Program-made: the position numbers and the translations under genes | Source: a virus | Taxonomy: Duplodnaviria; Heunggongvirae; Uroviricota; Caudoviricetes | Direction: 5' to 3' (one strand) | DNA: 64,000 nucleotides | IMG/VR virus record: IMGVR_UViG_3300001605_000009 | The notes under the pieces: model-generated | Told to the model about the DNA's origin: nothing | The model's database searches: none | What the model saw: the letters and a program-made list of their open reading frames with translations, nothing else | In this document: positions 1-64,000 of the stretch, one piece after another | Position numbering within the stretch: the stretch's first letter is position 1 | Layout: each line of letters opens with the position of its first letter

Positions 1-112
1 GCGCACCAGTCCAGCCATCGTGCTGAAACTTGGCACTGGAGAGAATCTCTTCTCTCCAGGCCTTTAGTGTGTTTAAAGGTACCTCACCCTTGTATTCGTA
101 GTAATCACTCAT
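1..112 (-). CDS. hypothetical protein, N-terminal part only (gene continues beyond the left edge of the window); its ATG overlaps the polymerase stop codon as ATGA
   Basis: The minus-strand ATG at 110-112 is in frame to position 1 and gives MSDYYEYKGEVPLNTLKAWREEILSSAKFQ. It has a start/stop overlap with the upstream gene. Confidence 0.35.
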   Translation of the reverse strand, partial: MSDYYEYKGEVPLNTLKAWREEILSSAKFQHDGWTGA

Positions 113-2400
113 GCCGCCTCCGCATATTGCTTCTCGAACTTGCCGAATGAGTAATCATCCCCAATTTCAAAGTCACAACCAATAGCACATCCTGGGATTG
201 ATAGTCCTCGATCTTTCTTTATGAAGGCTTCAATCTCCTGTACGTAGTGATCTACTTCATCGTCAGGAACCTCAGCCAAGATAGAGTCATGTACTAGAGC
301 GAAGATTCTAGCTTTCATTCCAGTACTCTTGATGTACTGCTGCATTTCTATACCTGCTAGTAGGTTAACATCACTAGCAGGTGACTGAACTAGAAAGTTA
401 ATTCCTGAGCGAACTGCGTGTCCACGCACGGCTCCGTCAGTAGATAGAACGTTAGCAAGTCTACGCTTACGACCAAAGAAGGAATATGTGTATCCATTCT
501 TAGAGATAAACTCCTGGTTCTTATCTAGCCACTCCTTCAAGCCCTTAAACTGCTTGAAGTAGGACTTAATAGCAGCTTTAGCATCATCTACACTAAAGTG
601 ATAGTCCATGTTATTGGCTTTAGCTTCCTTGTTAACAGTCTCGCTGACCTTAGAAGGTCCGCTACCGTATAGGATGCCGAATGTAATAGCCTTGGCAGCC
701 TGACGTAGAAGTGGATATAGAGCTTTAACTTCCTCTACCTTACACTCTAGTCCGAATACCTTCTTTGCCATAGTAGAGTGGAAGTCTCCTCCGCTTTTGA
801 ATACATTCATCAGCTCTCTGTCACCAGACAAAACAGCAACAATGTAAACTTCAGCGGTGGTCAAATCGACTGCGACAATCTTATGGCCTGGAGCAGCTTT
901 GATGGCACCCTTAACAGCACTATTGTCACGAGGAAGCTGCTGCATATTCAGACGACCAGAAGAAGATAACCGCCCACTAGTAGTACCATGAATATTAAAG
1001 TTAGTACGAAGACGACCGTCTCTGTCTAGTTGCGGAATGATCTTATCAAGATAGGTATTCTTGATCTTGCTCTTTTGTCTGATATTCAGAATAAGAGCAG
1101 GAATAGGATGTTGATCCGCTAGCTCCTGCAGCACCTCTGCGTCCGTAGAGTCTAGGCCGGCTCCCGTCTTCTTACCGATAGGCTGTAGGCCAAGATAGTC
1201 AAATAGGAAGCTGCGAAGCTGCATAACACTGTTAGGGTTAAACTGCTTACCTTGAGCTTCCTCAAACTCTTTAACCTTAGGCTCCTTATAAAGCTCTGCT
1301 ACAGACTCGTCGATGCTTTTCTGCATTTCCGCCTGCGCGAACTTTAGCCTGTCTAAGTCGAATGGAACCCCATTATCCTGAATTTCAGACAAAAAGGTTG
1401 ACGCCGGAATAAGGATCTGGTTATATACTCTATCTAGCTTCTTATTCTTAGTAACCGCAGGCTTTAGCTTTAGGTAGATAAGGAATGTTACAATAGAGTC
1501 AATAGCTGCATATGGTTGAATAACTTCGAATGGAATAAGATCAAAGGTAAAGTCTTCTTTAAGACAGCCTGTTCTCTTCCTATACTCCGCAATCCACTCA
1601 TACATAGGCTGCTCATAGTCACCGTAATCGGTATACTGTAATGCTAGCTGCTTCAATCCGTGTGTGCCAGGGTTTTCATCAATACAGTAGTGCAATAGCA
1701 TGGTATCTTCGTACCGTGGGAACGTCCATCCAAAATGGTACGTTAGAAACGGCAAGTCGAACTTAGCGTTATGGAATACTACAATCTTCATACTGAACAG
1801 CGCCTGAAATAGATCAGAGCACTCCTCGTCTATGCAGTCAGAGTCAATGTAGACTCCATGATCCCGTTCGTAACACAAACTGATACCTAATACAGCACCA
1901 TTCCTAGGATATAGAGCTCCACACTCGGAGTCGACTGCAATAAAAGGGTTAGGACTTGCAATAGCATCCTGTAAGAATTTCTTTAACTTCTCAGAATCTC
2001 TAATGCCATAAATTTTATCACTAGTATAAGATACTACCTTTTTAGTTCCGGTAACATATCCAATGATGCTATCCCTAGACTCGTCCCATAGCTTTGCTGA
2101 TTCTGGCTTAAAGGCCACCATAGCAGGATTAATAACTGGTAAGAACTTGTCATCAACAATCTTACCGCTATGGTCAGTAACAGAGGCGTTCTTAGTATAA
2201 AACTTGCAGGCATCAGCACCTACAAGAATAACCCATTCATAGCTATCTGGGTCAAATTCAATATCTACATGCTTCTTTAGAAGCTTCTTAATTGTAGGGT
2301 CTGAGCATAGTGAGTATCTATCGAACTCAAATGCTCCCTTAAAACTCTTGGAAAAGTCTGTTCGGCTAGGTTTAGACTCAATTATAGCTATATTAGCCAT
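109..2400 (-). CDS. DNA polymerase, family A (Pol I-like), with an N-terminal 3'-5' exonuclease domain
   Basis: 763-residue ORF. Pol A motif B (RQAAKAITFGILYGSG) and motif C (LVHDSILAEV) are present, and the N-terminus carries 3'-5' exonuclease-like acidic motifs. Confidence 0.9.
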   Translation of the reverse strand: MANIAIIESKPSRTDFSKSFKGAFEFDRYSLCSDPTIKKLLKKHVDIEFDPDSYEWVILVGADACKFYTKNASVTDHSGKIVDDKFLPVINPAMVAFKPESAKLWDESRDSIIGYVTGTKKVVSYTSDKIYGIRDSEKLKKFLQDAIASPNPFIAVDSECGALYPRNGAVLGISLCYERDHGVYIDSDCIDEECSDLFQALFSMKIVVFHNAKFDLPFLTYHFGWTFPRYEDTMLLHYCIDENPGTHGLKQLALQYTDYGDYEQPMYEWIAEYRKRTGCLKEDFTFDLIPFEVIQPYAAIDSIVTFLIYLKLKPAVTKNKKLDRVYNQILIPASTFLSEIQDNGVPFDLDRLKFAQAEMQKSIDESVAELYKEPKVKEFEEAQGKQFNPNSVMQLRSFLFDYLGLQPIGKKTGAGLDSTDAEVLQELADQHPIPALILNIRQKSKIKNTYLDKIIPQLDRDGRLRTNFNIHGTTSGRLSSSGRLNMQQLPRDNSAVKGAIKAAPGHKIVAVDLTTAEVYIVAVLSGDRELMNVFKSGGDFHSTMAKKVFGLECKVEEVKALYPLLRQAAKAITFGILYGSGPSKVSETVNKEAKANNMDYHFSVDDAKAAIKSYFKQFKGLKEWLDKNQEFISKNGYTYSFFGRKRRLANVLSTDGAVRGHAVRSGINFLVQSPASDVNLLAGIEMQQYIKSTGMKARIFALVHDSILAEVPDDEVDHYVQEIEAFIKKDRGLSIPGCAIGCDFEIGDDYSFGKFEKQYAEAA

Positions 2401-3223
2401 ATAACATCTCCTTTAATTCGATCACTTGTGAGGCTGTCATTTCACCTGGATCATCCACGTCCGGATGATTAATAGCCCTATGGCTTACTTCTCTTTCTTC
2501 TAAAAATTTAATCAGTTTATCTGTACCAAGCTTACCTGCCGCATCATCGTCAAAGAATATGTCAATACAGGATACGCCCTGAATTTTTAGAATATTTAAC
2601 TTTTCTTCGTTCATCTTGTTAACACCAAACGCACAAACAGCATTAGTTAGCCCCTTATCGTGCAGGTTTAACATATCTATTATGCCCTCTACTAGAATGA
2701 TGCTTCCCTGAATTGGTTTAACAATCGGAAAGAACGGCAGAGAGGCTCCAGCTGGGTGGAATAAGTACTTAGGGTCGCCCTGACTTAGGTGTCTACCACA
2801 GAATGATACGATCTTACCAGATATACTATATACGGGGAAGACTACTCTACCAATAAATTCTGGATTGTTATGCTGAAAGGCACCAAATTTTAGTAGAGTC
2901 TTAGCAGAAATCCCTCTCCAGTCCCTATCAAAGGGTACCGCAGTCTCAGGAACTCTGTAGCCCGTAGATTCCTTAAGCTTCTCGTCTATAAGACTAGTAA
3001 GCTTTTTGCGACGTATCTGTAGCCAGTCGGCTTTTTCTCCGAAGTGCTCAAATATGCTGCCTTTATACCCACAAGAGAGACAGTTAAATATGCCAGTAAC
3101 TTTATCTACTCTAAGGCTTGGGTTTCGGTCTTCATGGTCAGGGCTTAGACACCTTATTAGGTAGTCACCGCCACGTGGCTGAAAATCAATTCCTTTTGAC
3201 CTTAAAACGTCGTCAACTAGCAT
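2393..3223 (-). CDS. DNA primase (DnaG-like zinc-binding domain plus TOPRIM)
   Basis: A Cys/His zinc ribbon (CLSPDHEDRNPSLRVD...CLSCGYKG) is followed by TOPRIM acidic motifs (ILVEGIIDMLNL and FFDDDAAGKLG). Confidence 0.8.
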   Translation of the reverse strand: MLVDDVLRSKGIDFQPRGGDYLIRCLSPDHEDRNPSLRVDKVTGIFNCLSCGYKGSIFEHFGEKADWLQIRRKKLTSLIDEKLKESTGYRVPETAVPFDRDWRGISAKTLLKFGAFQHNNPEFIGRVVFPVYSISGKIVSFCGRHLSQGDPKYLFHPAGASLPFFPIVKPIQGSIILVEGIIDMLNLHDKGLTNAVCAFGVNKMNEEKLNILKIQGVSCIDIFFDDDAAGKLGTDKLIKFLEEREVSHRAINHPDVDDPGEMTASQVIELKEMLYG

Positions 3224-3226
3224 ATC

Positions 3227-4621
3227 TTACTGCTCCCAAGGTAGATCGTCGTAGATACCATCCATTATAGGCTTAGAATCTTCGTCATCGTCTTTTTTCT
3301 TTTTCCCAAAGCTCTTTCTTGCCGGAGCCTCTCCATCTATAACTACTTCTTGTCCATTTTCAGGACCAATACGAAGTGTCTCCCAATACGCTTTAGAGGT
3401 AAAATTAATCTTAGCGTCTCCACGTATTTTTGTACATGTAAACTGAATAGAGTCTGGACCTGCTTCTAGTGTAAACGCCGCGTCAGCAGAGTCTAGAATA
3501 CCTTTAGCAAATCTAGCTTCACCACTAGCATCAATCTGATATGGTGAGAAGAAGGGTACGTTTAGCTCTCCAGCCATAGTCTTTAACGCAGTACTTACTA
3601 CGATTTGATCCTTCCAGTCAAACTTGTCTTCCGATGAGTTTGTCCTTTTGATCTGATTAACGTAGTCTACAATAACTAGGCCGACATTTCCTAGCTTTCT
3701 TATGCGCTTGATTATCTCAGCTTTTAACTTTGGTAGCGTTAGAACTGGATCATAGATAATATCAATCTGTACGGGCTTTAGGGGCTCTTTCTGGATTGCA
3801 GCATGAAACTTATCAAAGTCTCGATGTTTCTTGTATACTTCTAGGTGTGTGTCACCGTTTTCGTAGCGATCAGCCCACCAAGTAGCTACCTTCATCCATT
3901 CCAGATTATCTAGCGTTCTATACTTGATTTTAGAGTGCGGGACACCTGAACCAATAGAACACTGTCTCTGCAGAACTTCTCTAGTAGGCATTTCGATAGT
4001 GAAGAAGAGAACTGATTTACCTCTCTTGTACACCGTGTCTGCAAGATTAGAACAAGTAATAGACTTACCCGAACCTCTCTTACCTCCCATCAGAATATAA
4101 TCTGTACTCTTAAAGCGAACCTTCTTATCAAAGTCGTCATTCAATCCAAGAGGGATATAGTCTGCAATCTCGTCTTCTGACTCAAAAAGATTTATCTTCT
4201 GAAGATTATCCTCAGTAGTTCTAAGTTCAACCTTGTCCTCAATCCTAGATATAATATCATAGAGTGAGTCTAGCGTCTCCTCTGCTGTCTCGAAAGAGAT
4301 AGAGTCTTGAACGTACTTATGTAGTTGAAATAGTGTTTCTTTTTGAGTAAATTCGTTTTTTAAGTAGTCCAGCAATAGGAATGGCTCTGCCTCTACTTCT
4401 ACGGCTTCAATAGCGTAGATTTTGTCTAGAGTAGGCCCGTCCCTTGTAGCCAGCTTAAGTTCTTCAATCGTTGGTAGCTTGTGGTATGAGTCGATTTGCT
4501 TATCAACAATGTCATAAACTACATGATACTCGCTAGGCAAATAATGCCGTCTTAAGCTGGACCAGGTGTCAAAGTCTTCCTCTTCAAGGATTCGTTTGAA
4601 CAAAGCACTAGCAAGATTCAT
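3227..4621 (-). CDS. replicative DNA helicase (DnaB-like, RecA fold)
   Basis: Walker A motif GGKRGSGKSITCSNLA, Walker B motif LVIVDYV, and a DnaB-like N-terminal domain. The gene lies between the primase and ligase genes. Confidence 0.85.
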   Translation of the reverse strand: MNLASALFKRILEEEDFDTWSSLRRHYLPSEYHVVYDIVDKQIDSYHKLPTIEELKLATRDGPTLDKIYAIEAVEVEAEPFLLLDYLKNEFTQKETLFQLHKYVQDSISFETAEETLDSLYDIISRIEDKVELRTTEDNLQKINLFESEDEIADYIPLGLNDDFDKKVRFKSTDYILMGGKRGSGKSITCSNLADTVYKRGKSVLFFTIEMPTREVLQRQCSIGSGVPHSKIKYRTLDNLEWMKVATWWADRYENGDTHLEVYKKHRDFDKFHAAIQKEPLKPVQIDIIYDPVLTLPKLKAEIIKRIRKLGNVGLVIVDYVNQIKRTNSSEDKFDWKDQIVVSTALKTMAGELNVPFFSPYQIDASGEARFAKGILDSADAAFTLEAGPDSIQFTCTKIRGDAKINFTSKAYWETLRIGPENGQEVVIDGEAPARKSFGKKKKDDDEDSKPIMDGIYDDLPWEQ

Positions 4622-4696
4622 GAAAGTAATCTCCTATAAACAAGTTTAGCCGGAGCAGTACTTAAACTGCTCCGGCTTTCACTTTAAAGAGAAAAC

Positions 4697-5416
4697 TTAA
4701 GCAGCCTTCTCAGCCTTAGCAGCCTTAGCTGCACCATCATAGTCTGAGGCCGTTAGTGCACGACGTGTAAGCATTGTCTTAACACCGCGCTCGGTCTTAT
4801 TGATTGCTTCAGCAATCTGCGCAACAGTTAGTGATGGAACATCAATATCAGCTAGTGGATCAGCTGCTGGACCCTTAAGGTCACGCTGCTTTGGCATCGC
4901 ATCAATTTCACCAGCGCGTTGTAGGCTAAGAGCCTTACCGCGTACTGACTGAATTGACTTACCAACTGCTTCAGCAATATCCTCAACAAAGTTGCCCGCC
5001 TTAATCATCTTAAGTACCTGAGCTTCTTCATCCTGTGAGTAGGTCTTTACAGACTCTACCTTCGCTGCTTCCTTGACATGTCCAGTTAGTTCCATTGAGA
5101 GGATCTTACCCTGAATAGCCTTTGGAGTATAGTCACCTGGGAACTTGTCCGCGATTTCTACATATGTGAACTCGCCGGTATTCTGCGTTACAAAGTGGCG
5201 AAGTTCCTCGGTTACTTCATCAGAGAAGGCACGTGGAGCGGCTGAAGCTAGTTCAACATCATATCCTAGCTTACGTAGCTTTGAGGAAATTGAACGTGTG
5301 CTTGTTTCTAGATCTTCTGCAACAGTCGCAACAGTTGCACGGCTTACCGGACGTTCGTCACCTACGAGGTTAACTAGTTGTGCGGTACGATCTTCGGTCC
5401 ATTTAGGTGTAGTCAT
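4697..5416 (-). CDS. multi-repeat helix-turn-helix protein carrying four copies of the IAExLGKSxRSV/I motif
   Basis: The protein contains repeats such as VAEDLETSTRSISSKLRKLG, IAEAVGKSIQSVRGKALSL and IAEAINKTERGVKTML. The same motif defines a paralog family found across the window. Confidence 0.5.
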   Translation of the reverse strand: MTTPKWTEDRTAQLVNLVGDERPVSRATVATVAEDLETSTRSISSKLRKLGYDVELASAAPRAFSDEVTEELRHFVTQNTGEFTYVEIADKFPGDYTPKAIQGKILSMELTGHVKEAAKVESVKTYSQDEEAQVLKMIKAGNFVEDIAEAVGKSIQSVRGKALSLQRAGEIDAMPKQRDLKGPAADPLADIDVPSLTVAQIAEAINKTERGVKTMLTRRALTASDYDGAAKAAKAEKAA

Positions 5417-5419
5417 AAT

Positions 5420-6172
5420 TTAATTATTCTCCAATATAAAAGTTTTAAGGTCGTCTATGACCAATACGCCAGATTCTCTGGCTTTTTGAGTTTTAGTGGT
5501 TTCTTTACCACTTTCGTTTACTAGAATAGTCACGTCCTTAGTAATAGTGGACTTAACTAAATATCCCAGTTTTTCTAGTTCGACTTGGGCTTCTGCCTTA
5601 GTCTTAAAGCTAACTAGCTTACCTGTAATACAGACTGTACCTTTTGTTGCCTGTTTAGCAATCTTGGTAGTTTCAAAGCTAAGATTATGTGGTAGAAATA
5701 AATACCAATCATTTTCACTTAACCAGCTTATAAGGTTGTCTGTCGCTTTTGGACCTAATCCTGCTTCTGAACAGCTACTGACTGTTATAGACTCAATATC
5801 AGAACATACCTTAGATAACTTATCTGTGGCTGTTTTACCAATAAGCGGTATTCCCAGAGCAGGTAGCACATCATTAAGTCTTTTAGATTTAGATTGCTCA
5901 ATCTCGTCTAATAGCTTAGTTGCCATCTTTTCTGAGTTTAACCCTTCGGATATTTCCAATAGAGTTAATTCGTAAATGTCTAGCGGACTAGACAACTGTA
6001 GTTTTTCCACTGCTGCGGGACCCAAGCCTTTAATCTTAAGTGTAGTAGCGAAGTGTTCTACTTGTTTCTTGTTAACTGATCCGCAATCAGAACTGCGGCA
6101 GTAAAGAATATCATTAACGAGAACTAGAGAGCTGTTGCATGATGGACAATTAGTTGGAATGTTTATTTGCAT
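5420..6172 (-). CDS. NAD-dependent DNA ligase, C-terminal portion (zinc finger, helix-hairpin-helix and BRCT domains); a separate ORF from the adenylation domain
   Basis: Cys4 finger CPSCNSSLVLV...YCRSSDC, helix-hairpin-helix region, and a C-terminal BRCT-like segment (GKLVSFKTKAEAQVELEKLGYLV). The -35/-10 promoter and ribosome-binding site lie immediately upstream. Confidence 0.8.
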   Translation of the reverse strand: MQINIPTNCPSCNSSLVLVNDILYCRSSDCGSVNKKQVEHFATTLKIKGLGPAAVEKLQLSSPLDIYELTLLEISEGLNSEKMATKLLDEIEQSKSKRLNDVLPALGIPLIGKTATDKLSKVCSDIESITVSSCSEAGLGPKATDNLISWLSENDWYLFLPHNLSFETTKIAKQATKGTVCITGKLVSFKTKAEAQVELEKLGYLVKSTITKDVTILVNESGKETTKTQKARESGVLVIDDLKTFILENN

Positions 6173-6198
6173 ATTATCTCTCTGCTCTTGATAAAGCC

Positions 6199-6240
6199 AT
6201 TATATCTAAACTTAGGGTCAAAGTCAAGAAGTATTTTTAA
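6199..6240 (-). promoter_or_regulatory. sigma70-type promoter with TTGACT, a 17-nt spacer and TATAAT, upstream of the ligase C-terminal gene
   Basis: The reverse complement of the -35 hexamer is at 6222-6227 and of the -10 hexamer at 6199-6204. A-rich UP-like sequence lies upstream on the minus strand. Confidence 0.6.
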
Positions 6241-6968
6241 CCTAGGTGGCCAGGCACGCTTCTAATTATTTCATCATCTAAGTCGAAAAGCTCTGTGTGT
6301 CCGGGAAACTTTTTTGAAGAGAAGTGTCTTTTATTTGCCCATAATTTGTGTAATGACTGCTCTAAGTTAAATACTTCCTCTAAGGATCCCTTAACTATTT
6401 TCAGTAGTCTATACTCATACCCTTTGAATCCGTTAGCTCGCCTCTTTACATCCTTAAAGTTAGTACCCTTGGTTATACCTATCTTTAAGCACTCTCGTAC
6501 GTTTGTCTCCTTGTTTACTAAAACCACTAAATATAGTATACCTGGAGACTTTGCTATTTCTGGATTCCTACTGAAAAAGGTAGGATTATACTTACCAACT
6601 CTATTGCAGTCAGGACACCCGGATCCGCTCAAAACGTTATTAGGTATAGCTTTCCACTTATGGCCTGCTTTACATTCATGTAGTATAGGAGTTTTAGCTC
6701 CTTTATAGGAGTCTAGTACCTTTATATTAAGCTCTTTAGATAGTAGCTCCTCCGTGTACATTACTGTAGTTTTCTGTAATTTATTACTACAGACGGGGCA
6801 ACCACTACCTCCCAATATACTACTGGGACTAACTGGCCACCTATGCCCGTGAAGACACTCATGGAGTATAGGTGTTTTATTGGTAAGGTATTCTTCTACT
6901 GGCCAGTAGTCTATTTCTTTTCTAAATAGCTCCTCTTCATACTGAGCATGAGTCTTCTTACTAGCCAT
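6237..6968 (-). CDS. GIY-YIG family homing endonuclease with two N-terminal Cys/His zinc-binding repeats, inserted between the two ligase parts
   Basis: Duplicated HECxxGHxW...GSGCPxC motifs are followed by GILYLV...KIGITKG (GIY-YIG). The ORF at 28329..29006 is a paralog. Confidence 0.7.
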   Translation of the reverse strand: MASKKTHAQYEEELFRKEIDYWPVEEYLTNKTPILHECLHGHRWPVSPSSILGGSGCPVCSNKLQKTTVMYTEELLSKELNIKVLDSYKGAKTPILHECKAGHKWKAIPNNVLSGSGCPDCNRVGKYNPTFFSRNPEIAKSPGILYLVVLVNKETNVRECLKIGITKGTNFKDVKRRANGFKGYEYRLLKIVKGSLEEVFNLEQSLHKLWANKRHFSSKKFPGHTELFDLDDEIIRSVPGHLG

Positions 6969-7209
6969 GTAATAGGCGTTGAATCACGTTTAGTGGCTTA
7001 ACTCCAGTAAAACGCTCTACCTCAGTACCTTCAGCACTTAGAACAATAGTAGTTGGCACAGCACGTACCTCATACTTCTTAGTCAGTTCGTCATGAATAT
7101 CAATATCATACCTAATAACCCTAGTAGGGTCTAAGCCCTCTAGTGTCTTCTTATATGTTTGGCACGGCCCACACCAGGTGGCCGAAAATACCAGCAATGT
7201 ATTACTCAT
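6961..7209 (-). CDS. thioredoxin
   Basis: WCGPC active-site motif in an 82-residue protein. Confidence 0.85.
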   Translation of the reverse strand: MSNTLLVFSATWCGPCQTYKKTLEGLDPTRVIRYDIDIHDELTKKYEVRAVPTTIVLSAEGTEVERFTGVKPLNVIQRLLHG

Positions 7210-8152
7210 AGATTCTCCTTAGTACTCGCGGGATAATCTCACCCGCACGAACTACTTCAACAAGACACCCAATTTCTAGGTCTAGGTCTTGGATGTACTT
7301 CATATTATGCAGTGTAGCTCTAGATACCGTAGCTTCACCGATTACTACAGGCTCTAGAAGCGCGACAGGGCTGACAACACCAGAACGTCCTACTTGCCAA
7401 TCAACACCCAGTAGTTTAGTTAATACTCCACCCTTACGCTCTTTGAGAGCAAAGGCACCACGTGGGTGCTTTGACGTGTACCCAGCTTCATAAAACTTCT
7501 CGTAGTCGTCAATACGAAACACTGTACCATCTTGTGGAAACTCATCAAGAAAGTGTGGGTCAGAAGAAAATACTGTATGAAATCCGTAGCAAGAAGCTAG
7601 CTTTTCCATATCCTCTGACCACGTATCATAAACATGTGGTGTAATACCATACGCAATAAACTGTAGCTCACGAGTCTTAAACTCTTCAACTGACTTTAGG
7701 CTTAAAGCACCGGCAGAATAGTTACGAGCGTTGTCAATAGTCTTTGGAGCCACAACCTCACCAGTAATCTGAGTTACTAGCTCATCCATTGAGCTGAACG
7801 GTATTTCCTGAGGGATAAGAGTACGCATATTAGCAGTAATGTCAAGACCTTCCTTGCCATCACCTCGTGTTAGCGATAGGAAGTGCTTACCCTTACAGTA
7901 GTAGTTACCTACAGCTGCTCCATCTAGCTTACGCGTAGTAGCTACTGCACCGCCTAGACTGATTAAAGGTTCATCATCATAGCATTTCTGCAGGCTCCAC
8001 ATAGGAAAAGCGTGAGCAATCCGATCACCTGTGATCGAAGCACCCACGCTTTCATAGCCATGATACTCCGCTAGTTTATCAAATTCTTCGTCGCTGATGA
8101 TTGGATCACCCGCGTAGTATTTAGAACTTGCATAATCTAGAAAAGCTTTCAT
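7202..8152 (-). CDS. NAD-dependent DNA ligase, N-terminal portion (Ia, adenylation and OB domains)
   Basis: The N-terminus YYAGDPIISDEEFDKL matches the LigA Ia domain. The adenylation motif KLDGAAV (KxDG) and an OB-fold segment (GRSGVVSPVALLEPV) are present. Confidence 0.85.
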   Translation of the reverse strand: MKAFLDYASSKYYAGDPIISDEEFDKLAEYHGYESVGASITGDRIAHAFPMWSLQKCYDDEPLISLGGAVATTRKLDGAAVGNYYCKGKHFLSLTRGDGKEGLDITANMRTLIPQEIPFSSMDELVTQITGEVVAPKTIDNARNYSAGALSLKSVEEFKTRELQFIAYGITPHVYDTWSEDMEKLASCYGFHTVFSSDPHFLDEFPQDGTVFRIDDYEKFYEAGYTSKHPRGAFALKERKGGVLTKLLGVDWQVGRSGVVSPVALLEPVVIGEATVSRATLHNMKYIQDLDLEIGCLVEVVRAGEIIPRVLRRIYE

Positions 8153-8475
8153 TGATAAATGTCCTGTAATAGTTCGCTAAAATTAGATATTATCACATCT
8201 TTAGACTCAGCTAAAGACAAGATTTCAACCAACCCAGTGAATAACTCCTTAGAGTTGTTTAAATCTAAAGGCATAGCTACCCCATCTTTAGTGGGGAGCC
8301 ATTCTTCAGAAAAATCCAAGTAGTACTTACGAAGGTGCATATACTCTACACCCCTAAATCTATTGATTGTAAGTCTTACTTGGAAGTCTTCTGTACAGTG
8401 TATTACGCGAGAGTAAATTTCCTCGTCATCGTCCATTATCCCTTCCCTTGAGCGAGACAGATAATGGAACAACAC
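8149..8475 (-). CDS. hypothetical protein
   Basis: ORF only; it overlaps its neighbours by a few nucleotides. Confidence 0.35.
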   Translation of the reverse strand: MLFHYLSRSREGIMDDDEEIYSRVIHCTEDFQVRLTINRFRGVEYMHLRKYYLDFSEEWLPTKDGVAMPLDLNNSKELFTGLVEILSLAESKDVIISNFSELLQDIYQ

Positions 8476-8701
8476 TGGTTACGCTACTAGGTCTAATAAG
8501 CCTATAGGAGTCTGCATCCCAGCAGAATAGCAACACGGTGTCTTCGGTTTCTCTCGCTCTATTTGATTTGGTCTTTACATAATCCGTAGTAAAGTCTAGA
8601 GTACATACATTATACTTTAGTTTCTTAGACTCTAGGCTTCTGTATGTAATGGTGGCGTCGCCGTAATCTTTTACAGCATCAATTAGTTCATCTTTTGTCA
8701 T
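8426..8701 (-). CDS. hypothetical protein
   Basis: ORF only. Confidence 0.3.
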   Translation of the reverse strand: MTKDELIDAVKDYGDATITYRSLESKKLKYNVCTLDFTTDYVKTKSNRARETEDTVLLFCWDADSYRLIRPSSVTSVVPLSVSLKGRDNGR

Positions 8702-8770
8702 ATTTATCCCGTCAGCAGGTTGGCATACTCGCGGACGCGAGTACCCGCAGTTAAGCGGGTACTTTATGGA

Positions 8771-9136
8771 TTAAGCAAAGAGGCCTGCGAAGTAGATAGC
8801 AGCCTTGCCAGTCAACTTAGAAATAATATCTGAGTCTACTGTTTTACCAGCAGCTTCGATAGCTGCTACTAGTTGTGCTTGTGCGTCTTCCTTACTAACT
8901 CGTGTAGAAGCTGCCTTAGTTGTCTTTGTTGTCTTTGACTGACCACCTGAAGATGGAGCCGCTGGATCCTTCTTAACGTATACGCCAGCCTTGCTGAGAA
9001 TCATACGAACGCCATTAACGCTCTCTTCCATATCTTCAGCAATTTCTGCTACAATATCCATTGAATTTTCTGGCGTTGGCTCAGCCTTTTCATACATAGA
9101 AATAGCTTGTGCCTTACGTTCATCTGTCCATGCCAT
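8771..9136 (-). CDS. small helix-turn-helix protein, member of the window-wide paralog family
   Basis: The motif IAEDMEESVNGVRMILSKAGVY is shared with the ORFs at 36761, 57769, 60752 and 4697. A consensus promoter and a ribosome-binding site lie upstream. Confidence 0.55.
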   Translation of the reverse strand: MAWTDERKAQAISMYEKAEPTPENSMDIVAEIAEDMEESVNGVRMILSKAGVYVKKDPAAPSSGGQSKTTKTTKAASTRVSKEDAQAQLVAAIEAAGKTVDSDIISKLTGKAAIYFAGLFA

Positions 9137-9166
9137 ATTGTGTATTCTCCTTATTGTTGAAACTTC

Positions 9167-9210
9167 ATTATATTAAAATAAAAGCCTAAAGTCAAGAACT
9201 ATTTTGACTT
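9167..9210 (-). promoter_or_regulatory. sigma70 promoter with TTGACT, a 17-nt spacer and TATAAT, carrying the conserved AAAATAGTTCTTGACT upstream motif
   Basis: The minus strand reads aaaatagttcTTGACTttaggcttttattttaaTATAAT. This motif recurs upstream of many minus-strand genes. Confidence 0.65.
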
Positions 9211-9215
9211 TAGGC

Positions 9216-9292
9216 TGGCGAGGGTGCTCGGATTCGAACCGAGATTTGTGGGGTTGGAGTCCACCGTGTTAAACCATTGTCACTACACCGAC
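9216..9292 (-). tRNA. tRNA-like gene, possibly Trp (CCA anticodon), with two acceptor-stem mismatches
   Basis: It has a T-arm (CTCGG-TTCGAAT-CCGAG), an anticodon stem-loop with CCA at positions 34-36, and a 3' CCA end. The 5' acceptor strand GTCGGTG pairs imperfectly with the 3' strand CACCCTC. Confidence 0.4.
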
Positions 9293-9295
9293 GTA

Positions 9296-9508
9296 TTAGT
9301 TGTAGAGGTCTCGTGCATCAGCTTCATTATTGAATACTGCGCAACCACAATACCTCATAGTGTGCCTACGGAAATGCTTATCAAAATAAGCATTATGACT
9401 TGCTAGGTCTTCGCAAGCCTCTTTCAAAGTTTCACCCTTACCGTAGCCCAGGTGACAGGCTGTGTAGTCTCGGCGTGGGTCGCCCTCACACCAGATTTCC
9501 ATTAACAT
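9296..9508 (-). CDS. hypothetical Cys-rich small protein
   Basis: ORF only. Confidence 0.3.
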   Translation of the reverse strand: MLMEIWCEGDPRRDYTACHLGYGKGETLKEACEDLASHNAYFDKHFRRHTMRYCGCAVFNNEADARDLYN

Positions 9509-9600
9509 GCTACTCTCCTTAGATAAACAGAATAGCGTAAAATAGAATGGAAGTCAAGGATAGAATTAAGTCTAGCCCTATACGAGTTACAATAATTTCT

Positions 9601-9792
9601 TTACTTGGCATCTACACACTCCACATAACTTGTTTGTCCGTCATTCCAGTGCCTAATGACACCAGCTACAATAACAGCGTTGGTAATTAAATACGCCGCT
9701 AATATAGCAGTACGAATATAGGCTACAACATCTGATTCTTTGTTGCACTCAGTAGCCTTATCACCGAGTGCCTTACACCATAAACGCCACAT
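9601..9792 (-). CDS. hypothetical small membrane protein
   Basis: The ORF contains a hydrophobic segment. Confidence 0.3.
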   Translation of the reverse strand: MWRLWCKALGDKATECNKESDVVAYIRTAILAAYLITNAVIVAGVIRHWNDGQTSYVECVDAK

Positions 9793-9808
9793 ATTAATTC
9801 CTTTAAGA

Positions 9809-9882
9809 TGGATGCTCGACTAGGGCTCGAACCTAGATTGCACGGATCAAAACCGCGTTTCCTACCATTAGAAGATCGAGCA
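9809..9882 (-). tRNA. tRNA-Gln (UUG)
   Basis: Manual fold: the acceptor strands TGCTCGA and TCGAGCA pair perfectly, the anticodon loop is TTTTGAT, and the T-arm is CTAGG-TTCGAGC-CCTAG. Confidence 0.75.
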
Positions 9883-9883
9883 A

Positions 9884-9958
9884 TGGTGCTTCCACTCTGA
9901 ATCGAACAGAGATTTTCGGGTTACAAAGCCGAGGTAATAGCCGTTATACTATGGAAGC
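9884..9958 (-). tRNA. tRNA-Thr (UGU)
   Basis: The acceptor strands GCTTCCA and TGGAAGC pair perfectly, the anticodon loop is TTTGTAA, and the T-arm is CTCTG-TTCGATT-CAGAG. Confidence 0.65.
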
Positions 9959-10101
9959 TTGGTGGAAACCCTCACGGATTGGTTTCCTGTACGAGCACTC
10001 CCACGACTATTGGCTGCAGCACAAATAGTGTCTCGTATTAACCCTCACGTATCGGGTTTAATGTCTAGCATTACGACCAGCAGGGGTAGCTAGACTGAAC
10101 G

Positions 10102-10177
10102 TGGTACTCCCAGTAGGATTCGAACCCACGACCAAGCCATCATGAGTGGCCGGCTCTAACCGCTGAGCTATAGGAGC
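10102..10177 (-). tRNA. tRNA with a CAU anticodon (Met, or Ile2 if modified by lysidine)
   Basis: The acceptor stem pairs with G-U wobbles, the D-arm is TAGCTCAGCGGTTAGAGC, the anticodon loop is CTCATGA, and the T-loop is TTCGAAT. Confidence 0.75.
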
Positions 10178-10349
10178 ATTATTCTGGGTCTAAAATGAAA
10201 AGTAGAATAGTTAGTGGCCATACTAAAGACACACCAAGAAGAATCACAAACTGTGTAGACCCAATCTTAATAGGTGAGTCGTATAACATATAAGCTATTA
10301 AGGCTAAAGCTATTCCAAAGTAAATGATTGCTGCTATTTCCATTTTAAC

Positions 10350-10426
10350 CTCTTATACCTGGTGCACCCGGCAGGACTCGAACCTGCAACATACGGAGTA
10401 GAAATCCGATGCTCTGTCCAGTTGAG
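10350..10426 (-). tRNA. tRNA-Arg (UCU)
   Basis: Acceptor strands GCACCCG and CGGGTGC, D-arm GCTCAACTGGACAGAGC, anticodon loop TTTCTAC, and T-arm GCAGG-TTCGAGT-CCTGC. Confidence 0.7.
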
Positions 10427-10442
10427 CTACGGGTGCTAATTA

Positions 10443-10904
10443 CTAATGTCTAACGCAGTGATCTGCGGCTGTAGTTGCAGCAAAGCTATCTGGCTTTACT
10501 CGCGCTTGAAGACCAAGACCTCGAACCCATCCAATAGCCTCACTTGTAACTACATTACTAGCGTGACGAGGGTCAGGATTAAAGTCTAGGTGAATTTCGA
10601 GACGACGATCTCCAACTACGTCTTCAATAGCGTAGAATGCCTCTAGAGCAAACTGCACTTCCATCATTAGACGGGGGCGCATCTGACCGTAATCTGGTAG
10701 AGTTACCTTGTTATGAAAGACCTTGCAGCCATTTTTAGAGTTCATATGTAGAATAATAACTGTAGAAAAGTCAGCCTTATTCTTCGTTGAATTTCGTAAT
10801 GAGTCACATCCAATATAAATACTTGATGCCTTACTTGATTTTAGAATTTCTTCTCTGGCATCAGCCCACATAACTATCCGTTTCAATTGACTCAATAGAC
10901 TCAA
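10443..10904 (-). CDS. hypothetical protein
   Basis: ORF only. Confidence 0.35.
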   Translation of the reverse strand: MSLLSQLKRIVMWADAREEILKSSKASSIYIGCDSLRNSTKNKADFSTVIILHMNSKNGCKVFHNKVTLPDYGQMRPRLMMEVQFALEAFYAIEDVVGDRRLEIHLDFNPDPRHASNVVTSEAIGWVRGLGLQARVKPDSFAATTAADHCVRH

Positions 10905-11115
10905 ACTTAATCGAGCGCCACTGGTTCTGCTCCAAGTCCCATACTGTTATAGTAAACTGGGACGGAGCGTATTTAATATTAGGGTTCAACTCAAGAACAG
11001 GCAAAAACATACTGTTCAATGTGCAATGCATTTCACGCTTTTCGCCATTCACTTTAGTGAATACGATAGTGGCTGTTTCTGTTTTCAGAAGCTCGCGAAG
11101 TTCGTTAATATCCAT
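10861..11115 (-). CDS. hypothetical protein
   Basis: ORF preceded by a consensus promoter at 11142-11185. Confidence 0.4.
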   Translation of the reverse strand: MDINELRELLKTETATIVFTKVNGEKREMHCTLNSMFLPVLELNPNIKYAPSQFTITVWDLEQNQWRSIKFESIESIETDSYVG

Positions 11116-11141
11116 GTGCCTTTTGCCTTTCTGTTGATACT

Positions 11142-11185
11142 CTTATATCAAAATAGAGGTACTAAGTCAAGAACTATTTTCGACC
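11142..11185 (-). promoter_or_regulatory. sigma70 promoter with TTGACT, a 17-nt spacer and TATAAG
   Basis: The minus strand reads aaaatagttcTTGACTtagtacctctattttgaTATAAG, with a ribosome-binding site and ATG downstream. Confidence 0.6.
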
Positions 11186-11351
11186 TTCATTACTAGAGAG
11201 AAGTTCTCATATCGCCTGAGAAACTCTAGCTCACGAGACATAGTTTCCTCAATCATTGGTGAGAATACTGGAAAACTGTATGTAGAACTAATTGGGTTCC
11301 CACGAAGTGGGAAAGTGCTGGTGATAGTTACTTTCATGGTAACTCCTAAAA

Positions 11352-11442
11352 TGGTAGTCCTGTGTGGATTCGAACCACAATTAACCCCTAATCTGGGCTC
11401 CGGGATATAAATCCGGTCGTTTTACCATTAAACTACAGGACC
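11352..11442 (-). tRNA. tRNA-like gene, 91 nt, with a long extra arm; the anticodon may be UAU (Ile) but the fold is unusual
   Basis: The acceptor strands GGTCCTG and CAGGACT pair, and the D-arm and T-arm (TGTGG-TTCGAAT-CCACA) are canonical. The anticodon region is ccgga-TTTATAT-cccgg, and roughly 20 nt lie between the anticodon arm and the T arm. Confidence 0.5.
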
Positions 11443-11444
11443 GT

Positions 11445-11530
11445 TGGTGGGGAAGACGGGACTCGAACCCGCACGGACAAAGTCCACAAGATTTTAAGTC
11501 TCGCGCGGCTACCAATTTCACCACAACCCC
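11445..11530 (-). tRNA. tRNA-Leu (UAA), type II, with U-U mismatches in the acceptor stem
   Basis: The D-loop AAATTGGTAG and anticodon loop CTTAAAA are Leu-like, a variable arm and T-loop TTCGAGT are present, and the 3' end is CCA. The acceptor strands GGGGTTG and CTTCCCC give 5 of 7 pairs. Confidence 0.5.
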
Positions 11531-11625
11531 TTGCTTGATACATATGTTATAACTGAAATAAGATAAGAAGTCAAGATATATTTTTTAAATGGTGGGTGGC
11601 CCACTATAGGCCACCCACTATATAA

Positions 11626-14600
11626 TTAAAAGAATGCTAGAAATGCTCCTAACTTCTTTATAGCGCCAATAATAGACCCTGTTATATAACTGATTGATAA
11701 ATAATTAGGACTTGTTCCTGTAAAAGAAAGACCCGTATTATTCCCTCCATTCGTACTATTAGCTCCTACATTCCACGCTGTTGACTTTTTAAGAATCGCC
11801 GGAGTAGTGTTCGTAGAAGTTATAGTTACTAAGGAACTTGAATCCCCACTTATATTGAAACTACTAAATGTCTGAGTTGATCCACCTTCAAATTTTATAG
11901 TAGTAGGTTTCACTGTATTACTCATAGTATCAAAAGTATTGTTACCATAGATTGACAGAGTGCTTCTTTGTAACGTGGTAGAAGATGGAGTAACAGTAAA
12001 GTTATTATATGTCTGGTCACCTCCATAGAATTGGTATTCTACTGGTATTGAATAGGTAGTACATATGATATTGGCCGTGCCTTTATCTAATGTAAGATTA
12101 GTGGGATCGCTTATATCCCAACCAAATATTGGTATTAATGCAGAATACGCGCTCACATCTATTAAATATTGAAGATATGTAAGGTTATATGGTACTATAG
12201 TCCAATTACCAGACCCCATTATCAGGGCTCTACTTGAAGTGTAACTACTACTAAATTCTGGTACAGTAACATCATATCCATTAGCATTAAATGTTCCGGC
12301 CTTTAATATCATCCCTCCAGTAGTGTTCAGAGTAGCGCCATAAGAATAATAGGCGAGATTTATAGCACTACCTAGCTGATAAATTGCTCCTGGACAGTTG
12401 AATGTTAGAAACGCGCCACAAGCATTACTTGTAGTGTTGATAGTTAATGTCTTAGTTCCAGAGGTTGCCAAGAAATTAACAAAGCCAGTCAGAACAGCAG
12501 AGTTGTTAGTCATATTACCGTAGATATTAACTTTTGATGCCATATTGTACGTACCAGTGAATCCTGTATCGTTATAGTTACGAATAGAAGGTACTCCACC
12601 TGTACTAAATGAGATTATATCTGAACCAGCAGTAATATTTATATCAAAACAGGTAGTCTCTGTCATTCCAGGAGCAAATATAGTTCTAGTCCCCGTGCTT
12701 CCAGAATAAGTCAAATTCACAGTTGGTATACCTGTGTAATTAAAGTTCCCACCACTTACCTCCATATAAAGTATAGTACCGTTATTACCAGTAATATTTA
12801 TAGCACTACTACCGAATGCAATAGCTGGAAAGTCATATATAGAGGCAGATACAGCAGGCTGTAGCGAAGAAACTGTAGCAGTAAATCCATTCAAGTCTAG
12901 TGTACCAGTATAAATAGATACAGTACCACTACAAGTCAGCGCTGAGCCTAGCTTAGTTGTACCAGAATTAGTGTTATATACATTTATACCTGTAGGCCAT
13001 GTAACTCCTGCAGAAGTAATAGTTTGAGTAGCCCCACTTTTATTAAATGTTACTACTCCTGTTCCTGTTATTGTTAGTCCAGAGTATAGAGTGACATTTC
13101 CATATATATCAGGAGATGTTGTACCAATAGCTAAAGTAGAAGCTGTTGTTCTAGAAGAGTAATTTAAAGTACCAATGTTCCAGTTGGCATTTATTGTAAG
13201 CGTACTTGCAACACCCGTATTAGTGAATGTTGCAGTATCTTGAGCTAATGGGAAGTTAGCTACTGCAGGAGTACCCGCTGCTGTTGTTGCCCAAGCTGTT
13301 GCAGTCCAAAGAGAATTACCCAATAAGTTCCAATACACAGTTTTAGGAGTAGATGTGGTAATATTAGTGTTGTTTCCACAATCTCCAAGCCTTATTCCTG
13401 TCCAAGTACCTGCAGCTCCTGCAGCTGTAATATCCCTGAAGTCTACATCAGTAAGGGCAGATATTGCATTTGCTGTTATTGTTCTAGCAGTACCTTGAGT
13501 ATTAGATTGTAGGAAAGTTCTATAGATTGCTGACGTGCCGGCCCCAATAGTAAGTGTACCGTTGACAGTTTGATTACCTCCACCAAATATGACTTGACTA
13601 ATACCCACACTTCCAGTACGTCCAGCTATATTTAAATTATTGAAAGTATTAACTCCAGTAATATTAGCAGTGTTAATTGCTGTATTATTAAATGTTACAT
13701 TATAGTATGTTTTATCCCCGCCAGTGAAGGTAGGAGTAGTAGAAGTTAATACTATTGTAGAGGTACCGGCATTTATAGTATTTGTAGACAGTGCTTGCCA
13801 TGCCGTTCCAGTAGCGGATAGTGTCACTGTAGAACCATTTAAGTTTATAGTGGCATACTCACTTGCATTAATAGTTGTTGCGGATACAGAGTAGTTAGAA
13901 GTGTCAAGATTTCCTACAAGATTTATAGCATTAGTTGAGGTAAATGCTCCGCCCAATAACACTGTAGTTGATGGGCTGTAGGATGCTATCGCGATAGGAA
14001 ATGATTTTCCTGCAGTATTTAAGGTTTGTGTTTTGGTATACCCCAAAAAGGCTAACTGTCCTGTAAGTGTTGTTGGCGTTACACCCGTTCCTAGTATAAA
14101 ATCACTGTATACAAATTGAGTACTACTACCAAAAGCTAGCGTCATTACGGTTGTTCTGGCAGACATATTGATAGTACCCGTATTATATAGACCATCAAAG
14201 GTAACAGTAGTTGCTGCGCCAGTATTATCAAATATAGCAGTATCTTGAGCCAATGGAAAGTTATTTACAGCAGGAGTTCCACCAGAACTGGTGGCCCAAC
14301 CATTAGCAGACCAATTTACAGTTCCAGTTAGATTCCAATAGACAGTTTTAGAGGACTCAAATGTAATATTAGAGTTATTCCCACAATCACCAAGTCTGGT
14401 ACCAGACCAATTTCCTGAGGTACCTGCTACTACAATATCTCTGAAGTCAACATCTACTAATGAACTAATCGCAGCAACAGTTAGCGTGATTTGGGTATCA
14501 AACACCTGACTAAGTAGCCAAGTTCTGTATGCTGGACCAGTTCCTGCTCCTATATTAAGAGTTCCATTAATAGTCTGATTAGCATTAAATTGTAAATAAT

Positions 14601-17600
14601 TAACCCCAGTAACTGTTCTTCCAGCAATCGTAAGATTGTTAAATACATTGCTACCTCTAATACTATTAACGACTGATTCAGCGGAACCACCTGAGGTAAA
14701 ACTTACATTATAATAGGTTTGTTCGCCTCCATTAAATGATTGACTGGCAGCACTCAAGTTAATCGTTGATGTTCCACTTGATAAAGTAAGACCTGTTGGT
14801 ACCGTAATATCCCACCCACCAGAAGATAAAGTAATAGTTGAAGACCCCAAAGTCAACGATCTGGTATTACTATTACTACTAGAAACAGATCCTGCAGTAA
14901 CATTAAAGTTACTAGTGCTGAACGAGCCGTTAGTTAGCGTTAATGTGTATGTACTTAAATTGATAGCGTCAGCAAGAGTCCACTCTCCGCCAATACCATT
15001 GAATGTAATTGGACACCCCAATGCTTTACCACTAGAAGTGATTATTTTACCGGCAGATGTTGATGCAAATGTTCTCACACCTGCGCCAGCAGTAACAGTC
15101 ATGCCTGTTGATAACGTCAGATTACCGTAGATTGTAATGGCACTATTTGGCCAAGTACCCGCAAAACCAGTAAATACTAGATTTCTTACGTTTCCAGTAA
15201 CAGTAGTAGAGCTTGTTCCTGCGGTGATATTAAACGATACACTGTTAGATTCAGATGGAGAACCCGCGATAATAGTTCTAGCTGTTGCAGTAGCGTTAGT
15301 TACGTTTACAATAGGAGTTCCTGTTACTGTCATATTGTATACGTTTGTAGCATCCCATACTGTACCAGTCCCATTAAGAGTTAAGGAGCCATAATTAAAA
15401 GCTAAGGTTCTTGCGCTGTTTGAATTTGTTATAAAAGCAGGACATGAATGATTATTTCCATTCAAATCTAAATATCCAGCCGCAAGTCTTATAGTACTAG
15501 TAGAAGTAGTACCAGTTGATAACTGACCAGTAAGAGTCCATCGTCCAAACAGTCCATTAAAAACTATAGGGAATCCTAGGGTTTTTCCATTTGGATTAAT
15601 AGTATTACCAGTATATGTTGATAAGAATGAAACAGTATTCGTACCAGCAGCCACTGTCATTCCAGTTGATACAGTAAGACTTCCATAAATTCCTAACGCT
15701 ACATTAGTCCATGAGCCTGCAAATCCAGTGAAGTCTAGGTTTTTTATTCTGTTATTAGCAGTGAACGTAACAGGGCCAGTTCCTGCAGTGATATTAAAGG
15801 AAAAAGCATAATCTTCCGACCATACTCCGGCAGAGATCGTCCTAGTAAGAGATGTAACGGCAGTGACATCTACTCTTCTTAGGCCAGAAGTAGTTAAATT
15901 AGTTACTGTAGCAGTATTCCAAATAGTACCAGTTCCCTCTAGTTTTAAATACCCAGTAGACCCAAACATAATAGACCTAGTATTAGAATTACTAGATGAA
16001 AAGGAATTTAGAGATAAAGAGTACTCATTTAAATCAAGTGTACCATTAGTTAGCGTAAGCGACCCCATTCCTGTATTAGTAACATTTACTTTTATTGTAC
16101 TGTTGTAGGCGTCTATATTAGTAATATTTGTAGGTTGATAGCCTACTAATTGGATTTTATTTACTCCGATATAATTTAAAGTACAGCCGATACCCGCAGA
16201 AACACCCATCATATTATTATTACTTCCACACCAGTAAGTAGTAGTCGTGCCATAGGATAAGGTAAAAAGAGTCGATCTAGCGGTGGTATCATAAGTACCA
16301 ATATACCAATTCTGATCAAGAGTAAGAGTACTCCCAGCACTATTGTCATCCACAATACACGTATCTTGTACTAATGGAAAATTAGCAGCATCTGGGGTGC
16401 CACCAGAAGTCAATGCCCAGCCTGGTGAAGACCAGTTACTAACTCCTGGACGGTTCCAATATACGGTTTTTGGCGCTGCAAATGTGATGAGAGAGTTTCC
16501 TCCTGCGTCACCTAAACTAGTGCCGGACCATGTAGCTGTCCCAGATCCTGTAATGTAGCGAAAGTCTACATTCGAAAGGTCCGTTGAAGCTGCGGTAATA
16601 ACTCTAGGGCTGCCTGTTTGGTTACTTTGTAGTAATGTTCGATTTAGTAGTTCAGTACTAGATACAGTTAATGTACTAGTAATTACTACATCACCACCTA
16701 AATATGTAGGCGTTACTCCTACTGAGTCCCTGGCTGGGATATTTAAATTAATAAAAGTTATGGTAGGAGAAGGACTATTAACTGAACTACCAATACTATA
16801 TCCAAATGTATTTGCAGTAAAATTAACAGTACCAAAACTCTGCCCATCTGGAAGAAAGTTTACAATAGCCGCAGTATGCGTACAATTAATAGTAGATGAA
16901 ATACCACTAAAAGTTAGCTCTGTTGAGTTAAAAGTTATAGGTGACTGCCCATTTAGTGTTACAGTAGAAGTACCTAATGTTATTGATCTAATGTTAGAAT
17001 TACTAGACGAAATACTGCCCGCAGTTACATTATAGTTACCTGTGTCAAACGAACCCTTAGTGACTGTGATTTGATTCGTTCCAATATTCAACGCATCTTG
17101 CAGAGTCCACCCACCACCAACACCATCAAAAGTAGCAGGGCCGTTTAATGTGACGCCATTAGATGTAATGGTCTTACCTGTAGAAGTGGCTGCGAATGTA
17201 AGTGATGTATACGCGGCTACTGTTTGACCAGTTCCAAGAGTCAGGTTTCCATATATAGTACCCGCTGTTGGAATCCATGCTCCACTAAACCCAGTGAAGT
17301 CTAGATTCTTAAAGGTACTCGTGCTGGTTGATACGTTTCCTGTTCCGGCTGTGACATTTACAGATGCTTCAGAGAGTGCACCTGTGGTAATTGTTCTGGC
17401 TGTTGCTGATGAGTTAGTCAGATTGACTGTAGGGAACCCCGATATAGCTATAGAAGAGGTCGTATTGAATACTGTGCCAGTTCCCGATAATGATACAATA
17501 CCCGATGTACCAAAATTTAGTGTTCTAGCAGACAGACCAGTAGAAACGAATAATCCCGTTGTGAGTGTGAAGTTATTCAGGTTTAATGTACCAGAGTTTA

Positions 17601-18600
17601 ACGTGGTAGTTCTAGTCGAACCTACGGTAAACGCATCCTGAAGTGTCCATACACCTGTACCATTAAAGTTAATGGGAAAATCTAATAATTTACCATTGGT
17701 TGTAATTGTTCTACTGACATTTGCAAAAAATGTCCAGGCTCTTGTACCCGCAGTCAGTATCATAGTAGGGGATAATATTAAATTTCCATATATGCTTATA
17801 GCAATATTACTTACAGTACCGCTAAATCCAGTAAAGTTTAAATTGTTCACGCGATTGTCTGCGGTGAAAGTAACAATATCTGTTCCGGCAGTAAAGTTAA
17901 AACTTAATTCAGTAGCATTCGCTCCCGCATTTATAGTTCTTGTCCCAGTAGATCCAGAATAAGTGCAGTTAATTGTCGGTGTTCCAGAAACTTTTAATCC
18001 AGTTTGAGTAGCTGCATCAAAAATAGTTGTACCAGAGCCAGTAAGCGTTAAGTCTCCAGTACCAAAGTTAAATGTTCTCGTAGTAGATCCGGAGATATTG
18101 GCTGTTAACGCGGTAAATTTATTAGTGCCTATCGATAGAGTACCCACCGTAAGGGTAAGTGTACTGCTCGTAGAAAATGCCCCGTTTAGGGTAACTGTAA
18201 TAGAGTTGCCATTTACTACTACAGGACTACTAATTATTGAAGTACCAGTATTACATATAGCAGTGGTACCATTGAAGGATAGTGAGCCTGTGTTTGTCCA
18301 ATTAATAGTTCCAGAAATAGTAAGTCCAGAAGTAGTCACAGATATATTACTTGATCCATTAAAAGTCAAAGTGCCTGCTGATGGGTTTGCCATATTAATA
18401 CCAAGAACTGATGTAGTAGCAGTTCTTGTTACTGTGTAGGATGCTCCAGACCCTGCAACATTAGACTCAGAGTCAAAAATGGCAACATCGGCAGTAGTTG
18501 GAACGGCAGCACCTCCAGTTCCTCCAGATGTAAGTGACCAATTAGTTGTGTTCGTAGCATCCCAGGTACCTGTGCCGCCTACCCAATATTTATTAGCCAT
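11626..18600 (-). CDS. giant repetitive Ser/Thr/Gly/Asn-rich structural protein (2324 residues), likely a tail fibre or adhesin with beta-helix-like modules
   Basis: A single ORF of 2324 residues. The module KTVYWNxxGxxxWSxxGWAxxxGGTPxxxNFPLxQDT occurs four times and the module NL(D/V)FTGF(S/A)G(T/A)W at least five times. Composition is low-complexity beta-rich. The gene lies next to small fibre-like genes. Confidence 0.8.
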   Translation of the reverse strand: MANKYWVGGTGTWDATNTTNWSLTSGGTGGAAVPTTADVAIFDSESNVAGSGASYTVTRTATTSVLGINMANPSAGTLTFNGSSNISVTTSGLTISGTINWTNTGSLSFNGTTAICNTGTSIISSPVVVNGNSITVTLNGAFSTSSTLTLTVGTLSIGTNKFTALTANISGSTTRTFNFGTGDLTLTGSGTTIFDAATQTGLKVSGTPTINCTYSGSTGTRTINAGANATELSFNFTAGTDIVTFTADNRVNNLNFTGFSGTVSNIAISIYGNLILSPTMILTAGTRAWTFFANVSRTITTNGKLLDFPINFNGTGVWTLQDAFTVGSTRTTTLNSGTLNLNNFTLTTGLFVSTGLSARTLNFGTSGIVSLSGTGTVFNTTSSIAISGFPTVNLTNSSATARTITTGALSEASVNVTAGTGNVSTSTSTFKNLDFTGFSGAWIPTAGTIYGNLTLGTGQTVAAYTSLTFAATSTGKTITSNGVTLNGPATFDGVGGGWTLQDALNIGTNQITVTKGSFDTGNYNVTAGSISSSNSNIRSITLGTSTVTLNGQSPITFNSTELTFSGISSTINCTHTAAIVNFLPDGQSFGTVNFTANTFGYSIGSSVNSPSPTITFINLNIPARDSVGVTPTYLGGDVVITSTLTVSSTELLNRTLLQSNQTGSPRVITAASTDLSNVDFRYITGSGTATWSGTSLGDAGGNSLITFAAPKTVYWNRPGVSNWSSPGWALTSGGTPDAANFPLVQDTCIVDDNSAGSTLTLDQNWYIGTYDTTARSTLFTLSYGTTTTYWCGSNNNMMGVSAGIGCTLNYIGVNKIQLVGYQPTNITNIDAYNSTIKVNVTNTGMGSLTLTNGTLDLNEYSLSLNSFSSSNSNTRSIMFGSTGYLKLEGTGTIWNTATVTNLTTSGLRRVDVTAVTSLTRTISAGVWSEDYAFSFNITAGTGPVTFTANNRIKNLDFTGFAGSWTNVALGIYGSLTVSTGMTVAAGTNTVSFLSTYTGNTINPNGKTLGFPIVFNGLFGRWTLTGQLSTGTTSTSTIRLAAGYLDLNGNNHSCPAFITNSNSARTLAFNYGSLTLNGTGTVWDATNVYNMTVTGTPIVNVTNATATARTIIAGSPSESNSVSFNITAGTSSTTVTGNVRNLVFTGFAGTWPNSAITIYGNLTLSTGMTVTAGAGVRTFASTSAGKIITSSGKALGCPITFNGIGGEWTLADAINLSTYTLTLTNGSFSTSNFNVTAGSVSSSNSNTRSLTLGSSTITLSSGGWDITVPTGLTLSSGTSTINLSAASQSFNGGEQTYYNVSFTSGGSAESVVNSIRGSNVFNNLTIAGRTVTGVNYLQFNANQTINGTLNIGAGTGPAYRTWLLSQVFDTQITLTVAAISSLVDVDFRDIVVAGTSGNWSGTRLGDCGNNSNITFESSKTVYWNLTGTVNWSANGWATSSGGTPAVNNFPLAQDTAIFDNTGAATTVTFDGLYNTGTINMSARTTVMTLAFGSSTQFVYSDFILGTGVTPTTLTGQLAFLGYTKTQTLNTAGKSFPIAIASYSPSTTVLLGGAFTSTNAINLVGNLDTSNYSVSATTINASEYATINLNGSTVTLSATGTAWQALSTNTINAGTSTIVLTSTTPTFTGGDKTYYNVTFNNTAINTANITGVNTFNNLNIAGRTGSVGISQVIFGGGNQTVNGTLTIGAGTSAIYRTFLQSNTQGTARTITANAISALTDVDFRDITAAGAAGTWTGIRLGDCGNNTNITTSTPKTVYWNLLGNSLWTATAWATTAAGTPAVANFPLAQDTATFTNTGVASTLTINANWNIGTLNYSSRTTASTLAIGTTSPDIYGNVTLYSGLTITGTGVVTFNKSGATQTITSAGVTWPTGINVYNTNSGTTKLGSALTCSGTVSIYTGTLDLNGFTATVSSLQPAVSASIYDFPAIAFGSSAINITGNNGTILYMEVSGGNFNYTGIPTVNLTYSGSTGTRTIFAPGMTETTCFDINITAGSDIISFSTGGVPSIRNYNDTGFTGTYNMASKVNIYGNMTNNSAVLTGFVNFLATSGTKTLTINTTSNACGAFLTFNCPGAIYQLGSAINLAYYSYGATLNTTGGMILKAGTFNANGYDVTVPEFSSSYTSSRALIMGSGNWTIVPYNLTYLQYLIDVSAYSALIPIFGWDISDPTNLTLDKGTANIICTTYSIPVEYQFYGGDQTYNNFTVTPSSTTLQRSTLSIYGNNTFDTMSNTVKPTTIKFEGGSTQTFSSFNISGDSSSLVTITSTNTTPAILKKSTAWNVGANSTNGGNNTGLSFTGTSPNYLSISYITGSIIGAIKKLGAFLAFF

Positions 18601-18841
18601 TTAGTATCTCTCCTTGGATTAATACATCCACTGGAGAGGCTTCTTCTGGGGCAACATATGTAATAATAGTAATCCAGTTATCAAATCGCTCTTGTTTCAT
18701 AACTTCAATTTGCTCAGGAGCTGTAGCAGCATAGTTTTCTTGAGTAAAGTATAGTGCGTCCCTATAATTATTAGTTCCGTCTGTTTTCTCGAAAATAATA
18801 CGAATCATACCATCTTCAGTTGTTTCAATAATGTCTGTCAT
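18593..18841 (-). CDS. hypothetical protein, likely structural
   Basis: ORF whose start overlaps the end of the giant ORF. Confidence 0.4.
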   Translation of the reverse strand: MTDIIETTEDGMIRIIFEKTDGTNNYRDALYFTQENYAATAPEQIEVMKQERFDNWITIITYVAPEEASPVDVLIQGEILNG

Positions 18842-18850
18842 AAATACTCC

Positions 18851-19339
18851 TTAAAATCCAAAATTAGTAGCAATTAATTCCCACTTACTAGTATTGCTGT
18901 TATACATAAAACCAATATAGTCAGTCTTACTTGAGCCAGTGGTGGTAGTTGGTAATGGCAGGTCAGTAGACCCGATAAATATCGCATTCCATGAGAATGT
19001 CTGGATATTTGTAGACTTTACTCTTAATAATAGCTTATCTCCATTTTTAAGTGTTCCTGTAGGTGCATTAACTGTTAATGTACCAGCAGCTTGAGTATTT
19101 ATTTGATACGCTAAATCAGTAGTATCAACATTTATAGATACACTAGCTCCATCCGCTATTAAAGTATCATTAGTGGAACCAGTTGTAGCTCCTATCTCGA
19201 CAATACTTGGAGTACCATCATCTTTCTTAATAAAAAGCTTGCCATCATTTGTATTGATGGCAAGCTGTCCTAGTTCCAGATCAGTAGTGGTAGGCACTTT
19301 ACCAGGTACTGCTGATCTTTTAAATTTTATATCTGCCAT
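18851..19339 (-). CDS. tail-fibre-like protein with the conserved N-terminal IKxKRS...DGKL motif
   Basis: The N-terminus MADIKFKRSAVPGKVPTTTDLELGQLAINTNDGKLFIK is the conserved fibre N-terminal box. The rest of the protein is Thr/Gly/Asn-rich. Confidence 0.55.
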   Translation of the reverse strand: MADIKFKRSAVPGKVPTTTDLELGQLAINTNDGKLFIKKDDGTPSIVEIGATTGSTNDTLIADGASVSINVDTTDLAYQINTQAAGTLTVNAPTGTLKNGDKLLLRVKSTNIQTFSWNAIFIGSTDLPLPTTTTGSSKTDYIGFMYNSNTSKWELIATNFGF

Positions 19340-19378
19340 GTGGCTCCTGTAATCCTGCTATATAGCACAGGGTCTTTA

Positions 19379-19831
19379 CTAGAATGTTCCTAGATCAATT
19401 GTTCCGACTGCTAAAGTTACATAACCACTTGCAGCATCTTTAGTCCAGCTCATTGATGTGCTCATACGAACTATGCCATCAGTACCATCGGTTCCCCAGA
19501 TATAACCAGCAGTTCCACCTGAAACTACAGCTACTTTCTCATCTGAGGAAGCGGCTGGAATATTCAATGCTGTTTTAAAGTCATTGAAAAGCATCTTCTT
19601 TTCCTTGACACCCGTAGCACTAGCATCATGAATAAGAATAAGATCCGCAGCGCCATCAATAGCTGCTAGTGTAACTAGATCATCAACTGGTGGGACAATC
19701 GGAAGTGTTGTTGTAGCATCTGTAGCTACGTGTAGTGTACCACGATCTGTGGTAAATAGTTGTTCACCCGCTAGTAGTGCTGATGTAGGTAGATTAGCCT
19801 TTAGGCCTCTTTTAATTTGAACTCTTGCCAT
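19379..19831 (-). CDS. tail-fibre-like paralog
   Basis: The N-terminus MARVQIKRGLKANLP...GEQLFTTDRGTL is the same N-terminal box. Confidence 0.5.
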   Translation of the reverse strand: MARVQIKRGLKANLPTSALLAGEQLFTTDRGTLHVATDATTTLPIVPPVDDLVTLAAIDGAADLILIHDASATGVKEKKMLFNDFKTALNIPAASSDEKVAVVSGGTAGYIWGTDGTDGIVRMSTSMSWTKDAASGYVTLAVGTIDLGTF

Positions 19832-19834
19832 GTT

Positions 19835-20143
19835 TTACTCGAATGTGCCGCAATCAAGCGGTCCTGAGATATCCGTTGCCGGAATATCTGAAACTGCGGT
19901 GAAAGCGTCCTGCCCCACACCTTTAATATATCCTGTGAACTGTGTTCCACCTGTTCCTCCTTGAGGAACCTGTGACACATCATTCGTTTTTACAAACGAC
20001 GAATAGCCGTCGGGATCAGTCCCGACGGCTAGTCTATCTTCATCTGTAATTAAGTAAGGCTCGCCGTCTTTTAGTTGTCCGGCTGCCTTAGCAGCCTCTA
20101 TCTGAGCGCGCGTACCTCGTTTTATCTGTATAGTATGTACCAT
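19835..20143 (-). CDS. tail-fibre-like paralog
   Basis: The N-terminus MVHTIQIKRGTRAQIEAAKAAGQLKDGEPYLITDE is the same N-terminal box. Confidence 0.5.
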   Translation of the reverse strand: MVHTIQIKRGTRAQIEAAKAAGQLKDGEPYLITDEDRLAVGTDPDGYSSFVKTNDVSQVPQGGTGGTQFTGYIKGVGQDAFTAVSDIPATDISGPLDCGTFE

Positions 20144-20190
20144 AGGTCACTATAACGTACCGAAGAGTACGTGCTTGCTTTTAAGCAGTG

Positions 20191-20376
20191 TTAGCGCTTG
20201 GCCCCAGCAGAACATACAATAATATGCAACCAAAACGCTGCGGCCCAGTTCCAGAAGGTCAGGGCGATCGAGGTATTAAATAGGTGATTAATCGCTAGAA
20301 TGCTCAGCCAGGGAGCAACCACGAACAATCCAATAAGAGCTGCAATGAAAGCTGTGATAAGTAAAGATTTTAACAT
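20191..20376 (-). CDS. small membrane protein with two transmembrane segments (holin-like topology)
   Basis: A 61-residue hydrophobic protein with a consensus promoter and ribosome-binding site upstream. Confidence 0.4.
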   Translation of the reverse strand: MLKSLLITAFIAALIGLFVVAPWLSILAINHLFNTSIALTFWNWAAAFWLHIIVCSAGAKR

Positions 20377-20432
20377 ATTTTTTATACCTCAAAATGGTTT
20401 GAAAGTCAAGCTATTTTTTAACGGGTCTAGGA

Positions 20433-20816
20433 CTAAGTAAGTTTGACTGGAAGCTCTGTGAGAGCCAAGTCCCTGTCTAGGAACTTATATTCAATCTTAT
20501 TTGGCTTGAAGAATTCTGTGATCTTACTAGCAACTAGAGGTACGTCAATCCATGAGCAAGAGTATAAGTCTAGCTGCAGAACTGTATTGTCGTCGTCCTC
20601 AAATGTGTGAAGCATTACGTGCGAAGTACTTAGGATAGCACCTGCAGTAATTCCTGTATTACCAGGCATTGTACTATAGATTGAGAAGGGACCAGACAGA
20701 ATCTCCATTGAAATAGCCTCAATAAGATTTGCTAGCCATTCCGTAACGCTGTGCTGGTCCCTGATTGCAGATTCTAGTTCTGCTCTAACTAGTAGATGTT
20801 CGTGCTTTAAAATCAT
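20433..20816 (-). CDS. S-adenosylmethionine decarboxylase proenzyme-like protein (pyruvoyl-dependent, SpeD/SpeH class)
   Basis: ILSTSHVMLHTFED resembles the ESH(I/L)SIHTWPE self-cleavage region, and LDLYSC resembles the VDVFTCG motif. Confidence 0.45.
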   Translation of the reverse strand: MILKHEHLLVRAELESAIRDQHSVTEWLANLIEAISMEILSGPFSIYSTMPGNTGITAGAILSTSHVMLHTFEDDDNTVLQLDLYSCSWIDVPLVASKITEFFKPNKIEYKFLDRDLALTELPVKLT

Positions 20817-21508
20817 TATCTTCCTTCGAGAAACTTTGGAAAGCTTGCTCGGTATGGACGGTAAACATCCACACCATATTTATTAAGATGATCTAGTGCT
20901 GCTAGATCATAGGCGTAAGCCCCATCGTAATAACCTCCGTAGCCTTCCATCCGGTGGCCTTCAGTATTCTCGATAGGTTCAATAACATATACTTGATAGT
21001 ATTTGTTTTCTGGATCGGAAGCCTTTCGCTCCTCTCGTACAATGCTAAGAGCATTACGCTTAGAATTCCAAACGATCTCACCACGAATAAATGTCTCTCG
21101 TAGGCACTGTTCTGGAATGAGATCGGGAAGCCAGTAACTGCTTCCAACACTTGGACAAGGTACACCTACATTGTCAACAACGTCACGAACAAATCCTGGA
21201 GAACGGAATAATCTCTTAGAGATCTCAGCAACAGAGTCTCCGTCTAGAAAACTCTCGATGATAGCTTGAATCTCGTAAGGAGTAGCTGGTTTGCCACGAT
21301 TGGCTGCACGCCGACGTTGCTGCTCAGCCTGCTCCTCACGAAAAGTATCAAGAATCTTTGTTAGACGAGTAGTATTGTATGAGATATTGAGAATCTCGCA
21401 AGCTTCTTTCTTCGAAATAGGCTTGTCAGCCTCTAGAAGTTCGATAACTTTCTTGATATTAGTCTCGGTAAGGTTCTCATGCTCCTTAGCCTTTACTTTG
21501 CTTGCCAT
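20816..21508 (-). CDS. hypothetical protein with N-terminal helix-turn-helix motifs
   Basis: The motifs ISKKEACEILNISYNTTRLTKIL and SVAEISKRLFRSPGFVRDVV are present. Confidence 0.4.
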   Translation of the reverse strand: MASKVKAKEHENLTETNIKKVIELLEADKPISKKEACEILNISYNTTRLTKILDTFREEQAEQQRRRAANRGKPATPYEIQAIIESFLDGDSVAEISKRLFRSPGFVRDVVDNVGVPCPSVGSSYWLPDLIPEQCLRETFIRGEIVWNSKRNALSIVREERKASDPENKYYQVYVIEPIENTEGHRMEGYGGYYDGAYAYDLAALDHLNKYGVDVYRPYRASFPKFLEGR

Positions 21509-21703
21509 ACAACTCTCCCTTTAAAGACAAATTATACTATCAAACCAATGGATTGTCAAGTTAAATTTTGAAGATCCTAAGGACTTCATCGTCTAGATCG
21601 TAGTCTAGCATGTCTCCATCTTCCCAATCCAGATTGCGCATCATGCTCTCTGGAATGGTAATAAAGTGTTCGTCTAACTCGGAATCGTATTCAATTTCCA
21701 CTA

Positions 21704-22498
21704 TCATGCTCCAAGCGCTTCTTCAATTCCTGGGAAGCGCTGCTTTATAATGTCCCAACACTGGTCTGCTACAATCATGTGCTCTAGCTGAGTTCCATTC
21801 GACCGTCTTAGTTGGCAGTAATGAATCCAAGATCGTAGCGTGCCAGCCATAATAATAGTTGATTTTGTACAGCCTTCTGGAAGTACGGCCCGTGCTTGCT
21901 CCTTGGCAATCCCACGATCTGTAGCCCACTTATACGCGAAGTCTGCGGCATTAATTACTGACTTCTGAACAACGTCCCATTCGTCTGCTAGCCGATTCTC
22001 GTCTGGAGAAAGCTTTACAGAGTTCTGTCGGTTCTTCTTATCCTGTAGTCGGGCTTCTCGAAGTATATATCCTAGATCCTTGGTAGGATCAGCGTAGCGC
22101 TGGCTATATTCTTGAAAGCTAAAGCTACGGTGACGTAGCATCTGACGCGCAATGTCCCGAGTTGTCTTAATCTCAATAGACAGAGAAACCATTTCTAGTG
22201 GAGACCAGTGATTTTCTCGAACAAGATACTTTACCAGCTTTGGGCCTGTGGCAGTGTTATTTTGATTAGACGGATTAGAAACCCGCGCAACCCACGCTAC
22301 CAGCTCTTCGGCTGTACTACAACCTGTGTACTCGGTAGGTTGCGAAATACTGATTAAATTTGCTTCACTCAACGTTGAAACTCCATGTATATAAGAAGGC
22401 AAAGGACTACCGCCCAAATACTCGTAGGTACTTGAGACAGCAGTCCTAGCAGGATTAAAATTAATATGATTGGTATCATCTACCAGAGATTCTCCCAT
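21704..22498 (-). CDS. thyX: flavin-dependent thymidylate synthase ThyX
   Basis: ThyX signature RHRSFSFQEYSQRY (RHRx7-8S). Confidence 0.85.
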   Translation of the reverse strand: MGESLVDDTNHINFNPARTAVSSTYEYLGGSPLPSYIHGVSTLSEANLISISQPTEYTGCSTAEELVAWVARVSNPSNQNNTATGPKLVKYLVRENHWSPLEMVSLSIEIKTTRDIARQMLRHRSFSFQEYSQRYADPTKDLGYILREARLQDKKNRQNSVKLSPDENRLADEWDVVQKSVINAADFAYKWATDRGIAKEQARAVLPEGCTKSTIIMAGTLRSWIHYCQLRRSNGTQLEHMIVADQCWDIIKQRFPGIEEALGA

Positions 22499-23066
22499 TC
22501 TGTTGCGCTACTAGATCGTCGTCCCACCAGTCTGGTTTACCGCGACGCTTCCATGAAGCAAACGGACCCTTGTCTAGCATATAGAACTTACGATATGACG
22601 CAACGGCGTCATCGCTTTTAAGCTCGTCTGGCATAGCAAGTGTAGGTCTAGTCCACCCAACATTGGGAAGTCTAGTTGGCTCTGGCATTCGGTTTACCTC
22701 GGCACAAGAGGCGTGAGTCTTGTTACCTCGCCACATAGTCTCTTCGTTGAGAGCATTGACGTAGCAGATTATCCAATAGTGGTGATCTAGGCTACTACGT
22801 GCCCAAATAGCGCTGGGATGATTGATGTGAGTAGGGAGATATCGAGTGAATACACGATCGTCAATACTCGGTTCATTACGCTTAGCATCATTTATAACTC
22901 CTAGTTCTTCGCTTGTTAACTTACGTGGTACGTACCCAATATGCTTGTCAACCCATAATGTAGTTGTCATAAGCTGAGCAGCCTCAAGCTGCATCTTACC
23001 TACATGCTTGTCAATGTGATATTCAGCACATTTATCTACGTCATGGTCCAAATAAAAGAGATTCAT
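22476..23066 (-). CDS. hypothetical protein
   Basis: ORF only. Confidence 0.35.
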   Translation of the reverse strand: MNLFYLDHDVDKCAEYHIDKHVGKMQLEAAQLMTTTLWVDKHIGYVPRKLTSEELGVINDAKRNEPSIDDRVFTRYLPTHINHPSAIWARSSLDHHYWIICYVNALNEETMWRGNKTHASCAEVNRMPEPTRLPNVGWTRPTLAMPDELKSDDAVASYRKFYMLDKGPFASWKRRGKPDWWDDDLVAQQNGRISGR

Positions 23067-23323
23067 TCAAAGAACACTTCTATTTCTCCAAGGACAACAA
23101 ATGGATAGACTGGCTTCACAGATCCATGTTCTAGAATGTTATACACGAAGTCTTCATCCTCTTCGTCATAGACTGTATAAGAAGACCAATCAATATCGGG
23201 AACGAAATTCTCTTCGCACTCATTTAGAAAGTGAAATAACCCAGCATTGGTAGTATATAAGGTATCTGAGTACCTCCAAGGCTTATAACAGGCTGTCTTA
23301 CGAATTATATATAGTTCCTGCAT
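23063..23323 (-). CDS. hypothetical protein
   Basis: ORF only. Confidence 0.3.
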   Translation of the reverse strand: MQELYIIRKTACYKPWRYSDTLYTTNAGLFHFLNECEENFVPDIDWSSYTVYDEEDEDFVYNILEHGSVKPVYPFVVLGEIEVFFE

Positions 23324-23326
23324 AAA

Positions 23327-23635
23327 TCACCAATTGAAGTAAGAATTAGACTCGGTATGATCCAGTACAGTGATAGGGTACTTATGTACAAACGTTTCTA
23401 GATACTCTAAGGCATCGCCTAGGCTCATAGTTTCGTCAATAGGCTCCGGGCTATAGGGTAGCTGCCAGTCTAGGCAACTATGTGCTACCCTCAAGTCCTC
23501 TTTTAGTTCTTCACTAAAGTCGGAGTAGGTTTGCTTACCTTGTCCAAAGGCGTCAAATAATGCCTTACTCTTAGTGTAAACAACTCGTTGACCATCCCAC
23601 TCTGGTCCAAAGCGGCATAGAATCGAATAATACAT
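23327..23635 (-). CDS. hypothetical protein
   Basis: ORF only. Confidence 0.3.
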   Translation of the reverse strand: MYYSILCRFGPEWDGQRVVYTKSKALFDAFGQGKQTYSDFSEELKEDLRVAHSCLDWQLPYSPEPIDETMSLGDALEYLETFVHKYPITVLDHTESNSYFNW

Positions 23636-23690
23636 CAGTAATTCCTTTCAAATAGACATTACCAAATTAATAAAGGCAAGTCAATACAAA

Positions 23691-23972
23691 TTATTGACTT
23701 GCCTTCTCAGCTTCTTTGAGCCGTTTATCTACTAGTAGCGCGTATCCTGCAAGATCGTGCCATGAGTCTGAGTATAGGGTTCCAATGGGGGCATTTAGAA
23801 TGCGTGCAATCTTATCCGCTATAGTTGTTAGTGCCTGTCGTTCATCAGCTAGTAAATGATTCCAGTTTGTATTAGATCGCATTACGTCTTGAAGAGCCTG
23901 TGCAATCGTAGCGTGGTCCATAAAGGTTCCATACCGCGCTCCACGCTCTTCTAATGTCTTATCTACAGACAT
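23691..23972 (-). CDS. hypothetical protein
   Basis: ORF whose stop lies inside a palindromic hairpin with a T-tract at 23676-23704. Confidence 0.35.
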   Translation of the reverse strand: MSVDKTLEERGARYGTFMDHATIAQALQDVMRSNTNWNHLLADERQALTTIADKIARILNAPIGTLYSDSWHDLAGYALLVDKRLKEAEKASQ

Positions 23973-24247
23973 TTAATCTCCTTGCCGTTGTTAATTGCAT
24001 CCTTGACGCAATTGTATAAATCAATTAATTTGTTTTTTTGGTGTGCTTCAGCATTATACTGCATATCAGAAGCTGCGCCATCTAGTACAAGAGCACCCAT
24101 TGAAGGATCTGTTAGCTGCGGCAGTTGACCTGCTTTCTCTGATAGACCAGGTGGAATATCAGGAATTCGTACTGGTTTTGCTAAGCCTGTGTCCAAGGTC
24201 TTACAGCAACCTCCTAGTAGTAATACCGATAGTAATAATACTTTCAT
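23963..24247 (-). CDS. outer-membrane spanin (o-spanin, lipoprotein)
   Basis: Signal peptide with lipobox LLGGC, Pro-rich, and a start that overlaps the end of the upstream inner-membrane spanin gene by 4 nt. Confidence 0.55.
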   Translation of the reverse strand: MKVLLLSVLLLGGCCKTLDTGLAKPVRIPDIPPGLSEKAGQLPQLTDPSMGALVLDGAASDMQYNAEAHQKNKLIDLYNCVKDAINNGKEIKCL

Positions 24248-24684
24248 TTTACGTCTCCCAATACTACCTTAGCTGGGTACTGTGGACCTAGCTGACGTAT
24301 TGCGTTTCTATTGTCTAGTACTTCCTGATCCACTACACACGAAGTGTAAACTGGATTGTTCTTTACTATGGTTTGTAGCCGGTCACGATACACAGTCTCT
24401 GTCTTAACGCGCTTTAATGCTTCTTCTACGGCATTCTTGCCGAATGTAGAAACAACACTAACAATAAGAGCTTCAAATTCTCTGTTCTTAGCGTCTTCGA
24501 CGGCTACTCTGGCTTCCCACTTCGCTCGTTCTTCAAGAACACCCTTGTCATAGTACTTATCAGATACTACAAAGAAGGAAACTACTAGTCCTACTGTTGG
24601 TAGTAACCATTTCCAGTTATTACTTATAAAATTACCAATAAACTTGGTTCCACCAAGGAGGGCTAGGCCTATACTAGTTAACAT
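24244..24684 (-). CDS. inner-membrane spanin (i-spanin, Rz-like)
   Basis: An N-terminal transmembrane helix is followed by a coiled-coil (ERAKWEARVAVEDAKNREFEAL). It sits immediately upstream of the lipoprotein gene. Confidence 0.55.
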   Translation of the reverse strand: MLTSIGLALLGGTKFIGNFISNNWKWLLPTVGLVVSFFVVSDKYYDKGVLEERAKWEARVAVEDAKNREFEALIVSVVSTFGKNAVEEALKRVKTETVYRDRLQTIVKNNPVYTSCVVDQEVLDNRNAIRQLGPQYPAKVVLGDVK

Positions 24685-24712
24685 TTAACTTCTCTAGGCC
24701 TGAGCCTCTTGC

Positions 24713-25003
24713 TTAATAGCAGTTATCGCACTTTGGAGATTCAAAGACTTTTCGTGAGGCTGGTTGGCCGCAGTCACCACAGATAGCTGCTGACATTTCT
24801 CTAGCAAACATGGCGAAAGCATCTGTTATCTTGCTTCCACCTGCATAGGTAATCTGTAGTAGCCCGTGGTGAACGTCAAATTGAACTTCACCTTGTACTG
24901 GAATACCCCTGTTAAATTCTACGTCGTATTCGGACATTGTAACAAAGGCGGAAATAATTGGTTCCCAACTAGTTGGTACCTCCTTACTTACATAGACTTG
25001 CAA
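24713..25003 (-). CDS. hypothetical protein
   Basis: ORF only. Confidence 0.3.
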   Translation of the reverse strand: MQVYVSKEVPTSWEPIISAFVTMSEYDVEFNRGIPVQGEVQFDVHHGLLQITYAGGSKITDAFAMFAREMSAAICGDCGQPASRKVFESPKCDNCY

Positions 25004-25397
25004 GGTACTTTTCCTTATTATCAGAAGAGAAATAAATACGCTCTTCTTCTTCAGAGAGAGGTCTACTCATTGGAGTATTCTTCTCGTCCCTCCAACACAG
25101 ATGGTTGGTATTCTCAAAAGGTATAAGCCAAGGTGTCATTAATTTCTCCGTGTAAGTGCGGCGGGTTCTGTTTCTAGGTTCCGCCAGACCCAAGAAGAAT
25201 CAAGCTACTAGAGCTAGACCTTCAAATGCTGAGTTATCGTTAGCATTTACTTTTTGTGGCTCTTTGCCAGTCAATAGTCTCGGCGTTCCCTATTACACGA
25301 AAATCGATCCCTGGTCGCCCCCATCATAGAATATCGGACTGTGTAGGTACCAATACACGAGACACTGATAAACGGTCAGGCTCTTCCCAATATTCTA

Positions 25398-25425
25398 TGG
25401 TGGAGGCGGCGGGAATTGAACCCGC
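25398..25425 (-). ncRNA. tRNA/tmRNA 3'-end-like element (T-arm, acceptor 3' strand and CCA) with no matching 5' half
   Basis: The minus strand reads GACGCGGG-TTCAATT-CCCGCCGCCTCCACCA. This matches the 3' end of bacterial tmRNA and tRNA closely. No complementary GGAGGCG was found within plausible distance. Confidence 0.4.
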
Positions 25426-25454
25426 GTCTTTTCGTCTTTATTGTCGGCTGTCAG

Positions 25455-25497
25455 CGACTATATACTCGTTATAACAAAAGTTACAACAAAAGTCAAG
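25455..25497 (-). promoter_or_regulatory. sigma70 promoter (TTGACT, 17-nt spacer, TATAAC) firing into the tRNA/tmRNA-like fragment
   Basis: The minus strand reads aaaaatatttcTTGACTtttgttgtaacttttgtTATAAC, about 45 nt upstream of the fragment. Confidence 0.5.
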
Positions 25498-25732
25498 AAA
25501 TATTTTTCAAGCGTTCGGCCTTAGCACGAAGATGCTCAGCTGGGGACATTCCGTAGTCCTGATGGTTAACAGAAATATTCGCTAGTACAAATCCAAGGTC
25601 TTTTCGCTCCTGATAGAACTGCTCACGCATCTTTCGCTTACGCTCTAGCTTCTGCTCACGAGTTTCTAGATTTGGGAAGTTGACTTGTCCGTTGGACTTT
25701 TGCTTCTGTACGACCTGTTCTGCTTCCTGCAC
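25493..25732 (-). CDS. hypothetical basic protein
   Basis: ORF with the promoter at 25830-25870 upstream. Confidence 0.4.
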   Translation of the reverse strand: MQEAEQVVQKQKSNGQVNFPNLETREQKLERKRKMREQFYQERKDLGFVLANISVNHQDYGMSPAEHLRAKAERLKNIS

Positions 25733-25829
25733 TTATAATCTCCTCTATTGTTCTACCACATCCTAGACATGTATTGGTTGACCTTTCTAGTTCACACTTA
25801 TTTTGACATCTCTTTTCTGTCATTAGACT

Positions 25830-25870
25830 AATATAGAGAAGTTTAAATCAAAAGTCAACTACTAAATTTT
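25830..25870 (-). promoter_or_regulatory. sigma70 promoter with TTGACT, a 17-nt spacer and TATATT (the leftward member of a divergent pair)
   Basis: The minus strand reads aaaatttagtagTTGACTtttgatttaaacttctcTATATT. Confidence 0.55.
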
Positions 25871-25899
25871 CTTTACTAGGCAGCTTGGTTAACGAACCT

Positions 25900-25950
25900 A
25901 ACCTAAAATAGCTCTTGACTTTTACCTTAACTTACTCTATATTACTTAAA
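25900..25950 (+). promoter_or_regulatory. sigma70 promoter with TTGACT, a 17-nt spacer and TATATT (the rightward member of a divergent pair)
   Basis: The plus strand reads aaaatagctcTTGACTtttaccttaacttactcTATATT at 25915-25943. Confidence 0.6.
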
Positions 25951-26070
25951 TGCAGCACAAATGCTAAACTTAATTTACGAGAAGCACATTAAATGAAAAG
26001 TAACTTAAGCGCGTAACCCTGAAGGTTAGTATTTGTGCTGTTAATTATAACAACTAAAAGGAAATAACTC

Positions 26071-26280
26071 TTGGGTAAAAAGAAGTTGAGGTCAAAGACC
26101 TCGTCTAAAGGTGAGCGTCGCAACGTAGCCGGTAGTTTTCAATACTGGTCAGTGCTAGATCGCGCACTATTCAAAGCCAAAGCACAGGCTGCTGGTAAGC
26201 GAGTGTGCCATACTATTGCAAATCCAGATAAGTCAGCAACTAATATGCCGTTCATTAGGGTTTGTAGCAGTGGAAAGTAA
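26071..26280 (+). CDS. hypothetical small basic protein with a TTG start
   Basis: ORF with the ribosome-binding site aaaaggaaat upstream. The call is uncertain. Confidence 0.3.
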   Translation: MGKKKLRSKTSSKGERRNVAGSFQYWSVLDRALFKAKAQAAGKRVCHTIANPDKSATNMPFIRVCSSGK

Positions 26281-26467
26281 CATTGTAGAGTTCCGGCCTA
26301 AAGTGGCTGAAGTAGTAGAAGAGTATGATCCAGTAGTTGACTTTGTTCATAATAACCTACTACCGTGGGCTATGAGTAATAATCTGGATATTAACTCTAT
26401 GAAGTTCAAGCTAAATGGGGCCACTATTATGGCCTGCCTACAAGGGATGTTACTAGATGACGTTTAA
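26216..26467 (+). CDS. hypothetical protein
   Basis: ORF only. Confidence 0.3.
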   Translation: MQIQISQQLICRSLGFVAVESNIVEFRPKVAEVVEEYDPVVDFVHNNLLPWAMSNNLDINSMKFKLNGATIMACLQGMLLDDV

Positions 26468-26867
26468 TAAGTTACATGAGGATGCAATCATTCCTCAATA
26501 CCAAACTAAGGGGTCTGCTGGTCTAGATCTTCACAGTATTGAAGCAGCCACACTTCAGCCAGGTAAGTACACATTGGTAGCCACCGGGCTATCAATTGAC
26601 CTACCAGAGAACACAGAGGGACAGGTTCGGTCCCGCTCTGGCCTTGCGGCTAAGCACGGTGTACAAGTTCTCAATAGCCCTGGAACTATCGACGAGGATT
26701 ATAAGGGAGAGATCAAGGTCATCCTACATAATGCCGGTGATAGTGTCTTTTCTATTGAGAAGGGAGACAGAATTGCACAGCTAGTCATTGCTCCAGTTTA
26801 TAAACTGGAAGGTTATGCACTAGATAATACACGAGAAGATAAAGGATTCGGGTCAACAGGCTTATGA
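26457..26867 (+). CDS. dut: dUTP diphosphatase (dUTPase)
   Basis: All five dUTPase motifs are present: GSAGLDL, RSRSGLA, GTIDEDYKGEI, GDRIAQL and FGSTG. Confidence 0.9.
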   Translation: MTFNKLHEDAIIPQYQTKGSAGLDLHSIEAATLQPGKYTLVATGLSIDLPENTEGQVRSRSGLAAKHGVQVLNSPGTIDEDYKGEIKVILHNAGDSVFSIEKGDRIAQLVIAPVYKLEGYALDNTREDKGFGSTGL

Positions 26868-27058
26868 GAGTAGAAATTAGAAACAACAACGTCGAACGAG
26901 GAATGCAAGTACTCAAGCGTAAGCTAATTGACGAAGGCGTGTTTAAAGAAATGGCCGAGCGCAGGCACTATGAGAAGCCTAGCGACAAGAAGCGCCGACT
27001 AAAGCGCGCAGCCATCACCAGGGAGAGACGCAGGGAACGTAGTCGTAATGATGCGTAA
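26864..27058 (+). CDS. ribosomal protein bS21-like (phage-encoded S21 homolog)
   Basis: A 64-residue basic protein. VEIRNNNVERGMQVLKRKL...FKEMAERRHYEKPSDKKRRLKRAA aligns with the bacterial S21 pattern (V.VR.NE...AL.RFKR..EK.G...E.RRR.FYEKP...RKR.K). Its ATG overlaps the dUTPase stop codon. Confidence 0.65.
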   Translation: MRVEIRNNNVERGMQVLKRKLIDEGVFKEMAERRHYEKPSDKKRRLKRAAITRERRRERSRNDA

Positions 27059-27064
27059 AACTGA

Positions 27065-27403
27065 GTGGATCAATGCATAAATGAAGTAGTTAATACAGTA
27101 TACGCCGAAAGTAGGGGTACTGGTGAAATGGGAATGAAAGCTGTAGTTCATGTAATAATGAATCGCAGCAAAGATCAAAAAGTTAGGCCTTGCGTTATAG
27201 TAAGACAACCTAACCAGTTCGCCAGAGGTAAGAGTAGACCTAGTGATCCAGCATGGCAGATGGCCAAAAAGTTGGTTCTAGAGCCTGGTAAAGATATTAC
27301 TAGAGGTGCTCGTTACTTCCATAATCTTACGGTTAAGCCTAGTTGGAGTTATCGCTTTAGAGTGACAATGCGATTAGGTAGGCATATATTTTATAAACCT
27401 TAA
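27065..27403 (+). CDS. cell wall hydrolase, SleB/CwlJ family (candidate endolysin)
   Basis: VYAESRGTGEMGMKAVVHVIMNRS matches the Hydrolase_2 signature (AEARGE...A.V.NR). A GTG start is likely. A rho-independent terminator follows the gene. Confidence 0.65.
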   Translation: MDQCINEVVNTVYAESRGTGEMGMKAVVHVIMNRSKDQKVRPCVIVRQPNQFARGKSRPSDPAWQMAKKLVLEPGKDITRGARYFHNLTVKPSWSYRFRVTMRLGRHIFYKP

Positions 27404-27408
27404 AATTA

Positions 27409-27443
27409 GGCTCGAAGGGAAACCTTCGGGCCTTTTCTTTTAC
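27409..27443 (+). terminator. rho-independent terminator
   Basis: GGCTCGAAGG-GAAA-CCTTCGGGCC followed by TTTTCTTTT. Confidence 0.7.
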
Positions 27444-27487
27444 CCACACGTAACACCAAAACTCAAAAGATGTGCCTCCGGCGCAGC

Positions 27488-27528
27488 ATACAAATAAAGC
27501 CCGCTTCCAGTTAAGGAGGCGGGCTTTA
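27488..27528 (-). terminator. hairpin terminator for the minus-strand phosphoesterase gene
   Basis: The minus strand reads AAAGCCCGC-loop-GCGGGCTTT followed by ATTTGTAT. Confidence 0.5.
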
Positions 27529-27531
27529 TCG

Positions 27532-28323
27532 TTACAACTCTAGAATGTTAAATCTATTAAAGCCTTGAGCATTTTCATCCCTATAACCTTTTGGGTTACA
27601 AACGACTCTAGTGTTCCCAATATTGTAGTCAAAGCTATTATGCATATGACCATGAGTCCACAACTCAATCTGCGGGTTATCTAGAATAAAGTTATCTAGA
27701 TCAGAATAGTAACCGAAGTTACTTTGCTCATACATTTCATCCTGATAACTACCATGAACTGACATCCTAGACGGGGCATGATGGCTCATGACAACAACAC
27801 GCTCCGCTGAACGGATATTATTAGCAATCCTACGAAGAGCCCTAGCATGAAAATCAGCAGTATCAGATGGAATCAATTTTCTATAGATGGTTCCATCTTT
27901 GTACTTAATGATCTTAAAGTCACTCATATAGCCCTTGAGGTAATACTCAGTAAGTGGGTTCTTATGATTACAATCAGTCCACAGCGTAGTGCCAAAAAAC
28001 CTGATTCCATCAATATCAACCCATTCATCATCCAGAATGGTAATGCCGTCTAGATTATTCTTTAGAATAGTAGAAGTATTATTGATAGTTCCACTGTAGC
28101 TTTCATGGTTGCCAGGAATATAGAGAACGTGCTGATATTTAGTACGGCAGTACTCGAAGAAATCTAGAAAACGCTGCTTCTGGTAGAAGTACTTGCTGTC
28201 TTCAGTTCTATTGAGAATATCAGCAACGCAAATATCCCCGTTTAGCATCAGCATATCTGCATCTTCAGTTGGACGAAAGTCCTCGAACTCTAAATGTAGG
28301 TCCGACATTTGTAGAATGCGCAT
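27532..28323 (-). CDS. calcineurin-like metallophosphoesterase (Ser/Thr protein phosphatase-like)
   Basis: Phosphoesterase motifs DLHLE, GDICV and GNHE are present, with downstream His motifs. Confidence 0.7.
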   Translation of the reverse strand: MRILQMSDLHLEFEDFRPTEDADMLMLNGDICVADILNRTEDSKYFYQKQRFLDFFEYCRTKYQHVLYIPGNHESYSGTINNTSTILKNNLDGITILDDEWVDIDGIRFFGTTLWTDCNHKNPLTEYYLKGYMSDFKIIKYKDGTIYRKLIPSDTADFHARALRRIANNIRSAERVVVMSHHAPSRMSVHGSYQDEMYEQSNFGYYSDLDNFILDNPQIELWTHGHMHNSFDYNIGNTRVVCNPKGYRDENAQGFNRFNILEL

Positions 28324-28328
28324 ATTTA

Positions 28329-29006
28329 TTAATCCTTGTCTAAATTTAGTATGTCTTCTTTAAATAGCTCTGTGTTACCCTTTGACTTTAAAAAGTCTTT
28401 TACATATATTCTTTTGTCTTTGAACTTCTTTAGTATTTCTGTTTCTTTATCTAAAGCGTCCTGTCCTCTTATAAAGAACTCTCCAAATAATATTTTAATA
28501 TCCCTATCTTTGTCCTGTCTAAACCTCTGCTCAATAGATTTGTTTGTAATACCAACCTTATAATACTCATTATCTATTTTAATATAGTACAATATAGCAG
28601 ATTTAGTAGTATCAAAAGTATAGGAGGCCGGAGAATTAAACAGAGAACAAATTGGGCACCCACTACCTGATAGTATATTTGTAGGTGTTGAACTCCACTC
28701 ATGTCCGTCTGTGCACTTGTGAAGTAAATGTGTGTATGCATTTATATAAGGGTCAAGAACCTCTATTCCTCTGGTCTTTAATTGTAATTGATATGTTGAA
28801 TGCTCTTTTTTAACTCCGCCTTTGCAAGTAGGACAACCCTTACCTTGCAGTACACTATTAGGCCTAGCTAACCACGTGTGGCCTGCTATACACTCATGCA
28901 TAATAGGGGTACTACTATTAATATAAGTCTGTATGGGGTAAGCATCTGCTTCTATATTTAGAAGTCTATTTTCGTATTCTTCGTGTGTTAGTGTCTTCTT
29001 AGCCAT
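28329..29006 (-). CDS. GIY-YIG homing endonuclease with dual zinc-binding N-terminal repeats (paralog of the ORF at 6237..6968)
   Basis: HECIAGHTW...GKGCPTC, HKCTDGHEW...GSGCPIC, and then AILYYIKIDNEYYKVGIT. Confidence 0.7.
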   Translation of the reverse strand: MAKKTLTHEEYENRLLNIEADAYPIQTYINSSTPIMHECIAGHTWLARPNSVLQGKGCPTCKGGVKKEHSTYQLQLKTRGIEVLDPYINAYTHLLHKCTDGHEWSSTPTNILSGSGCPICSLFNSPASYTFDTTKSAILYYIKIDNEYYKVGITNKSIEQRFRQDKDRDIKILFGEFFIRGQDALDKETEILKKFKDKRIYVKDFLKSKGNTELFKEDILNLDKD

Positions 29007-29062
29007 AAAAGCATACTATATTATTACATAGTAAATGTCAAGAGTTTTTTACATCAAACACA

Positions 29063-29095
29063 TAAAAAAACTCCCTCATTTAGTGATGAGGGAGT
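29063..29095 (-). terminator. rho-independent terminator (strong on the minus strand)
   Basis: ACTCCCTCAT-TTAGTG-ATGAGGGAGT followed by a T7 tract on the minus strand. Confidence 0.7.
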
Positions 29096-29099
29096 TACG

Positions 29100-29363
29100 T
29101 CAAGTAATAATATTTACTTGTTCAAATTTTCTATCTGTCGGCCATGCGACAGCATATGGGTTATCTCTATCAAAGAGTACTAGATACTCATCATCAGTGA
29201 TTTCTCTAGCATCTGAGATAACTTCGTCTAAGTGAAGCTGAGAGAACTCTTTTAGATCGTCCTCTTTCATAACTACTAGGTCTTTTGCGTAGTCAGCACA
29301 CTTAGCATCTACTACATATCTCATACGAAACATAGATACGGCCTCTACTAGGTATTTTGGCAT
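29100..29363 (-). CDS. hypothetical protein
   Basis: ORF only. Confidence 0.3.
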   Translation of the reverse strand: MPKYLVEAVSMFRMRYVVDAKCADYAKDLVVMKEDDLKEFSQLHLDEVISDAREITDDEYLVLFDRDNPYAVAWPTDRKFEQVNIIT

Positions 29364-29576
29364 TTAAGTCGTCCTTTCTGTCTTCTGGTATACCTGTGCC
29401 CAGTCTGCTCCGTAAGCAGGACATACCAGAATATTATCTGGTAGTCCGTTTCTATCTAGTGAGCCTGTCTGTCCACATATAAAGTATACACCGCTTAGCT
29501 TTTCCGCCAGCACTGTGTGTCTGATTATAGACTGTAGTTTACGAAGATCGTCTAGCTCTCCTGGGTATTTTTCCAT
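29364..29576 (-). CDS. hypothetical protein
   Basis: ORF only. Confidence 0.3.
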   Translation of the reverse strand: MEKYPGELDDLRKLQSIIRHTVLAEKLSGVYFICGQTGSLDRNGLPDNILVCPAYGADWAQVYQKTERTT

Positions 29577-29851
29577 TATAACTTCTCCAAGTACATAGCG
29601 TCTAGGTAGCCGTCAATCCAGTCTTTATCAGCTTCTGAACCTCTAACAAATGGTCCTTCCATAGATAGCCCATTCCGGTAGGCTTCAGAGCCTAAAACAT
29701 AGGCGAGATTCTTCTTCCGGTCTTCGATCTTAACACTGAAACTAGTCACTAGTCCACTCCACATTTTTGATGCCTGCTTCCTCAATTGCCGACTGACAAA
29801 CAGGACAGGGCTTGGCATTTCCATACTTACCGCTTCGTGTAATCCTAGCAA
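29576..29851 (-). CDS. hypothetical protein
   Basis: ORF only. Confidence 0.3.
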   Translation of the reverse strand: MLGLHEAVSMEMPSPVLFVSRQLRKQASKMWSGLVTSFSVKIEDRKKNLAYVLGSEAYRNGLSMEGPFVRGSEADKDWIDGYLDAMYLEKL

Positions 29852-30110
29852 CTAGAATTCTATGCGCGCGGGTAATATCACGACACCTAATAATGGCGTC
29901 CAACTCAGCGTGAAGAAACACCTTGTGGTCCAGACCCACCTTTTTAGCATGACGAGCCTGCTTAGGGTGAGTCTTTACATAAGAATTCTTACCAATACTA
30001 AGTACGCGACCTTTCTTATCAAAGATGGTCGCTGTAATGTGCTGAGTTTGACGCCTACTCATATTAGTCCCAGAGACTCCTAAAGTATTTTCCGAAAAGC
30101 CTAGTTCCAT
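29742..30110 (-). CDS. dCMP/cytidine deaminase (zinc-dependent); the true start is probably the internal Met near 30062
   Basis: HAELDAI (HAE) and PCPVCQSAI (PCxxC) zinc-binding motifs. The upstream part overlaps its neighbour. Confidence 0.65.
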   Translation of the reverse strand: MELGFSENTLGVSGTNMSRRQTQHITATIFDKKGRVLSIGKNSYVKTHPKQARHAKKVGLDHKVFLHAELDAIIRCRDITRAHRILVARITRSGKYGNAKPCPVCQSAIEEAGIKNVEWTSD

Positions 30111-30693
30111 TGGCTATACGATCATCATAAGCTTTTTTAGCATCCCAGTCAACACTATAAGTATGCTTTGGTCCATAATTTAGCTTATATAGTCCGTTCT
30201 CGGCCGGACCCCACTGGTAGTCAGACTCTCCAGTAGAAAAGTCTTCCGGGTATTCTTCAACAATCTGAGTGAAAGCCCAGATCATTTCGTCCATAACCCA
30301 ATTCCAGCGATCTTCTCCACCTTTTAAGGAACCCCAGTCTTCCTTCTCTTCACTACGAAGATGTTCTGGAACCTCCTCGTTATCCACAGTACTAAAGCCG
30401 TGATTAGTATCTTTAAGTTGCTTCAGTCCAGGAAGAATAATAAGTGCTAAAGTGTGATCTAGGCTGAATGTATCATACGAATGATACTTAATCTCTACTT
30501 TGCGGTTCCTATTCAATTTTCTAACAAAGACTTTGTTGATGAAGTCTAAAGGAACCAGAACTAGCTTATCGTACCAAGTATGGTCTTTTTCTCCAATATC
30601 AACCCACTTGTCTCCGTACATATACTCTAGGTACAAGCACTCTAGTTTATGGGTTGATAGCCAACTTCTATACGGTCCAATATTAACTTTCAT
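30064..30693 (-). CDS. hypothetical protein
   Basis: ORF only. Confidence 0.35.
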   Translation of the reverse strand: MKVNIGPYRSWLSTHKLECLYLEYMYGDKWVDIGEKDHTWYDKLVLVPLDFINKVFVRKLNRNRKVEIKYHSYDTFSLDHTLALIILPGLKQLKDTNHGFSTVDNEEVPEHLRSEEKEDWGSLKGGEDRWNWVMDEMIWAFTQIVEEYPEDFSTGESDYQWGPAENGLYKLNYGPKHTYSVDWDAKKAYDDRIANGTRLFGKYFRSLWD

Positions 30694-30948
30694 CTGGTAT
30701 CCATTCTATCTTATGGTAGGCTACAACTCTTGTTACGAAGCTCCCGTCAGGGTATTCTAGCTCTAGAGTTACTCCGGTGGTGTTCATGCCACGAACGTAC
30801 CCATGAACTATGTATTCTACATTGTGGTCGTCCCACATATCTGTAATTAATCTACATTTCATACTGCCTCTCCAATATCCTTACTTTAGCTTATATTAGC
30901 TTCAATGTCAACAAATAAAAAGGGGGAAGCCGAAGCTCTCCCCTCTCA

Positions 30949-31161
30949 TTACTTTGCTAATTTCTTACCAAGAAGGTAGATGCCGATCCCTGGTAAAGCT
31001 ATAGGCCATAGAAGGGCCAGCCCCAGAGTTCCTATTACGTAAAACATAACTTTACCTGAGTCGATGCTACCACCACGGTTACAGAAAAGACTTTTAGTGT
31101 TCCTCCCGGCGTTAAATACTGAGTAGACTAATACTATAATAAACCCCAGGAGCCAGATCAT
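30949..31161 (-). CDS. small membrane protein with two transmembrane segments (NfeD-like partner of the SPFH protein?)
   Basis: A 70-residue hydrophobic protein whose start overlaps the end of the SPFH gene. Confidence 0.4.
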   Translation of the reverse strand: MIWLLGFIIVLVYSVFNAGRNTKSLFCNRGGSIDSGKVMFYVIGTLGLALLWPIALPGIGIYLLGKKLAK

Positions 31162-31955
31162 TTTACGTTCACAATACCTTTGAAGTCATAGGGAACCACG
31201 ATAGTGCCGACCTTACCTTCTTTGATAGCCTCTGAAATATTAATCAGAGCCTGTGCTTCCATGTACTTGGTAGCACCAGAGTTGGCGTTTAGAGCAGCAA
31301 TACGCTCAGCTTCTAGCTTAGCAGTTCGTACTTCGGCTTCTTTAGTCTTAGTGCCATTCTGTGCCCGAACTAGTTCGTTTGCAGACTCTACAATACTATC
31401 AGCGGCTTGAATATTCTTTACCAGAACCTGAGATACATTGATCGAAGTACCTAGCTTTTCAGCATTAAGCTGATCTACAATTTCTGCACGAACTAGCTGT
31501 TCGATTTCAGCTCGGTTATCTGCCATCTTTAGTGACTCATAGCGACGAGCAACTTTGTATGCAGCGTTACGGGCAAGTTGGTGAATGTAGTTATACATTA
31601 GAAGGGTATCACCTTCTTCTGTTACCTGATGGAATCCACGATTCTTTTCAATGTAAATCTCAGCCGCTGAAGCTGGGTTCACCGAGTAAATAACTGAGAT
31701 ATCAAAGTCCTTGACACTAGAGTTATCGGAAGCTAGAGGATGAAGGTCGACAACATCTACTGACACGTCCTTAACTGGGAAGGTCATAACAGAACCAAAC
31801 ATGGTCTGATTAAGAGTACCTGCACCAAGTTCAGCAGTCTCAACTTGCTTATCCATACCAACTCGAACACCGACTTCACCAGTCTCAATACGAGTACAGG
31901 CCGATGCGGAAACTACTAGACCGGCAAGAAGAGCAAACTTTGTAAAACGATTCAT
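31158..31955 (-). CDS. SPFH (band-7, stomatin/prohibitin-like) domain lipoprotein
   Basis: A signal peptide with Cys (LVVSASAC) is followed by an SPFH-like core and a coiled-coil tail (ADNRAEIEQLVRAEIVDQLN...EAEVRTAKLEAERIAAL). Confidence 0.65.
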   Translation of the reverse strand: MNRFTKFALLAGLVVSASACTRIETGEVGVRVGMDKQVETAELGAGTLNQTMFGSVMTFPVKDVSVDVVDLHPLASDNSSVKDFDISVIYSVNPASAAEIYIEKNRGFHQVTEEGDTLLMYNYIHQLARNAAYKVARRYESLKMADNRAEIEQLVRAEIVDQLNAEKLGTSINVSQVLVKNIQAADSIVESANELVRAQNGTKTKEAEVRTAKLEAERIAALNANSGATKYMEAQALINISEAIKEGKVGTIVVPYDFKGIVNVK

Positions 31956-32282
31956 GAAAATTCCTTAAAATAGAACGATGATTAGGATAACTGCGAATAT
32001 CGTTGCAGTTAGTGAGTACATTATAGGATAAAATAAAGGCTTTGTCAAGTCCCAATCTAGGGAAGGTATGATTTTAATCCCAAAGAAGACTAGACAAAAT
32101 ACAAACAAAAATCCAAGTATAATCTTACCCATTAGTGAATAGTATGCGCAATGAGATACTCCTCCTCAACAAACCAAGTAACCAGTGTTTTCATTTCTGA
32201 GTCATCAAAATCCATATACGACTGGATAAAGCTAAGATCCTCTCCTTCTAGTAGAAGACTAAGAGCGTCCAGCTTTTCTTCT

Positions 32283-32606
32283 TCATCCACCATTGCCAAG
32301 AAGCTCCATTAGTGCGGGATCGAAATAGACATGACCCTTAGTACGTTCCTTACTAGGATCGGCCTTCGCTACTACAGTAACGTGAGAACTAAACTCCTTT
32401 CCTCGAAGCCTTTCGATAAGACTAGTGGTGTACTCAACCATGTCTTGGTTGTATACAATCCAGAAAATATGTTTAGTTGGGTTAGCTGGAAGGCCAAGAA
32501 TGGCTTGTTCCCGTTTTACGTAAGAAGTCACTGCTTTCTCCTTGTTATGCCTCATTATACTGAATTGACACGAAGATGTCAACACTGAAATTAGAGTATC
32601 TTGCAA
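32283..32606 (-). CDS. hypothetical protein
   Basis: ORF only. Confidence 0.3.
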   Translation of the reverse strand: MQDTLISVLTSSCQFSIMRHNKEKAVTSYVKREQAILGLPANPTKHIFWIVYNQDMVEYTTSLIERLRGKEFSSHVTVVAKADPSKERTKGHVYFDPALMELLGNGG

Positions 32607-32844
32607 AGCTCCAGTGCCTGAGCTGGTTCAAAGCCTTCTGATAGGTAAGCCTCATATAGCGTTCTTCGGCAGTACGCGATATCCGAAGAGAACTCAGCTA
32701 GGTGCATGTAACTCCCTACGAGTACAGGAATAAGCTGGTCGGCGCCAAGTAAATTTTCATCCATAAATAACTCTTACTTCTTTTATTGAAGCTCTTGTTG
32801 AAGACATATTCTTTATACTACAAAATTAGCTTGGTGTCAAGCAC

Positions 32845-32880
32845 TAAAAAAGGGTCGGTAATCACGAAGACTACCGACCC
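32845..32880 (-). terminator. rho-independent terminator (minus strand) that also supplies the UP/-35 region of a downstream promoter
   Basis: GGGTCGGTA-loop-TACCGACCC followed by TTTTTTAGTGCTTGACA, then a 17-nt spacer and TATAAA. Confidence 0.65.
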
Positions 32881-33348
32881 TTATGTTGCTGGTTACGTTT
32901 ACCAGACTGTGCGTCTTTCCGAACAGTCACTATAGCACTTTGTGTTAACGACGGCGACTTTAGCAACCTACGCTGAATAGCAAAGCCTACTCAGAGCTAC
33001 ATTTGAATAACCGAGTGAATGCTCTCGGCCCTAGCTTATAGTAGAAGGGCAACCGCCAGTAGTTAGCTGGGCTTAAGACTTTATGGGGTAACTACGTCCA
33101 TAGAATCCGGGATTCACACTATCCCTGAGTGGCTCTTAGCGGTCCCCATACGGTGAACCTTTTGCATATCCATACTGGCATTGCCAACAGGGCTAAGTTA
33201 TAACACTCCTGCACTAGCTTGTAGTGCGCCGGAGTGTTAAAGTGGAAAGCAGTCTTTAGGCCTTCCTCATTACCTCTTCCGAGGCCTAGGGTCATGGCAC
33301 GCCCACCTAAAGTTCCATGATGAAGGCTACTGCCTACTGCTTATCTTG

Positions 33349-33422
33349 TGGTGCGGACGGAGAGTATCGAACTCTCGACTACTGGGTGGAAGCCAGTCAC
33401 GTTACCATTACGCCACGCCCGC
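33349..33422 (-). tRNA. tRNA-Gly (UCC)
   Basis: The acceptor strands GCGGGCG and CGTCCGC pair with one G-U. Anticodon loop CTTCCAC; T-arm GAGAG-TTCGATA-CTCTC. Confidence 0.75.
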
Positions 33423-33661
33423 ATTAATCCATTCTCTAACGTCGTCAGACGTGATACTAAACTTGTGATACTTCTTGAGCATAGACACTACTCTAGGTAC
33501 AATATAAGAGTATAGAACTACTCTATCCTTGACCTTGTTCTCTACAGTCAGATAAGGTTTACCTGCTATATAGGCTCTTGCTAGAAAGGTTGCTCTGTTC
33601 TCGTTTCCAACATCCCACCTACGATGGGCTGCAGTTGCTTATCGGCCACACCTAAGTTAAC

Positions 33662-33746
33662 TGGTGGGTAGTGTAGGGTTCGAACCTACCGTGCCTTTCG
33701 ACTCTGGGTTTACAATCCAGGACGCGTCCACTCGCGCATACTACCC
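33662..33746 (-). tRNA. tRNA-Tyr (GUA), type II
   Basis: An 85-nt gene with acceptor strands GGGTAGT and ACTACCC, anticodon loop TTGTAAA, a long variable arm, and T-arm GTAGG-TTCGAAC-CCTAC. Confidence 0.7.
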
Positions 33747-34118
33747 AATTATTTCTCTGCCGCTTTTCATCGTTATTAGTTTATTCGTGAACTCATTCCA
33801 TGTTTTAGCCCAAGGCCCACGAAAAGTCAAGACATATGTTTGACCATGCGAATCCACTTTGTGAAAATCTTCTCTAGTAGTAATGAAGGGAATCAAGCTA
33901 GGTTTATATTCACGAACGCTACCGTCGAGCATAGTCTCGGTCAGCTTTCCTTTTAGGACCCAACTAAAGCAGTTGAATGCATGATTGTGAAAAGCTTCAC
34001 GGCTACGACCGTCAAATTTTAGTATAAGAGCCGAGAATAAGCGCCTAGACTCAATAAGCCAGTAACCTGTTACTGTGCTTTCTGGTCCGCCGTCTTTCAT
34101 TTTCTTAAGGAGCTTCAT
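33741..34118 (-). CDS. hypothetical protein
   Basis: ORF only. Confidence 0.35.
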   Translation of the reverse strand: MKLLKKMKDGGPESTVTGYWLIESRRLFSALILKFDGRSREAFHNHAFNCFSWVLKGKLTETMLDGSVREYKPSLIPFITTREDFHKVDSHGQTYVLTFRGPWAKTWNEFTNKLITMKSGREIIG

Positions 34119-34375
34119 CCGTACATTTCCTGTTGCTCAAACATTCTTTCACGAAGACTAACTTCACGAAATAGTGCATCGTCCGGAACTGTTTTTAGTA
34201 GATCAATCTGCTCTTCTGTGAGTTGTGTACAGTAGTATCCATAATCTTCTGGATCAAGCTTTAACACATTCTTAATATAGTTAAAATAACTATGTTGATG
34301 TTCTGGACTAAGGTAGGCTCGGTTTACTAACATACCTCCATCTTTGACCCAAACTGGTACTTGAATTTCTTCCAT
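34115..34375 (-). CDS. hypothetical protein
   Basis: ORF only. Confidence 0.35.
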   Translation of the reverse strand: MEEIQVPVWVKDGGMLVNRAYLSPEHQHSYFNYIKNVLKLDPEDYGYYCTQLTEEQIDLLKTVPDDALFREVSLRERMFEQQEMYG

Positions 34376-34376
34376 A

Positions 34377-34727
34377 TCAAAATACCTTTAGCTGATTTGC
34401 ACTGAACCCAATCTGACGATACAGAATATCATTCAAGATAGGAAGTTTAGTTTTAACTATACCCATACGCTGAGAGTTAGGCTTCTTACGAAGAATAGTA
34501 CCTCTAGTCTTTAGACCCGCACCCTTTGCTAGTATAGCAATCTGACGTCCAATCTCATACCCAGGACTACTAATATCGTAGTTAAATGGCTCGCCATTAT
34601 AAATGGAAAGAATACCAGCATGAATACTAGGAATATTTAGCCAGTCTTCTACGGTTGTTCTAACGCCCTCTACGGTAATATTGCTCATTAGTATCTCCAC
34701 TTGTTGAAACCATATTAGCGGATTCAA
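34377..34727 (-). CDS. hypothetical protein
   Basis: ORF only. Confidence 0.35.
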   Translation of the reverse strand: MNPLIWFQQVEILMSNITVEGVRTTVEDWLNIPSIHAGILSIYNGEPFNYDISSPGYEIGRQIAILAKGAGLKTRGTILRKKPNSQRMGIVKTKLPILNDILYRQIGFSANQLKVF

Positions 34728-34756
34728 CGTGAAGGATCAAGACTTAAATTAGGAAC

Positions 34757-34832
34757 TGGTGAACCATGTTGGGATCGAACCAACGACACGGAGATTAAGA
34801 GTCTCCTGCTCTACCTACTGAGCTAATGGTCC
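34757..34832 (-). tRNA. tRNA-Lys (CUU)
   Basis: Acceptor strands GGACCAT and ATGGTTC, D-arm TAGCTCAGTAGGTAGAGC, anticodon stem GGAGA/TCTCC with loop CTCTTAA, and T-loop TTCGATC. Confidence 0.7.
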
Positions 34833-34987
34833 GAATACTTAACTCAATACACTAGATATTGTTAATACCACTCCGTTTAGCTTAAGAGTGCGTAAAAGCG
34901 ACCTGACAATCACCCTTTCGCATAGTGTCAGCTATACCGACACTTTGAGAGAGTGCCGTCTAGTGTACTGAGTTAAATACTCGGTAA

Positions 34988-35063
34988 TGGTGCCTCCCCG
35001 AGGAATCGAACCCCAACCTCTAGTTCTTCAGACCAGCGCGCACACCAGCTACGCCAGAGAGGC
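34988..35063 (-). tRNA. tRNA-Phe (GAA)
   Basis: Acceptor strands GCCTCTC and GGGAGGC, anticodon loop CTGAAGA, and T-loop TTCGATT. Confidence 0.7.
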
Positions 35064-35187
35064 AAAATGCTGTTACGGTAGCACTCCACTTGATTTATAC
35101 ATAGAACGTCAACTAGATAGCGTCTGCAGTACGGACCTAGTAATATAGTCTAGTGATAAATAGTGAAGTGCTGTCATAACAGCACAA

Positions 35188-35269
35188 TGGAGTCGGCGAC
35201 AGGATTCGAACCTGCATTTTCAATCCAGTTACCTTTCTCTCCGTTCGTAGCGGAGGGGGTTACGCCGAC
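35188..35269 (-). tRNA. atypical tRNA-like gene, 82 nt; the anticodon arm may read ACG (Arg) but the D-arm is irregular
   Basis: The acceptor strands GTCGGCG and CGCCGAC pair perfectly, the T-arm is GCAGG-TTCGAAT-CCTGT, and the 3' end is CCA. The internal arms CTCCG-CTACGAA-CGGAG do not fit a standard cloverleaf. Confidence 0.4.
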
Positions 35270-35278
35270 AATATTATT

Positions 35279-35944
35279 TTACCAGTTGGGTACTTTGTTA
35301 GATTTCTTTAGATTTTCTTCTACGGTTAAATACTGTAGGTTATTCTCTACATGTAGTCCACAACTATTTTTAGCGTTAAGAGGGTATATATGATCTACAT
35401 GATACCCTTCTGGACACTCATTATATATTTCTTTTAGCTTCTTAATATCTGCCCATGGAGCTAGGGCTTGTTTTAGTTGGGCCCTTCTTCTGGCATTCTT
35501 TTCTCTACCATGTATTTTCCAGTATTCCTGATGATACTCTTTATTATTTTGATAATTATTCTTATTATATGAAGATTTACAATCTGTGCAGTACCTGTCT
35601 ATACCGTCATGCTCTAGGGCAGATTTAGTGAAAGTCTCTCTTAAAGAGAATTCACTACATCCGGAGCACTTCTTGTAGTCTGACTGTCTTACTAGCCAGG
35701 ATACCCAGGTACCCTCCCCTCCTTGTAGCTTTACCTCAGGAAATAGCCTCTTAACTAATCTATTAAAGGTCTGTTCAGACCTACCAAGACTTTTTATAGC
35801 TTTTGGACCTGTTCCATAAGTAAATAGGGCGTCTACCACTTCTCCAAAACAAATAGGTGGTTTTTCACCTCTTTTGTTAATGACTATAGTGTACTGCCCT
35901 ATGTTTAGGTTTTTATAAATTGATTCTTTTACTTTCTGTTCCAT
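35279..35944 (-). CDS. HNH homing endonuclease, inserted within the tRNA cluster
   Basis: HNH motif GYHVDHIYPLNAKNSCGLHVENNLQYLTVEENLKKSNK. N-terminal DNA-binding region. The promoter at 35953-35997 lies upstream. Confidence 0.75.
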   Translation of the reverse strand: MEQKVKESIYKNLNIGQYTIVINKRGEKPPICFGEVVDALFTYGTGPKAIKSLGRSEQTFNRLVKRLFPEVKLQGGEGTWVSWLVRQSDYKKCSGCSEFSLRETFTKSALEHDGIDRYCTDCKSSYNKNNYQNNKEYHQEYWKIHGREKNARRRAQLKQALAPWADIKKLKEIYNECPEGYHVDHIYPLNAKNSCGLHVENNLQYLTVEENLKKSNKVPNW

Positions 35945-35952
35945 ATTCCAAA

Positions 35953-35997
35953 ATAATAGCAGTTTGGAGGACAGAAGTCAAGAACTAAAATTTGGTA
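35953..35997 (-). promoter_or_regulatory. sigma70 promoter with TTGACT, a 17-nt spacer and TATTAT
   Basis: The minus strand reads aaattttagttcTTGACTtctgtcctccaaactgcTATTAT, followed by the ribosome-binding site and ATG of the HNH gene. Confidence 0.55.
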
Positions 35998-36070
35998 CCC
36001 CAGGCGAGACTCGAACTCGCACAACTTTCGGACCTAAACCGAACGACTTTACCAATTTGCCCACAGGGGC
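35993..36070 (-). tRNA. tRNA with a UAG anticodon (Leu-like); one U-U acceptor mismatch
   Basis: Anticodon stem TTCGG/CCGAA with loop TTTAGGT, T-arm GCGAG-TTCGAGT-CTCGC, and acceptor strands GCCCCTG and CTGGGGT. Confidence 0.5.
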
Positions 36071-36078
36071 ACAATAAA

Positions 36079-36154
36079 TGGTGGAGGATAACGGGATCGA
36101 ACCGTTGGCCTCAACAGTGCAAGTGTTGCGCTCTCCCAGCTGAGCTAATCCCCC
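36079..36154 (-). tRNA. tRNA-Ala (UGC)
   Basis: Acceptor strands GGGGGAT and ATCCTCC (one G-U pair), D-arm TAGCTCAGCTGGGAGAGC, anticodon loop CTTGCAC, and T-loop TTCGATC. Confidence 0.75.
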
Positions 36155-36156
36155 AT

Positions 36157-36232
36157 TGGTACCTGATGACGGTCCTGCCCCGCCGACCTGAGTCTTGTAA
36201 GGACCCCGCTCTACTAACTGAGCTAATCAGGC
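36157..36232 (-). tRNA. tRNA-Val (UAC) with a non-canonical T-loop
   Basis: The whole gene aligns with canonical bacterial tRNA-Val except that the T-loop reads GGCAGGA instead of the canonical TTCGATC. The anticodon loop is CTTACAA. Confidence 0.5.
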
Positions 36233-36380
36233 AAACTTTTTTCTACAGGCATACTTTCGTAGCTGTTTCTTTTTATCTTTAATAACTTTTGGTTTGTTGT
36301 ATCTGTAGCTATTACCTGCTACAGGGTTTCTTGTCTTCATTTCAAGTTCTCCTTATAGCAAGAATTTAACTAACAGTCAA

Positions 36381-36457
36381 CATCTAAATTTGGTGAACCC
36401 TCTGGGATTCGAACCCAGGATCGCGGATTAAAAGCCCACTGCTTTAGGCCTACTAAG
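36381..36457 (-). tRNA. tRNA-Lys (UUU)
   Basis: Acceptor strands GGACCCT and AGGGTTC, anticodon loop CTTTTAA, and T-arm CTGGG-TTCGAAT-CCCAG. Confidence 0.7.
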
Positions 36458-36471
36458 CTAAGGGTCCGTTA

Positions 36472-36768
36472 TTACTTTGATCCGTAACAGGTATGTTCAG
36501 TCTCTTGCTTAAAGCTTCGAATAGCTAGATCCTTCATTTCCTGCGTCGGATAGACGGGAGTCTTAAAAGCATAGCGAATCATGCTCTTGGTTAGCTCGGT
36601 AACTTGAGTGTTAGGAGTAACCATATTCAGTACTTCCTGCTCTTCTAGTCCGAGTTGTCGTGCCCACATAACACTACCTGCTAGTTCTCCCATAGAGGAA
36701 CATACGTTGGCAGCCGCAGGAGTGCAGGACATTACAAAAGCAGTAAAAGCTAGTACAATCTTATTCAT
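36472..36768 (-). CDS. small secreted or periplasmic protein with a signal peptide
   Basis: N-terminal hydrophobic signal MNKIVLAFTAFVMSCTPAAA. Confidence 0.4.
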   Translation of the reverse strand: MNKIVLAFTAFVMSCTPAAANVCSSMGELAGSVMWARQLGLEEQEVLNMVTPNTQVTELTKSMIRYAFKTPVYPTQEMKDLAIRSFKQETEHTCYGSK

Positions 36769-37144
36769 TTTCTAAATCCACTAGGTGTGCACGAATGAAA
36801 TCTACGTTCGATAAGGCTTTGTGCAGAGCCTGTAGATCAAGTTTACCAGCTTTAGCCAGTGATGGAATCTCTAGTCCGAACCAGTCACCAATCTCCTTAG
36901 CAAGGTCCTCCTTGCGAGTAATGGGTTCTCCGTTCTTGCTAACACGAATGGGAGCCTTATAAACTCCAGCACTAGATAGCTTAGCAATAATAGAGCGAGC
37001 ACTTTTACCAAGCTCCTCTGCTAGACGATCTACGGTTGCGCGAGTAGGCTCAGCCGAGTACTCGTCAATAATAAGTTGGCTAGTTTCCTCTGTGTAACTC
37101 ATGGTCACTCCAATATAGTTGTGTAAGTCCATAACTAAGGCCAT
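36761..37144 (-). CDS. helix-turn-helix paralog family member
   Basis: Motif LAEELGKSARSIIAKLSSAGVY. Confidence 0.5.
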   Translation of the reverse strand: MALVMDLHNYIGVTMSYTEETSQLIIDEYSAEPTRATVDRLAEELGKSARSIIAKLSSAGVYKAPIRVSKNGEPITRKEDLAKEIGDWFGLEIPSLAKAGKLDLQALHKALSNVDFIRAHLVDLENE

Positions 37145-37505
37145 AGGCCTCTACTTCCCACGGACTAAAATAATACTGTTCAGAGCCAACCTTGCTATCT
37201 TCGAACTTCTCGCCCTTCCAGATAGAATGGGCGTTGCCATCGACTAAATCTCCACGTGCATACTGTTCAACATGGACCATTTCGTGTGCTAGAACCCCTA
37301 CTGACTCGGCTCCCTTTTCTAGTACAACTAGGAAAGTTTTGATAATATCACTAGCTTCTGGAAAGTGCTCGCAGTAGCCATACATCCCTTTTAGCTTCTT
37401 TTTAATCTTGATGTGAATAAACACAGAGTCATCAAGACCCAGCTTATCAGCAAAAAATCCAGCTGCCTTGGTTAGCTTCTTACTCTTACAATCAATGATT
37501 GCCAT
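37080..37505 (-). CDS. putative zinc metallopeptidase (HExxH)
   Basis: HEMVHVEQ motif, with a consensus promoter upstream. Confidence 0.45.
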   Translation of the reverse strand: MAIIDCKSKKLTKAAGFFADKLGLDDSVFIHIKIKKKLKGMYGYCEHFPEASDIIKTFLVVLEKGAESVGVLAHEMVHVEQYARGDLVDGNAHSIWKGEKFEDSKVGSEQYYFSPWEVEAYGLSYGLTQLYWSDHELHRGN

Positions 37506-37514
37506 TGGATGATC

Positions 37515-37560
37515 CTTATATCAGAAATGGGGCGTACTGTCAAGAACTATTTTTGAATAG
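37515..37560 (-). promoter_or_regulatory. sigma70 promoter with TTGACA, a 17-nt spacer and TATAAG
   Basis: The minus strand reads aaaaatagttcTTGACAgtacgccccatttctgaTATAAG. Confidence 0.6.
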
Positions 37561-37825
37561 CGTTCCTAAGAGTTACTAGATCATCGAGAACTAACTTATC
37601 AAGACCTTTAAATGGGGTTCCTAGAATATTCTCGATTTGCTTTACTAGGTCAGCTTTTGACTCTTTCTTCATCTTAACTGGCTCTCTCAACTCTAGTGGC
37701 CTATAGCTTAGGTTACGTTCACGAATACGAGCTAGGACGTGACGAACTGGGTGTCCACTATTAAGAGATACCGCTAGTGCGGTTTCGTAGTTATGCTCTT
37801 CAAATTGATCTAGAAAGTAATCCAA
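37547..37825 (-). CDS. hypothetical protein with a TTG start
   Basis: ORF with the ribosome-binding site taaggagac upstream of the TTG. Confidence 0.4.
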   Translation of the reverse strand: MDYFLDQFEEHNYETALAVSLNSGHPVRHVLARIRERNLSYRPLELREPVKMKKESKADLVKQIENILGTPFKGLDKLVLDDLVTLRNAIQK

Positions 37826-37880
37826 CTGCTTGTCTCCTTATTTAGATAAATATATCGTAAATAAGGAGACAAATCAAGAG

Positions 37881-38369
37881 TTATTTTGAGTGTTCCTCGC
37901 AAAGAGTACGAATCCAACCTGTCTTTGTTGGCTTTCCTTTATTACCGCAGACTTCGCAGATGCGATAACTCATTTCCTCGGCCATTGTTTCTAGACCTCG
38001 AATGTACTCATCGCCACCACTATAATAGAAACGAAGGCCTCCGAATTTTTCTTTGACCTGAACGGCAACCACCTGATCAATAGGTTCTGGTAGTGGGCGA
38101 GGCTCACGACTCATCCAAGGTTCTCGATCTTGGAAGTCTGTTTTTGCGTGTTCTGCTAGTTCATCATTGAACTTCTTTGTCAGTTCAATAGAACGGTTAC
38201 GCCAATCAATGTGCCCCTGAATAAGAGCACAAAGTTTATCAAGTAGGTCGTACCATCCGTCACCTACGGACAGGCCCCAATACATACAGGTCTTACTAGG
38301 ATCTTCGTAGCGATCACGAAAGATAAGTGGGTACTTTTCACAAAGCTTTTTATCGAGATCAGAATGCAT
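37881..38369 (-). CDS. hypothetical protein with a C-terminal zinc ribbon
   Basis: CEVCGNKG...CEEH motif. Confidence 0.4.
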   Translation of the reverse strand: MHSDLDKKLCEKYPLIFRDRYEDPSKTCMYWGLSVGDGWYDLLDKLCALIQGHIDWRNRSIELTKKFNDELAEHAKTDFQDREPWMSREPRPLPEPIDQVVAVQVKEKFGGLRFYYSGGDEYIRGLETMAEEMSYRICEVCGNKGKPTKTGWIRTLCEEHSK

Positions 38370-38796
38370 TTAGTTTCTCCTGAATTTCAAGGTAGAACTT
38401 GTGATACTTAGCAATACGGGCTACATCCTTCTCGGTGACACCCTTTAGACGGCGAATATCCGAATTGTGACGAAGATCACAAAGCTTGACTCGCATTGCA
38501 TCATGACTGTTAAGTACTTGCTGCTTATAGTTGTCGTAGGACTGGCCATCACGCTTCGTTAGATTTAGAATACCATCTACAACACGATCAGAGAATCCCT
38601 CGTCAAGCAACCTCCGACTAGAAGTATCCGTGTCCTCTAGAAGGTCATGCCCCAGGGCAATACACATAAGTTCTTCGTCTTCGGAGTTTAGATAGTGCAT
38701 AACTTTTAGACAGTGAAATACGTAAGGCTTCCCAGCCTTATCATACTGTCCTTTATGCGCCTCGCACACAATGCTCAGCATGTTTTCTAGGTTCAT
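38359..38796 (-). CDS. HD-domain phosphohydrolase resembling the (p)ppGpp hydrolase domain of Rel/SpoT (small alarmone hydrolase-like)
   Basis: AHKGQYDKAGKPYVFHCLKV...ALGHDLLEDT matches the SpoT/Mesh1 HD signature (HxGQxRKxGxPYxxH...LHDxxEDT). Confidence 0.6.
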   Translation of the reverse strand: MNLENMLSIVCEAHKGQYDKAGKPYVFHCLKVMHYLNSEDEELMCIALGHDLLEDTDTSSRRLLDEGFSDRVVDGILNLTKRDGQSYDNYKQQVLNSHDAMRVKLCDLRHNSDIRRLKGVTEKDVARIAKYHKFYLEIQEKLNAF

Positions 38797-38994
38797 TACT
38801 CAAAGTCCTTCTCTAGATGTTCCATCACACCTTCCCACAGCTTTTTAAAGGCTGGGTTACTGGCGTTTTTCCACGCCGTAAAGGCTAGATACCAACGAAA
38901 TTCTGGTGAGGTTCTAATCACTGGTTTTCTCCTGCACAATCTTTACAAGTTTGTAGTTCTGTCTCTTTATGTATTCAATATACAGAGAAACGGC

Positions 38995-39225
38995 TTACAG
39001 GTCAACATAAGACTTTAGATATGCTATTTCTTCTTCCGCATCCTGAGCGTACTCTATGTTCTCTAGCACTAGTAGAGAGATTTCCTCGCGCGCTTCCCTG
39101 ATTTCTTTGACAGCACGCATCATCCTGCTCATAGCAAGTGCGAGTTTGGCGTCTTGTTCGCCATCTACCGCCTTCATAACACGAAGATGTTCAATGCTTT
39201 GTCGTAGCTCTTCTTCAATAAACAT
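38995..39225 (-). CDS. hypothetical coiled-coil protein
   Basis: ORF only. Confidence 0.3.
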   Translation of the reverse strand: MFIEEELRQSIEHLRVMKAVDGEQDAKLALAMSRMMRAVKEIREAREEISLLVLENIEYAQDAEEEIAYLKSYVDL

Positions 39226-39246
39226 AGTTATCCTTTAGTGCTGAGG

Positions 39247-39552
39247 TCACCGTCCCGCCTCCCATGCTTCACGCTCCTTGCGCATTTGCTCGGTGGCGCG
39301 GGTGAGGTTGGCGCAAGGTCGGATGTGCGGCATTAATGCGCTGCCACCTAACCATGCTGCTACCACCCGCTTCGCCGCTTCTTCGTCAGGATCGGTCATC
39401 GGTGCAGGCGGGTTCATTAGCAGCTCGGCTACGGTTAAGACGGCGGGGTAATCGCGGCACCCCGGCCATTTGTAGTCATATACCGGTCCACTAGCATTCA
39501 GCAACCGCACGGCTTCGCGGCCTACGTGGTCGGGGATGGTGGTCATTTCCAA
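39247..39552 (-). CDS. hypothetical protein encoded in a GC-rich islet
   Basis: ORF in a segment of roughly 58% GC. It overlaps the upstream small ORF. Confidence 0.4.
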   Translation of the reverse strand: MEMTTIPDHVGREAVRLLNASGPVYDYKWPGCRDYPAVLTVAELLMNPPAPMTDPDEEAAKRVVAAWLGGSALMPHIRPCANLTRATEQMRKEREAWEAGR

Positions 39553-39683
39553 CTACCCCTTTTTGAAAATGATCGGGCGACGTAAAACCCGAACCATGCC
39601 AGCGCCAGAATGACGATAATCGTTGGAACGCCGATCAAGGCGGCAAGCGCCCAAAGCGCCCAAGTGGGGATTGTGAATGTCAT
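39543..39683 (-). CDS. small single-pass membrane protein (46 residues) in the GC-rich islet
   Basis: MTFTIPTWALWALAALIGVPTIIVILALAWFGFYVARSFSKRGSWK. Its ATG overlaps the stop of the upstream gene as ATGA. Confidence 0.4.
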   Translation of the reverse strand: MTFTIPTWALWALAALIGVPTIIVILALAWFGFYVARSFSKRGSWK

Positions 39684-39979
39684 GGCTGGCCTTTCGTGAA
39701 GGGTGCGAGGGCTTGGCGCATCTGTTCAAATGCCACAGTCGGTACGAGAACATATCTGGGGTGATGGTGCTCGCTGGTCATGTAGTCATCACCCATCGCC
39801 TTCGCAGCCTCCACCAGCGCAGCCACATCGGTTGCAACAGGCGTTGCATCTGTGCGTGTGGCGAGGATGCGATGCTGCGCTGCAATTTCGGAGGCCGTAT
39901 CGCAATTTACATCCCAAGCATTCCGAATGTTTCTAGCGCAGTCCTTATCAGCTTGAGTCACTTCGATCTTATCAGTCAT
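39680..39979 (-). CDS. hypothetical protein in the GC-rich islet
   Basis: 99-residue ORF whose composition differs from the rest of the window. Confidence 0.4.
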   Translation of the reverse strand: MTDKIEVTQADKDCARNIRNAWDVNCDTASEIAAQHRILATRTDATPVATDVAALVEAAKAMGDDYMTSEHHHPRYVLVPTVAFEQMRQALAPFTKGQP

Positions 39980-40080
39980 TTCTATCTCCTATTCATGAAT
40001 ATATATAGCAGGAACTAACTAAATAGTCAATATAAAAATTATAGTAGCCCATAGAATAATAGAAACTATACACCCAACTC

Positions 40081-40578
40081 TCATAGAAACTTCACAGCTA
40101 GTGCTGTGGCGTCCCACCAGGCGTTATGCTGTACCGCCTCAGTTAGTAATGTAGGGTAACAATCAATGTTCTCTACTGTGAACTTAATCTGCCTGTATCC
40201 AGTAGACTCCCACCCACCGTCTGGTCCAGTTGAGAGAGCCTTACAGAAACGGTAAATATCTACAGGGCTGTCTGCGACGATTTCGAAATCTACATCAGGT
40301 AGAAAGGCTCTCAGTACGGCACCCACATCATTTGTGTTGACATTGATGACCTTCGACGCAAGATGAGAATCTAATACAGGAATTACGTTTCCTGCTACCC
40401 ACGGGTCACACACTAAAGCATCGGCCACTTTGATATAAATGCTATCATGAATATTTACTAGAGCCATACTGATTAGATCACCGTCGTGGCCATCAAATTC
40501 ACAATCAAGGTAATATTTCATATATGTCTGCTTCCTTATATAGAGATTTCCAGTATTCAGCCTCGTACTCGGTATCAA
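40081..40578 (-). CDS. small DEDDh-type 3'-5' exonuclease
   Basis: Exo I motif YYLDCEFDG and Exo III motif HNAWWDA. Confidence 0.5.
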   Translation of the reverse strand: MIPSTRLNTGNLYIRKQTYMKYYLDCEFDGHDGDLISMALVNIHDSIYIKVADALVCDPWVAGNVIPVLDSHLASKVINVNTNDVGAVLRAFLPDVDFEIVADSPVDIYRFCKALSTGPDGGWESTGYRQIKFTVENIDCYPTLLTEAVQHNAWWDATALAVKFL

Positions 40579-40647
40579 ATGTCATAGGCCTAAGATCGTC
40601 TAGAGGGCCTTCCATCAAAGGAAGACCCTCTACAATAATTCCATACT

Positions 40648-41193
40648 TCATGCTAGCTTATATACCGTATTTCGTGTAATAAGACGAGTACCTTCAATAC
40701 CCTTAACCTCTGAAGTCGTAATCTTATCTCCATCACGGAAACGATTCTTTGAATCTCCGTAGATTTCTCCGGTTACTACAGTGCAATCGTAATGGAAGCT
40801 TTTTACTAGGTGCCAATTACGAAGCTCAGCATCATAAGGAGCTTCTTTTACTTCTACTACTTTCATTGGTTCTTTCTCCGATCTTTCTAGGTGACTGTGC
40901 ATAGCGGCTCCGCAGAAGAACCTATCACCTTCATTGAATTTAACATCATTAAGATAAAACGGTTTTAGTGTAATATCTCCATTTGAGCTCACTCTACAGG
41001 TAGAGATATAACCCTTCTTCTCTAGATACATACGTAGACGAGCGAAGCTAGGGTGATCTACTGATCCGTGTGAGGACCAGCTTCCACCCACTTCAGATTG
41101 TTCGCAGTTGATAGCATCAACCACCGCACATAGGTACTTTGGATCAATACGCATACGTAGGGTATACAGCTCTAGTGACGGTTGAAAGCTCAT
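40648..41193 (-). CDS. hypothetical protein
   Basis: ORF only. Confidence 0.35.
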   Translation of the reverse strand: MSFQPSLELYTLRMRIDPKYLCAVVDAINCEQSEVGGSWSSHGSVDHPSFARLRMYLEKKGYISTCRVSSNGDITLKPFYLNDVKFNEGDRFFCGAAMHSHLERSEKEPMKVVEVKEAPYDAELRNWHLVKSFHYDCTVVTGEIYGDSKNRFRDGDKITTSEVKGIEGTRLITRNTVYKLA

Positions 41194-41498
41194 TTGTACT
41201 GCTCACTCTGTAGTGAGAAATCCTCTTCAAAGGAACCACCTCCAGCCCGGAGGCCTTCATGTTCTTCTGAGTCATATTCTTCCCACCAGTACTCTAGATC
41301 ATCTGAGGTGACTTCGTTATCATACTCATTAGAGTAATCATCCACTAAATCCCAGCCGTACATTTGGGCATTTTCCACCGACGCCTCGTAGCAATATTCG
41401 GTAATCTTGTCATCTGAAGTATCATTTGACACTAGAAGTGCCTCTGCAAAATCAGTTCCTACAGTTTTAGCTGATCCTCGAAGAATAATCTTACGCAT
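41190..41498 (-). CDS. hypothetical acidic protein
   Basis: ORF only. Confidence 0.35.
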   Translation of the reverse strand: MRKIILRGSAKTVGTDFAEALLVSNDTSDDKITEYCYEASVENAQMYGWDLVDDYSNEYDNEVTSDDLEYWWEEYDSEEHEGLRAGGGSFEEDFSLQSEQYK

Positions 41499-41528
41499 TG
41501 GAAATCTCCTCTTGATACCACCATTATA

Positions 41529-42014
41529 TCATTGTGGACCACAAGGGTCAACAATGATTTGGTGGAATCCCTCATCTAATGTGGGCGGCTGATAGTTACG
41601 ATCCATCTGCCTAAGAATATGCTCTGGAATCCGTTTATCAGGCCTGCTAGCAAGTCGTTCTGCCCAATTATCAGGAATTGGAAAAACAACTGCCGTAAAC
41701 TTATGGTTTGGCAATGCCTTAAACAACCGTGCGCGACTCTTTACTGTTAAGTTTGTACGATCAATGTAAACATCTTCGTTACACCCTTCTAGAAGTTCCC
41801 AAAAATGTGCCTCTGCTTTCTTGATGTATTCTGGGAACACATTATTATATGTTTGTCCTCTAAGCTTAGCAAATAACTCGATAAAATCATCACTAGAAGC
41901 TACAAAGATATTATCTGGTCGGCTGGCAAGCCACGTAGACTTGCCAACTCCAGGAAGACCCACTAAAACATACGCATTAGGCATTATAAATAACTCCTGG
42001 AAACCATTCTGCAC
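41529..42014 (-). CDS. P-loop polynucleotide kinase-like protein (kinase domain of T4 Pnk-type)
   Basis: Walker A motif GLPGVGKST. The gene is small and sits next to the RNA ligase genes. Confidence 0.6.
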   Translation of the reverse strand: MQNGFQELFIMPNAYVLVGLPGVGKSTWLASRPDNIFVASSDDFIELFAKLRGQTYNNVFPEYIKKAEAHFWELLEGCNEDVYIDRTNLTVKSRARLFKALPNHKFTAVVFPIPDNWAERLASRPDKRIPEHILRQMDRNYQPPTLDEGFHQIIVDPCGPQ

Positions 42015-43191
42015 GGATTTCTTCGTACTTACTAGTCTTAGCTAGATTCTTGCGAATAGTATTATAAATTTTTTGCTCACAAACACTAACGGCATCTACG
42101 TACAGAACCTCGTCCCACATAGCAAACGCTATAGATCTATTAAGCCCACTCATTTTATTCGCATATGTGGTCGCGAAAGTCTTCCGATCCATACCACCGA
42201 TACGCCGACAGTTAGATACTTGTGAAACAATAGAGAGTGCCAAAGGATGAATAACTTTATTAAAGTCATTCTCGAACTGAGAAAGACGATCACGCTCTTC
42301 TTGTGGAAGATGCGCTTTCACGTCGTCTAGCTTTTGATCTAGAATAAGTTCAACAATGTGGCGATCCTGTAGAATACGCTCCTTAGCCTTGTGAATCTGC
42401 ACGTACCAGTCACACTTTAGCTTTACCATGTGTCCGTTGTCAAAACGCACAACGAAGCCTTCAGTGTCCTGAAGATCACGAGTGTGCTCAATAAGACCGT
42501 TGATGTGCTCCTGGGACGGGAAGGATTTCACAATTGGGATATTATACTTCTCGATAATAGGATAGTTATTATGAAGGTTGATAATATAACTACCGCGCTC
42601 CATATTACGAATAGCTGTAAGAATCAGACGATCCTCTGGATAGTCTAGAACGATGCGCTGCTTACGTGAGCACCACTCAAAAATAGGAGTAAACCCATTC
42701 TCGATAAGATCACGAGAGAAGTCAATGTAGTGTGGATTGTTATTCACAAACTCCTCAACAGGCTTCGCCACATCAGTAGCACCCATCTTAGTACCGAATA
42801 CTAGAACAGCACGATTAAAGAATGGGGCAATCATTGATCCATCCAGTTTATCCAGAATGATGTGATCCTCATACAGAGGAACATTCTCGGTCTCTGGTCG
42901 TTCGTTTACGTTGAAGAACTTGTGATAAGGACGGCGAAGAATATCGCCCGTTTCGTTGTCAAAGATAATACCCCGACATTCACGACGAGTAGCAGCGTGC
43001 TTAGCATCCGTAAAAGCTAGCTTGTTAAGCTGCTCGCTCCACTCAATCACAGGCGGAAAAGTATCCTCAAACATCACATTGTAGTTGATAACGGTATAAC
43101 CGTCTTTAACAGCCACTACAAATTCACTACGACCTTCAATCGCAGGAAGCACATCACTGATGTTACGAATTACTGGGAATTGATAGTTCAT
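41977..43191 (-). CDS. RNA ligase 1 (T4 RnlA-like)
   Basis: ECRGIIFDNETGDILRRPYHKFFNVNERPET aligns with the T4 Rnl1 segment [34 protein letters not shown]. The nucleotidyltransferase lysine motif DKLDGSM is present. Confidence 0.75.
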   Translation of the reverse strand: MNYQFPVIRNISDVLPAIEGRSEFVVAVKDGYTVINYNVMFEDTFPPVIEWSEQLNKLAFTDAKHAATRRECRGIIFDNETGDILRRPYHKFFNVNERPETENVPLYEDHIILDKLDGSMIAPFFNRAVLVFGTKMGATDVAKPVEEFVNNNPHYIDFSRDLIENGFTPIFEWCSRKQRIVLDYPEDRLILTAIRNMERGSYIINLHNNYPIIEKYNIPIVKSFPSQEHINGLIEHTRDLQDTEGFVVRFDNGHMVKLKCDWYVQIHKAKERILQDRHIVELILDQKLDDVKAHLPQEERDRLSQFENDFNKVIHPLALSIVSQVSNCRRIGGMDRKTFATTYANKMSGLNRSIAFAMWDEVLYVDAVSVCEQKIYNTIRKNLAKTSKYEEIRAEWFPGVIYNA

Positions 43192-43199
43192 TTGTCTCT

Positions 43200-43262
43200 C
43201 CTCTTTGAACCTTTATAGCCCAAAAACGAAAAAAAGTCAAGGCCTATTTTTGGCCTTGACTA
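43200..43262 (-). promoter_or_regulatory. overlapping terminator hairpin and promoter (TTGACT, 17-nt spacer, TATAAA)
   Basis: The minus strand reads GTCAAGGCC-loop-GGCCTTGAC followed by TTTTTTTCG. The TTGACT inside the 3' arm of the hairpin is followed by a 17-nt spacer, TATAAA, a ribosome-binding site and the ATG of the Rnl1-like gene. Confidence 0.55.
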
Positions 43263-43531
43263 ATTCTTTTGTATCGCTGTCGTAACGTAGAAATGACTAT
43301 TTCCCATAGAAACCAAGCACCAAATCCGCCAAATAAGACGTAGGCAGCTAGTGTCTCTCCTAAAAGGTATTCTATACCTAGTTCTACTCCAATTGATAGT
43401 CCACCGACTACTACCACAATAGCTAAAGTTCCTGCTAGAGCCACTCCTAGTAAGATAAAGAAGTCTTTACTTGGAGTAAGTGTCTTTTGTAATGCTTTCC
43501 AATTCATTCTGGCCCACTCCCGTTGCCCCAA
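43244..43531 (-). CDS. small membrane protein
   Basis: Two hydrophobic helices. Confidence 0.4.
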   Translation of the reverse strand: MGQREWARMNWKALQKTLTPSKDFFILLGVALAGTLAIVVVVGGLSIGVELGIEYLLGETLAAYVLFGGFGAWFLWEIVISTLRQRYKRISQGQK

Positions 43532-44160
43532 GCCTTGACAGGCCCAACATATCCTACTACTTCCCAGCGATCCTTAATACGAGCTTCTACTTCGTCGAAG
43601 GACAGAGGCTCGTAGTTAGTGTGCTCTACAGATACACAGAGATAACGCGGGTCAGGAACAGATACTGACTTATATTCACTAGGGTGGGAACTATGGTAAT
43701 CGCTCCAGCCTTTGGATACCATTTTATGCCTAGTCTGCATTACTTCATTGGCATGAAGGTGCCCATGCACGTTAACCTTAAATCGGTCAGTTACGCAGTC
43801 TGGATGCAGCGGAATATGGCTAAGAATAAACTTATCCACAAACACACGAACACCATACATCTTTTCAAAGCCAACTTCCCGATAGTACTTATCATGAAAA
43901 ATATCATGATTACCGCGTACTAGACGCTTCTTACCATTAAGACGTTTTACTAGCTCTAGTGAAGGCTTCTTGATGACAACATCACCAAGATGGTAGACGG
44001 TGTCCTGCGGGCTTACTTTAGCATTCCAACGCTCGATCATGGCCTCGTCCATTTCTTCGTTAGAAGAGAACGGACGTAGAGGATCCCCATTGGGAAGCTT
44101 AAACTTCTGCCACGAATTAGTGTGCCCGAAATGGGTATCACTTATAACAAAGCTGCTCAT
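43504..44160 (-). CDS. calcineurin-like metallophosphoesterase (candidate RNA 2',3'-cyclic phosphodiesterase or 3'-phosphatase in the RNA-repair cluster)
   Basis: Phosphoesterase motifs DTHFGH, GDVV, GNHD and HGHLH. Confidence 0.65.
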   Translation of the reverse strand: MSSFVISDTHFGHTNSWQKFKLPNGDPLRPFSSNEEMDEAMIERWNAKVSPQDTVYHLGDVVIKKPSLELVKRLNGKKRLVRGNHDIFHDKYYREVGFEKMYGVRVFVDKFILSHIPLHPDCVTDRFKVNVHGHLHANEVMQTRHKMVSKGWSDYHSSHPSEYKSVSVPDPRYLCVSVEHTNYEPLSFDEVEARIKDRWEVVGYVGPVKAWGNGSGPE

Positions 44161-44383
44161 TCATATACTCCAATATATCATATAGTACGCTGGTACTGAG
44201 ACCTGTTCGACCTGTTCTTAGATCATCTCGAATACGATCACGAATCATTAGCTCCGCGGCTTCTGCATTCGTGAACATAAAATCATTAAGCTCTTGAAAC
44301 TTCTCAATTTCCTCAAATGAGGGCTCTGGATTATAAGGCTCTCGTGGTTTGTAGGGACCTAAGTCTCTATCATAGTCTGTCAT
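44138..44383 (-). CDS. hypothetical protein (start set to the ATG that overlaps the lipoprotein stop)
   Basis: The ORF in the track begins with TTG. An ATG six nucleotides downstream overlaps the lipoprotein stop as ATGA. Confidence 0.35.
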   Translation of the reverse strand: MTDYDRDLGPYKPREPYNPEPSFEEIEKFQELNDFMFTNAEAAELMIRDRIRDDLRTGRTGLSTSVLYDILEYMNEQLCYK

Positions 44384-44556
44384 GAGCAAGTATCTGGCAT
44401 ATCATAACCCGCAGAATACTTAGGGGCTATCCCATTGTCTGACCCCTGCCAGTATGCTACACCATCTATGCATATAATTTCATATTTAGGTTTAGGGGTT
44501 GGCTCACTGCAACCCGAGAGTAGACCTAGACATAGAATAATTACTGGATATTTCAT
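44380..44556 (-). CDS. small lipoprotein (58 residues, lipobox LLSGC)
   Basis: MKYPVIILCLGLLSGCSEPTPKPKY... It is below the 60-residue ORF cutoff of the track. Its ATG overlaps the Rnl2-like stop as ATGA. Confidence 0.45.
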   Translation of the reverse strand: MKYPVIILCLGLLSGCSEPTPKPKYEIICIDGVAYWQGSDNGIAPKYSAGYDMPDTCS

Positions 44557-45569
44557 GAATTAATCCTTTTAATAAACCAAGGGCGAGCCTTGTTAGCAAT
44601 TGGTCCACCAAGCTTCTTAGGATCAAACCCAGAGGCTACAATAGTATCGGTTTCTTCCTTTACAACATCGTTGTAGACCCAACGAATGAAGTCACCCATT
44701 GAAGTCATATCTAGGGGCTTTAGTTGCTCACGAACTAGGTTATCAACACCCTGTTCTAGACGTTGCTCGGTAACTGTAGTGTCAACGAAGTCCTTGAGAG
44801 CTTGAACGGCTTCAACGTCTACAGCAGCTAGAGTCTTAACCTTAGATGCTGAGTGCTTTTCACCCTTTACCTTGAAACGAAGACCTTCCCAACCTGGTGT
44901 AACGCAGGTCCAAACAACACCTTCTCCGACACCAGATACACCGAAAGCCTTGCCCACAGGGCATTCGTTTTCGACGGCTTCTGTGATTTCGATCATGCGG
45001 TTCTGTGCTAGTTCAGGATGTGCGAAGTCAATGTCAAGCTCCCACATTGGAAACTCCTCAATGTCACGAACACCTGGAATATCAGTAAACTCAGTTTCTC
45101 CAGATAGAGGGTCACTCCAGAGCTCTGTACCGTCTTGTTCAATAAACTTCACTGCGAAGATGACAAACATCTTAGGCAGTTCACTAACAGCCACACCACG
45201 TTGAATGCCTTGTCCACACCACTCACCGTATACGGCAATCTTGCGCACACTTGGGTGGCTCATAGTACCAAAGAATTCTAGCCACTTTTTCTCGTACTTC
45301 ATCTGTGCTAGCATGAAGCCAGCGTTATCCTGAGTAAGACTTAGCACCCGTTCACGAGACTGATAAGAAAGTTCTTGTGAAACATAATCGTACACTACAG
45401 CTGCGTTTGTACCGTGAAGCTTCACAGTACCATGAAACTTCAGAGTTGGAAGCTCCCGTGTATGGTCATAGATTGGCTGGCCTGTATCATCCTTACCGAC
45501 ATAGCGGTGTGACGCCTTCACATGATGAATGACGTTGCGAAACTGCTCGATTGATGGAAACTTAATCAT
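44553..45569 (-). CDS. RNA ligase 2-like nucleotidyltransferase (start corrected to an internal ATG with a ribosome-binding site)
   Basis: KLHGTN matches the KxHGTN lysine motif of T4 Rnl2. The promoter at 45578-45640 and the ribosome-binding site taaggagat place the start at 45569 rather than 45752. Confidence 0.65.
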   Translation of the reverse strand: MIKFPSIEQFRNVIHHVKASHRYVGKDDTGQPIYDHTRELPTLKFHGTVKLHGTNAAVVYDYVSQELSYQSRERVLSLTQDNAGFMLAQMKYEKKWLEFFGTMSHPSVRKIAVYGEWCGQGIQRGVAVSELPKMFVIFAVKFIEQDGTELWSDPLSGETEFTDIPGVRDIEEFPMWELDIDFAHPELAQNRMIEITEAVENECPVGKAFGVSGVGEGVVWTCVTPGWEGLRFKVKGEKHSASKVKTLAAVDVEAVQALKDFVDTTVTEQRLEQGVDNLVREQLKPLDMTSMGDFIRWVYNDVVKEETDTIVASGFDPKKLGGPIANKARPWFIKRINS

Positions 45570-45577
45570 TCTTATCT

Positions 45578-45640
45578 CCTTAACAAAACAAATATAGCCC
45601 ATCAACCGAGAAAAGTCAAGGGCTATTGAAAGGCTTGGTC
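45578..45640 (-). promoter_or_regulatory. sigma70 promoter with TTGACT, a 17-nt spacer and TATATT
   Basis: The minus strand reads caatagcccTTGACTtttctcggttgatgggcTATATT. Confidence 0.55.
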
Positions 45641-45775
45641 CATAAAGTCGTAATATGCCTGTGTAATCAAAAGTGATTAGTGTATAATCATCTGACATGA
45701 AGGCATACTCGTTTATCTCGTCTGCGTAGCACCTAGGTTCCGTCCGGTCCATACGTAAATATCATCCGGCATTGT

Positions 45776-46213
45776 TTAAGCTGTCTTCCATTCATAGTCG
45801 TCTACTGTGCAAACGGACTCAAAGCCGTCATACTCGTCAATTTTATAGAGCGTGCCTTCATCAACTTCCGCAATTTTAAGATTAGAGTATCTAGAATTAG
45901 CCGCTTGTCCAAGAGTCTCTATAACTTCTACTAGGCAAGGGTCAGTACGATCAATATTGCTAACCGAGAAGCAAAGCTTGTTTGAGATCTCAAATCTTCC
46001 TACACCTGCAGGGTTCTGATGGTCTTTTGCTAGTGCCTCCTCATACTCTGGTACAGGGCAGAGATAATAGTTGGTAAAAAAGTCTCCAACTTCATGTTTG
46101 GAGTACAACGTAATCCTCTTTAGTTTTGCGTATAGTTCAACAGCCTTATTGGAGAGCCCAAAACCGCCGTAACAAGCGTTATATACAATCTTAGTCATTA
46201 TGCTGTCTCCCAA
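45776..46213 (-). CDS. hypothetical protein; paralog of the ORF at 46198..46497
   Basis: The C-terminal motif IDEYDGFESVCTVDDYEWKTA matches IEEYDGAETLRLENEYDWETA in the neighbouring ORF. Confidence 0.4.
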   Translation of the reverse strand: MGDSIMTKIVYNACYGGFGLSNKAVELYAKLKRITLYSKHEVGDFFTNYYLCPVPEYEEALAKDHQNPAGVGRFEISNKLCFSVSNIDRTDPCLVEVIETLGQAANSRYSNLKIAEVDEGTLYKIDEYDGFESVCTVDDYEWKTA

Positions 46214-46497
46214 TCGTATTCATTTTCTAGCCGCAAAGTTTCTGCACCATCATACTCTTCAATACGAAAACGTGTGCCTACTGGAACCCACCGAACTACT
46301 AGTCCTTCAATACCACCAACATAGGCGTCCGGATAAATTTCTCTAGCAATATCTACAATTTCAGTCTCAGACTGTCCCTCTAGAAGGGCCTCTACGATTC
46401 TAGGTTCAAATACATTCTGTCCCCACGTTGACCATCCCGATCCGAATCCACGAGACACTAAAACAGCAACTTCCCCGTCTACAATAAACTTACTCAT
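46198..46497 (-). CDS. hypothetical protein; tandem paralog
   Basis: Shares the C-terminal motif described for the ORF at 45776..46213. Confidence 0.4.
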   Translation of the reverse strand: MSKFIVDGEVAVLVSRGFGSGWSTWGQNVFEPRIVEALLEGQSETEIVDIAREIYPDAYVGGIEGLVVRWVPVGTRFRIEEYDGAETLRLENEYDWETA

Positions 46498-46694
46498 GTT
46501 AAAATCTCCTTCACAACGTCTTCCAGAGTGTCAAAATCGCCTGTGAAATTATCACAGTCAAAGTACCCGCCGCCTTCTCCACGAAAGCCCTCTAGATCAT
46601 GCTGCTCTAGCAACTTAATGCACAGCTCGTTATTGAAGAAACGAACAGACATTGATCCATCACCGCAGTCTACAGCTGTATAAAAGATTCTCAT
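46494..46694 (-). CDS. hypothetical protein
   Basis: ORF only. Confidence 0.3.
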   Translation of the reverse strand: MRIFYTAVDCGDGSMSVRFFNNELCIKLLEQHDLEGFRGEGGGYFDCDNFTGDFDTLEDVVKEILT

Positions 46695-46891
46695 GACATA
46701 TACTCCTGGATTTCTTCTTGTGCTTCTGATACTGCTGAGGCAATCTGCTCAAAGTAGTAGCTAAGGCTATCGGCCACGGATTCTTTAGCAACATCCAGCT
46801 GGTTTTCTAGCTTTCGTACGTCCCTCTCTAGACGGTCGATTTTGGACTGAAGCTCGTTCACCCAGGCCTTGTAATAAAGAACTTCATCCAC
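46691..46891 (-). CDS. hypothetical coiled-coil protein
   Basis: ORF only. Confidence 0.3.
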   Translation of the reverse strand: MDEVLYYKAWVNELQSKIDRLERDVRKLENQLDVAKESVADSLSYYFEQIASAVSEAQEEIQEYMS

Positions 46892-46943
46892 GTTTCTTCC
46901 TCCCTTTGTTTAATGCCTTAATTGCTAGTGTAGGTGGAGCGGT

Positions 46944-47051
46944 TCAGGTAAAGTGAACTCCTGCCCCACCACATCCGGGACAGTCCCACCATTGAAGTTT
47001 ATTAGAAGTAGTCAAAAGATTGCCAGAGCCTTTACAGACAACACAGATCAT
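46944..47051 (-). CDS. 35-residue zinc-ribbon mini-protein
   Basis: MICVVCKGSGNLLTTSNKLQWWDCPGCGGAGVHFT, with the ribosome-binding site aaggagac upstream. It is not in the ORF track. Confidence 0.35.
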   Translation of the reverse strand: MICVVCKGSGNLLTTSNKLQWWDCPGCGGAGVHFT

Positions 47052-47115
47052 TTCCTGTCTCCTTAAACAATAATATAGCCCGTTAACCTTTGAAAGTCAA
47101 CGGGCTATTTAAGTT

Positions 47116-48492
47116 TTACTTGATTTCAGCGCGTTTTCGAATGTCCTCGAAAGTTTGCTGCTTAGGGACTTCTCCGTCTACAAAGACTACTCGAAGATAG
47201 TCACCTACTGTTTCATAGTCGTCTTCATGATTACTTACTGTAAAGTACTCGTTGTAGAATGTTTTACCTAACTTCAGCAAGCCCCGCTTAGAGCGCTTAC
47301 CACTATCAGTGACTGGATCTTTATAAACATCAACCCATTTGCCGTTGATCTTAGCAGCTGAGCACTTCATGGCGAATTTAAAATCGTCTCGATTAACGAT
47401 CTGAAGAAGCGCGCCGCCCTGACCAAAGACTACGTTATCAGCACTGAAGTCGTGTGCTGCTAGATTGTCTAGAATAGCACGAATAGAGTCGATGTTGATA
47501 CCGTCACCCTGCAATACGCGAACGTTATTAAGAACCTTAAAGCCCTTTTCGTTTACAGTGTAGCCGAAGTATTCTGCTAGAATGCTTACGCAGTCTAGTA
47601 CTACTTTCTTTGGCTCTCCAGAGTCCGGACGAACAACAAGAGTAGCGCCGCTGTCTAGAACATCCTGCTTTAGTACTGTACCCCACAGCTTGCAGGCTTC
47701 ATAGATATTGTAGCTGTCTGAAACAGCGGATACAATACCACCTGGCTTACCATTCTTCTTAACCATGTTACGGTACGCGTCAACTTCGTTTTCGCGACCC
47801 CAACTGGTTACAGTGCTATGTTCCATAGCGGGAACACTGAACCCAGCCATATCAGCACCATAGTGGCGACGAGCAAAGAGCAGAGCTTCAATAGTGTCAG
47901 TACCCATGAAGTTGACAAGATGCGCTGCTCCGCCAATTCCAGCCGACTCAAGCGAGCTAACACCGCGAGAACCAAAGTCATGAAGCTTAAAGCTAATATC
48001 AGCAGGAGTTCCAGTGCGAACGAGAGCATCTAGAATGACCTTCTTAATTTCGCGGCTATTGGTAGCCACAGTTGTAGGATACCAGATCGCTCGAAGAAGC
48101 GCGGTTTCTAGGAACGACGTCAACCACCAGCAATTTGGATCAGTATTCTCAATAGTGGCGAGCACGTTATGAGTTGGCACGACAGTGCCCTCATGTACAG
48201 CTGTGATAAGAACAGGAAGACGACCGTCATGCTCACGAACAATGTACTCCCAACCCTCACGGTTGAAAGGCTCACCATGTGCTAGAATGATGGCTTCCGC
48301 TTCATCAATCATTTCCATAGTGATAGGTTCCATCAAGTATTCTTGAATGAATGCCTGAAGACCAAAGAACACAGTTTCGTCGTACTTGCCACCACGGCTT
48401 TCGATGTAGCTATATACGATTTCAGTACCTTCGGGGTACTGGTTAAATTGGCTGTATTTGTAGCTATCGCTGTTTAGGATAATGTTTTTCAT
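47116..48492 (-). CDS. nadV: nicotinamide phosphoribosyltransferase (NadV/NAMPT)
   Basis: A 458-residue protein with an NAMPT-like N-terminus (LNSDSYKYSQFNQYP) and overall family architecture. Confidence 0.8.
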   Translation of the reverse strand: MKNIILNSDSYKYSQFNQYPEGTEIVYSYIESRGGKYDETVFFGLQAFIQEYLMEPITMEMIDEAEAIILAHGEPFNREGWEYIVREHDGRLPVLITAVHEGTVVPTHNVLATIENTDPNCWWLTSFLETALLRAIWYPTTVATNSREIKKVILDALVRTGTPADISFKLHDFGSRGVSSLESAGIGGAAHLVNFMGTDTIEALLFARRHYGADMAGFSVPAMEHSTVTSWGRENEVDAYRNMVKKNGKPGGIVSAVSDSYNIYEACKLWGTVLKQDVLDSGATLVVRPDSGEPKKVVLDCVSILAEYFGYTVNEKGFKVLNNVRVLQGDGINIDSIRAILDNLAAHDFSADNVVFGQGGALLQIVNRDDFKFAMKCSAAKINGKWVDVYKDPVTDSGKRSKRGLLKLGKTFYNEYFTVSNHEDDYETVGDYLRVVFVDGEVPKQQTFEDIRKRAEIK

Positions 48493-48540
48493 GTTGGTTT
48501 CCCTTTTGATGCCTCATTATATGAAATTTCAGCTAATTGG

Positions 48541-49014
48541 TCAAGCCCAATATTTAGTAATGTATGTGATTAGGTCTTCCAAACTATCAACCACATTAAG
48601 ATCATATACGCTAGAAACAATATCTACATTTCCTTTACGCCAGAACGGATCAGGACAGTATACAATAGCCTGTTGTCCCATTCCAGCAACAAGGCCAAGC
48701 TCTAGTAGAGTAATTGGTGATTTTGTACTTGGATCAAATACAAATACTACCAGATCACTGTTTTCAATACCAGATAGCTCCCATAGTACTTGCTCTTGAA
48801 ACTGTTCGTTATCAATAGATTGAGTCCAACTGCTGTCCCAATCATCCCTACGAGGATTAAGGAAGGTAATATCACTATTCTGAAAATGACTAACTAATTC
48901 ATCTTGCCAGTTGATAGCTGTACCCATTTCAATAGAGCCAGCTAGAAAGATTAAAGTATTAAACTCATCAAACTCATTTGGGGCTTTAATTACTTGCATA
49001 TACTGTTGTTCCAT
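48541..49014 (-). CDS. nucleoside 2-deoxyribosyltransferase-like or Rcl-like protein
   Basis: The IFLAGSI motif and a Rossmann-like fold resemble the deoxyribosyltransferase/LOG superfamily. Confidence 0.45.
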   Translation of the reverse strand: MEQQYMQVIKAPNEFDEFNTLIFLAGSIEMGTAINWQDELVSHFQNSDITFLNPRRDDWDSSWTQSIDNEQFQEQVLWELSGIENSDLVVFVFDPSTKSPITLLELGLVAGMGQQAIVYCPDPFWRKGNVDIVSSVYDLNVVDSLEDLITYITKYWA

Positions 49015-49202
49015 TACAGCTCACTCGCATAGGGCGAATAGGCTTTCTATTTACTAGTACTTCGACGTCGCTCTTACCTACAGTTTCCCAGATACGATAA
49101 GTAGGAATATCAGGAACTTCTAGTCCCGATCGTAGCGCTGTCCAGCATTGCCCTGCGTACACCCACTGTACACAGAGCATATCATTTCGTGTTTTCTTAC
49201 CT

Positions 49203-49703
49203 TCAGACATTTGTAAACTCCACTAATGTTGCTGATCCACCCTTAAGCTCTTTAGCAAACTCTTCTAGCATTGAAATGATACGATCCTTATCTCCACCAG
49301 CTAGGCCCATTCCAATGTAAGGAAAGCCAAAGTCGTAGTTTGGATAAAGATGCAAAAGCTTCTGTAGAATAACAGCGAAACTGGCATATTCAAAGTGGTC
49401 CTTACCCCGTGGTAGGTAGTCGTACTGTGTATACGCGTTCACAATAGTAAAACTCCCAACCCTAGTATGTGTGAAGTTTCCTAGCTTTAGATATGGAATG
49501 AGCTTTTTCTTCTCGTGATAAGCCGTATCTACATCGTATGCAGACGGAAAGCGCTCTCGAATCTCTTTAGCAATACCACTTCCCATAGTATTCTTGCAAT
49601 TGCAGCCATGAACGATAATATCGAACTTACCGCGCTCTGCTAGAGTGAGAAGGTTTCCTTTAGTGTGCTGTAGCATCTTGAGACCACTCCCAGTATTTAT
49701 CAA
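49203..49703 (-). CDS. Macro domain protein (ADP-ribose binding or ADP-ribosylhydrolase)
   Basis: DIIVHGCNCKNTMGSGIAKEI matches the Macro domain glycine-rich ADP-ribose-binding loop. Confidence 0.6.
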   Translation of the reverse strand: MINTGSGLKMLQHTKGNLLTLAERGKFDIIVHGCNCKNTMGSGIAKEIRERFPSAYDVDTAYHEKKKLIPYLKLGNFTHTRVGSFTIVNAYTQYDYLPRGKDHFEYASFAVILQKLLHLYPNYDFGFPYIGMGLAGGDKDRIISMLEEFAKELKGGSATLVEFTNV

Positions 49704-49959
49704 GTTTTTCTAGCTCTCTCGAGCCTATAGCAATAATATCCGAGTCTGGGAAATTATTAGCAATAAAGAAGTTTAGAGCGGCGGATACGTCTGCTAATTC
49801 TTCAATAAGATTCTGGCCGAGATCAGCGCCACCCCAATAGGCTAACTCCCCACCGTTCCCTATGATTTTACTCAGAACAGTTTGAAGCTCTCCCATCTCC
49901 TCTTGAAGTTTAGACAACCCTCTCCATGAATCTGTTGATTTAATTCTGTACATCACCAA
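49660..49959 (-). CDS. MazG-like nucleotide pyrophosphohydrolase
   Basis: The EEMGEL and IEELADV acidic motifs are typical of MazG/HisE family proteins. Confidence 0.5.
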   Translation of the reverse strand: MVMYRIKSTDSWRGLSKLQEEMGELQTVLSKIIGNGGELAYWGGADLGQNLIEELADVSAALNFFIANNFPDSDIIAIGSRELEKLDKYWEWSQDATAH

Positions 49960-50144
49960 CTCCTAATAATTGCTTGATGACCACAATTAGGGCAGTCTAC
50001 CCACTCGTGTCCATCAGGACCGCCACTGTAGTCCCTACCACGGTACTCTTTCACTTCACAGAGCTTGTACTCTAGAATAGAAGCACATCCGCGACAGGTA
50101 ATCCGCTTCACAGCTGACTCGTCTCGTCCTACAACTTTAACCAT
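49953..50144 (-). CDS. zinc-ribbon protein
   Basis: CRGC...CPNCGH motif. Confidence 0.4.
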   Translation of the reverse strand: MVKVVGRDESAVKRITCRGCASILEYKLCEVKEYRGRDYSGGPDGHEWVDCPNCGHQAIIRSW

Positions 50145-51189
50145 TTAGTAGTTCCTTAATGATATGATAATGATCGTCGAACATAACACTTTCATCTAGC
50201 TCAGAGATATTAATCCAGCCAGCTGAGACAGCATCATCTGCGCCAACCACATCAGGTCGTTTACCCATCCAGCTAATATCAAAGTAAAAACAGTGACTTA
50301 CAGTATGTCCCATAGTTGAGCGACCTGGATGATCGGCAATGAACAGCTTTGGCTTCCCACTAAGTAGTAGGTCATCCTTAGTAAGTTGCAAACCAGTTTC
50401 TTCAAGCAGCTCACGAAGTGAGCCAGCTAGTGTGCGCTCGCCCGCATTAAGATGGCCCCCAGGAAGAGCTAGAAGCCCCTTACCGGGGTGTTTTCCACGC
50501 TCTACAAGCAGAATCTGGTCGTTATATCGAACCACAGCATCTACAGTGATCTGCTTAACAGGATACGGGGAAGAAGACCACAACTCTGTGTTTATATCAA
50601 TTTCTGTCTGCCAATCAGACATGTAGTTGATAAAACCTAGCTCAGAGTTAGTAATTACGTCTACTGTGCTCCATGGGAGGTTATCTAGCTGTAGCGAAAA
50701 GTCTCGGAAGAGTTCTTCACGAATATCAGTGGCATTCAGCGGGGCATCAATAGCCCACTCTACTAGATCATAGTTTGGGAACATATCAAGGTAGTAGCTA
50801 GACTCGTCCTTACGGGCACCGATGATGCCAATCTTGAGGTCAGCAGTACCATTGTTGTGAAATCCATCAGGATTGGCAACGTCTAGTGCTGTGAACTTGA
50901 TAGCTTCTCTTACTTCGGCAGCCCATGCACTATCATCATAGGGCTGGTCCCGAATAGCGTCTGTATATAGATTTGTGCCTTCAGGATAAGAAGCTAGAAT
51001 CATATCAGAGCGCTCTTCATAGGTCCATGGATTCTTTGGAGTACGCGCACCACCAGAACTTCCAATAAGAACTAGGACGTTCTTGGCTTTGGTAAAAGCA
51101 TGGTCGATCACACTCTTGTGACCCTTATGAAACGGCTGAAAGCGTCCGATGTATACTAGAAGGTCGTACATTATTATCTCCTTATGCAC
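50137..51189 (-). CDS. bifunctional NMN adenylyltransferase and Nudix ADP-ribose pyrophosphatase (NadM-Nudix, NatV-like)
   Basis: Nucleotidyltransferase motif GRFQPFHKGH at the N-terminus and Nudix box GGHLNAGERTLAGSLRELLEETG at the C-terminus. Confidence 0.85.
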   Translation of the reverse strand: MHKEIIMYDLLVYIGRFQPFHKGHKSVIDHAFTKAKNVLVLIGSSGGARTPKNPWTYEERSDMILASYPEGTNLYTDAIRDQPYDDSAWAAEVREAIKFTALDVANPDGFHNNGTADLKIGIIGARKDESSYYLDMFPNYDLVEWAIDAPLNATDIREELFRDFSLQLDNLPWSTVDVITNSELGFINYMSDWQTEIDINTELWSSSPYPVKQITVDAVVRYNDQILLVERGKHPGKGLLALPGGHLNAGERTLAGSLRELLEETGLQLTKDDLLLSGKPKLFIADHPGRSTMGHTVSHCFYFDISWMGKRPDVVGADDAVSAGWINISELDESVMFDDHYHIIKELLNG

Positions 51190-51222
51190 TGATAATACAA
51201 AATTTAAGCAGTTGAGTCAACA

Positions 51223-51459
51223 CTATTTACTAACGACCCAGTAAGCAAGTGCGAGAGGCCCTAGACAAGCTAATCCGGCTAGAAACATAGGAATGGTGGC
51301 TGGCCAAAGTAACCCAAAGAAAAAGCTACCTATAGCTATAGCCTCTCGTTCAGCTGTATCTATTTCTTCTCCCTTACGAATAAATGTTAGGAATTTTAGA
51401 TATACGTAGGCAGATAGAGGGGCTAATATAATAAAGCCAATAAACCAACTAACAATCAT
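51223..51459 (-). CDS. small membrane protein
   Basis: Hydrophobic ORF. Confidence 0.3.
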   Translation of the reverse strand: MIVSWFIGFIILAPLSAYVYLKFLTFIRKGEEIDTAEREAIAIGSFFFGLLWPATIPMFLAGLACLGPLALAYWVVSK

Positions 51460-51697
51460 AGTTGCGCTCCAGGTACTCTTTTAAGTCCTCTTGAGACATT
51501 TTGAGATTCTCTTCTGTCTGCTTTTGAATTGCCTCTAAGATAATCTCATTTCTTACTTTAATGGAATCGCCCCGAAAGCATTGACTAAGTTTCGACCGTA
51601 GATTGGAAACTTCTAGTCTTAGCGCTATGATCTCTTCTTTCAGGTCGTTGATAGTTTCTACCCTACCCCAGTCTTCTGGATCATTTATACTCATCAA
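51449..51697 (-). CDS. hypothetical coiled-coil protein
   Basis: ORF only. Confidence 0.3.
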   Translation of the reverse strand: MMSINDPEDWGRVETINDLKEEIIALRLEVSNLRSKLSQCFRGDSIKVRNEIILEAIQKQTEENLKMSQEDLKEYLERNYDC

Positions 51698-52388
51698 TAG
51701 CCTTTCGTTTTCCTAATATGTCTAAAATTACAGAGATAAATCCCTCATTAGAGGAATCTATATGGTGACTCACGTGTCTATGCTCTCCACCAGTTAAAAT
51801 ACCAAATACTAATCCTCTATTGATAGCACCACTATCGTCGTGATTAAAGGTAGACCACGACAAGGTTACCAGAGCGCAAGCTGCTGGAACCAGCCACAGA
51901 AATAGAAGGGCCTTCAAAGAAATTAGTAGTAACAATACTGGTAAGCACACTAGTATCCAGTAGTGACGCTGAAAGAACATAACTCTAGGATTCTTACTTA
52001 ACCTAGCAATTGTTCGATAGTCTCCCTTATCTTTATCTACCCAAAAGAGTGGAAAAGCGGCTCTCCAACCTATGTATTTTGGAGAGTGAGGATCACGATT
52101 CGTGTCTACGTATTTATGGTGATTAATGTGTATAGAGGCTGCCTCTAGTGGAGTTGACATACTACCATAGAACCCAAAAGCTAGACATATAAATTCTATA
52201 GCTGGGTGAAACTTGTGTGTTTGATGGGTTATTACTCTATGATAAGTAGCTGTATACCCAACACACCTAAATAGAAAAAATACTAGAATAGATACTAGTG
52301 CCCAACCTAGGGTTATAAAGTATAAAGACGCTAAGGCTAGTATAGGCAGCGTTATCTGCAATATAAACAGAAATAGAGCCTTATTCAT
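51681..52388 (-). CDS. membrane di-iron His-box enzyme (fatty acid desaturase or hydroxylase family)
   Basis: Three histidine boxes (HRVITHQTH, HINHHKY and HRHVSHH) and multiple transmembrane segments. Confidence 0.5.
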   Translation of the reverse strand: MNKALFLFILQITLPILALASLYFITLGWALVSILVFFLFRCVGYTATYHRVITHQTHKFHPAIEFICLAFGFYGSMSTPLEAASIHINHHKYVDTNRDPHSPKYIGWRAAFPLFWVDKDKGDYRTIARLSKNPRVMFFQRHYWILVCLPVLLLLISLKALLFLWLVPAACALVTLSWSTFNHDDSGAINRGLVFGILTGGEHRHVSHHIDSSNEGFISVILDILGKRKAIDEYK

Positions 52389-52926
52389 AGAGGCCTCTAC
52401 TTCTCAACATATCAAATATCCACTGCTTGTTATCTCTCCAGAATCTAGCAGAGCGTAGACCCTCAGTAGAAGCTACATATCGTTTATCTCGTGTTTCAAA
52501 GTATTCCATAGTATTAAACTCGCACCCTACATGCATCCAGCCATTATCTAGAGCTGTAATTGGGTACTCTATTCCATCAATAATAAGTGGAGGGGAGTTG
52601 ATGATGGTTCCCTTCCAATGCACATTTTCAAAGTTTGTGCCAGTAAAGTCTACGGTACTAAGGAGAGTATCATCCATAGTACAGGAGTCTAGCACACAGT
52701 TTTTGAACTGAGAGCGGAAAATATAAGCATTACTAAACTCACATAGGGTGAAGCTACAGTTAGTGAACTTTGTGCCAGTGATATAGGCATTTAGGTCACA
52801 CCCATGAAATGTACAATTAGAGAACTCCGCCCCGTACATATCAGCATTCTTGAGAGTACAGTTAGAGAAGACTACACCAGTATAGTCTTCATAGCGCATG
52901 TTTTTAAAGGTATGATTCTCAATCAC
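52381..52926 (-). CDS. pentapeptide-repeat protein
   Basis: Tandem A(D/N)LxX-type repeats (FSNCTLKNADMYGAEFSNCTFHGCDLNAYITGTKFTNCSFTLCEFSNAYIFRSQFKNCVLDSCT). Confidence 0.7.
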   Translation of the reverse strand: MIENHTFKNMRYEDYTGVVFSNCTLKNADMYGAEFSNCTFHGCDLNAYITGTKFTNCSFTLCEFSNAYIFRSQFKNCVLDSCTMDDTLLSTVDFTGTNFENVHWKGTIINSPPLIIDGIEYPITALDNGWMHVGCEFNTMEYFETRDKRYVASTEGLRSARFWRDNKQWIFDMLRSRGLYE

Positions 52927-53425
52927 AGAATCTCTCTAAGTAAAGGGCTTCACCTTCTGAAATGCCTAGTGCACGGAACCAGCTACGAAAGTATAAGTCT
53001 AACTCTTCAGAACGCTCATGCTTTCCTTTATGGAACTGTTTAAAGTCTTTCCAGTTTTGTACTTTATCAGCAATAAGCATCTTATTGACCTGCTCTAGTG
53101 GACTGATTTTAATCTGTCTACGAAGCTCTAGTGGGCACCAGTCTTTATAATTATTACGAAATACAATGTCACTAAGACTGGCATTAGCAATATTACGGTA
53201 TTCCATAACGTATACTACCACGAGCTGTGGAAGCTTTACAAGCTCGAAGTAATTATCCTCTAGGTCATAATCATTTTGGTACATGGGGTGCAGACGATAT
53301 GCCAGAATGGCCGCAGGATCGGTTCCAAGAGCCTCTAGAATACGAGTTCCCTCTTTGATATGATTAATGAGGGGCACACCTGAGCGCTTTGCGGTTCGAT
53401 TACCGTAGAATTCTTCAATAGTCAT
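52919..53425 (-). CDS. hypothetical protein (start moved to the internal Met; the upstream frame is occupied by a small membrane-protein ORF at 53427-53580)
   Basis: An ATGA overlap with a 51-residue hydrophobic ORF in another frame. Confidence 0.35.
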   Translation of the reverse strand: MTIEEFYGNRTAKRSGVPLINHIKEGTRILEALGTDPAAILAYRLHPMYQNDYDLEDNYFELVKLPQLVVVYVMEYRNIANASLSDIVFRNNYKDWCPLELRRQIKISPLEQVNKMLIADKVQNWKDFKQFHKGKHERSEELDLYFRSWFRALGISEGEALYLERFCD

Positions 53426-53718
53426 AGATTCTCCATTAGTACGCGGACACCAATTAGACTGAGCATAGCGCAGACTACAAAACAGAAAGCCAGAGCAAAG
53501 ATGGAACACTCAACAGCAATACCTGCTACAATAGTGAATCCAAAGACTCCTACTATAGCTGTTCTAACCGAGTTGTTCATAGTACTTCCTTTGTGCTTCC
53601 GTTAGTTGTGCGTCATGCGACGCATTATGAATAGGGTCGAATCCACACTCTGGGCAGCTTTCTTCCCAGAAGAAGAATCTGTAGTCACAGTGTATGCAGT
53701 ATTCGTCTGGATTACGCA

Positions 53719-53925
53719 TTACCATGACGGAAACTCATCTTCATAATCAGAGTTATAGGCATCCCAACCATCTCGCCGGAGTTGAGCCTGATTTTCTCGG
53801 TAAGATGGAATCTCTGAGCAGGGGTTACTAATATTATAAACTACAGGTTTATCTGAGCTGAGCATACTCTTTAGCCAGCGCACATCAGCCTCTAGTCGGG
53901 CCACTCTTAGTTCTAGTTCATTCAT
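53719..53925 (-). CDS. hypothetical coiled-coil protein
   Basis: ORF only. Confidence 0.3.
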   Translation of the reverse strand: MNELELRVARLEADVRWLKSMLSSDKPVVYNISNPCSEIPSYRENQAQLRRDGWDAYNSDYEDEFPSW

Positions 53926-54467
53926 TATTCAAATCCTCTTAGTGCAGCAAATGTTTTAGGCAGACTCTGACAGACTTCGTACGCTAGCAGCAGCTTTCGC
54001 ACTTCTGCATCCGTCATTTCATCTAGGTCTTTGGGACTTTGAAATCCTCGGCCCACAATTTTAACAAGTTCAGCTCCCGCGCGGTCTGCGTCTCCAATTG
54101 CAATGATCGGTCGCTGTCTACGCATAATACGGAACCAAGATACAAGTCGTCTAGGCGTTGCTCCAAGAACCGCGACGGCGGACAGACCAAGATTGTGTAG
54201 CTTGATTGCTTTAAAGATTCCCTCAACGATGTATAGTGGGCCTCCAAAGTCTCTGGAGTAGAATCCGTCGACATCCCTCGGTAAATACGTATAATATCTT
54301 CCTTCTCGTGGGTCATTTCTTTTCTCCTTACTAGCGCCAGGTCGGTAAACCTGATAACCTACTAGCCTGCTACCGTTGTACAGCATAAATGTAGCTGTTT
54401 CGCCATCAGTGTAATATGTGCCCGGAGAGGCACCACGTGAGGCCATATGTTCAACCAAGCATGTCAC
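53925..54467 (-). CDS. standalone TOPRIM-domain protein
   Basis: TOPRIM motifs IVEGIFKAIKLHNLG and AIGDADRAG. Confidence 0.5.
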   Translation of the reverse strand: MTCLVEHMASRGASPGTYYTDGETATFMLYNGSRLVGYQVYRPGASKEKRNDPREGRYYTYLPRDVDGFYSRDFGGPLYIVEGIFKAIKLHNLGLSAVAVLGATPRRLVSWFRIMRRQRPIIAIGDADRAGAELVKIVGRGFQSPKDLDEMTDAEVRKLLLAYEVCQSLPKTFAALRGFE

Positions 54468-54645
54468 GAATAATTTGTCCTAATGCCCATAGACCACCAA
54501 TAGTTGCTAGGACTCCAACAACCACTTGAAAAACTGTGATGAAGAGAGGCACAGAGGTTAAAACAGCTACAGTGCCAACCAGCAGTGCAGCTAGGATTCC
54601 TAGGGCTACACTTTTAAGAAAGTCAACCAAAGTAAATATCCCCAA
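54451..54645 (-). CDS. small membrane protein (first of a cluster of five or six tiny hydrophobic ORFs spanning 54.45-55.35 kb)
   Basis: Hydrophobic 64-residue ORF. The neighbouring ORFs are similar and most are shorter than 60 residues. Confidence 0.35.
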   Translation of the reverse strand: MGIFTLVDFLKSVALGILAALLVGTVAVLTSVPLFITVFQVVVGVLATIGGLWALGQIIRDMLG

Positions 54646-54855
54646 GAGTATATGATATAAACATTACGCCTAAAGCTATAATTACCCAGGCTACTAGCTT
54701 GTAGACCATTACAATGTGTATAAAGGCCACCATTAGTAGCAGTACTCCAAATCCTAGTACTAGTCTAATCAGATGATGCATGAACTACAACTCCCACAAT
54801 GATTGCACAGGCTAGTAGAAAGGCGGAAGCGGCTAGAAAGATGCCTAGAATTACT

Positions 54856-55038
54856 TCAATCATAACCAAGATCCTCCTTAACTAAGCTTCCTATAACACA
54901 TAGAAGGGGAACTAGAAACAGTAGACCGAAAACTATCACTGCAATAACCGGAAAGCTATTGACAAAAGCCACTAAGCAGGATATCGCCACTCCTAAGAAT
55001 AGGACGAAGCCTAGTCCAAAAAAGAAGTTTTTAATCAT
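54856..55038 (-). CDS. small membrane protein
   Basis: Hydrophobic 60-residue ORF. Confidence 0.35.
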   Translation of the reverse strand: MIKNFFFGLGFVLFLGVAISCLVAFVNSFPVIAVIVFGLLFLVPLLCVIGSLVKEDLGYD

Positions 55039-55419
55039 AATAGAATTGCATCCCCAATAACTACTGATCCCACGACTAGTAGCAATACCGTCATGCCACC
55101 AATTACTAGGTTAGGAAATGCAATAGCTAGTTGCATAAGTCCGAAAAAGACGGCGGCTAGAATAGCGAGGGCACCAAACCCAACAATGAAACTTTTAACC
55201 ACGAATTAGATTCCCAATTACACCAGACACGATAAGAGTAGTAGCTACGATCCATAGTATGGTCATGAAGCCGGGCACAAAAGCAAATCCAGCAATAACT
55301 GGCACTACGATTATGAGGCCCACTCCAACGTCTCTAAGCAATTCCATTTTCATTTCTCCTTAATTGAGTTTAATATACACTGGAAAAAGCCGGCTGTCAA
55401 GGGTTAAATCGGGGTTGGG

Positions 55420-55461
55420 TGAAAAATAATTCTTGACATTGCAACTGTTTTTTGTTATATT
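55420..55461 (+). promoter_or_regulatory. sigma70 promoter (TTGACA, 17-nt spacer, TATATT) with flanking ATTGCAA direct and inverted repeats
   Basis: aaaaataattcTTGACAttgcaactgttttttgtTATATT. The ATTGCAA repeats may be an operator. The leftward partner promoter (TTGACA, 17-nt spacer, TATATT) at about 55376-55405 drives the small membrane genes. Confidence 0.55.
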
Positions 55462-55500
55462 TTTTATATTGCAAAAGCGTTGCAAAGTCAGAGGAAATCA

Positions 55501-55818
55501 ATGGAAGAAAAACTAGACAAAATTATATCACTACTAGAGGAGTTAGTTTATAACTCTAAACACTATAACGGATATGTTAAATGGTCCTACGAACAGGAAG
55601 AATTTCTAGATATTATGTTTACAGCAGGGCACGATGTTCCAGAATTAATAAAGCTCATTAAAGAAAAATTTGGTATTGATAGATCAGCCGGGGCCATATG
55701 CTCTAGACTAAGTAAGCTTGGACTAAATAAGCCTATTGAAAAGAAACGAGTCATTGAAAAGAAAGAGTCTACTACTATAGAAGATATTTTTGACCTACTA
55801 CCGTGGGAAGTAGAATGA
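55501..55818 (+). CDS. helix-turn-helix protein (plus-strand member of the paralog family)
   Basis: The ATG at 55501 has a ribosome-binding site upstream. Motif IKEKFGIDRSAGAICSRLSKLGL. Confidence 0.5.
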   Translation: MEEKLDKIISLLEELVYNSKHYNGYVKWSYEQEEFLDIMFTAGHDVPELIKLIKEKFGIDRSAGAICSRLSKLGLNKPIEKKRVIEKKESTTIEDIFDLLPWEVE

Positions 55819-56324
55819 GCGTAGATAATATTAGAAACAATCCGCGATGGACCGCAGAAGAAGAAGAGAAACTGTGTAGGGCTGTATCCGCTTACTCGGA
55901 TTGGGACGAAGTCCCATACGCTAGTATTCAGGACAAATACTTCCCACACCGATCTGTGTCAGCTCTGCAAGCTAAGTATCTTCGTACTAAAGATAAATAT
56001 TCCTTCTATCAGTGGAGTGATAACGCATCTAAAAATGTGTTCAGAATGTACCTGGATGGGGCCTCCATCGGTCAAATTCACACTAAGATGATAGAAGTGG
56101 GACTAACTGGAGCGAGCCCACGAGATATTGAGCTAGAGATAGAAAGGCTTCGAGGGATTCTCTCTAGTAAGGTTAGGACTTATGCCGAAGAGCATGGACT
56201 TAGGCCAACTAAGAGATATTCGCTGGAACAGCTCCAAGCTTTCGCCAAATTCAAAGCTCCCGAGGGCAACTCCTTCGCAGCTAAAGCCGCTATTGCAGCG
56301 CTTCATGAGATTATTAATGGCTAG
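55803..56324 (+). CDS. Myb/SANT-like helix-turn-helix repeat protein
   Basis: WTAEEEEKL and a helix-turn-helix motif of the paralog-family type. Confidence 0.45.
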   Translation: MGSRMSVDNIRNNPRWTAEEEEKLCRAVSAYSDWDEVPYASIQDKYFPHRSVSALQAKYLRTKDKYSFYQWSDNASKNVFRMYLDGASIGQIHTKMIEVGLTGASPRDIELEIERLRGILSSKVRTYAEEHGLRPTKRYSLEQLQAFAKFKAPEGNSFAAKAAIAALHEIING

Positions 56325-56637
56325 AGGCTGGACACCACAAGAGGATGAATTACTACTTAGACTTCGAGACGAAGGTCTCACAGCTAGGGAGATTGCTCTT
56401 AGACTAGAGCGCAGTGCTGGAGCAATCAGAATGAGAGCTTCACTACTAGCTGAGGACAAGCAGAAACGCTGGACTGAAGCTGATAAGCAGCTAGTATTTC
56501 AACTTAAATCTGAAGGACATACTAACAAGTTTATTGCTATAAAACTGGGCAGAACAGCATCTTCAATTAGTACGTTTGTCTCTCGCAACTGGCATGTTGA
56601 ACAGGCTTCAACCGATGCTAGGAAAAATAATTCTTGA
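56317..56637 (+). CDS. Myb/SANT-like helix-turn-helix repeat protein (start set to the ATG at 56317)
   Basis: Motifs WTPQEDELLLRL, IALRLERSAGAIRMRASLL and IAIKLGRTASSISTFVSRNW. Confidence 0.45.
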   Translation: MARGWTPQEDELLLRLRDEGLTAREIALRLERSAGAIRMRASLLAEDKQKRWTEADKQLVFQLKSEGHTNKFIAIKLGRTASSISTFVSRNWHVEQASTDARKNNS

Positions 56638-56663
56638 CATTTGATATCGCATATGGTATCATA
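56622..56663 (+). promoter_or_regulatory. sigma70 promoter (TTGACA, 17-nt spacer, TATCAT) firing into a 500-bp ORF-free region
   Basis: aaaaataattcTTGACAtttgatatcgcatatggTATCAT. It overlaps the stop of the preceding gene. Confidence 0.5.
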
Positions 56664-57112
56664 CAAACTATGTTAAGTTAGATTGCTTTATATTTACTTT
56701 TATTCTGTTATTGACCTGATCGCGACGGTCCGAGCGTCTCGGATCCGTCGCGTATTCAGGGAGACTCAATACAGACTTTATATCGTGTCTAACTTGTTTT
56801 GCTACAGCCCTTAACGGGCTGGAATTGCGTTTAAAATCCGCTACAAAAATTATGGCTATTTTAAGCTCTTTCTACAAGGCTGTATCGGCTTTTTGATAAC
56901 TTTCTCTTCATTCATCATAAACTTGATCCAACCTAACTCTAGCCGCTCGCTTTAGCCTCGATTCAGCCTGCTGTAGCTCGTTAAAATGTCGTTAGTTGCG
57001 CACGAAGTGCGCTGGATTTAGCTTCAGGCACCAGCTCAACCAAAATAATTTTTTGGCGCTTTTGCTTGGGTGCCAACACAAAAAAGGCCGTACCAAACTG
57101 GCACAGCCTCAT

Positions 57113-57154
57113 AAAAACCGAAAAAAGCGGGTCTAACTTTCGTTAGGCCCGCTT
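57113..57154 (-). terminator. rho-independent terminator (bidirectional, stronger on the minus strand)
   Basis: AAGCGGGTCTAAC-TTTCG-TTAGGCCCGCTT with a T6 tract on the minus strand. Confidence 0.65.
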
Positions 57155-57161
57155 AAGTTGT

Positions 57162-57380
57162 TTAATCTGCAAAAATCTCGTAAGAAAGCTCAAAATCTGC
57201 GTCAAGCACCATCTCACCTACTAGCAGTTCCTCGTCCTCGGAGAGGACTAGCACGATGTCAAAAAATCCAGCAGCACTGTGCACAACCTGGATCGCCTCG
57301 CGATCATACTCTAGGAAAAGGTCTGGAATAGCTTGCGCATACTGCGTCAAGATCGTCTCAATATCGTCGCGAATGTTCAT
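57162..57380 (-). CDS. small acidic protein
   Basis: A 72-residue Asp/Glu-rich ORF. Confidence 0.4.
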   Translation of the reverse strand: MNIRDDIETILTQYAQAIPDLFLEYDREAIQVVHSAAGFFDIVLVLSEDEELLVGEMVLDADFELSYEIFAD

Positions 57381-57575
57381 TGCTTATCTCCGTTGCTTGA
57401 AACTCATTCTAGCCGTTTTAGTGCGCGAAGTCAACATGAAAAAAATAGTTCTTGACACCAGTTTGCACCTGGTTGGCGAACGAAGTTCGCAAGCTTGGTA
57501 AAAATAGTTCTTGACACAAGCATGGCCTAAAATAGATGTTGACTTCGCACTAGCCGGCGCAGGATTTTTGGCGCT

Positions 57576-57620
57576 ACAAAAATAACCGCCACACCTTTGC
57601 AGGGGGCGGTTATTTTTCGT
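57576..57620 (-). terminator. bidirectional rho-independent terminator
   Basis: ATAACCGCC-loop-GGCGGTTAT with T-tracts on both strands. Confidence 0.6.
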
Positions 57621-57768
57621 ACTAGCCGATCCAACGGCAGGCTCTGTTCATTCTAGACTGCGTAAAACAGGCACTGGGAGGGATCCGGTCGTGTACTGAT
57701 ACTAGGAGGGGTGAGGAGTGTCGTTGCTACTCAATGCCTCACCTTATTGTAGCGTTTCCTAGTATTGC

Positions 57769-58080
57769 TTAGGCACTCAGTTTCGAACGAAGTTCGACGA
57801 GTACCAACTTAGGAGCCTTCTCAAGACCATCGAGGCTGCGACCAACGAGGGCCGAAATCTCAGCTACAATGTCTTCCTTGCTCTCGATCTTACCGCCAGT
57901 CTTGCTGGTCTTGACCTTACCACGGTAGGAGCCGAGGCGGACTGCCTTAGCACGCACCGAGCGCACGTCCTTACCAAATTCAGCGGCGAGCATTTCTGCC
58001 GTAGCGTTGTCGATAACCTCGAATTCAGCGAGGCGGGCTTCTTGAGCGTCGGTGTAGTTCTTGATGATGGTCTTGGTCAT
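57769..58080 (-). CDS. helix-turn-helix paralog family member
   Basis: LAAEFGKDVRSVRAKAVRLGSYRGKVKTSKTGG aligns along its whole length with the ORF at 60752..61075. Confidence 0.55.
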   Translation of the reverse strand: MTKTIIKNYTDAQEARLAEFEVIDNATAEMLAAEFGKDVRSVRAKAVRLGSYRGKVKTSKTGGKIESKEDIVAEISALVGRSLDGLEKAPKLVLVELRSKLSA

Positions 58081-58148
58081 AAATGATCCTTTTCTTGGGT
58101 TGATTTAGTATTTATAGTTGGTTTGGGGTTGAATGTCAACTACTATTT

Positions 58149-58244
58149 TCAGAAGTCCTGGTACATGTCCCAGACGCGGCTGGTGTCGTAGTCGTCTTCG
58201 AGGGCGTCTTGGTCTTCAACGAAATCGTCTTGATACTGATCCAT
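58149..58244 (-). CDS. 31-residue highly acidic mini-protein (candidate DNA mimic or anti-restriction protein)
   Basis: MDQYQDDFVEDQDALEDDYDTSRVWDMYQDF, with the ribosome-binding site gaaggaagga upstream. It is not in the ORF track. Confidence 0.4.
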   Translation of the reverse strand: MDQYQDDFVEDQDALEDDYDTSRVWDMYQDF

Positions 58245-58278
58245 ATTTTGTTTCCTTCCTTCTCGCTCTTGATGTACT

Positions 58279-58310
58279 CTTATAACCGGAAAGCGGTCGG
58301 CGGTCAACAT
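58279..58310 (-). promoter_or_regulatory. sigma70 promoter (TTGACC, 17-nt spacer, TATAAG) carrying the conserved box CTCTTGATGTACTCTTATA
   Basis: The box recurs upstream (on the minus strand) of the genes at 59215..59940 and 60752..61075. Confidence 0.5.
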
Positions 58311-58339
58311 AAACTTTTAGCAGTGCTGGTCGGCTTTGG

Positions 58340-58380
58340 TTATTTTTTAACTTGACTTTGCATTGATTTGCCACTATAAT
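58340..58380 (+). promoter_or_regulatory. consensus sigma70 promoter (TTGACT, 17-nt spacer, TATAAT) firing into a 470-bp ORF-free segment
   Basis: ttaacTTGACTttgcattgatttgccacTATAATtttggcgctgcgcgcc. Confidence 0.6.
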
Positions 58381-58716
58381 TTTGGCGCTGCGCGCCTTAC
58401 CAGACCTTCTTCGAGGTCATTTTCAGCACACGTAAAAATTGAACTTGCACTAGGTCGTCGCGGCGCTAAGGGGCTCGTTATAAGTTGCTCCCGCACTCTT
58501 CCTAGCAGGTAACTTTCGCACTAGCATTGCTTTCGCACTGGCGCAGGAACGCTGTTCTCGTTTTGTTCTCGGTTTGTTCCATGTGATGATATATCGTTAC
58601 GCTCATTTAACATAACATGCTTTCCCTGATTTAAGCTGCCTAAGTCATTGATATTACTAGATAAAACCGTTTAACATAATGCATTTTATCAAACCCATAT
58701 TTATTTTTCCTAGCTC

Positions 58717-58745
58717 TTGACAAATGTGTTGAAACCTGTTAAAAT
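58717..58745 (+). promoter_or_regulatory. island plus-strand promoter cassette (TTGACA, 17-nt spacer, TAAAAT, then CGGCGC), copy 1
   Basis: cTTGACAaatgtgttgaaacctgtTAAAATcggcgc. A TG dinucleotide at -15/-14 gives an extended -10 element. Confidence 0.6.
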
Positions 58746-58932
58746 CGGCGCTAGGCCATTTTCGGCGCTGTCACATCCATTATAGCAGGTTTTAATGGGC
58801 TTGTCAATAGGAAAAATCGCCTGTGGATAAATATATTCTAGCGCGGCCTGACCGAACAAAACGGGAACAAAAATTTCGGCGCATTCAGCGCGCTATTTTC
58901 AGTATAGCATATGCCAAAAATGCTGTCAAGCG

Positions 58933-58973
58933 AAAAAAATGCTCCAGAACCAGTCTGGAGCATTTTCTTTTTC
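58933..58973 (-). terminator. bidirectional rho-independent terminator
   Basis: ATGCTCCAGA-ACCAGT-CTGGAGCAT flanked by an A6 tract and a T tract. Confidence 0.75.
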
Positions 58974-59175
58974 AGTCCTTCACTTCAACGTCGATAGTAA
59001 AGGATAGTTCGACTTCTTTATATAACTTGACGTTATAAACACTTACGCCATTTTTTACTTCCTCTTTAATGTCGTCTAGTATGTCTGCTAGTGACTCACT
59101 ATAGTAACTGCCAGTCACACCGCCAGTAATGCCCAAGATTTCAGCATAAAACATAATACTTAATCCTTTTTCCAA
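58972..59175 (-). CDS. hypothetical small protein
   Basis: ORF followed by a terminator. Confidence 0.4.
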   Translation of the reverse strand: MEKGLSIMFYAEILGITGGVTGSYYSESLADILDDIKEEVKNGVSVYNVKLYKEVELSFTIDVEVKD

Positions 59176-59214
59176 AGTTGGGGCAAGTAATCATTACTTG
59201 CCCCGTTTCTGTTT

Positions 59215-59940
59215 TTACTTGACCGTGAAGTGATCCCGAACGGCGAAGTCACGATAGTTGTATGGCGGCGGATTCATATAGTCAGACGGTGAAGTATTTT
59301 TGACTAATGCCGTAAGAATAGGCACCTCGTAATACTTGGCGTCTTCTAGTGCCGTATGTGGTTCGTCTGGCAATCCCGCGCCTAGCAGAAATTTTGCCAT
59401 AACATCGGCATTAGTTTGCACGCCCATATGCCCTGTTTTACTTGTGCGATTGCCGAAATAGTGATTCTGCAAAGCAAAGTTAAGAAAAGCGCGAGTATTG
59501 CCCCACTTAGCAGCGGCAGCGTGCCACAAACAAAATTGACTAGGGAACAAATCATTGGCAATAATGCCAGACTTGTTCATCTTATCACGGTCGAAAGCCA
59601 AGTTATAGGCTGTCATAACAGGCGAGTACTTAGCGGCAATCTTGCTAAGTACGCGATTAACAGCACCAACGCTTGCCAATACTCGCGTTCCGTCTTGTAG
59701 CATTTGCTCATAAGCGGCGTAGCGCGCGGGCAGGCTTTCCTTGCTGAAAACATCGCCCTTATCCCCGAAAACATGAAACAGAGGGTGCGCCTCTTTATCG
59801 CTGAAAAAGTCGCCAATTAGAATGCCCATCTCATAATGGATGTTTCCTTGCTTGTCGGAAACAACGATGCCCATATCCGCGACCATATTGGTTTGCGTTG
59901 TTTCCGTGTCAATTGTCAAGAAAAACTTTTTCTTACCCAT
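59215..59940 (-). CDS. DEDDh 3'-5' exonuclease (DnaQ/RNase T-like)
   Basis: Exo I FLTIDTETT, Exo II YNLAFDRD and Exo III HTALEDA motifs. Confidence 0.75.
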   Translation of the reverse strand: MGKKKFFLTIDTETTQTNMVADMGIVVSDKQGNIHYEMGILIGDFFSDKEAHPLFHVFGDKGDVFSKESLPARYAAYEQMLQDGTRVLASVGAVNRVLSKIAAKYSPVMTAYNLAFDRDKMNKSGIIANDLFPSQFCLWHAAAAKWGNTRAFLNFALQNHYFGNRTSKTGHMGVQTNADVMAKFLLGAGLPDEPHTALEDAKYYEVPILTALVKNTSPSDYMNPPPYNYRDFAVRDHFTVK

Positions 59941-59998
59941 TTTTCGTTCCTTTGCCCTTTGGGTCTTTCAGGAGAGCCTTGCGCCCTCTTGATGCTCT

Positions 59999-60045
59999 CT
60001 TATACCTAGCGAATCGTTGCCCGTCAAGAAAAACTTTTCCACAAT
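59999..60045 (-). promoter_or_regulatory. sigma70 promoter (TTGACG, 17-nt spacer, TATAAG) with an upstream DnaA-box-like TTTTCCACA
   Basis: The minus strand reads TGTGGAAAAgtttttcTTGACGggcaacgattcgctaggTATAAG. Confidence 0.55.
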
Positions 60046-60061
60046 TTATTTATTTTTGCTC

Positions 60062-60090
60062 TTGACAGATTGATTGGACCCTGTTAAAAT
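60062..60090 (+). promoter_or_regulatory. island plus-strand promoter cassette, copy 2
   Basis: cTTGACAgattgattggaccctgtTAAAATcggcgcc, with a terminator hairpin starting about 10 nt downstream. Confidence 0.6.
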
Positions 60091-60098
60091 CGGCGCCA

Positions 60099-60131
60099 AT
60101 AAACCCTTGAAAAACAAGGGTTTATTTTGTT
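60099..60131 (+). terminator. rho-independent terminator
   Basis: AAACCCTTG-AAAAA-CAAGGGTTT followed by ATTTTGTT. Confidence 0.65.
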
Positions 60132-60136
60132 GGCTG

Positions 60137-60538
60137 CTATACTATCGGAAACACAAGTATTGCAAGCAATATAGAATTGAGAGCAAAGCCAATGCCATTA
60201 GAGACAATATAGAGCATATCCTTTTGATATACTGCTCGCCACAAGTAAAGCGCCAAGCCAACCCAAGTCAAGAGTACCATTGATAGTGGTGGCATAGTGG
60301 TGTTATATCCGGCAATTTTTCCGACCATAGTGGGAACAGTATTGCTATGCAGCATAACCATTGCAAGCCAGCCAGCAATTTCAGGGGCTGGCATATTGCG
60401 AATTTTTTGAAAAAACATTGACTTTTCCTTTTTCTTGGGAAAATTCCCATAAGCCGCGTCATGCAAACAAGCCGCCACTAGATCATTGCCTAGTGCCCGT
60501 TCCCGCTTGCTTGCCGCTAGAAGTTCGTTTTTCGTCAT
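60137..60538 (-). CDS. membrane protein with C-terminal transmembrane helices
   Basis: A 133-residue ORF with a hydrophobic C-terminal half. Confidence 0.45.
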   Translation of the reverse strand: MTKNELLAASKRERALGNDLVAACLHDAAYGNFPKKKEKSMFFQKIRNMPAPEIAGWLAMVMLHSNTVPTMVGKIAGYNTTMPPLSMVLLTWVGLALYLWRAVYQKDMLYIVSNGIGFALNSILLAILVFPIV

Positions 60539-60607
60539 GCCCTCTTATGGACTAGGCCAGCCGACCCGTCAAGAAAAACTTTTCCACAAATAAAAATAAA
60601 TAAGCTA

Positions 60608-60636
60608 TTGACAAACCCTAGCGCGTCTGCTAAAAT
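60608..60636 (+). promoter_or_regulatory. island plus-strand promoter cassette, copy 3
   Basis: aTTGACAaaccctagcgcgtctgcTAAAATcggcgcc. Confidence 0.55.
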
Positions 60637-60704
60637 CGGCGCCTCCAGCCGGATTTTTTGGCGCTAATACAATTATAACAGAATCAAAAGGCTTTGTCAA
60701 GCCC

Positions 60705-60742
60705 AAAAAACAAATAAAAAAAGTGGGGGATTTCTCCCCCAC
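60705..60742 (-). terminator. rho-independent terminator (minus strand only)
   Basis: GTGGGGGA-TTTC-TCCCCCAC followed on the minus strand by TTTTTTTATTTGTTTTTT. Confidence 0.75.
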
Positions 60743-60751
60743 CCTATTGAC

Positions 60752-61075
60752 TTATGCGGAAAGCCGTTCCCGAAGGATTTGCAAGGCCAGCTTAGGGGCC
60801 TTTTCCAGTCCGTCCATATTTTTCTGGACAAGTGCCGCAATGTCTGCAACAATGTCTTCCTTGGTTTCGACTGGGCCGCCAGTCTTGCTGGTCTTTTCCT
60901 TAGCCTTATAAATGCCCATGCGAGTTGCCTTAGCGCGAATTGAGCGAACGTCCTTGCCGAGCTTTTCGGCCAATTCGATTGCCTTATCATTGTCAATGAT
61001 GCCAGCGGCCAAGAGAACAGCCTCTTGTTCAGCCGAGTAGTTCTTGACGGTTTCGGTTTTTGCAGTAGCAGCCAT
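60752..61075 (-). CDS. helix-turn-helix paralog family member
   Basis: LAEKLGKDVRSIRAKATRMGIYKAKEKTSKTGG is co-linear with the ORF at 57769..58080. Confidence 0.55.
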   Translation of the reverse strand: MAATAKTETVKNYSAEQEAVLLAAGIIDNDKAIELAEKLGKDVRSIRAKATRMGIYKAKEKTSKTGGPVETKEDIVADIAALVQKNMDGLEKAPKLALQILRERLSA

Positions 61076-61208
61076 GAGAAAATTTCCTTTTTATCTCGAA
61101 GGGCCTATCCCCTCTTGATGTACTCTTATACCGCGCGTTTGCATGTCTGGCAAGAGAAAAATGCACGAAAGCCGAAAAAACTTTTCCACAGTACATTTAT
61201 TTTTGCTC

Positions 61209-61237
61209 TTGACAGGCTCTAGGAAACCTGCTAAAAT
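61209..61237 (+). promoter_or_regulatory. island plus-strand promoter cassette, copy 4
   Basis: cTTGACAggctctaggaaacctgcTAAAATttggcgcc. Confidence 0.55.
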
Positions 61238-61287
61238 TTGGCGCCAATAGGCCTTCAGAAATCTTTTCGCTTGACACGTTTTTTCGC

Positions 61288-61316
61288 TTGACACGGCTGG
61301 CGTTCCGTCCTATAGT
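61288..61316 (+). promoter_or_regulatory. additional plus-strand promoter (TTGACA, 17-nt spacer, TATAGT) inside a tandem 17-bp duplication
   Basis: The sequence cgcTTGACAcg occurs twice. The second copy is followed by a 17-nt spacer and TATAGT, and about 70 nt further on by a terminator. Confidence 0.5.
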
Positions 61317-61354
61317 GAGAGTAGCGGGCAAAATTTTCGGCGCCTTTGGCACAT

Positions 61355-61390
61355 TTAAAAGGTGGGAACAAGTCCCACCTTTTACTTAAT
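61355..61390 (-). terminator. bidirectional rho-independent terminator
   Basis: AAAAGGTGGGAACAAGTCCCACCTTTT. Confidence 0.7.
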
Positions 61391-61598
61391 GTGCTCTGTA
61401 ATCAAGTATAGATTGCAATTCGATTATTTCCCGCAATGTCCTTTGTTTCTCCATGTTTGCAGTATAAAGATCAACAATGATTGACGAAATCAGATCCTCT
61501 TGTAGTGCTAGTTTGTCCTCTGCACAGTCAAGCTGCAATTCTAGTGGTTCCTCGTTCATGCCGCTAACTTTCCGTTTTGCTTTACAGCGTTGAAACAA
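61386..61598 (-). CDS. hypothetical small protein
   Basis: ORF with a terminator at its end. Confidence 0.4.
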   Translation of the reverse strand: MFQRCKAKRKVSGMNEEPLELQLDCAEDKLALQEDLISSIIVDLYTANMEKQRTLREIIELQSILDYRAH

Positions 61599-62029
61599 GT
61601 AATACCGATTGAAAGCATTGCGTCAATTACTTTCAAGTTATCGTCAAACATAATTGCGCAAGCATCCTTTGCACAAGAAAAGCCTTCGCCCGCAAAGTAT
61701 GCTTCTAGCAGATCAACTTTCAATTGCGCGTCCCCGCGCATATCGTTAACGCCGCGCGACAAGAAAACATCATGTTCTAGTCCATGCTTTTCAAGGAACA
61801 AATGGTTGCTTTCATGTGGCGAACGCGCCGTGCAAATGATAACCGTATGGCCAGCCTTTTTAATCTGTTTCATGCTTTTTGCAAGTGGCAAAAGCGAGTC
61901 ACCCATAATTTTCTCATGGGTATTATTCTCCAGCCAGTGCGCAAGATTAAGCGAGCCATCGGGCAACGTGTTTTGACGGTGGCTTGAGTCGATAACCGTG
62001 CCATCCAAGTCGAAAATTACATAAGCCAT
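61556..62029 (-). CDS. HAD-superfamily 5'-nucleotidase (deoxyribonucleoside 5'-monophosphatase-like, comparable to T5 dmp)
   Basis: HAD motif I FDLDGTV at the N-terminus. The gene is small and located in a pre-early-like island. Confidence 0.65.
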   Translation of the reverse strand: MAYVIFDLDGTVIDSSHRQNTLPDGSLNLAHWLENNTHEKIMGDSLLPLAKSMKQIKKAGHTVIICTARSPHESNHLFLEKHGLEHDVFLSRGVNDMRGDAQLKVDLLEAYFAGEGFSCAKDACAIMFDDNLKVIDAMLSIGITCFNAVKQNGKLAA

Positions 62030-62122
62030 TTTGCTAGTCCTTGCTGTCTTGATGCCCCATTATTGCCAGAAAAGCGGCATAGCGTCAAGAAGTTTTTATC
62101 CACAATTAAAAATAATTTGCTA

Positions 62123-62151
62123 TTGACAACCTATAAAAATCCTGCTAAAAT
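62123..62151 (+). promoter_or_regulatory. island plus-strand promoter cassette, copy 5, with a perfect DnaA box 20 nt upstream
   Basis: aTTGACAacctataaaaatcctgcTAAAATcggcgct. TTATCCACA is at 62096-62104. Confidence 0.55.
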
Positions 62152-62160
62152 CGGCGCTAA

Positions 62161-62197
62161 TTAAGCCTTTGAAAACAAAGGCTTAATTGCTTGTTTA
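62161..62197 (+). terminator. rho-independent terminator
   Basis: TTAAGCCTTTG-AAAAC-AAAGGCTTAA followed by TTGCTTGTTT. Confidence 0.6.
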
Positions 62198-62635
62198 ATC
62201 TATGGGGCAAGAGGACTGGCAGCTCTTGCTTGCCCACCAAACCGTTTCCGGTCTTGACAGCCGATTAAAAGTGCGAATGTCAAGTAAAATTGGCTCTCCC
62301 GAATGTTCGCTAGTCGCCAGCTTTTCCACCTTGTCAAGCCAGCGATTAGAGTATTCTGCGTCAGCTAATATGTATTCAATTGGGCAGCCGTCAAACATAT
62401 CGTATTTGAATGTTTTAGAGAATGCAATAACGCTAGAGCGATCAAAAGAAAAGCGCGCCTTTGGTGGGTTTACTAGCCCAAACCAACGCCTAGTGCTAGA
62501 ACGCTTTTCTTCTGATTTGACCCAGCTATTGACTTGTTTGTCAGTTTCTACAGTGACTTGATGCACAATTTCAAGGCGGCAATCCTCTACCATTGCCAGA
62601 AGTGAAGCCTTAGTGACTGGAACAAAACCCTTCAT
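62195..62635 (-). CDS. hypothetical protein
   Basis: ORF only. Confidence 0.4.
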   Translation of the reverse strand: MKGFVPVTKASLLAMVEDCRLEIVHQVTVETDKQVNSWVKSEEKRSSTRRWFGLVNPPKARFSFDRSSVIAFSKTFKYDMFDGCPIEYILADAEYSNRWLDKVEKLATSEHSGEPILLDIRTFNRLSRPETVWWASKSCQSSCPID

Positions 62636-62835
62636 GCATAATTCCTTTGAATAAAGCGATCACCAAAACGATCAAGAGCGAGAATCTGCCAATCATCACT
62701 TTCATAGTCGATATCTATATCGTAGTCAAGCGGTTCTGCAACAAAAAACAGATCACAATCCCATGCTTCCGTGCTAGCATTATCTGCTAAGTGCCAGTCA
62801 AGAGGTTCGTTCATTGCTTCATTCCTTGTTTCCAT
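62632..62835 (-). CDS. small acidic protein
   Basis: A 67-residue Asp/Glu-rich ORF containing DYDIDIDYESDDW. Confidence 0.4.
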   Translation of the reverse strand: METRNEAMNEPLDWHLADNASTEAWDCDLFFVAEPLDYDIDIDYESDDWQILALDRFGDRFIQRNYA

Positions 62836-62882
62836 GAATCCACCTTAGACAATAAAAAACGCCTGTCAAGAAATCTTTTCTC

Positions 62883-62910
62883 TTGACAAAATAAAATAAC
62901 CTGCTAAAAT
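62883..62910 (+). promoter_or_regulatory. island plus-strand promoter cassette, copy 6 (16-nt spacer)
   Basis: cTTGACAaaataaaataacctgcTAAAATcggcgc. Confidence 0.5.
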
Positions 62911-62975
62911 CGGCGCATCTGAGCCAAAAAATTCGGCGCTACTACCATTATAGCATGAAGCTAAATTGTTGTCAA

Positions 62976-63009
62976 ATAAAAAATAAGGCCTGAAGGCCTT
63001 ATTTTTTAG
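62976..63009 (-). terminator. bidirectional rho-independent terminator
   Basis: AATAAGGCC-TGAA-GGCCTTATT flanked by an A6 tract and a T6 tract. Confidence 0.7.
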
Positions 63010-63194
63010 TTCTCCACAACTCTAGCGGCCTTATATTGGGCCGCTTTCATGAAACGCTTAGCCTTATCCAAGGCGTCGCGGGCCTCGCCAGCAGTGTCAA
63101 AATATTGTGCCCGTTCGATCCTTCCAGCAAAGGTCCATACCGTGCCGCGCAGGTAGCAGATGCCTTGTGGTGTGGTCAGTTGAACAGTGAACAT
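63006..63194 (-). CDS. hypothetical small protein
   Basis: ORF only. Confidence 0.35.
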   Translation of the reverse strand: MFTVQLTTPQGICYLRGTVWTFAGRIERAQYFDTAGEARDALDKAKRFMKAAQYKAARVVEN

Positions 63195-63282
63195 TGCTTA
63201 TCTCCTTGCTGATGAATTAACCCTAGGCCATAGCAGTCCCAATGTCTAGCAGTATTTATCCACAAGCAAATTTTATTTGCTC

Positions 63283-63310
63283 TTGACAAACTATAGAAAA
63301 CCTGTCAAAA
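63283..63310 (+). promoter_or_regulatory. island plus-strand promoter cassette, copy 7 (-10 hexamer CAAAAT), with a perfect DnaA box at 63256-63264
   Basis: cTTGACAaactatagaaaacctgtCAAAATcggcgcc, with a hairpin immediately downstream. Confidence 0.45.
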
Positions 63311-63347
63311 TCGGCGCCAATGGGAGGCTTTGCAGCCTCCCATTTTG

Positions 63348-63551
63348 TCAACCATAATTCTGCCAATTCACAATATCGGCCAATGCTTGTTCTGCCGTTG
63401 GCTTTTCATCATAATGCTTGACAAAATCCTCGTCAGTGCCTTCAAAGATTAGATGGTTTCTTCGAGGCAACCAAAAGGCGGCTTGATCCTTTTCGCCACC
63501 ATACCAAGAAACCATTAGATCATTGTGCACCCATTCAGCAGTTGTTTTCAT
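63348..63551 (-). CDS. hypothetical small protein
   Basis: ORF only. Confidence 0.35.
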   Translation of the reverse strand: MKTTAEWVHNDLMVSWYGGEKDQAAFWLPRRNHLIFEGTDEDFVKHYDEKPTAEQALADIVNWQNYG

Positions 63552-63754
63552 CGGCTAGACTCCAATCCAAAGGCTTCGAGGCCTTCATCACCATATTCGC
63601 TTTCTACCGCTTCTGCAAGCATTTCTTCTGGAGTATAGTCGGCTTCCCAGAAATCATAGTAATTCTGGTCAGGCCAGCAATCCGTTGGCATTCCCACGGT
63701 TTCGATCATAAGAGCGTCAACCCGTGCCATCCAAGTCTTGAAAGAAACTGCCAT
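63548..63754 (-). CDS. small acidic protein
   Basis: A 68-residue acidic ORF overlapping the downstream gene by 4 nt. Confidence 0.4.
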   Translation of the reverse strand: MAVSFKTWMARVDALMIETVGMPTDCWPDQNYYDFWEADYTPEEMLAEAVESEYGDEGLEAFGLESSR

Positions 63755-63832
63755 TTGTTATCTCCTCGTTACAAGAACAACCTAGGCCCTAGCTTATCCC
63801 TAGTCAATCCCTAAAATAAAAAACTTTTGCTA

Positions 63833-63861
63833 TTGACAGGTTGAATTGAACCTGCTAAAAT
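63833..63861 (+). promoter_or_regulatory. island plus-strand promoter cassette, copy 8
   Basis: aTTGACAggttgaattgaacctgcTAAAATtggcgcc followed by the hairpin TAGGGCTTTGG-TTTC-CCAAAGCCCTA. Confidence 0.55.
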
Positions 63862-63900
63862 TGGCGCCAATAGGGCTTTGGTTTCCCAAAGCCCTATGTG

Positions 63901-64000
63901 TCAAGGGATTATTTCAAAAGATTCGCCATGATCGTGAAAATATTCTTCTCCACCCATTTCATAGAAGTATTCTTCTATCGTCTCTTTATCAGTAAGGCTA
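63901..64000 (-). CDS. hypothetical acidic protein, C-terminal part only (gene starts beyond the right edge of the window)
   Basis: In-frame minus-strand ORF ending ...EEYFYEMGGEEYFHDHGESFEIIP with its stop at 63901. Confidence 0.35.
   Translation of the reverse strand, partial: SLTDKETIEEYFYEMGGEEYFHDHGESFEIIP

Follow-up and report, generated by a model that had tools for sequence, protein, structure and literature searches.

A conserved gene-free segment at the pre-early/early-like junction of a distant T5-like phage as a candidate non-coding RNA unit

The locus described here lies in a DNA stretch of 64,000 nucleotides, hereafter the window, whose source is, as far as its genes can tell, a distant, uncultured T5-like phage. 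No DNA match to the window was returned by megablast and blastn against 50,697 phage records (INPHARED), and we place it as distantly T5-like because its DNA polymerase has its nearest counterparts in Demerecviridae, at ~44% amino-acid identity, and because its gene order resembles that of T5; the first-pass annotation, made from the letters of the window alone, had already seen this T5-like setting. Along the direction of transcription, from right to left, a block of small genes that includes a T5-type dNMPase (61556-62029) leads to the segment of interest, beyond which lie a primase, NAD-salvage genes, RNA ligases, tRNAs, an NAD-ligase, a helicase and PolA, with the primase-like gene (53925-54467) at a distance of ~2.2 kb from the segment. 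The window also carries a two-piece tmRNA of the alpha type (25157-25500), which is why an alphaproteobacterial host is suggested. Judged by this gene order, the segment sits at what corresponds to a pre-early/early-like junction and at a strand switch.

The segment is a gene-free gap of 524 bp (56638-57161) between a plus-strand helix-turn-helix (HTH) gene on its left (56317-56637) and a minus-strand gene of 72 codons on its right (57162-57380). Three plus-strand genes at 55480-56637 encode HTH/Myb-type proteins, the last of them matching the PHROG family 'D5-like transcriptional regulator', and another gene of the HTH/Myb type is found downstream of the segment. A gene-free segment of about 520 bp, enclosed by converging plus-strand HTH genes and a minus-strand block, had been noticed before and is borne out here. 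The open reading frames within it span only 26-46 amino acids and keep their frame and length in no relative, and the most conserved block of the segment carries 1-nt and 11-nt indels among relatives; a hidden protein gene was ruled out because of these indels and because no reading frame is conserved. The compositional boundary postulated at this place amounts to little: GC content does rise, from 0.420 left of 55400 and 0.422 in the segment to 0.445 in 57162-64000, but a shift of just 2.5 points is weak as a special feature. Coding density marks a sharper boundary, falling from 99% in the early block on the left to 62% in the block to the right (window positions 57162-64000 plus ~1.3 kb past the window end, measured on locus L002), a block with ~11 long intergenic gaps, of which the segment is one. 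Folding of the whole segment is far beyond chance on both strands, with z-scores of −5.9 (plus) and −6.5 (minus), or −6.2 and −5.8 when recalculated; three coding controls gave −3.6 to +2.4.

Relatives were taken to be the contigs that carry homologues of the 72-aa protein (28 homologues, 63-88% identity), together with two loci, L023 and L024, the only ones added by a DNA-motif scan of metagenomes; besides identical copies of the window, they comprise 12 distinct metagenomic loci. Every relative that reaches far enough has a gene-free gap of 524-736 bp beside the 72-aa-type gene and facing a convergent gene, and the gap is flanked by the same two gene families except in L023 and L024, which have another gene upstream. 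Searches of IMG/VR by protein, alignment and DNA motif yielded no relative of the segment (one weak HTH match was unrelated), and neither GTDB genomes, searched for the element, nor INPHARED, searched with the segment by blastn, gave a match, so that the element family is known from about a dozen metagenomic contigs only. Across these, identity to the window amounts to 76-97% in a 3′ block of ~115 nt, 73-87% in the 72-aa gene and 57-65% in the HTH gene. The block is thus conserved as well as, or better than, the flanking genes, and in silico it shows purifying selection.

At its left end the segment begins with a sigma-70-type promoter on the plus strand (56634-56662; TTGACA-17-TATCAT with an extended −10 TG, score 11/12), essentially the site that had been placed at 56635-56663 as firing into the segment. 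Its −35 box and the TGA stop codon that closes the HTH gene overlap, and transcription is predicted to start near 56669. Hexamers, 17-nt spacing and extended −10 TG are retained by every full-length relative, whereas the sequence of the spacer is free to change and comes in five versions: TTGACA-TTTGATATCGCATATGG-TATCAT in the window, TTGACA-AAAAGCAAATAATCTGG-TATATA, TTGACA-CTGAACAAAGAATATGG-TATTAT and TTTACA-TTTTATTTTCCGTATGA-TATAAT in relatives, and TTGTAA-TTTGATTTTAAGTATGA-TATAAT in L023 and L024, behind their different upstream gene. In relatives of the L008 type the promoter lies ~28 nt beyond the stop codon, clear of it, and coding constraint therefore does not explain its conservation. 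A 20-mer at this promoter, GAAAAATAATTCTTGACATT, is identical to one at the promoter of the HTH operon (55421; repeat family D11), and the segment promoter resembles the minus-strand early promoters of the phage (repeat families D11, D3 and D7).

Immediately downstream lies a 5′ domain (56669-56813, plus strand) in which folding is conserved and sequence is not. In the window it is predicted to form a long hairpin (56715-56760) whose 13-bp GC stem, GCGACGGTCCGAG/CTCGGATCCGTCGC, occupies 56722-56751 and is extended to 56715-56760 by CCTGA/TCAGG; the GC hairpin of the first-pass annotation is therefore present, but 13 nt to the left of the 56735-56765 assigned to it. A long hairpin recurs at this place in each relative, built from unrelated sequence. 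Identity of the domain to the window is only 35-54%, a random-like level, and the nine hairpin types, none of which can be aligned to another, fold with z-scores of −4 to −8. The relatives L008 and L025, with near-identical flanks, have stems that differ by several compensatory changes. The plus strand gives the more stable fold in 10 of 12 sequences. A second, smaller hairpin is predicted at 56805-56821 on the plus strand (CAGCCC-UUAAC-GGGCUG, CAGCCCTTAACGGGCTG), and relatives place a hairpin of different sequence at this site, GAGGAC-GAA-GTCCTC in L021, L023 and L024. Both of the further stem-loops listed earlier, CAGCCCTTAACGGGCTG and GCGCACGAAGTGCGC (56998-57012), exist as described. The first-pass annotation had named as refuting its view a complete assembly that shows an ordinary internal intergenic region whose hairpins are not conserved; every relative keeps the long 5′ hairpin fold, and the hairpin TTGCGCACGAAGTGCGC, discussed below, is invariant.

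The right end of the segment holds two hairpins in tandem, which bear on the question of which strand is transcribed. The outer one, T1 (57125-57154), is a terminator common to the two convergent units, strong on the minus strand and weaker on the plus, with a tail that reads TTTTTTCGGTTTTT on the minus strand and AAGTTGTTTAATCT, a poorer U-tract, on the plus. Its sequence is only ~60% conserved; 98.7% of cells in the alignment are paired and 8 of 12 pairs show two-sided covariation, and it is to T1 that two-sided covariation, the statistical support for the overall structure, is confined. The inner hairpin, T2 (57084-57110, minus strand), has 12 pairs, the tail TTTTTTGTGTT and a nearly invariant sequence, and overlaps the candidate 3′ arm of a plus-strand long-range helix described below. 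With G-U pairs counted, T2 has no mismatch on the minus strand in any of 13 sequences, compared with two to four on the plus strand in 11 of them, and its variants in L008, L011 and L025 retain minus-strand pairing; changes from G-U to G-C or A-U keep the stem fully paired in all 13. Because full pairing is found only there, T2 is assigned to the minus strand, as an RNA hairpin that, on this pairing pattern, is a second terminator of the opposing pre-early-like operon. Minus-strand transcripts meet U-tracts after both hairpins (UUUUUUCGGUUUUU after T1, UUUUUUGUGUU after T2); on the plus strand T1 alone qualifies, with its weak tail. The bidirectional terminator postulated at 57125-57154 is accordingly a real hairpin, but one that performs better on the minus strand than on the plus, and its companion at 57084-57110 had been missed. 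Since the plus-strand U-tract of T1 is poor, the 3′ end of any plus-strand RNA is uncertain. Folding energy was also considered as a guide to the strand and gave a mixed answer: the 5′ domain favours the plus strand, whereas for the core and the terminators the minus-strand fold is the better one in most relatives. We conclude that a plus-strand transcript is likely; the conserved core may work as RNA or as DNA.

Past the 5′ domain lies the conserved core (56877-57110). Downstream of the 5′ domain, three CUACAA repeats and the block AAGGCTGTAYYGGCTTTTT form a conserved stretch. The conserved block AGGCTGTAYYGGCTTTTT (56877-56894, plus strand) could pair with 57081-57109, as the candidate 5′ arm of a long-range helix. 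This helix would have 16 pairs, with 93-96% of cells paired and one-sided changes only (C-G to U-G); its arms match on the plus strand and carry mismatches on the minus, and the minus strand also offers a long-range pairing of its own. A variable region follows (56936-56978), made of phased short units of the GCTnTAGC-like type, spaced by 10-11 bp and varying in copy number. Tandem Repeats Finder reports a weak 11 bp × 2.2 array in the window and perfect arrays in L017 (10 bp × 5.7) and L024 (11 bp × 2.8), and these short repeats are lineage-specific perfect expansions, not conserved iterons. CTAG is common in the window generally.

The ~115-nt conserved 3′ block (56996-57110, plus strand) comprises the TTGCGCACGAAGTGCGC hairpin and GGCGC-N8-GGGTGCC, both invariant, and T2. 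The 17-mer TTGCGCACGAAGTGCGC (56996-57012), identical in all 13 aligned sequences, forms a 6-bp stem with a GAA loop, GCGCAC-GAA-GTGCGC, and belongs to a genome-wide hairpin family NNNNAC-GAA-GTNNNN that occurs mainly on one strand of the genome, whichever way the genes run; the AC-GAA-GT centre is constant, the outer stems vary yet remain complementary, and one paralogue has a variable centre. Next to it, the arms GGCACCAGC (57027-57035) and GCTTGGGTGCC (57064-57074) of a plus-strand helix (57027-57074) enclose an A/T-rich loop and the invariant GGCGC (57055-57059), which could alternatively pair as GGCGC/GUGCC. The 3′ arm of this helix is invariant. Changes in its 5′ arm give U-G and G-U pairs as read on the plus strand, which the helix fits, being mismatched on the minus; its inner three base pairs switch from AGC/GCT to ACC/GGT. 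Like the long-range helix, the GGCACC/GGTGCC helix accepts variation solely in the form of plus-strand U-G pairs. Among the 13 related sequences, a number too small for a statistical test of covariation, the core helices show one-sided changes only. The same stretch holds a possible weak promoter on the minus strand (57076-57048, TTGGCA-16/17-nAAAAT, 9/12), conserved in all but L019, which has TCGGCA.

The neighbouring gap (57381-57768) carries partly paralogous motifs, with GGCGC and TTTGG(C/GT)GC common to both gaps, and a promoter-like box there is closely preceded by a 15-bp palindrome, GCGAAC-NNN-GTTCGC, which has a variable centre and halves that change symmetrically.

These features could be read as those of an ordinary, dense regulatory gap, in which tandem terminators of the pre-early-like operon, a promoter or read-through tail belonging to the HTH operon, and phased repeats and palindromes as operators for the adjacent HTH/Myb proteins are crowded together and any RNA is a by-product. 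We regard this as a possible explanation, although a somewhat unlikely one. Three HTH/Myb-type genes lie immediately upstream and another downstream, the neighbouring gap has its palindrome by a promoter-like box and motifs in common with the segment, and protein-binding DNA typically shows sequence invariance and little two-sided covariation; the invariant blocks, phased repeats and paralogous motifs would equally suit DNA sites for HTH proteins, and the other gaps of the right block are likewise conserved among close relatives. However, the 64-kb window shows no enrichment of the core motifs AACTCTAGCC and AAGGCTGTA outside the segment, for which reason they were rejected as dispersed operator motifs. 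Operators would also not explain a 5′ domain that keeps its fold but not its sequence, the complementary outer stems of the ACGAAGT family point to a folded single strand rather than to a fixed half-site, and the conserved promoter has only this segment to express.

The same promoter fires into the phased 10-11-bp repeats, as would be expected if the segment were a transcription-activated or transcription-primed replication origin, with a structured transcript and iteron-like repeats beside genes for DNA-binding proteins. Such origins are exemplified by T4 oriF and oriG, the T7 primary origin and ColE1 RNA II, which the segment resembles in having a promoter followed by a structured transcript of several hundred nucleotides in a repeat region. 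DNA-binding protein genes adjoin the segment, a primase-like gene is found at 53925-54467, and the invariant hairpin has a C-GAA-G loop, a type of loop that gives DNA mini-hairpins unusual stability and is present in the origins of some single-strand phages. Unlike the transcription-primed origins, however, the segment has no unwinding element: its sole A/T-rich run is ~17 bp, and there is no long AT-rich stretch. It contains no DnaA box, its repeats are perfect expansions of single lineages of which the window has just 2.2 weak copies, and the GC-skew trend is equal on both sides, save for a bump from the plus-strand genes. A search of the segment for the marks of an iteron-type origin (at least three conserved iterons, an AT-rich unwinding element and initiator boxes) did not find them, and the origin put forward in the first-pass annotation gained no direct support. 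The origins of T5 itself are reported near the genome centre (bioRxiv 10.1101/866236). An origin at this junction is very unlikely.

A third reading takes the position of the segment as its point of departure. In T5, the injection-stop signal is a long untranslated region, rich in repeats and palindromes, which lies past the pre-early terminators and is convergent with the early genes, and inside which the 7.9% nick and the end of the repeat are located (bioRxiv 10.1101/866236). In the T5 sequence (AY587007) the terminators of the right pre-early operon lie at 8903 and 9196 and are followed by the untranslated region, the repeat end at 10139 and the convergent early genes; the untranslated region holds an IRD′-spacer-IRC′ repeat with DnaA boxes, the 7.9% nick and DRD repeats. 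The segment could be the counterpart of this signal or of the terminal-repeat boundary, that is, a DNA signal past the pre-early terminators at which the first step of DNA transfer would pause or the long terminal repeat would end, and this had been one of the candidate roles suggested for it. The phage is T5-like and has a T5-type dNMPase in its right block, the position past the pre-early terminators at a convergent junction is indeed analogous, the non-coding block, as in T5, equals or exceeds the neighbouring open reading frames in conservation, and four short metagenomic contigs break within the element. The breaks, however, do not share one position, a pattern more in keeping with variable repeats than with a physical end.

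The hallmarks of the T5 signal did not turn up. DnaA boxes (TTWTNCACA) number zero in 56638-57161, and 6 of the 11 in the window lie at 58.8-63.3 kb; there is no long inverted-repeat pair of the kind T5 has in IRD′-spacer-IRC′ and IRC-IRD, the sole listed pair being 21 nt at 86% identity with 12847-12867; and the segment measures 0.5 kb compared with 1.2-2.2 kb in T5. Comparison with the T5 left terminal-repeat region, proposed as a check, gave no sequence similarity (nhmmer, core profile against T5 bases 1-14000), and the search for nick-site motifs fared likewise: the T5 consensus R/GCGCRGG has no conserved match in the core, GCGCAGG following the invariant hairpin in L008 and L028 only. The nick-consensus search also drew attention to a conserved GGCGCAGG in the neighbouring gap. 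Set against T5 Repeat Region 3 (Heusterspreute 1987; bioRxiv 10.1101/866236), the segment is alike in being a long untranslated, post-terminator region, rich in palindromes and repeats and better conserved than many neighbouring open reading frames, and unlike it in having no 131-bp inverted-repeat pair, no dispersed repeats of the DRD type, no paired DnaA boxes and no sequence similarity, and in possessing a conserved promoter of its own that fires into it. An injection-stop function would leave this promoter and the folded 5′ domain unexplained, and we consider it unlikely. In a narrower form, the core (56877-57110) would be the injection-stop or repeat-boundary signal of a T5-like lineage probably infecting Alphaproteobacteria, built from non-T5 sequence with hairpins and phased repeats and without DnaA boxes, which we judge distinctly unlikely. 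Were it so, the plus-strand promoter would transcribe or remodel the signal, a DNA signal of this kind would supply an independent second example for a 50-year-old question, and comparison of the two solutions would make the two-step DNA transfer mechanism of T5 directly testable.

Based on the above data, we propose that the segment is a conserved non-coding unit, consisting of a promoter, a folded plus-strand RNA of ~490 nt and a shared terminator, at the pre-early/early junction of a distant T5-like phage, a proposal to which we give an even chance of being correct. Of the three roles that the first-pass annotation had envisaged, a non-coding RNA of about 450 nt is the best supported, as promoter, folded 5′ domain and terminator are all conserved. 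In silico, the unit is supported by the non-coding status of the segment, by the conservation of its promoter and 5′ folding, by the covariation of T1 and by the minus-strand specificity of T2; from these we infer that the RNA is made, where it ends and what it may do. The sigma-70 promoter, of the same sequence class as that of the adjacent HTH operon, would drive an untranslated RNA with a predicted extent of 56669-57160, from the promoter to T1, both ends being derived from these signals. This RNA would end at the shared hairpin T1, running head-on into the tail end of the pre-early-like operon on the minus strand, whose transcripts would stop at T1 and T2. The 5′ third of the RNA would be the long hairpin domain, conserved in folding alone, and the 3′ third (56996-57110) the sequence-conserved part, perhaps closed by the long-range helix 56877-56894/57081-57109. 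As no terminator separates the two, the RNA would also extend the HTH-operon mRNA at its 3′ end. Over its last 40-80 nt the RNA would run antisense to the 3′ ends of pre-early transcripts, and a phage or host protein may bind to its invariant 3′ domain. With low confidence, we suggest that it could act as a regulatory RNA at the switch from pre-early to early expression.

Searches did not link the predicted RNA to a described family. An Rfam search of 55-59 kb at E-values up to 10 gave only terminator-like noise, the best hit being a Listeria sRNA at 24.8 bits compared with a gathering score of 80; over the whole window at the gathering score, Rfam found nothing in the segment, ARAGORN found no tRNA or tmRNA within it, and a search of the literature for T5 non-coding transcripts at this junction found nothing relevant. 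With GOLLD and ROOL, the large phage non-coding RNAs in Rfam, it has in common a length of several hundred nucleotides, strong predicted folding and a tRNA-rich phage genome, but it differs from them in having no Rfam match, weak covariation in the core and a representation limited to about a dozen metagenomic contigs. T1 conforms to a bidirectional intrinsic terminator, being a GC-rich, covarying hairpin flanked by A- and T-runs between convergent units, with T2 in tandem; plain terminators of this type, however, would explain ~70 of the 524 bp, and the near-invariance of T2 is unusual for them. Stable mini-hairpins are known from d(GCGAAGC)-type DNA and from the C(UUCG)G hairpins of T4 intercistronic regions. 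The GCGCAC-GAA-GTGCGC set resembles these in its constant AC-GAA-GT centre with free complementary outer stems; unlike them, the motif of the segment is longer, with a fixed 6-bp stem, and its family keeps mainly to one genome strand.

If the RNA is real, it would represent a new large structured family of phage RNA, absent from Rfam, in a little-known branch of T5-like phages. Its place at the switch from the first-expressed genes would then provide a handle on the timing of first-gene shut-off. Together, the convergent transcripts with shared terminators, the 3′ domain that matches the neighbouring genes in conservation and the genome-wide hairpin family that keeps mainly to one strand suggest a regulatory layer that is undescribed for T5.

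The gene-free gap at 57381-57768, which lies to the right of the segment 56638-57161 and past the minus-strand 72-aa gene (57162-57380), is a partial paralogue of the conserved core of that segment (56877-57110; nhmmer E 0.0045). It carries TCTAGCCG, a GCGAAC-NNN-GTTCGC palindrome and GGCGC...TTTGG(C/GT)GC motifs, and its plus strand holds two AAAAATAGTTCTTGACAC boxes. Across relatives, the centre of the palindrome is variable and the changes in its half-sites are symmetric. A conserved GGCGCAGG in the same gap fits the published T5 nick consensus, R/GCGCRGG.

Both regions also contain members of a family of 15-nt hairpins, NNNNAC-GAA-GTNNNN, in which the centre is constant and the outer stems are free yet complementary. 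The six copies (11298-11312, 50409-50423, 55902-55916, 56998-57012, 57476-57490, and 57783-57797) are among the 32 perfect hairpins of the window with a 6-bp stem and a 3-nt loop, and all lie on the plus strand, independent of gene direction. Hairpins of this kind occur in the related metagenomic loci, mostly oriented as in the window with a few inverted; a search of the T5 left terminal repeat, which carries the injection-stop signal of that phage, returned none. Their possible roles include marking strand-specific nicks or processing sites.

Further right, a gene-free gap of 727 bp (58245-58971) has a promoter-like site at 58352-58380 and a strong terminator at 58936-58966, both on the plus strand. 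Its folding z is -6.4 on the plus strand versus -2.3 on the minus strand, and its conservation among relatives is partial. This gap may represent a second plus-strand non-coding unit.

Between 58678 and 63871 the plus strand carries six to eight copies of a promoter-like unit of the form TT(A/T)TCCACA ... GCT(C/A)TTGACA-N17-CTGYTAAAAT-CGGCGC(C/T)AAT (58678-58755, 60023-60100, 60589-60642, 61170-61247, 62084-62161, 62894-62916, 63244-63321, and 63794-63871). The units sit in the gaps that separate minus-strand genes and are thus oriented against those genes; directly after several units comes a terminator hairpin, as at 60080-60132 and 62141-62193. The TT(A/T)TCCACA part is a DnaA-box-like motif, and 6 of the 11 DnaA-box matches of the window fall within this 5-kb stretch. 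A 131-nt direct repeat with 74% identity (57845-57975 versus 60828-60958) indicates that the 103-aa D5-like HTH gene has a paralogue about 3 kb deeper in the pre-early-like block.

In the early region, two minus-strand tRNA clusters (9216-11530 and 33349-36467; 14 genes called by ARAGORN versus 16 by Rfam) lie on either side of a minus-strand 2324-aa ORF with internal repeats (11626-18600), for which Pfam and PHROG gave no match. ARAGORN and Rfam also identify a minus-strand, two-piece (permuted) tmRNA of alpha-proteobacterial type at 25157-25500 (Rfam scores: tmRNA_permuted, 90.8 bits; alpha_tmRNA, 79.7 bits), whose tag peptide is ANDNSAFEGLALVA according to ARAGORN. The type of this tmRNA hints at an alphaproteobacterial host.

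What the first reader, a model, noticed from the sequence alone, without database searches (positions are those of the whole stretch)
57162..63754. A cluster of tiny, highly acidic proteins in the island: candidate DNA mimics and anti-restriction factors
There are at least four Asp/Glu-rich mini-proteins: the 31-residue MDQYQDDFVEDQDALEDDYD... at 58149-58244 (not in the ORF track; it has a strong ribosome-binding site), and the ORFs at 57162-57380, 62632-62835 and 63548-63754. They are embedded among a 5'-nucleotidase, a DEDDh exonuclease and helix-turn-helix proteins in a promoter-dense region. The layout resembles first-injected, pre-early regions that protect incoming DNA. Ocr-like and ArdA-like DNA mimics have a similar composition.
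Basis: inference. Interest (0 to 1): 0.55.

Follow-up and report, generated by a model that had tools for sequence, protein, structure and literature searches.

The report
Small acidic early proteins, T5-like phage
An uncultured relative of phage T5 carries, in the block of genes it probably expresses first, several unrelated tiny and strongly acidic proteins that are real, conserved genes and reasonable candidates for inhibitors of host DNA-binding proteins, but none belongs to a known anti-restriction family and their function is untested.

Summary
All four ORFs exist at the stated coordinates, with net charges of -11 to -16, 24-39% Asp+Glu, and Shine-Dalgarno sites. A (57162-57380), C (62632-62835) and D (63548-63754) are real genes. 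Each has homologues in related metagenomic phages, evolves under purifying selection (pN/pS 0.16-0.32), and keeps its acidity across the family. B (31 aa) is probable but thinly supported.

The setting is a distant T5-like phage. The genes sit in a promoter-dense block with a T5-type dNMPase and two A2-like DNA-binding proteins, between the terminase and the early replication genes. This resembles T5's pre-early region, but no A1 homologue was found and a terminal repeat could not be tested.

Strongly acidic small genes are enriched here: 4 of 14 versus 3 of 91 elsewhere in the window. Two more lie just upstream.

Verdict: sensible candidates of an ordinary kind. A conserved set of antisense promoter-hairpin modules in the same block is the odder feature.

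The parts
57162..57380 (-). Gene A: 72 aa, net charge -16. Founder of a small family of stand-alone acidic alpha+beta proteins.
   Evidence: ORF and charge. It has 28 close homologues and 24 clusters at 50% identity among 1.8 billion representatives. pN/pS is 0.24 against L016. AF2 gives pLDDT 83.8 with a helix plus a four-stranded sheet. Acidity is conserved across the family, median net charge -17, and D20, D41 and E51 are always acidic.
57406..57434 (-). Promoter-like site TTGACT-17-TAGAAT directly upstream of A.
58149..58244 (-). Gene B: 31 aa, net charge -11. A probable gene.
   Evidence: Strong SD sequence GAAGGAAGGA. Called as a gene in six assemblies. The protein is identical in L016, with 2 synonymous and 0 non-synonymous DNA differences. 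No other homologue was found.
58264..58313 (-). Conserved 50-nt upstream element (TTGACC-17-TATAAG-AGTACATCAAGAGCG), shared with the regions upstream of the exonuclease gene and gene I. It lies inside the longer 53-aa reading of B, which favours the 31-aa start.
   Evidence: Repeat family D5 and sequence reading. The G at position -7 makes sigma-70 use uncertain.
62632..62835 (-). Gene C: 67 aa, net charge -14, with a conserved 45-aa core (AWDCDLF...DWQILALDRFGDR). Its stop overlaps the start of J (ATGA).
   Evidence: pN/pS is 0.32. Homologues occur in other gene contexts, L019 and L023.
62947..62975 (-). Perfect sigma-70 consensus promoter (TTGACA-17-TG-TATAAT) upstream of C.
63548..63754 (-). 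Gene D: 68 aa, net charge -13. A three-helix protein, a distant relative of DUF5419 / phrog_519. Its stop overlaps the start of E.
   Evidence: pN/pS is 0.16. AF2 gives pLDDT 90.4.
63901..64000 (-). 3' part of a fifth acidic gene (53 aa, net -11), cut by the window end. A sixth (88 aa, net -19) lies beyond the window.
   Evidence: Gene calls on the source contig and their translations; sequence at the window end.
61556..62029 (-). T5-type deoxynucleoside-5'-monophosphatase (dmp homologue).
   Evidence: 40% identical to the dmp gene of Vibrio phage phi3, which lies in that phage's left terminal repeat. PF26880 and PF25109. phrog_415.
59215..59940 (-). 241-aa protein with DnaQ-like DEDDh motifs. 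Conserved (59-97% identity) in all related loci.
   Evidence: Motifs read from the translation. No Pfam match; phrog_20187, unknown function. Relatives.
57769..58080 (-). Gene H: an A2-like / D5-like DNA-binding protein and paralogue of I.
   Evidence: phrog_323 and phrog_1725. Weak tblastn/blastp matches to phi3 A2, E 0.03-0.04. DNA repeat D3 shared with I.
60752..61075 (-). Gene I: an A2-like DNA-binding protein and paralogue of H.
   Evidence: E 1.5e-4 to phi3 A2, 0.014 to T5 A2.
58717..63867 (+). Eight copies of an antisense promoter module, TTGACA-N13/14-TGnTAAAAT-(C/T)GGCGC. Starts at 58717, 60062, 60608, 61209, 62123, 62883, 63283 and 63833, all in intergenic gaps of the minus-strand array.
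   Evidence: None elsewhere in the window. Present in relatives L016, L008 and L010.
55480..56637 (+). Convergent operon of three regulators (unassigned 112 aa; Myb-like; HTH_38 / sigma-70 region 4-like, D5-like) that closes the array.

Best explanation
The four ORFs, plus two more just upstream, are genuine genes from unrelated families. They encode small, folded, strongly acidic proteins. They lie in a roughly 7-kb block transcribed by host RNA polymerase in an uncultured T5-like phage. In position and partial content this block corresponds to T5's pre-early (first-expressed) region.

Most likely they are stoichiometric inhibitors made immediately after DNA entry. They would bind the positively charged nucleic-acid-binding surfaces of host proteins, such as restriction or other defence nucleases, RecBCD, nucleoid proteins like HU or H-NS, Ung, or RNA polymerase. 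That is electrostatic or DNA mimicry in the broad sense. Each probably has a different target.

Shown: gene reality, conservation, conserved acidity, folds of A and D, promoter context, and local enrichment. Inferred: early timing, the binding mode, and any anti-defence role.
For: - Real genes under purifying selection: pN/pS is 0.24 for A, 0.32 for C and 0.16 for D against L016. B has 2 synonymous and 0 non-synonymous changes.
- Families exist in related phages.
- Acidity is conserved, not incidental. Median net charge per residue is -0.21 (A), -0.21 (C) and -0.18 (D) across family members, and specific acidic positions in A are invariant.
- A and D are predicted to be compact folded domains, with pLDDT 83.8 and 90.4.
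- Context: a T5-type dNMPase; two A2-like proteins; consensus sigma-70 promoters directly upstream of A and C, and promoter density twice that expected.
- Strongly acidic small genes are enriched in the block.
- 6-bp palindromes are at the low extreme of the window.
- C and D homologues recur in other arrays of tiny phage genes, and D's relatives sit among right-arm genes of cluster-A mycobacteriophages. This is the behaviour of mobile accessory genes.
- In T5 the pre-early region is where restriction insensitivity and RecBCD protection are thought to reside (PMC10644984), and Dmp itself is described as an anti-defence factor (PMC12345140).
Against: - None of the four matches any Pfam or PHROG anti-restriction family, or any PDB sequence, singly or as a profile.
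- A's structural matches are generic for a helix plus a four-stranded meander. VirB8, cystatins and NTF2-like proteins score equally. Nothing is significant in the viral structure library, where Ugi ranks 39th with E 0.65. The hhalign probability against Ugi is 2%.
- Equally acidic small genes occur elsewhere in the genome, so charge alone discriminates poorly.
- No A1 homologue was found in the window or in the 10 kb beyond it.
- Membership of the block in a terminal repeat, and early timing, are unproven.
Confidence: 0.4

Rival explanations
1. These are ordinary acidic early 'accessory' proteins with assorted host-takeover or unknown roles that have nothing to do with DNA mimicry or restriction. 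Examples would be binding metabolic, membrane or translation factors. The shared acidity reflects a general compositional tendency of small early phage proteins.
For: The four families are mutually unrelated. There is no link to any known mimic family. Similar acidic small genes occur in the early region at 32132-32293, 40505-40615 and 41190-41498. In T5, thirteen of 17 pre-early genes are dispensable in the laboratory and most have unknown functions (bioRxiv 10.64898/2026.04.02.716235).
Against: The local enrichment is significant. Acidic positions are conserved within the families. The genes sit next to known DNA-directed functions.
Confidence: 0.35
2. These are partners or modulators of the phage's own proteins. 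For example, they could be anti-repressor-like mimics that release the A2-like or HTH DNA-binding proteins from DNA. Or they could be inhibitor or chaperone subunits of the co-translated neighbours (C with J, D with E).
For: The stop codons of C and D overlap the starts of J and E (ATGA). C and J co-occur in the window, L016 and L017, and are both absent from L008 and L010. A always follows an A2-like or HTH gene and faces the regulator operon.
Against: C is followed by other genes in L019 and L023. D is not followed by E in L008. No interaction evidence exists.
Confidence: 0.15
3. B, and only B, is not a gene. It is a short acidic ORF that happens to lie in a conserved leader between a promoter-like element and gene H.
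For: It is only 31 aa. Its single homologue is in a very close relative (exonuclease protein 97% identical). Only two informative substitutions are available. It is absent from L017, L008 and L010.
Against: It has an excellent SD sequence and spacing and its own conserved upstream element. Both DNA differences from L016 are synonymous third-position changes. Gene finders called it in six assemblies.
Confidence: 0.3

Closest known systems
Ocr (T7 gp0.3, Pfam PF08684)
   Same: A small, very acidic protein (similar charge per residue, from my own knowledge) encoded in the first-expressed part of a virulent phage genome. It is a DNA mimic that blocks type I R-M and BREX.
ArdA (Pfam PF07275)
   Same: An acidic anti-restriction DNA mimic expressed early by an incoming mobile element.
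   Different: ArdA is about 165 aa with three domains. No sequence or fold match was found here.
HI1450 / YciU (PDB 1NNV), putative dsDNA mimic that binds HU
Ugi (PBS2 uracil-DNA glycosylase inhibitor)
   Same: A phage-encoded, 84-aa acidic protein with helices packed on an antiparallel sheet; a DNA mimic.
DUF5419 (PF17441) / phrog_519
   Same: D matches phrog_519 (E 4e-9) and weakly matches DUF5419. A close homologue of D carries the Pfam assignment. D is 31-39% identical to genes near the right end of cluster-A mycobacteriophages.
   Different: D scores 18.2 bits against a gathering score of 31.8. The family has no known function, so membership says nothing about mechanism.
Pre-early (first-step-transfer) region of T5 and other Demerecviridae
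   Same: It has a dNMPase and A2-like DNA-binding proteins. Many small genes of unknown function are driven by strong sigma-70 promoters. It lies next to the early replication and tRNA region, and repeats with DnaA-box-like sequences are present.
   Different: No A1 homologue was found. The genes are transcribed in one direction towards convergent regulators, rather than as two divergent units. Terminal-repeat status is unknown. None of the acidic proteins is homologous to any T5 or phi3 pre-early protein.

Membership tests
Ocr (PF08684) | Sequence membership of the family | tested here: not met
   hmmscan of A-D against Pfam at E<=1 gave no Ocr hit. phmmer and profile searches of PDB sequences, which include Ocr, gave nothing.
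Ocr (PF08684) | All-helical elongated dimer whose surface carboxylates imitate bent B-DNA | tested here: not met
ArdA (PF07275) | Sequence membership and three-domain fold of about 165 aa | tested here: not met
   No Pfam or PDB hit. The proteins are 31-72 aa.
Ugi-type uracil-DNA glycosylase inhibitors | Ugi fold (two helices on a five-stranded antiparallel sheet) with an acidic edge strand that docks into Ung | tested here: inconclusive
HI1450/YciU dsDNA-mimic family (DUF440) | Sequence membership | tested here: not met
   No Pfam hit at E<=1. No PDB sequence hit with the A profile.
HI1450/YciU dsDNA-mimic family (DUF440) | Fold similarity | tested here: inconclusive
DNA-mimic proteins (functional class) | Small size and strong net negative charge | tested here: met
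   Net charge is -11 to -16 over 31-72 aa and is conserved in the families.
DNA-mimic proteins (functional class) | Surface carboxylates arranged like DNA phosphates, and competitive binding to a DNA-binding protein | not testable with these tools
No binding assay is possible.
DUF5419 (PF17441), for D only | Score above the Pfam gathering threshold | tested here: inconclusive
   D scores 18.2 bits against a cut-off of 31.8, E 0.0026. However, close homologues P0002 and an L023 gene carry PF17441, phrog_519 matches at E 4e-9, and tblastn to mycobacteriophage genes gives E 3e-4.
T5-type pre-early (FST) region | Contains dmp (dNMPase) | tested here: met
T5-type pre-early (FST) region | Contains A1 (reported conserved in all Demerecviridae) | tested here: not met
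   tblastn of T5 and phi3 A1 against the window, L012 and related loci gave no hit at E<=0.01. The rest of the 106-kb contig could not be fetched.
T5-type pre-early (FST) region | Contains the A2 DNA-binding protein | tested here: inconclusive
   H and I match phi3 A2 (E 1.5e-4 for I) and T5 A2 (E 0.014), plus phrog_1725 and phrog_323. The similarity is weak.
T5-type pre-early (FST) region | Lies in a long terminal direct repeat that is injected first | not testable with these tools
   Only one assembled copy is visible, between the small terminase and the early genes. No read coverage or genome termini are available.
T5-type pre-early (FST) region | Transcribed from strong host sigma-70 promoters | tested here: met
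   33 sites against 16.1 +/- 3.6 expected, and three perfect consensus promoters on the gene strand. These are consensus matches only; no transcription data exist.

The most novel reading that the evidence does not exclude
The A family is a new phage-borne DNA mimic of the HI1450/Ugi structural type that disarms a host DNA-binding defence or nucleoid protein. It would sit within a pre-early-like block that works without A1. The gene cassettes of that block are each bracketed by conserved antisense promoter-hairpin modules carrying a GGCGCC operator-like palindrome, which would be a previously undescribed way of organising or insulating immediate-early transcription on incoming phage DNA.
Probability: 0.12. 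Interest if true: 0.6.

Novelty: new member of a known kind. Interest (0 to 1): 0.35.

Why it matters
DNA mimics and other small anti-defence proteins cannot be found by homology, so each validated one opens a new host target or tool. T5-like phages are notably insensitive to restriction, and the gene or genes responsible are still unidentified. A conserved set of acidic immediate-early proteins in a divergent T5-like lineage is a short, testable candidate list. A is the best supported: it has a stable family, a confident fold, and invariant acidic positions. If none has such activity, the finding is simply another set of hypothetical early phage proteins.

Tried and rejected
- Megablast of the region against phage and plasmid collections found no match.
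- tblastn of A and C against 50,697 phage genomes found no match.
- Further homologues of B could not be found. The protein is too short for the search for related loci. A degenerate DNA pattern hit only a chance match, L018.
- The three testable families (A, C, D) show no relation to each other by hhalign, with probabilities below 1%.
- None of the window proteins A-D is homologous to any T5 or phi3 pre-early protein.
- Sequence-level kinship of A with Ugi is not significant.
- The idea that the 470-nt gap at 58300-58775 is a structured RNA was rejected. Its folding z-score is +1.67 and Rfam gave nothing credible.
- Small + strand ORFs downstream of the antisense promoters are unlikely to be genes. 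Their conservation only mirrors the genes or DNA on the other strand.
- C as an obligate partner of J is weakened by L019 and L023.
- The afdb50 fold library was unavailable.
- The ends of the 106-kb source contig could not be fetched, so neither A1 elsewhere nor a terminal repeat could be checked.


Full report
**What the window is.** The window is the reverse complement of part of a 106,419-bp metagenomic contig (ENA ERZ27315062 k141_509581). The same phage was assembled in five other runs. It has no close relative among 50,697 deposited phage genomes or among PLSDB plasmids.

Its gene content is that of a distant T5-like phage:
- family A DNA polymerase, DnaB-like helicase, primase, NAD-dependent ligase, two RNA ligases, and NAMPT and NMNAT-NUDIX enzymes;
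- 15-16 tRNA genes and a tmRNA;
- a T5-type small terminase just beyond the window end;
- a dNMPase at 61556-62029 that carries PF26880 (Phage_T5_dNMPase) and is 40% identical to dmp of Vibrio phage phi3, where the gene lies in the left terminal repeat.

**The observation.** All four ORFs are on the minus strand at the stated coordinates.

| Gene | Coordinates | Length | Net charge |
|---|---|---|---|
| A | 57162-57380 | 72 aa | -16 |
| B | 58149-58244 | 31 aa | -11 |
| C | 62632-62835 | 67 aa | -14 |
| D | 63548-63754 | 68 aa | -13 |

Asp+Glu make up 24-39% of the residues, and each gene has a Shine-Dalgarno sequence. All four were called as genes in independent assemblies.

They belong to an array of minus-strand genes: D, E, F, C, J, dNMPase, K, I, a membrane protein, the DEDDh-like protein, G, B, H and A. 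Three convergent plus-strand regulators (Myb-like and HTH/sigma-70-region-4-like) close the array at 55480-56637.

Two further strongly acidic genes lie directly upstream of D. One is 53 aa with net charge -11 and is cut by the window end at 63901-64000. The other is 88 aa with net charge -19 and lies beyond the window.

At a threshold of net charge per residue <= -0.19, the array holds 4 of 14 such genes within the window, against 3 of 91 crudely called genes elsewhere (p=0.006). With the contig's own gene calls it holds 6 of 16 against 0 of 27 in the flanks (p=0.0013). The cluster is therefore real and not a chance effect. Highly acidic small genes are not unique to it, however.

**Are they genes?**
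- A has 28 close homologues (63-100% identity). A profile search of 1.84 billion representative proteins found 24 clusters, all stand-alone proteins of 62-124 aa except one marginal 160-aa hit, with P19, E51 and G55 invariant.
- C has six homologues that share a 45-aa core.
- D has five close homologues plus one in an IMG/VR relative.
- Against the related contig L016 (exonuclease protein 97% identical), pN/pS is 0.24 for A, 0.32 for C and 0.16 for D. The exonuclease gives 0.03 and the dNMPase 0.14. This indicates purifying selection that is more relaxed than on the enzymes.
- B is identical in protein in L016, with two synonymous DNA differences. It has its own conserved upstream element. It is absent from the more distant relatives, and no other homologue was found. 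B is therefore probable, not proven.
- Acidity is conserved in every family, and particular acidic positions of A (D20, D41, E51) are acidic in all 22 diverse members.
- The A, C and D families are unrelated to one another.

**What are they?** None of the four matches an anti-restriction or DNA-mimic family in Pfam or PHROGs. None matches any PDB sequence, singly or as a profile. None matches a T5 or phi3 pre-early protein.

D matches phrog_519 (E 4e-9) and weakly matches DUF5419. It is 31-39% identical to genes of unknown function near the right end of cluster-A mycobacteriophages.

AlphaFold2 models:
- A: N-terminal helix packed on a four-stranded antiparallel meander, pLDDT 83.8.
- D: a three-helix unit, pLDDT 90.4.

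**Is this a pre-early region?**

In favour:
- the dNMPase, which is the homologue of a T5 pre-early gene;
- two paralogous proteins, H and I, that weakly resemble the pre-early DNA-binding protein A2 (E 1.5e-4 to phi3 A2; phrog_1725 and phrog_323);
- a position between the packaging genes and the early replication and tRNA genes, where a collapsed terminal repeat would assemble;
- twice the expected number of sigma-70-like promoters, including perfect consensus promoters on the gene strand at 62975, 60700 and 58807 and a good one upstream of A;
- the lowest count of 6-bp palindromes of any equal-sized stretch of the window (73 against 92.4 +/- 8.4), which is weakly consistent with DNA that enters unprotected.

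Against, or open:
- A1 is essential in T5 and reported as conserved in all Demerecviridae (bioRxiv 10.64898/2026.04.02.716235). It has no detectable homologue in the window or in the next 10 kb.
- The rest of the contig could not be fetched.
- Terminal-repeat status and timing cannot be tested here.

**Mechanism.** The best-supported reading is that these are immediately expressed small inhibitors. Their conserved negative surfaces would engage the nucleic-acid-binding sites of host proteins, with a different target for each family. This fits several findings:
- their conserved acidity and compact folds;
- their rapid turnover between related phages. L008 has a different 92-aa protein of net charge -22 at a neighbouring position. 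C and D homologues recur in unrelated arrays of tiny genes;
- the literature on T5-like phages, whose pre-early region is credited with protection against restriction and RecBCD without the genes being known (PMC10644984).

This remains an inference. I put it at about 0.4, and the chance that at least one of them is specifically an anti-restriction DNA mimic is lower still.

The main rival is that they are acidic accessory proteins with unrelated roles (0.35). A third option is that they modulate the phage's own DNA-binding or co-translated partner proteins (0.15). The overlapping stop and start codons of C-J and D-E, and A's fixed position next to DNA-binding genes, suggest this option. The absence of J after C in L019 and L023 weakens it.

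**A side observation.** The motif TTGACA-N13/14-TGnTAAAAT-(C/T)GGCGC occurs eight times in the 64-kb window. All copies are on the plus strand, antisense to the genes, and all lie in intergenic gaps between 58717 and 63867.
- The GGCGCC-centred palindrome (TTGGCGCCAA in the best copies) overlaps the predicted transcription start.
- A DnaA-box-like TTATCCACA or TTTTCCACA lies upstream.
- Three copies face perfect gene-strand promoters, with predicted start sites only about 20 bp apart.
- Four others are followed within a few bases by the hairpin that lies just after the stop of the upstream gene.
- The arrangement is kept in L016. In the more distant L010 (exonuclease 59% identical) it is kept with entirely different hairpin sequences, so it is likely to be functional.

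What it does is unexplained. Possibilities include insulation of the cassettes, RNA polymerase capture, or regulation by the A2-like proteins.

**Verdict.** The proteins are new, uncharacterised families of a familiar kind: small acidic early phage proteins. They are reasonable but unproven anti-defence candidates. Interest is modest.

Noticed in passing
window 58717-63867 (+ strand), eight sites starting at 58717, 60062, 60608, 61209, 62123, 62883, 63283 and 63833: A conserved antisense promoter module, TTGACA-N13/14-TGnTAAAAT-(C/T)GGCGC, with a GGCGCC-centred palindrome at the predicted start and a DnaA-box-like TTATCCACA upstream. It is found only in the intergenic gaps of this gene array. 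Three copies face perfect gene-strand promoters about 20 bp away. Four run straight into the hairpin that follows the upstream gene. The arrangement is kept in relatives L016 and L010, in L010 with different hairpin sequences. Its function is unexplained.
   Followed up: partly
window 58264-58313, 59984-60033, 61110-61159 (- strand): A conserved 50-nt element, TTGAC(C/G)-17-TATAAG-AGnnCATCAAGAG(G/C)G, lies upstream of B, the DEDDh-like gene and the A2-like gene I. The G at position -7 is unusual for a sigma-70 promoter, so this may be a differently recognised promoter or a shared 5' leader.
   Followed up: partly
window 25157-25500 (-): A phage-encoded permuted (two-piece) tmRNA of the alphaproteobacterial type, with tag ANDNSAFEGLALVA, sits among the tRNA genes (ARAGORN; Rfam RF04321 at 90.8 bits and RF01849 at 79.7 bits). 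It hints at an alphaproteobacterial host.
   Followed up: no
window 52381-52926 (-): A 181-aa pentapeptide-repeat protein (Pfam Pentapeptide_4, E 4e-14). The MfpA/Qnr type of this fold is itself a known DNA-mimicking architecture, and the gene is conserved in relatives.
   Followed up: no
window 11626-18600 (-): A 2,324-aa ORF in the tRNA region with no Pfam match at E<=1e-5.
   Followed up: no
window 63901-64000 (-) and beyond; L012 3063-3480: Two more strongly acidic genes lie directly upstream of D: 53 aa with net charge -11, and 88 aa with net charge -19. By eye, the 88-aa protein resembles the acidic 102-aa product of window 41190-41498 (both begin M(K/R)(V/K)II(R/L)RG...VGTD and contain EEYD..EH).
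   Followed up: partly
window 57101-64000: 6-bp palindromes are at the low extreme of the window (73 against 92.4 +/- 8.4 in equal-sized stretches). GGCGCC is the exception, occurring 6 times here against once in the other 55 kb.
   Followed up: yes
window and L012 (whole array plus the 10 kb beyond the window end): No homologue of the T5 A1 gene was detected, although A1 is reported as conserved in all Demerecviridae (bioRxiv 10.64898/2026.04.02.716235). The remaining ~40 kb of the contig could not be examined.
   Followed up: partly
L008 9503-9781: A related IMG/VR phage carries a different 92-aa protein of net charge -22 between the membrane-protein gene and the DEDDh-like gene. This shows turnover of acidic genes at neighbouring positions.
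   Followed up: no
window 57440-57459, 57499-57518, 55421-55440, 56622-56641 (+): A repeated motif, (G/A/T)AAAAATA(A/G)TTCTTGACA. Two copies form promoters for or after the regulator operon. Two copies lie just upstream of A's promoter on the opposite strand without a -10 element, so they may be operator sites.
   Followed up: no
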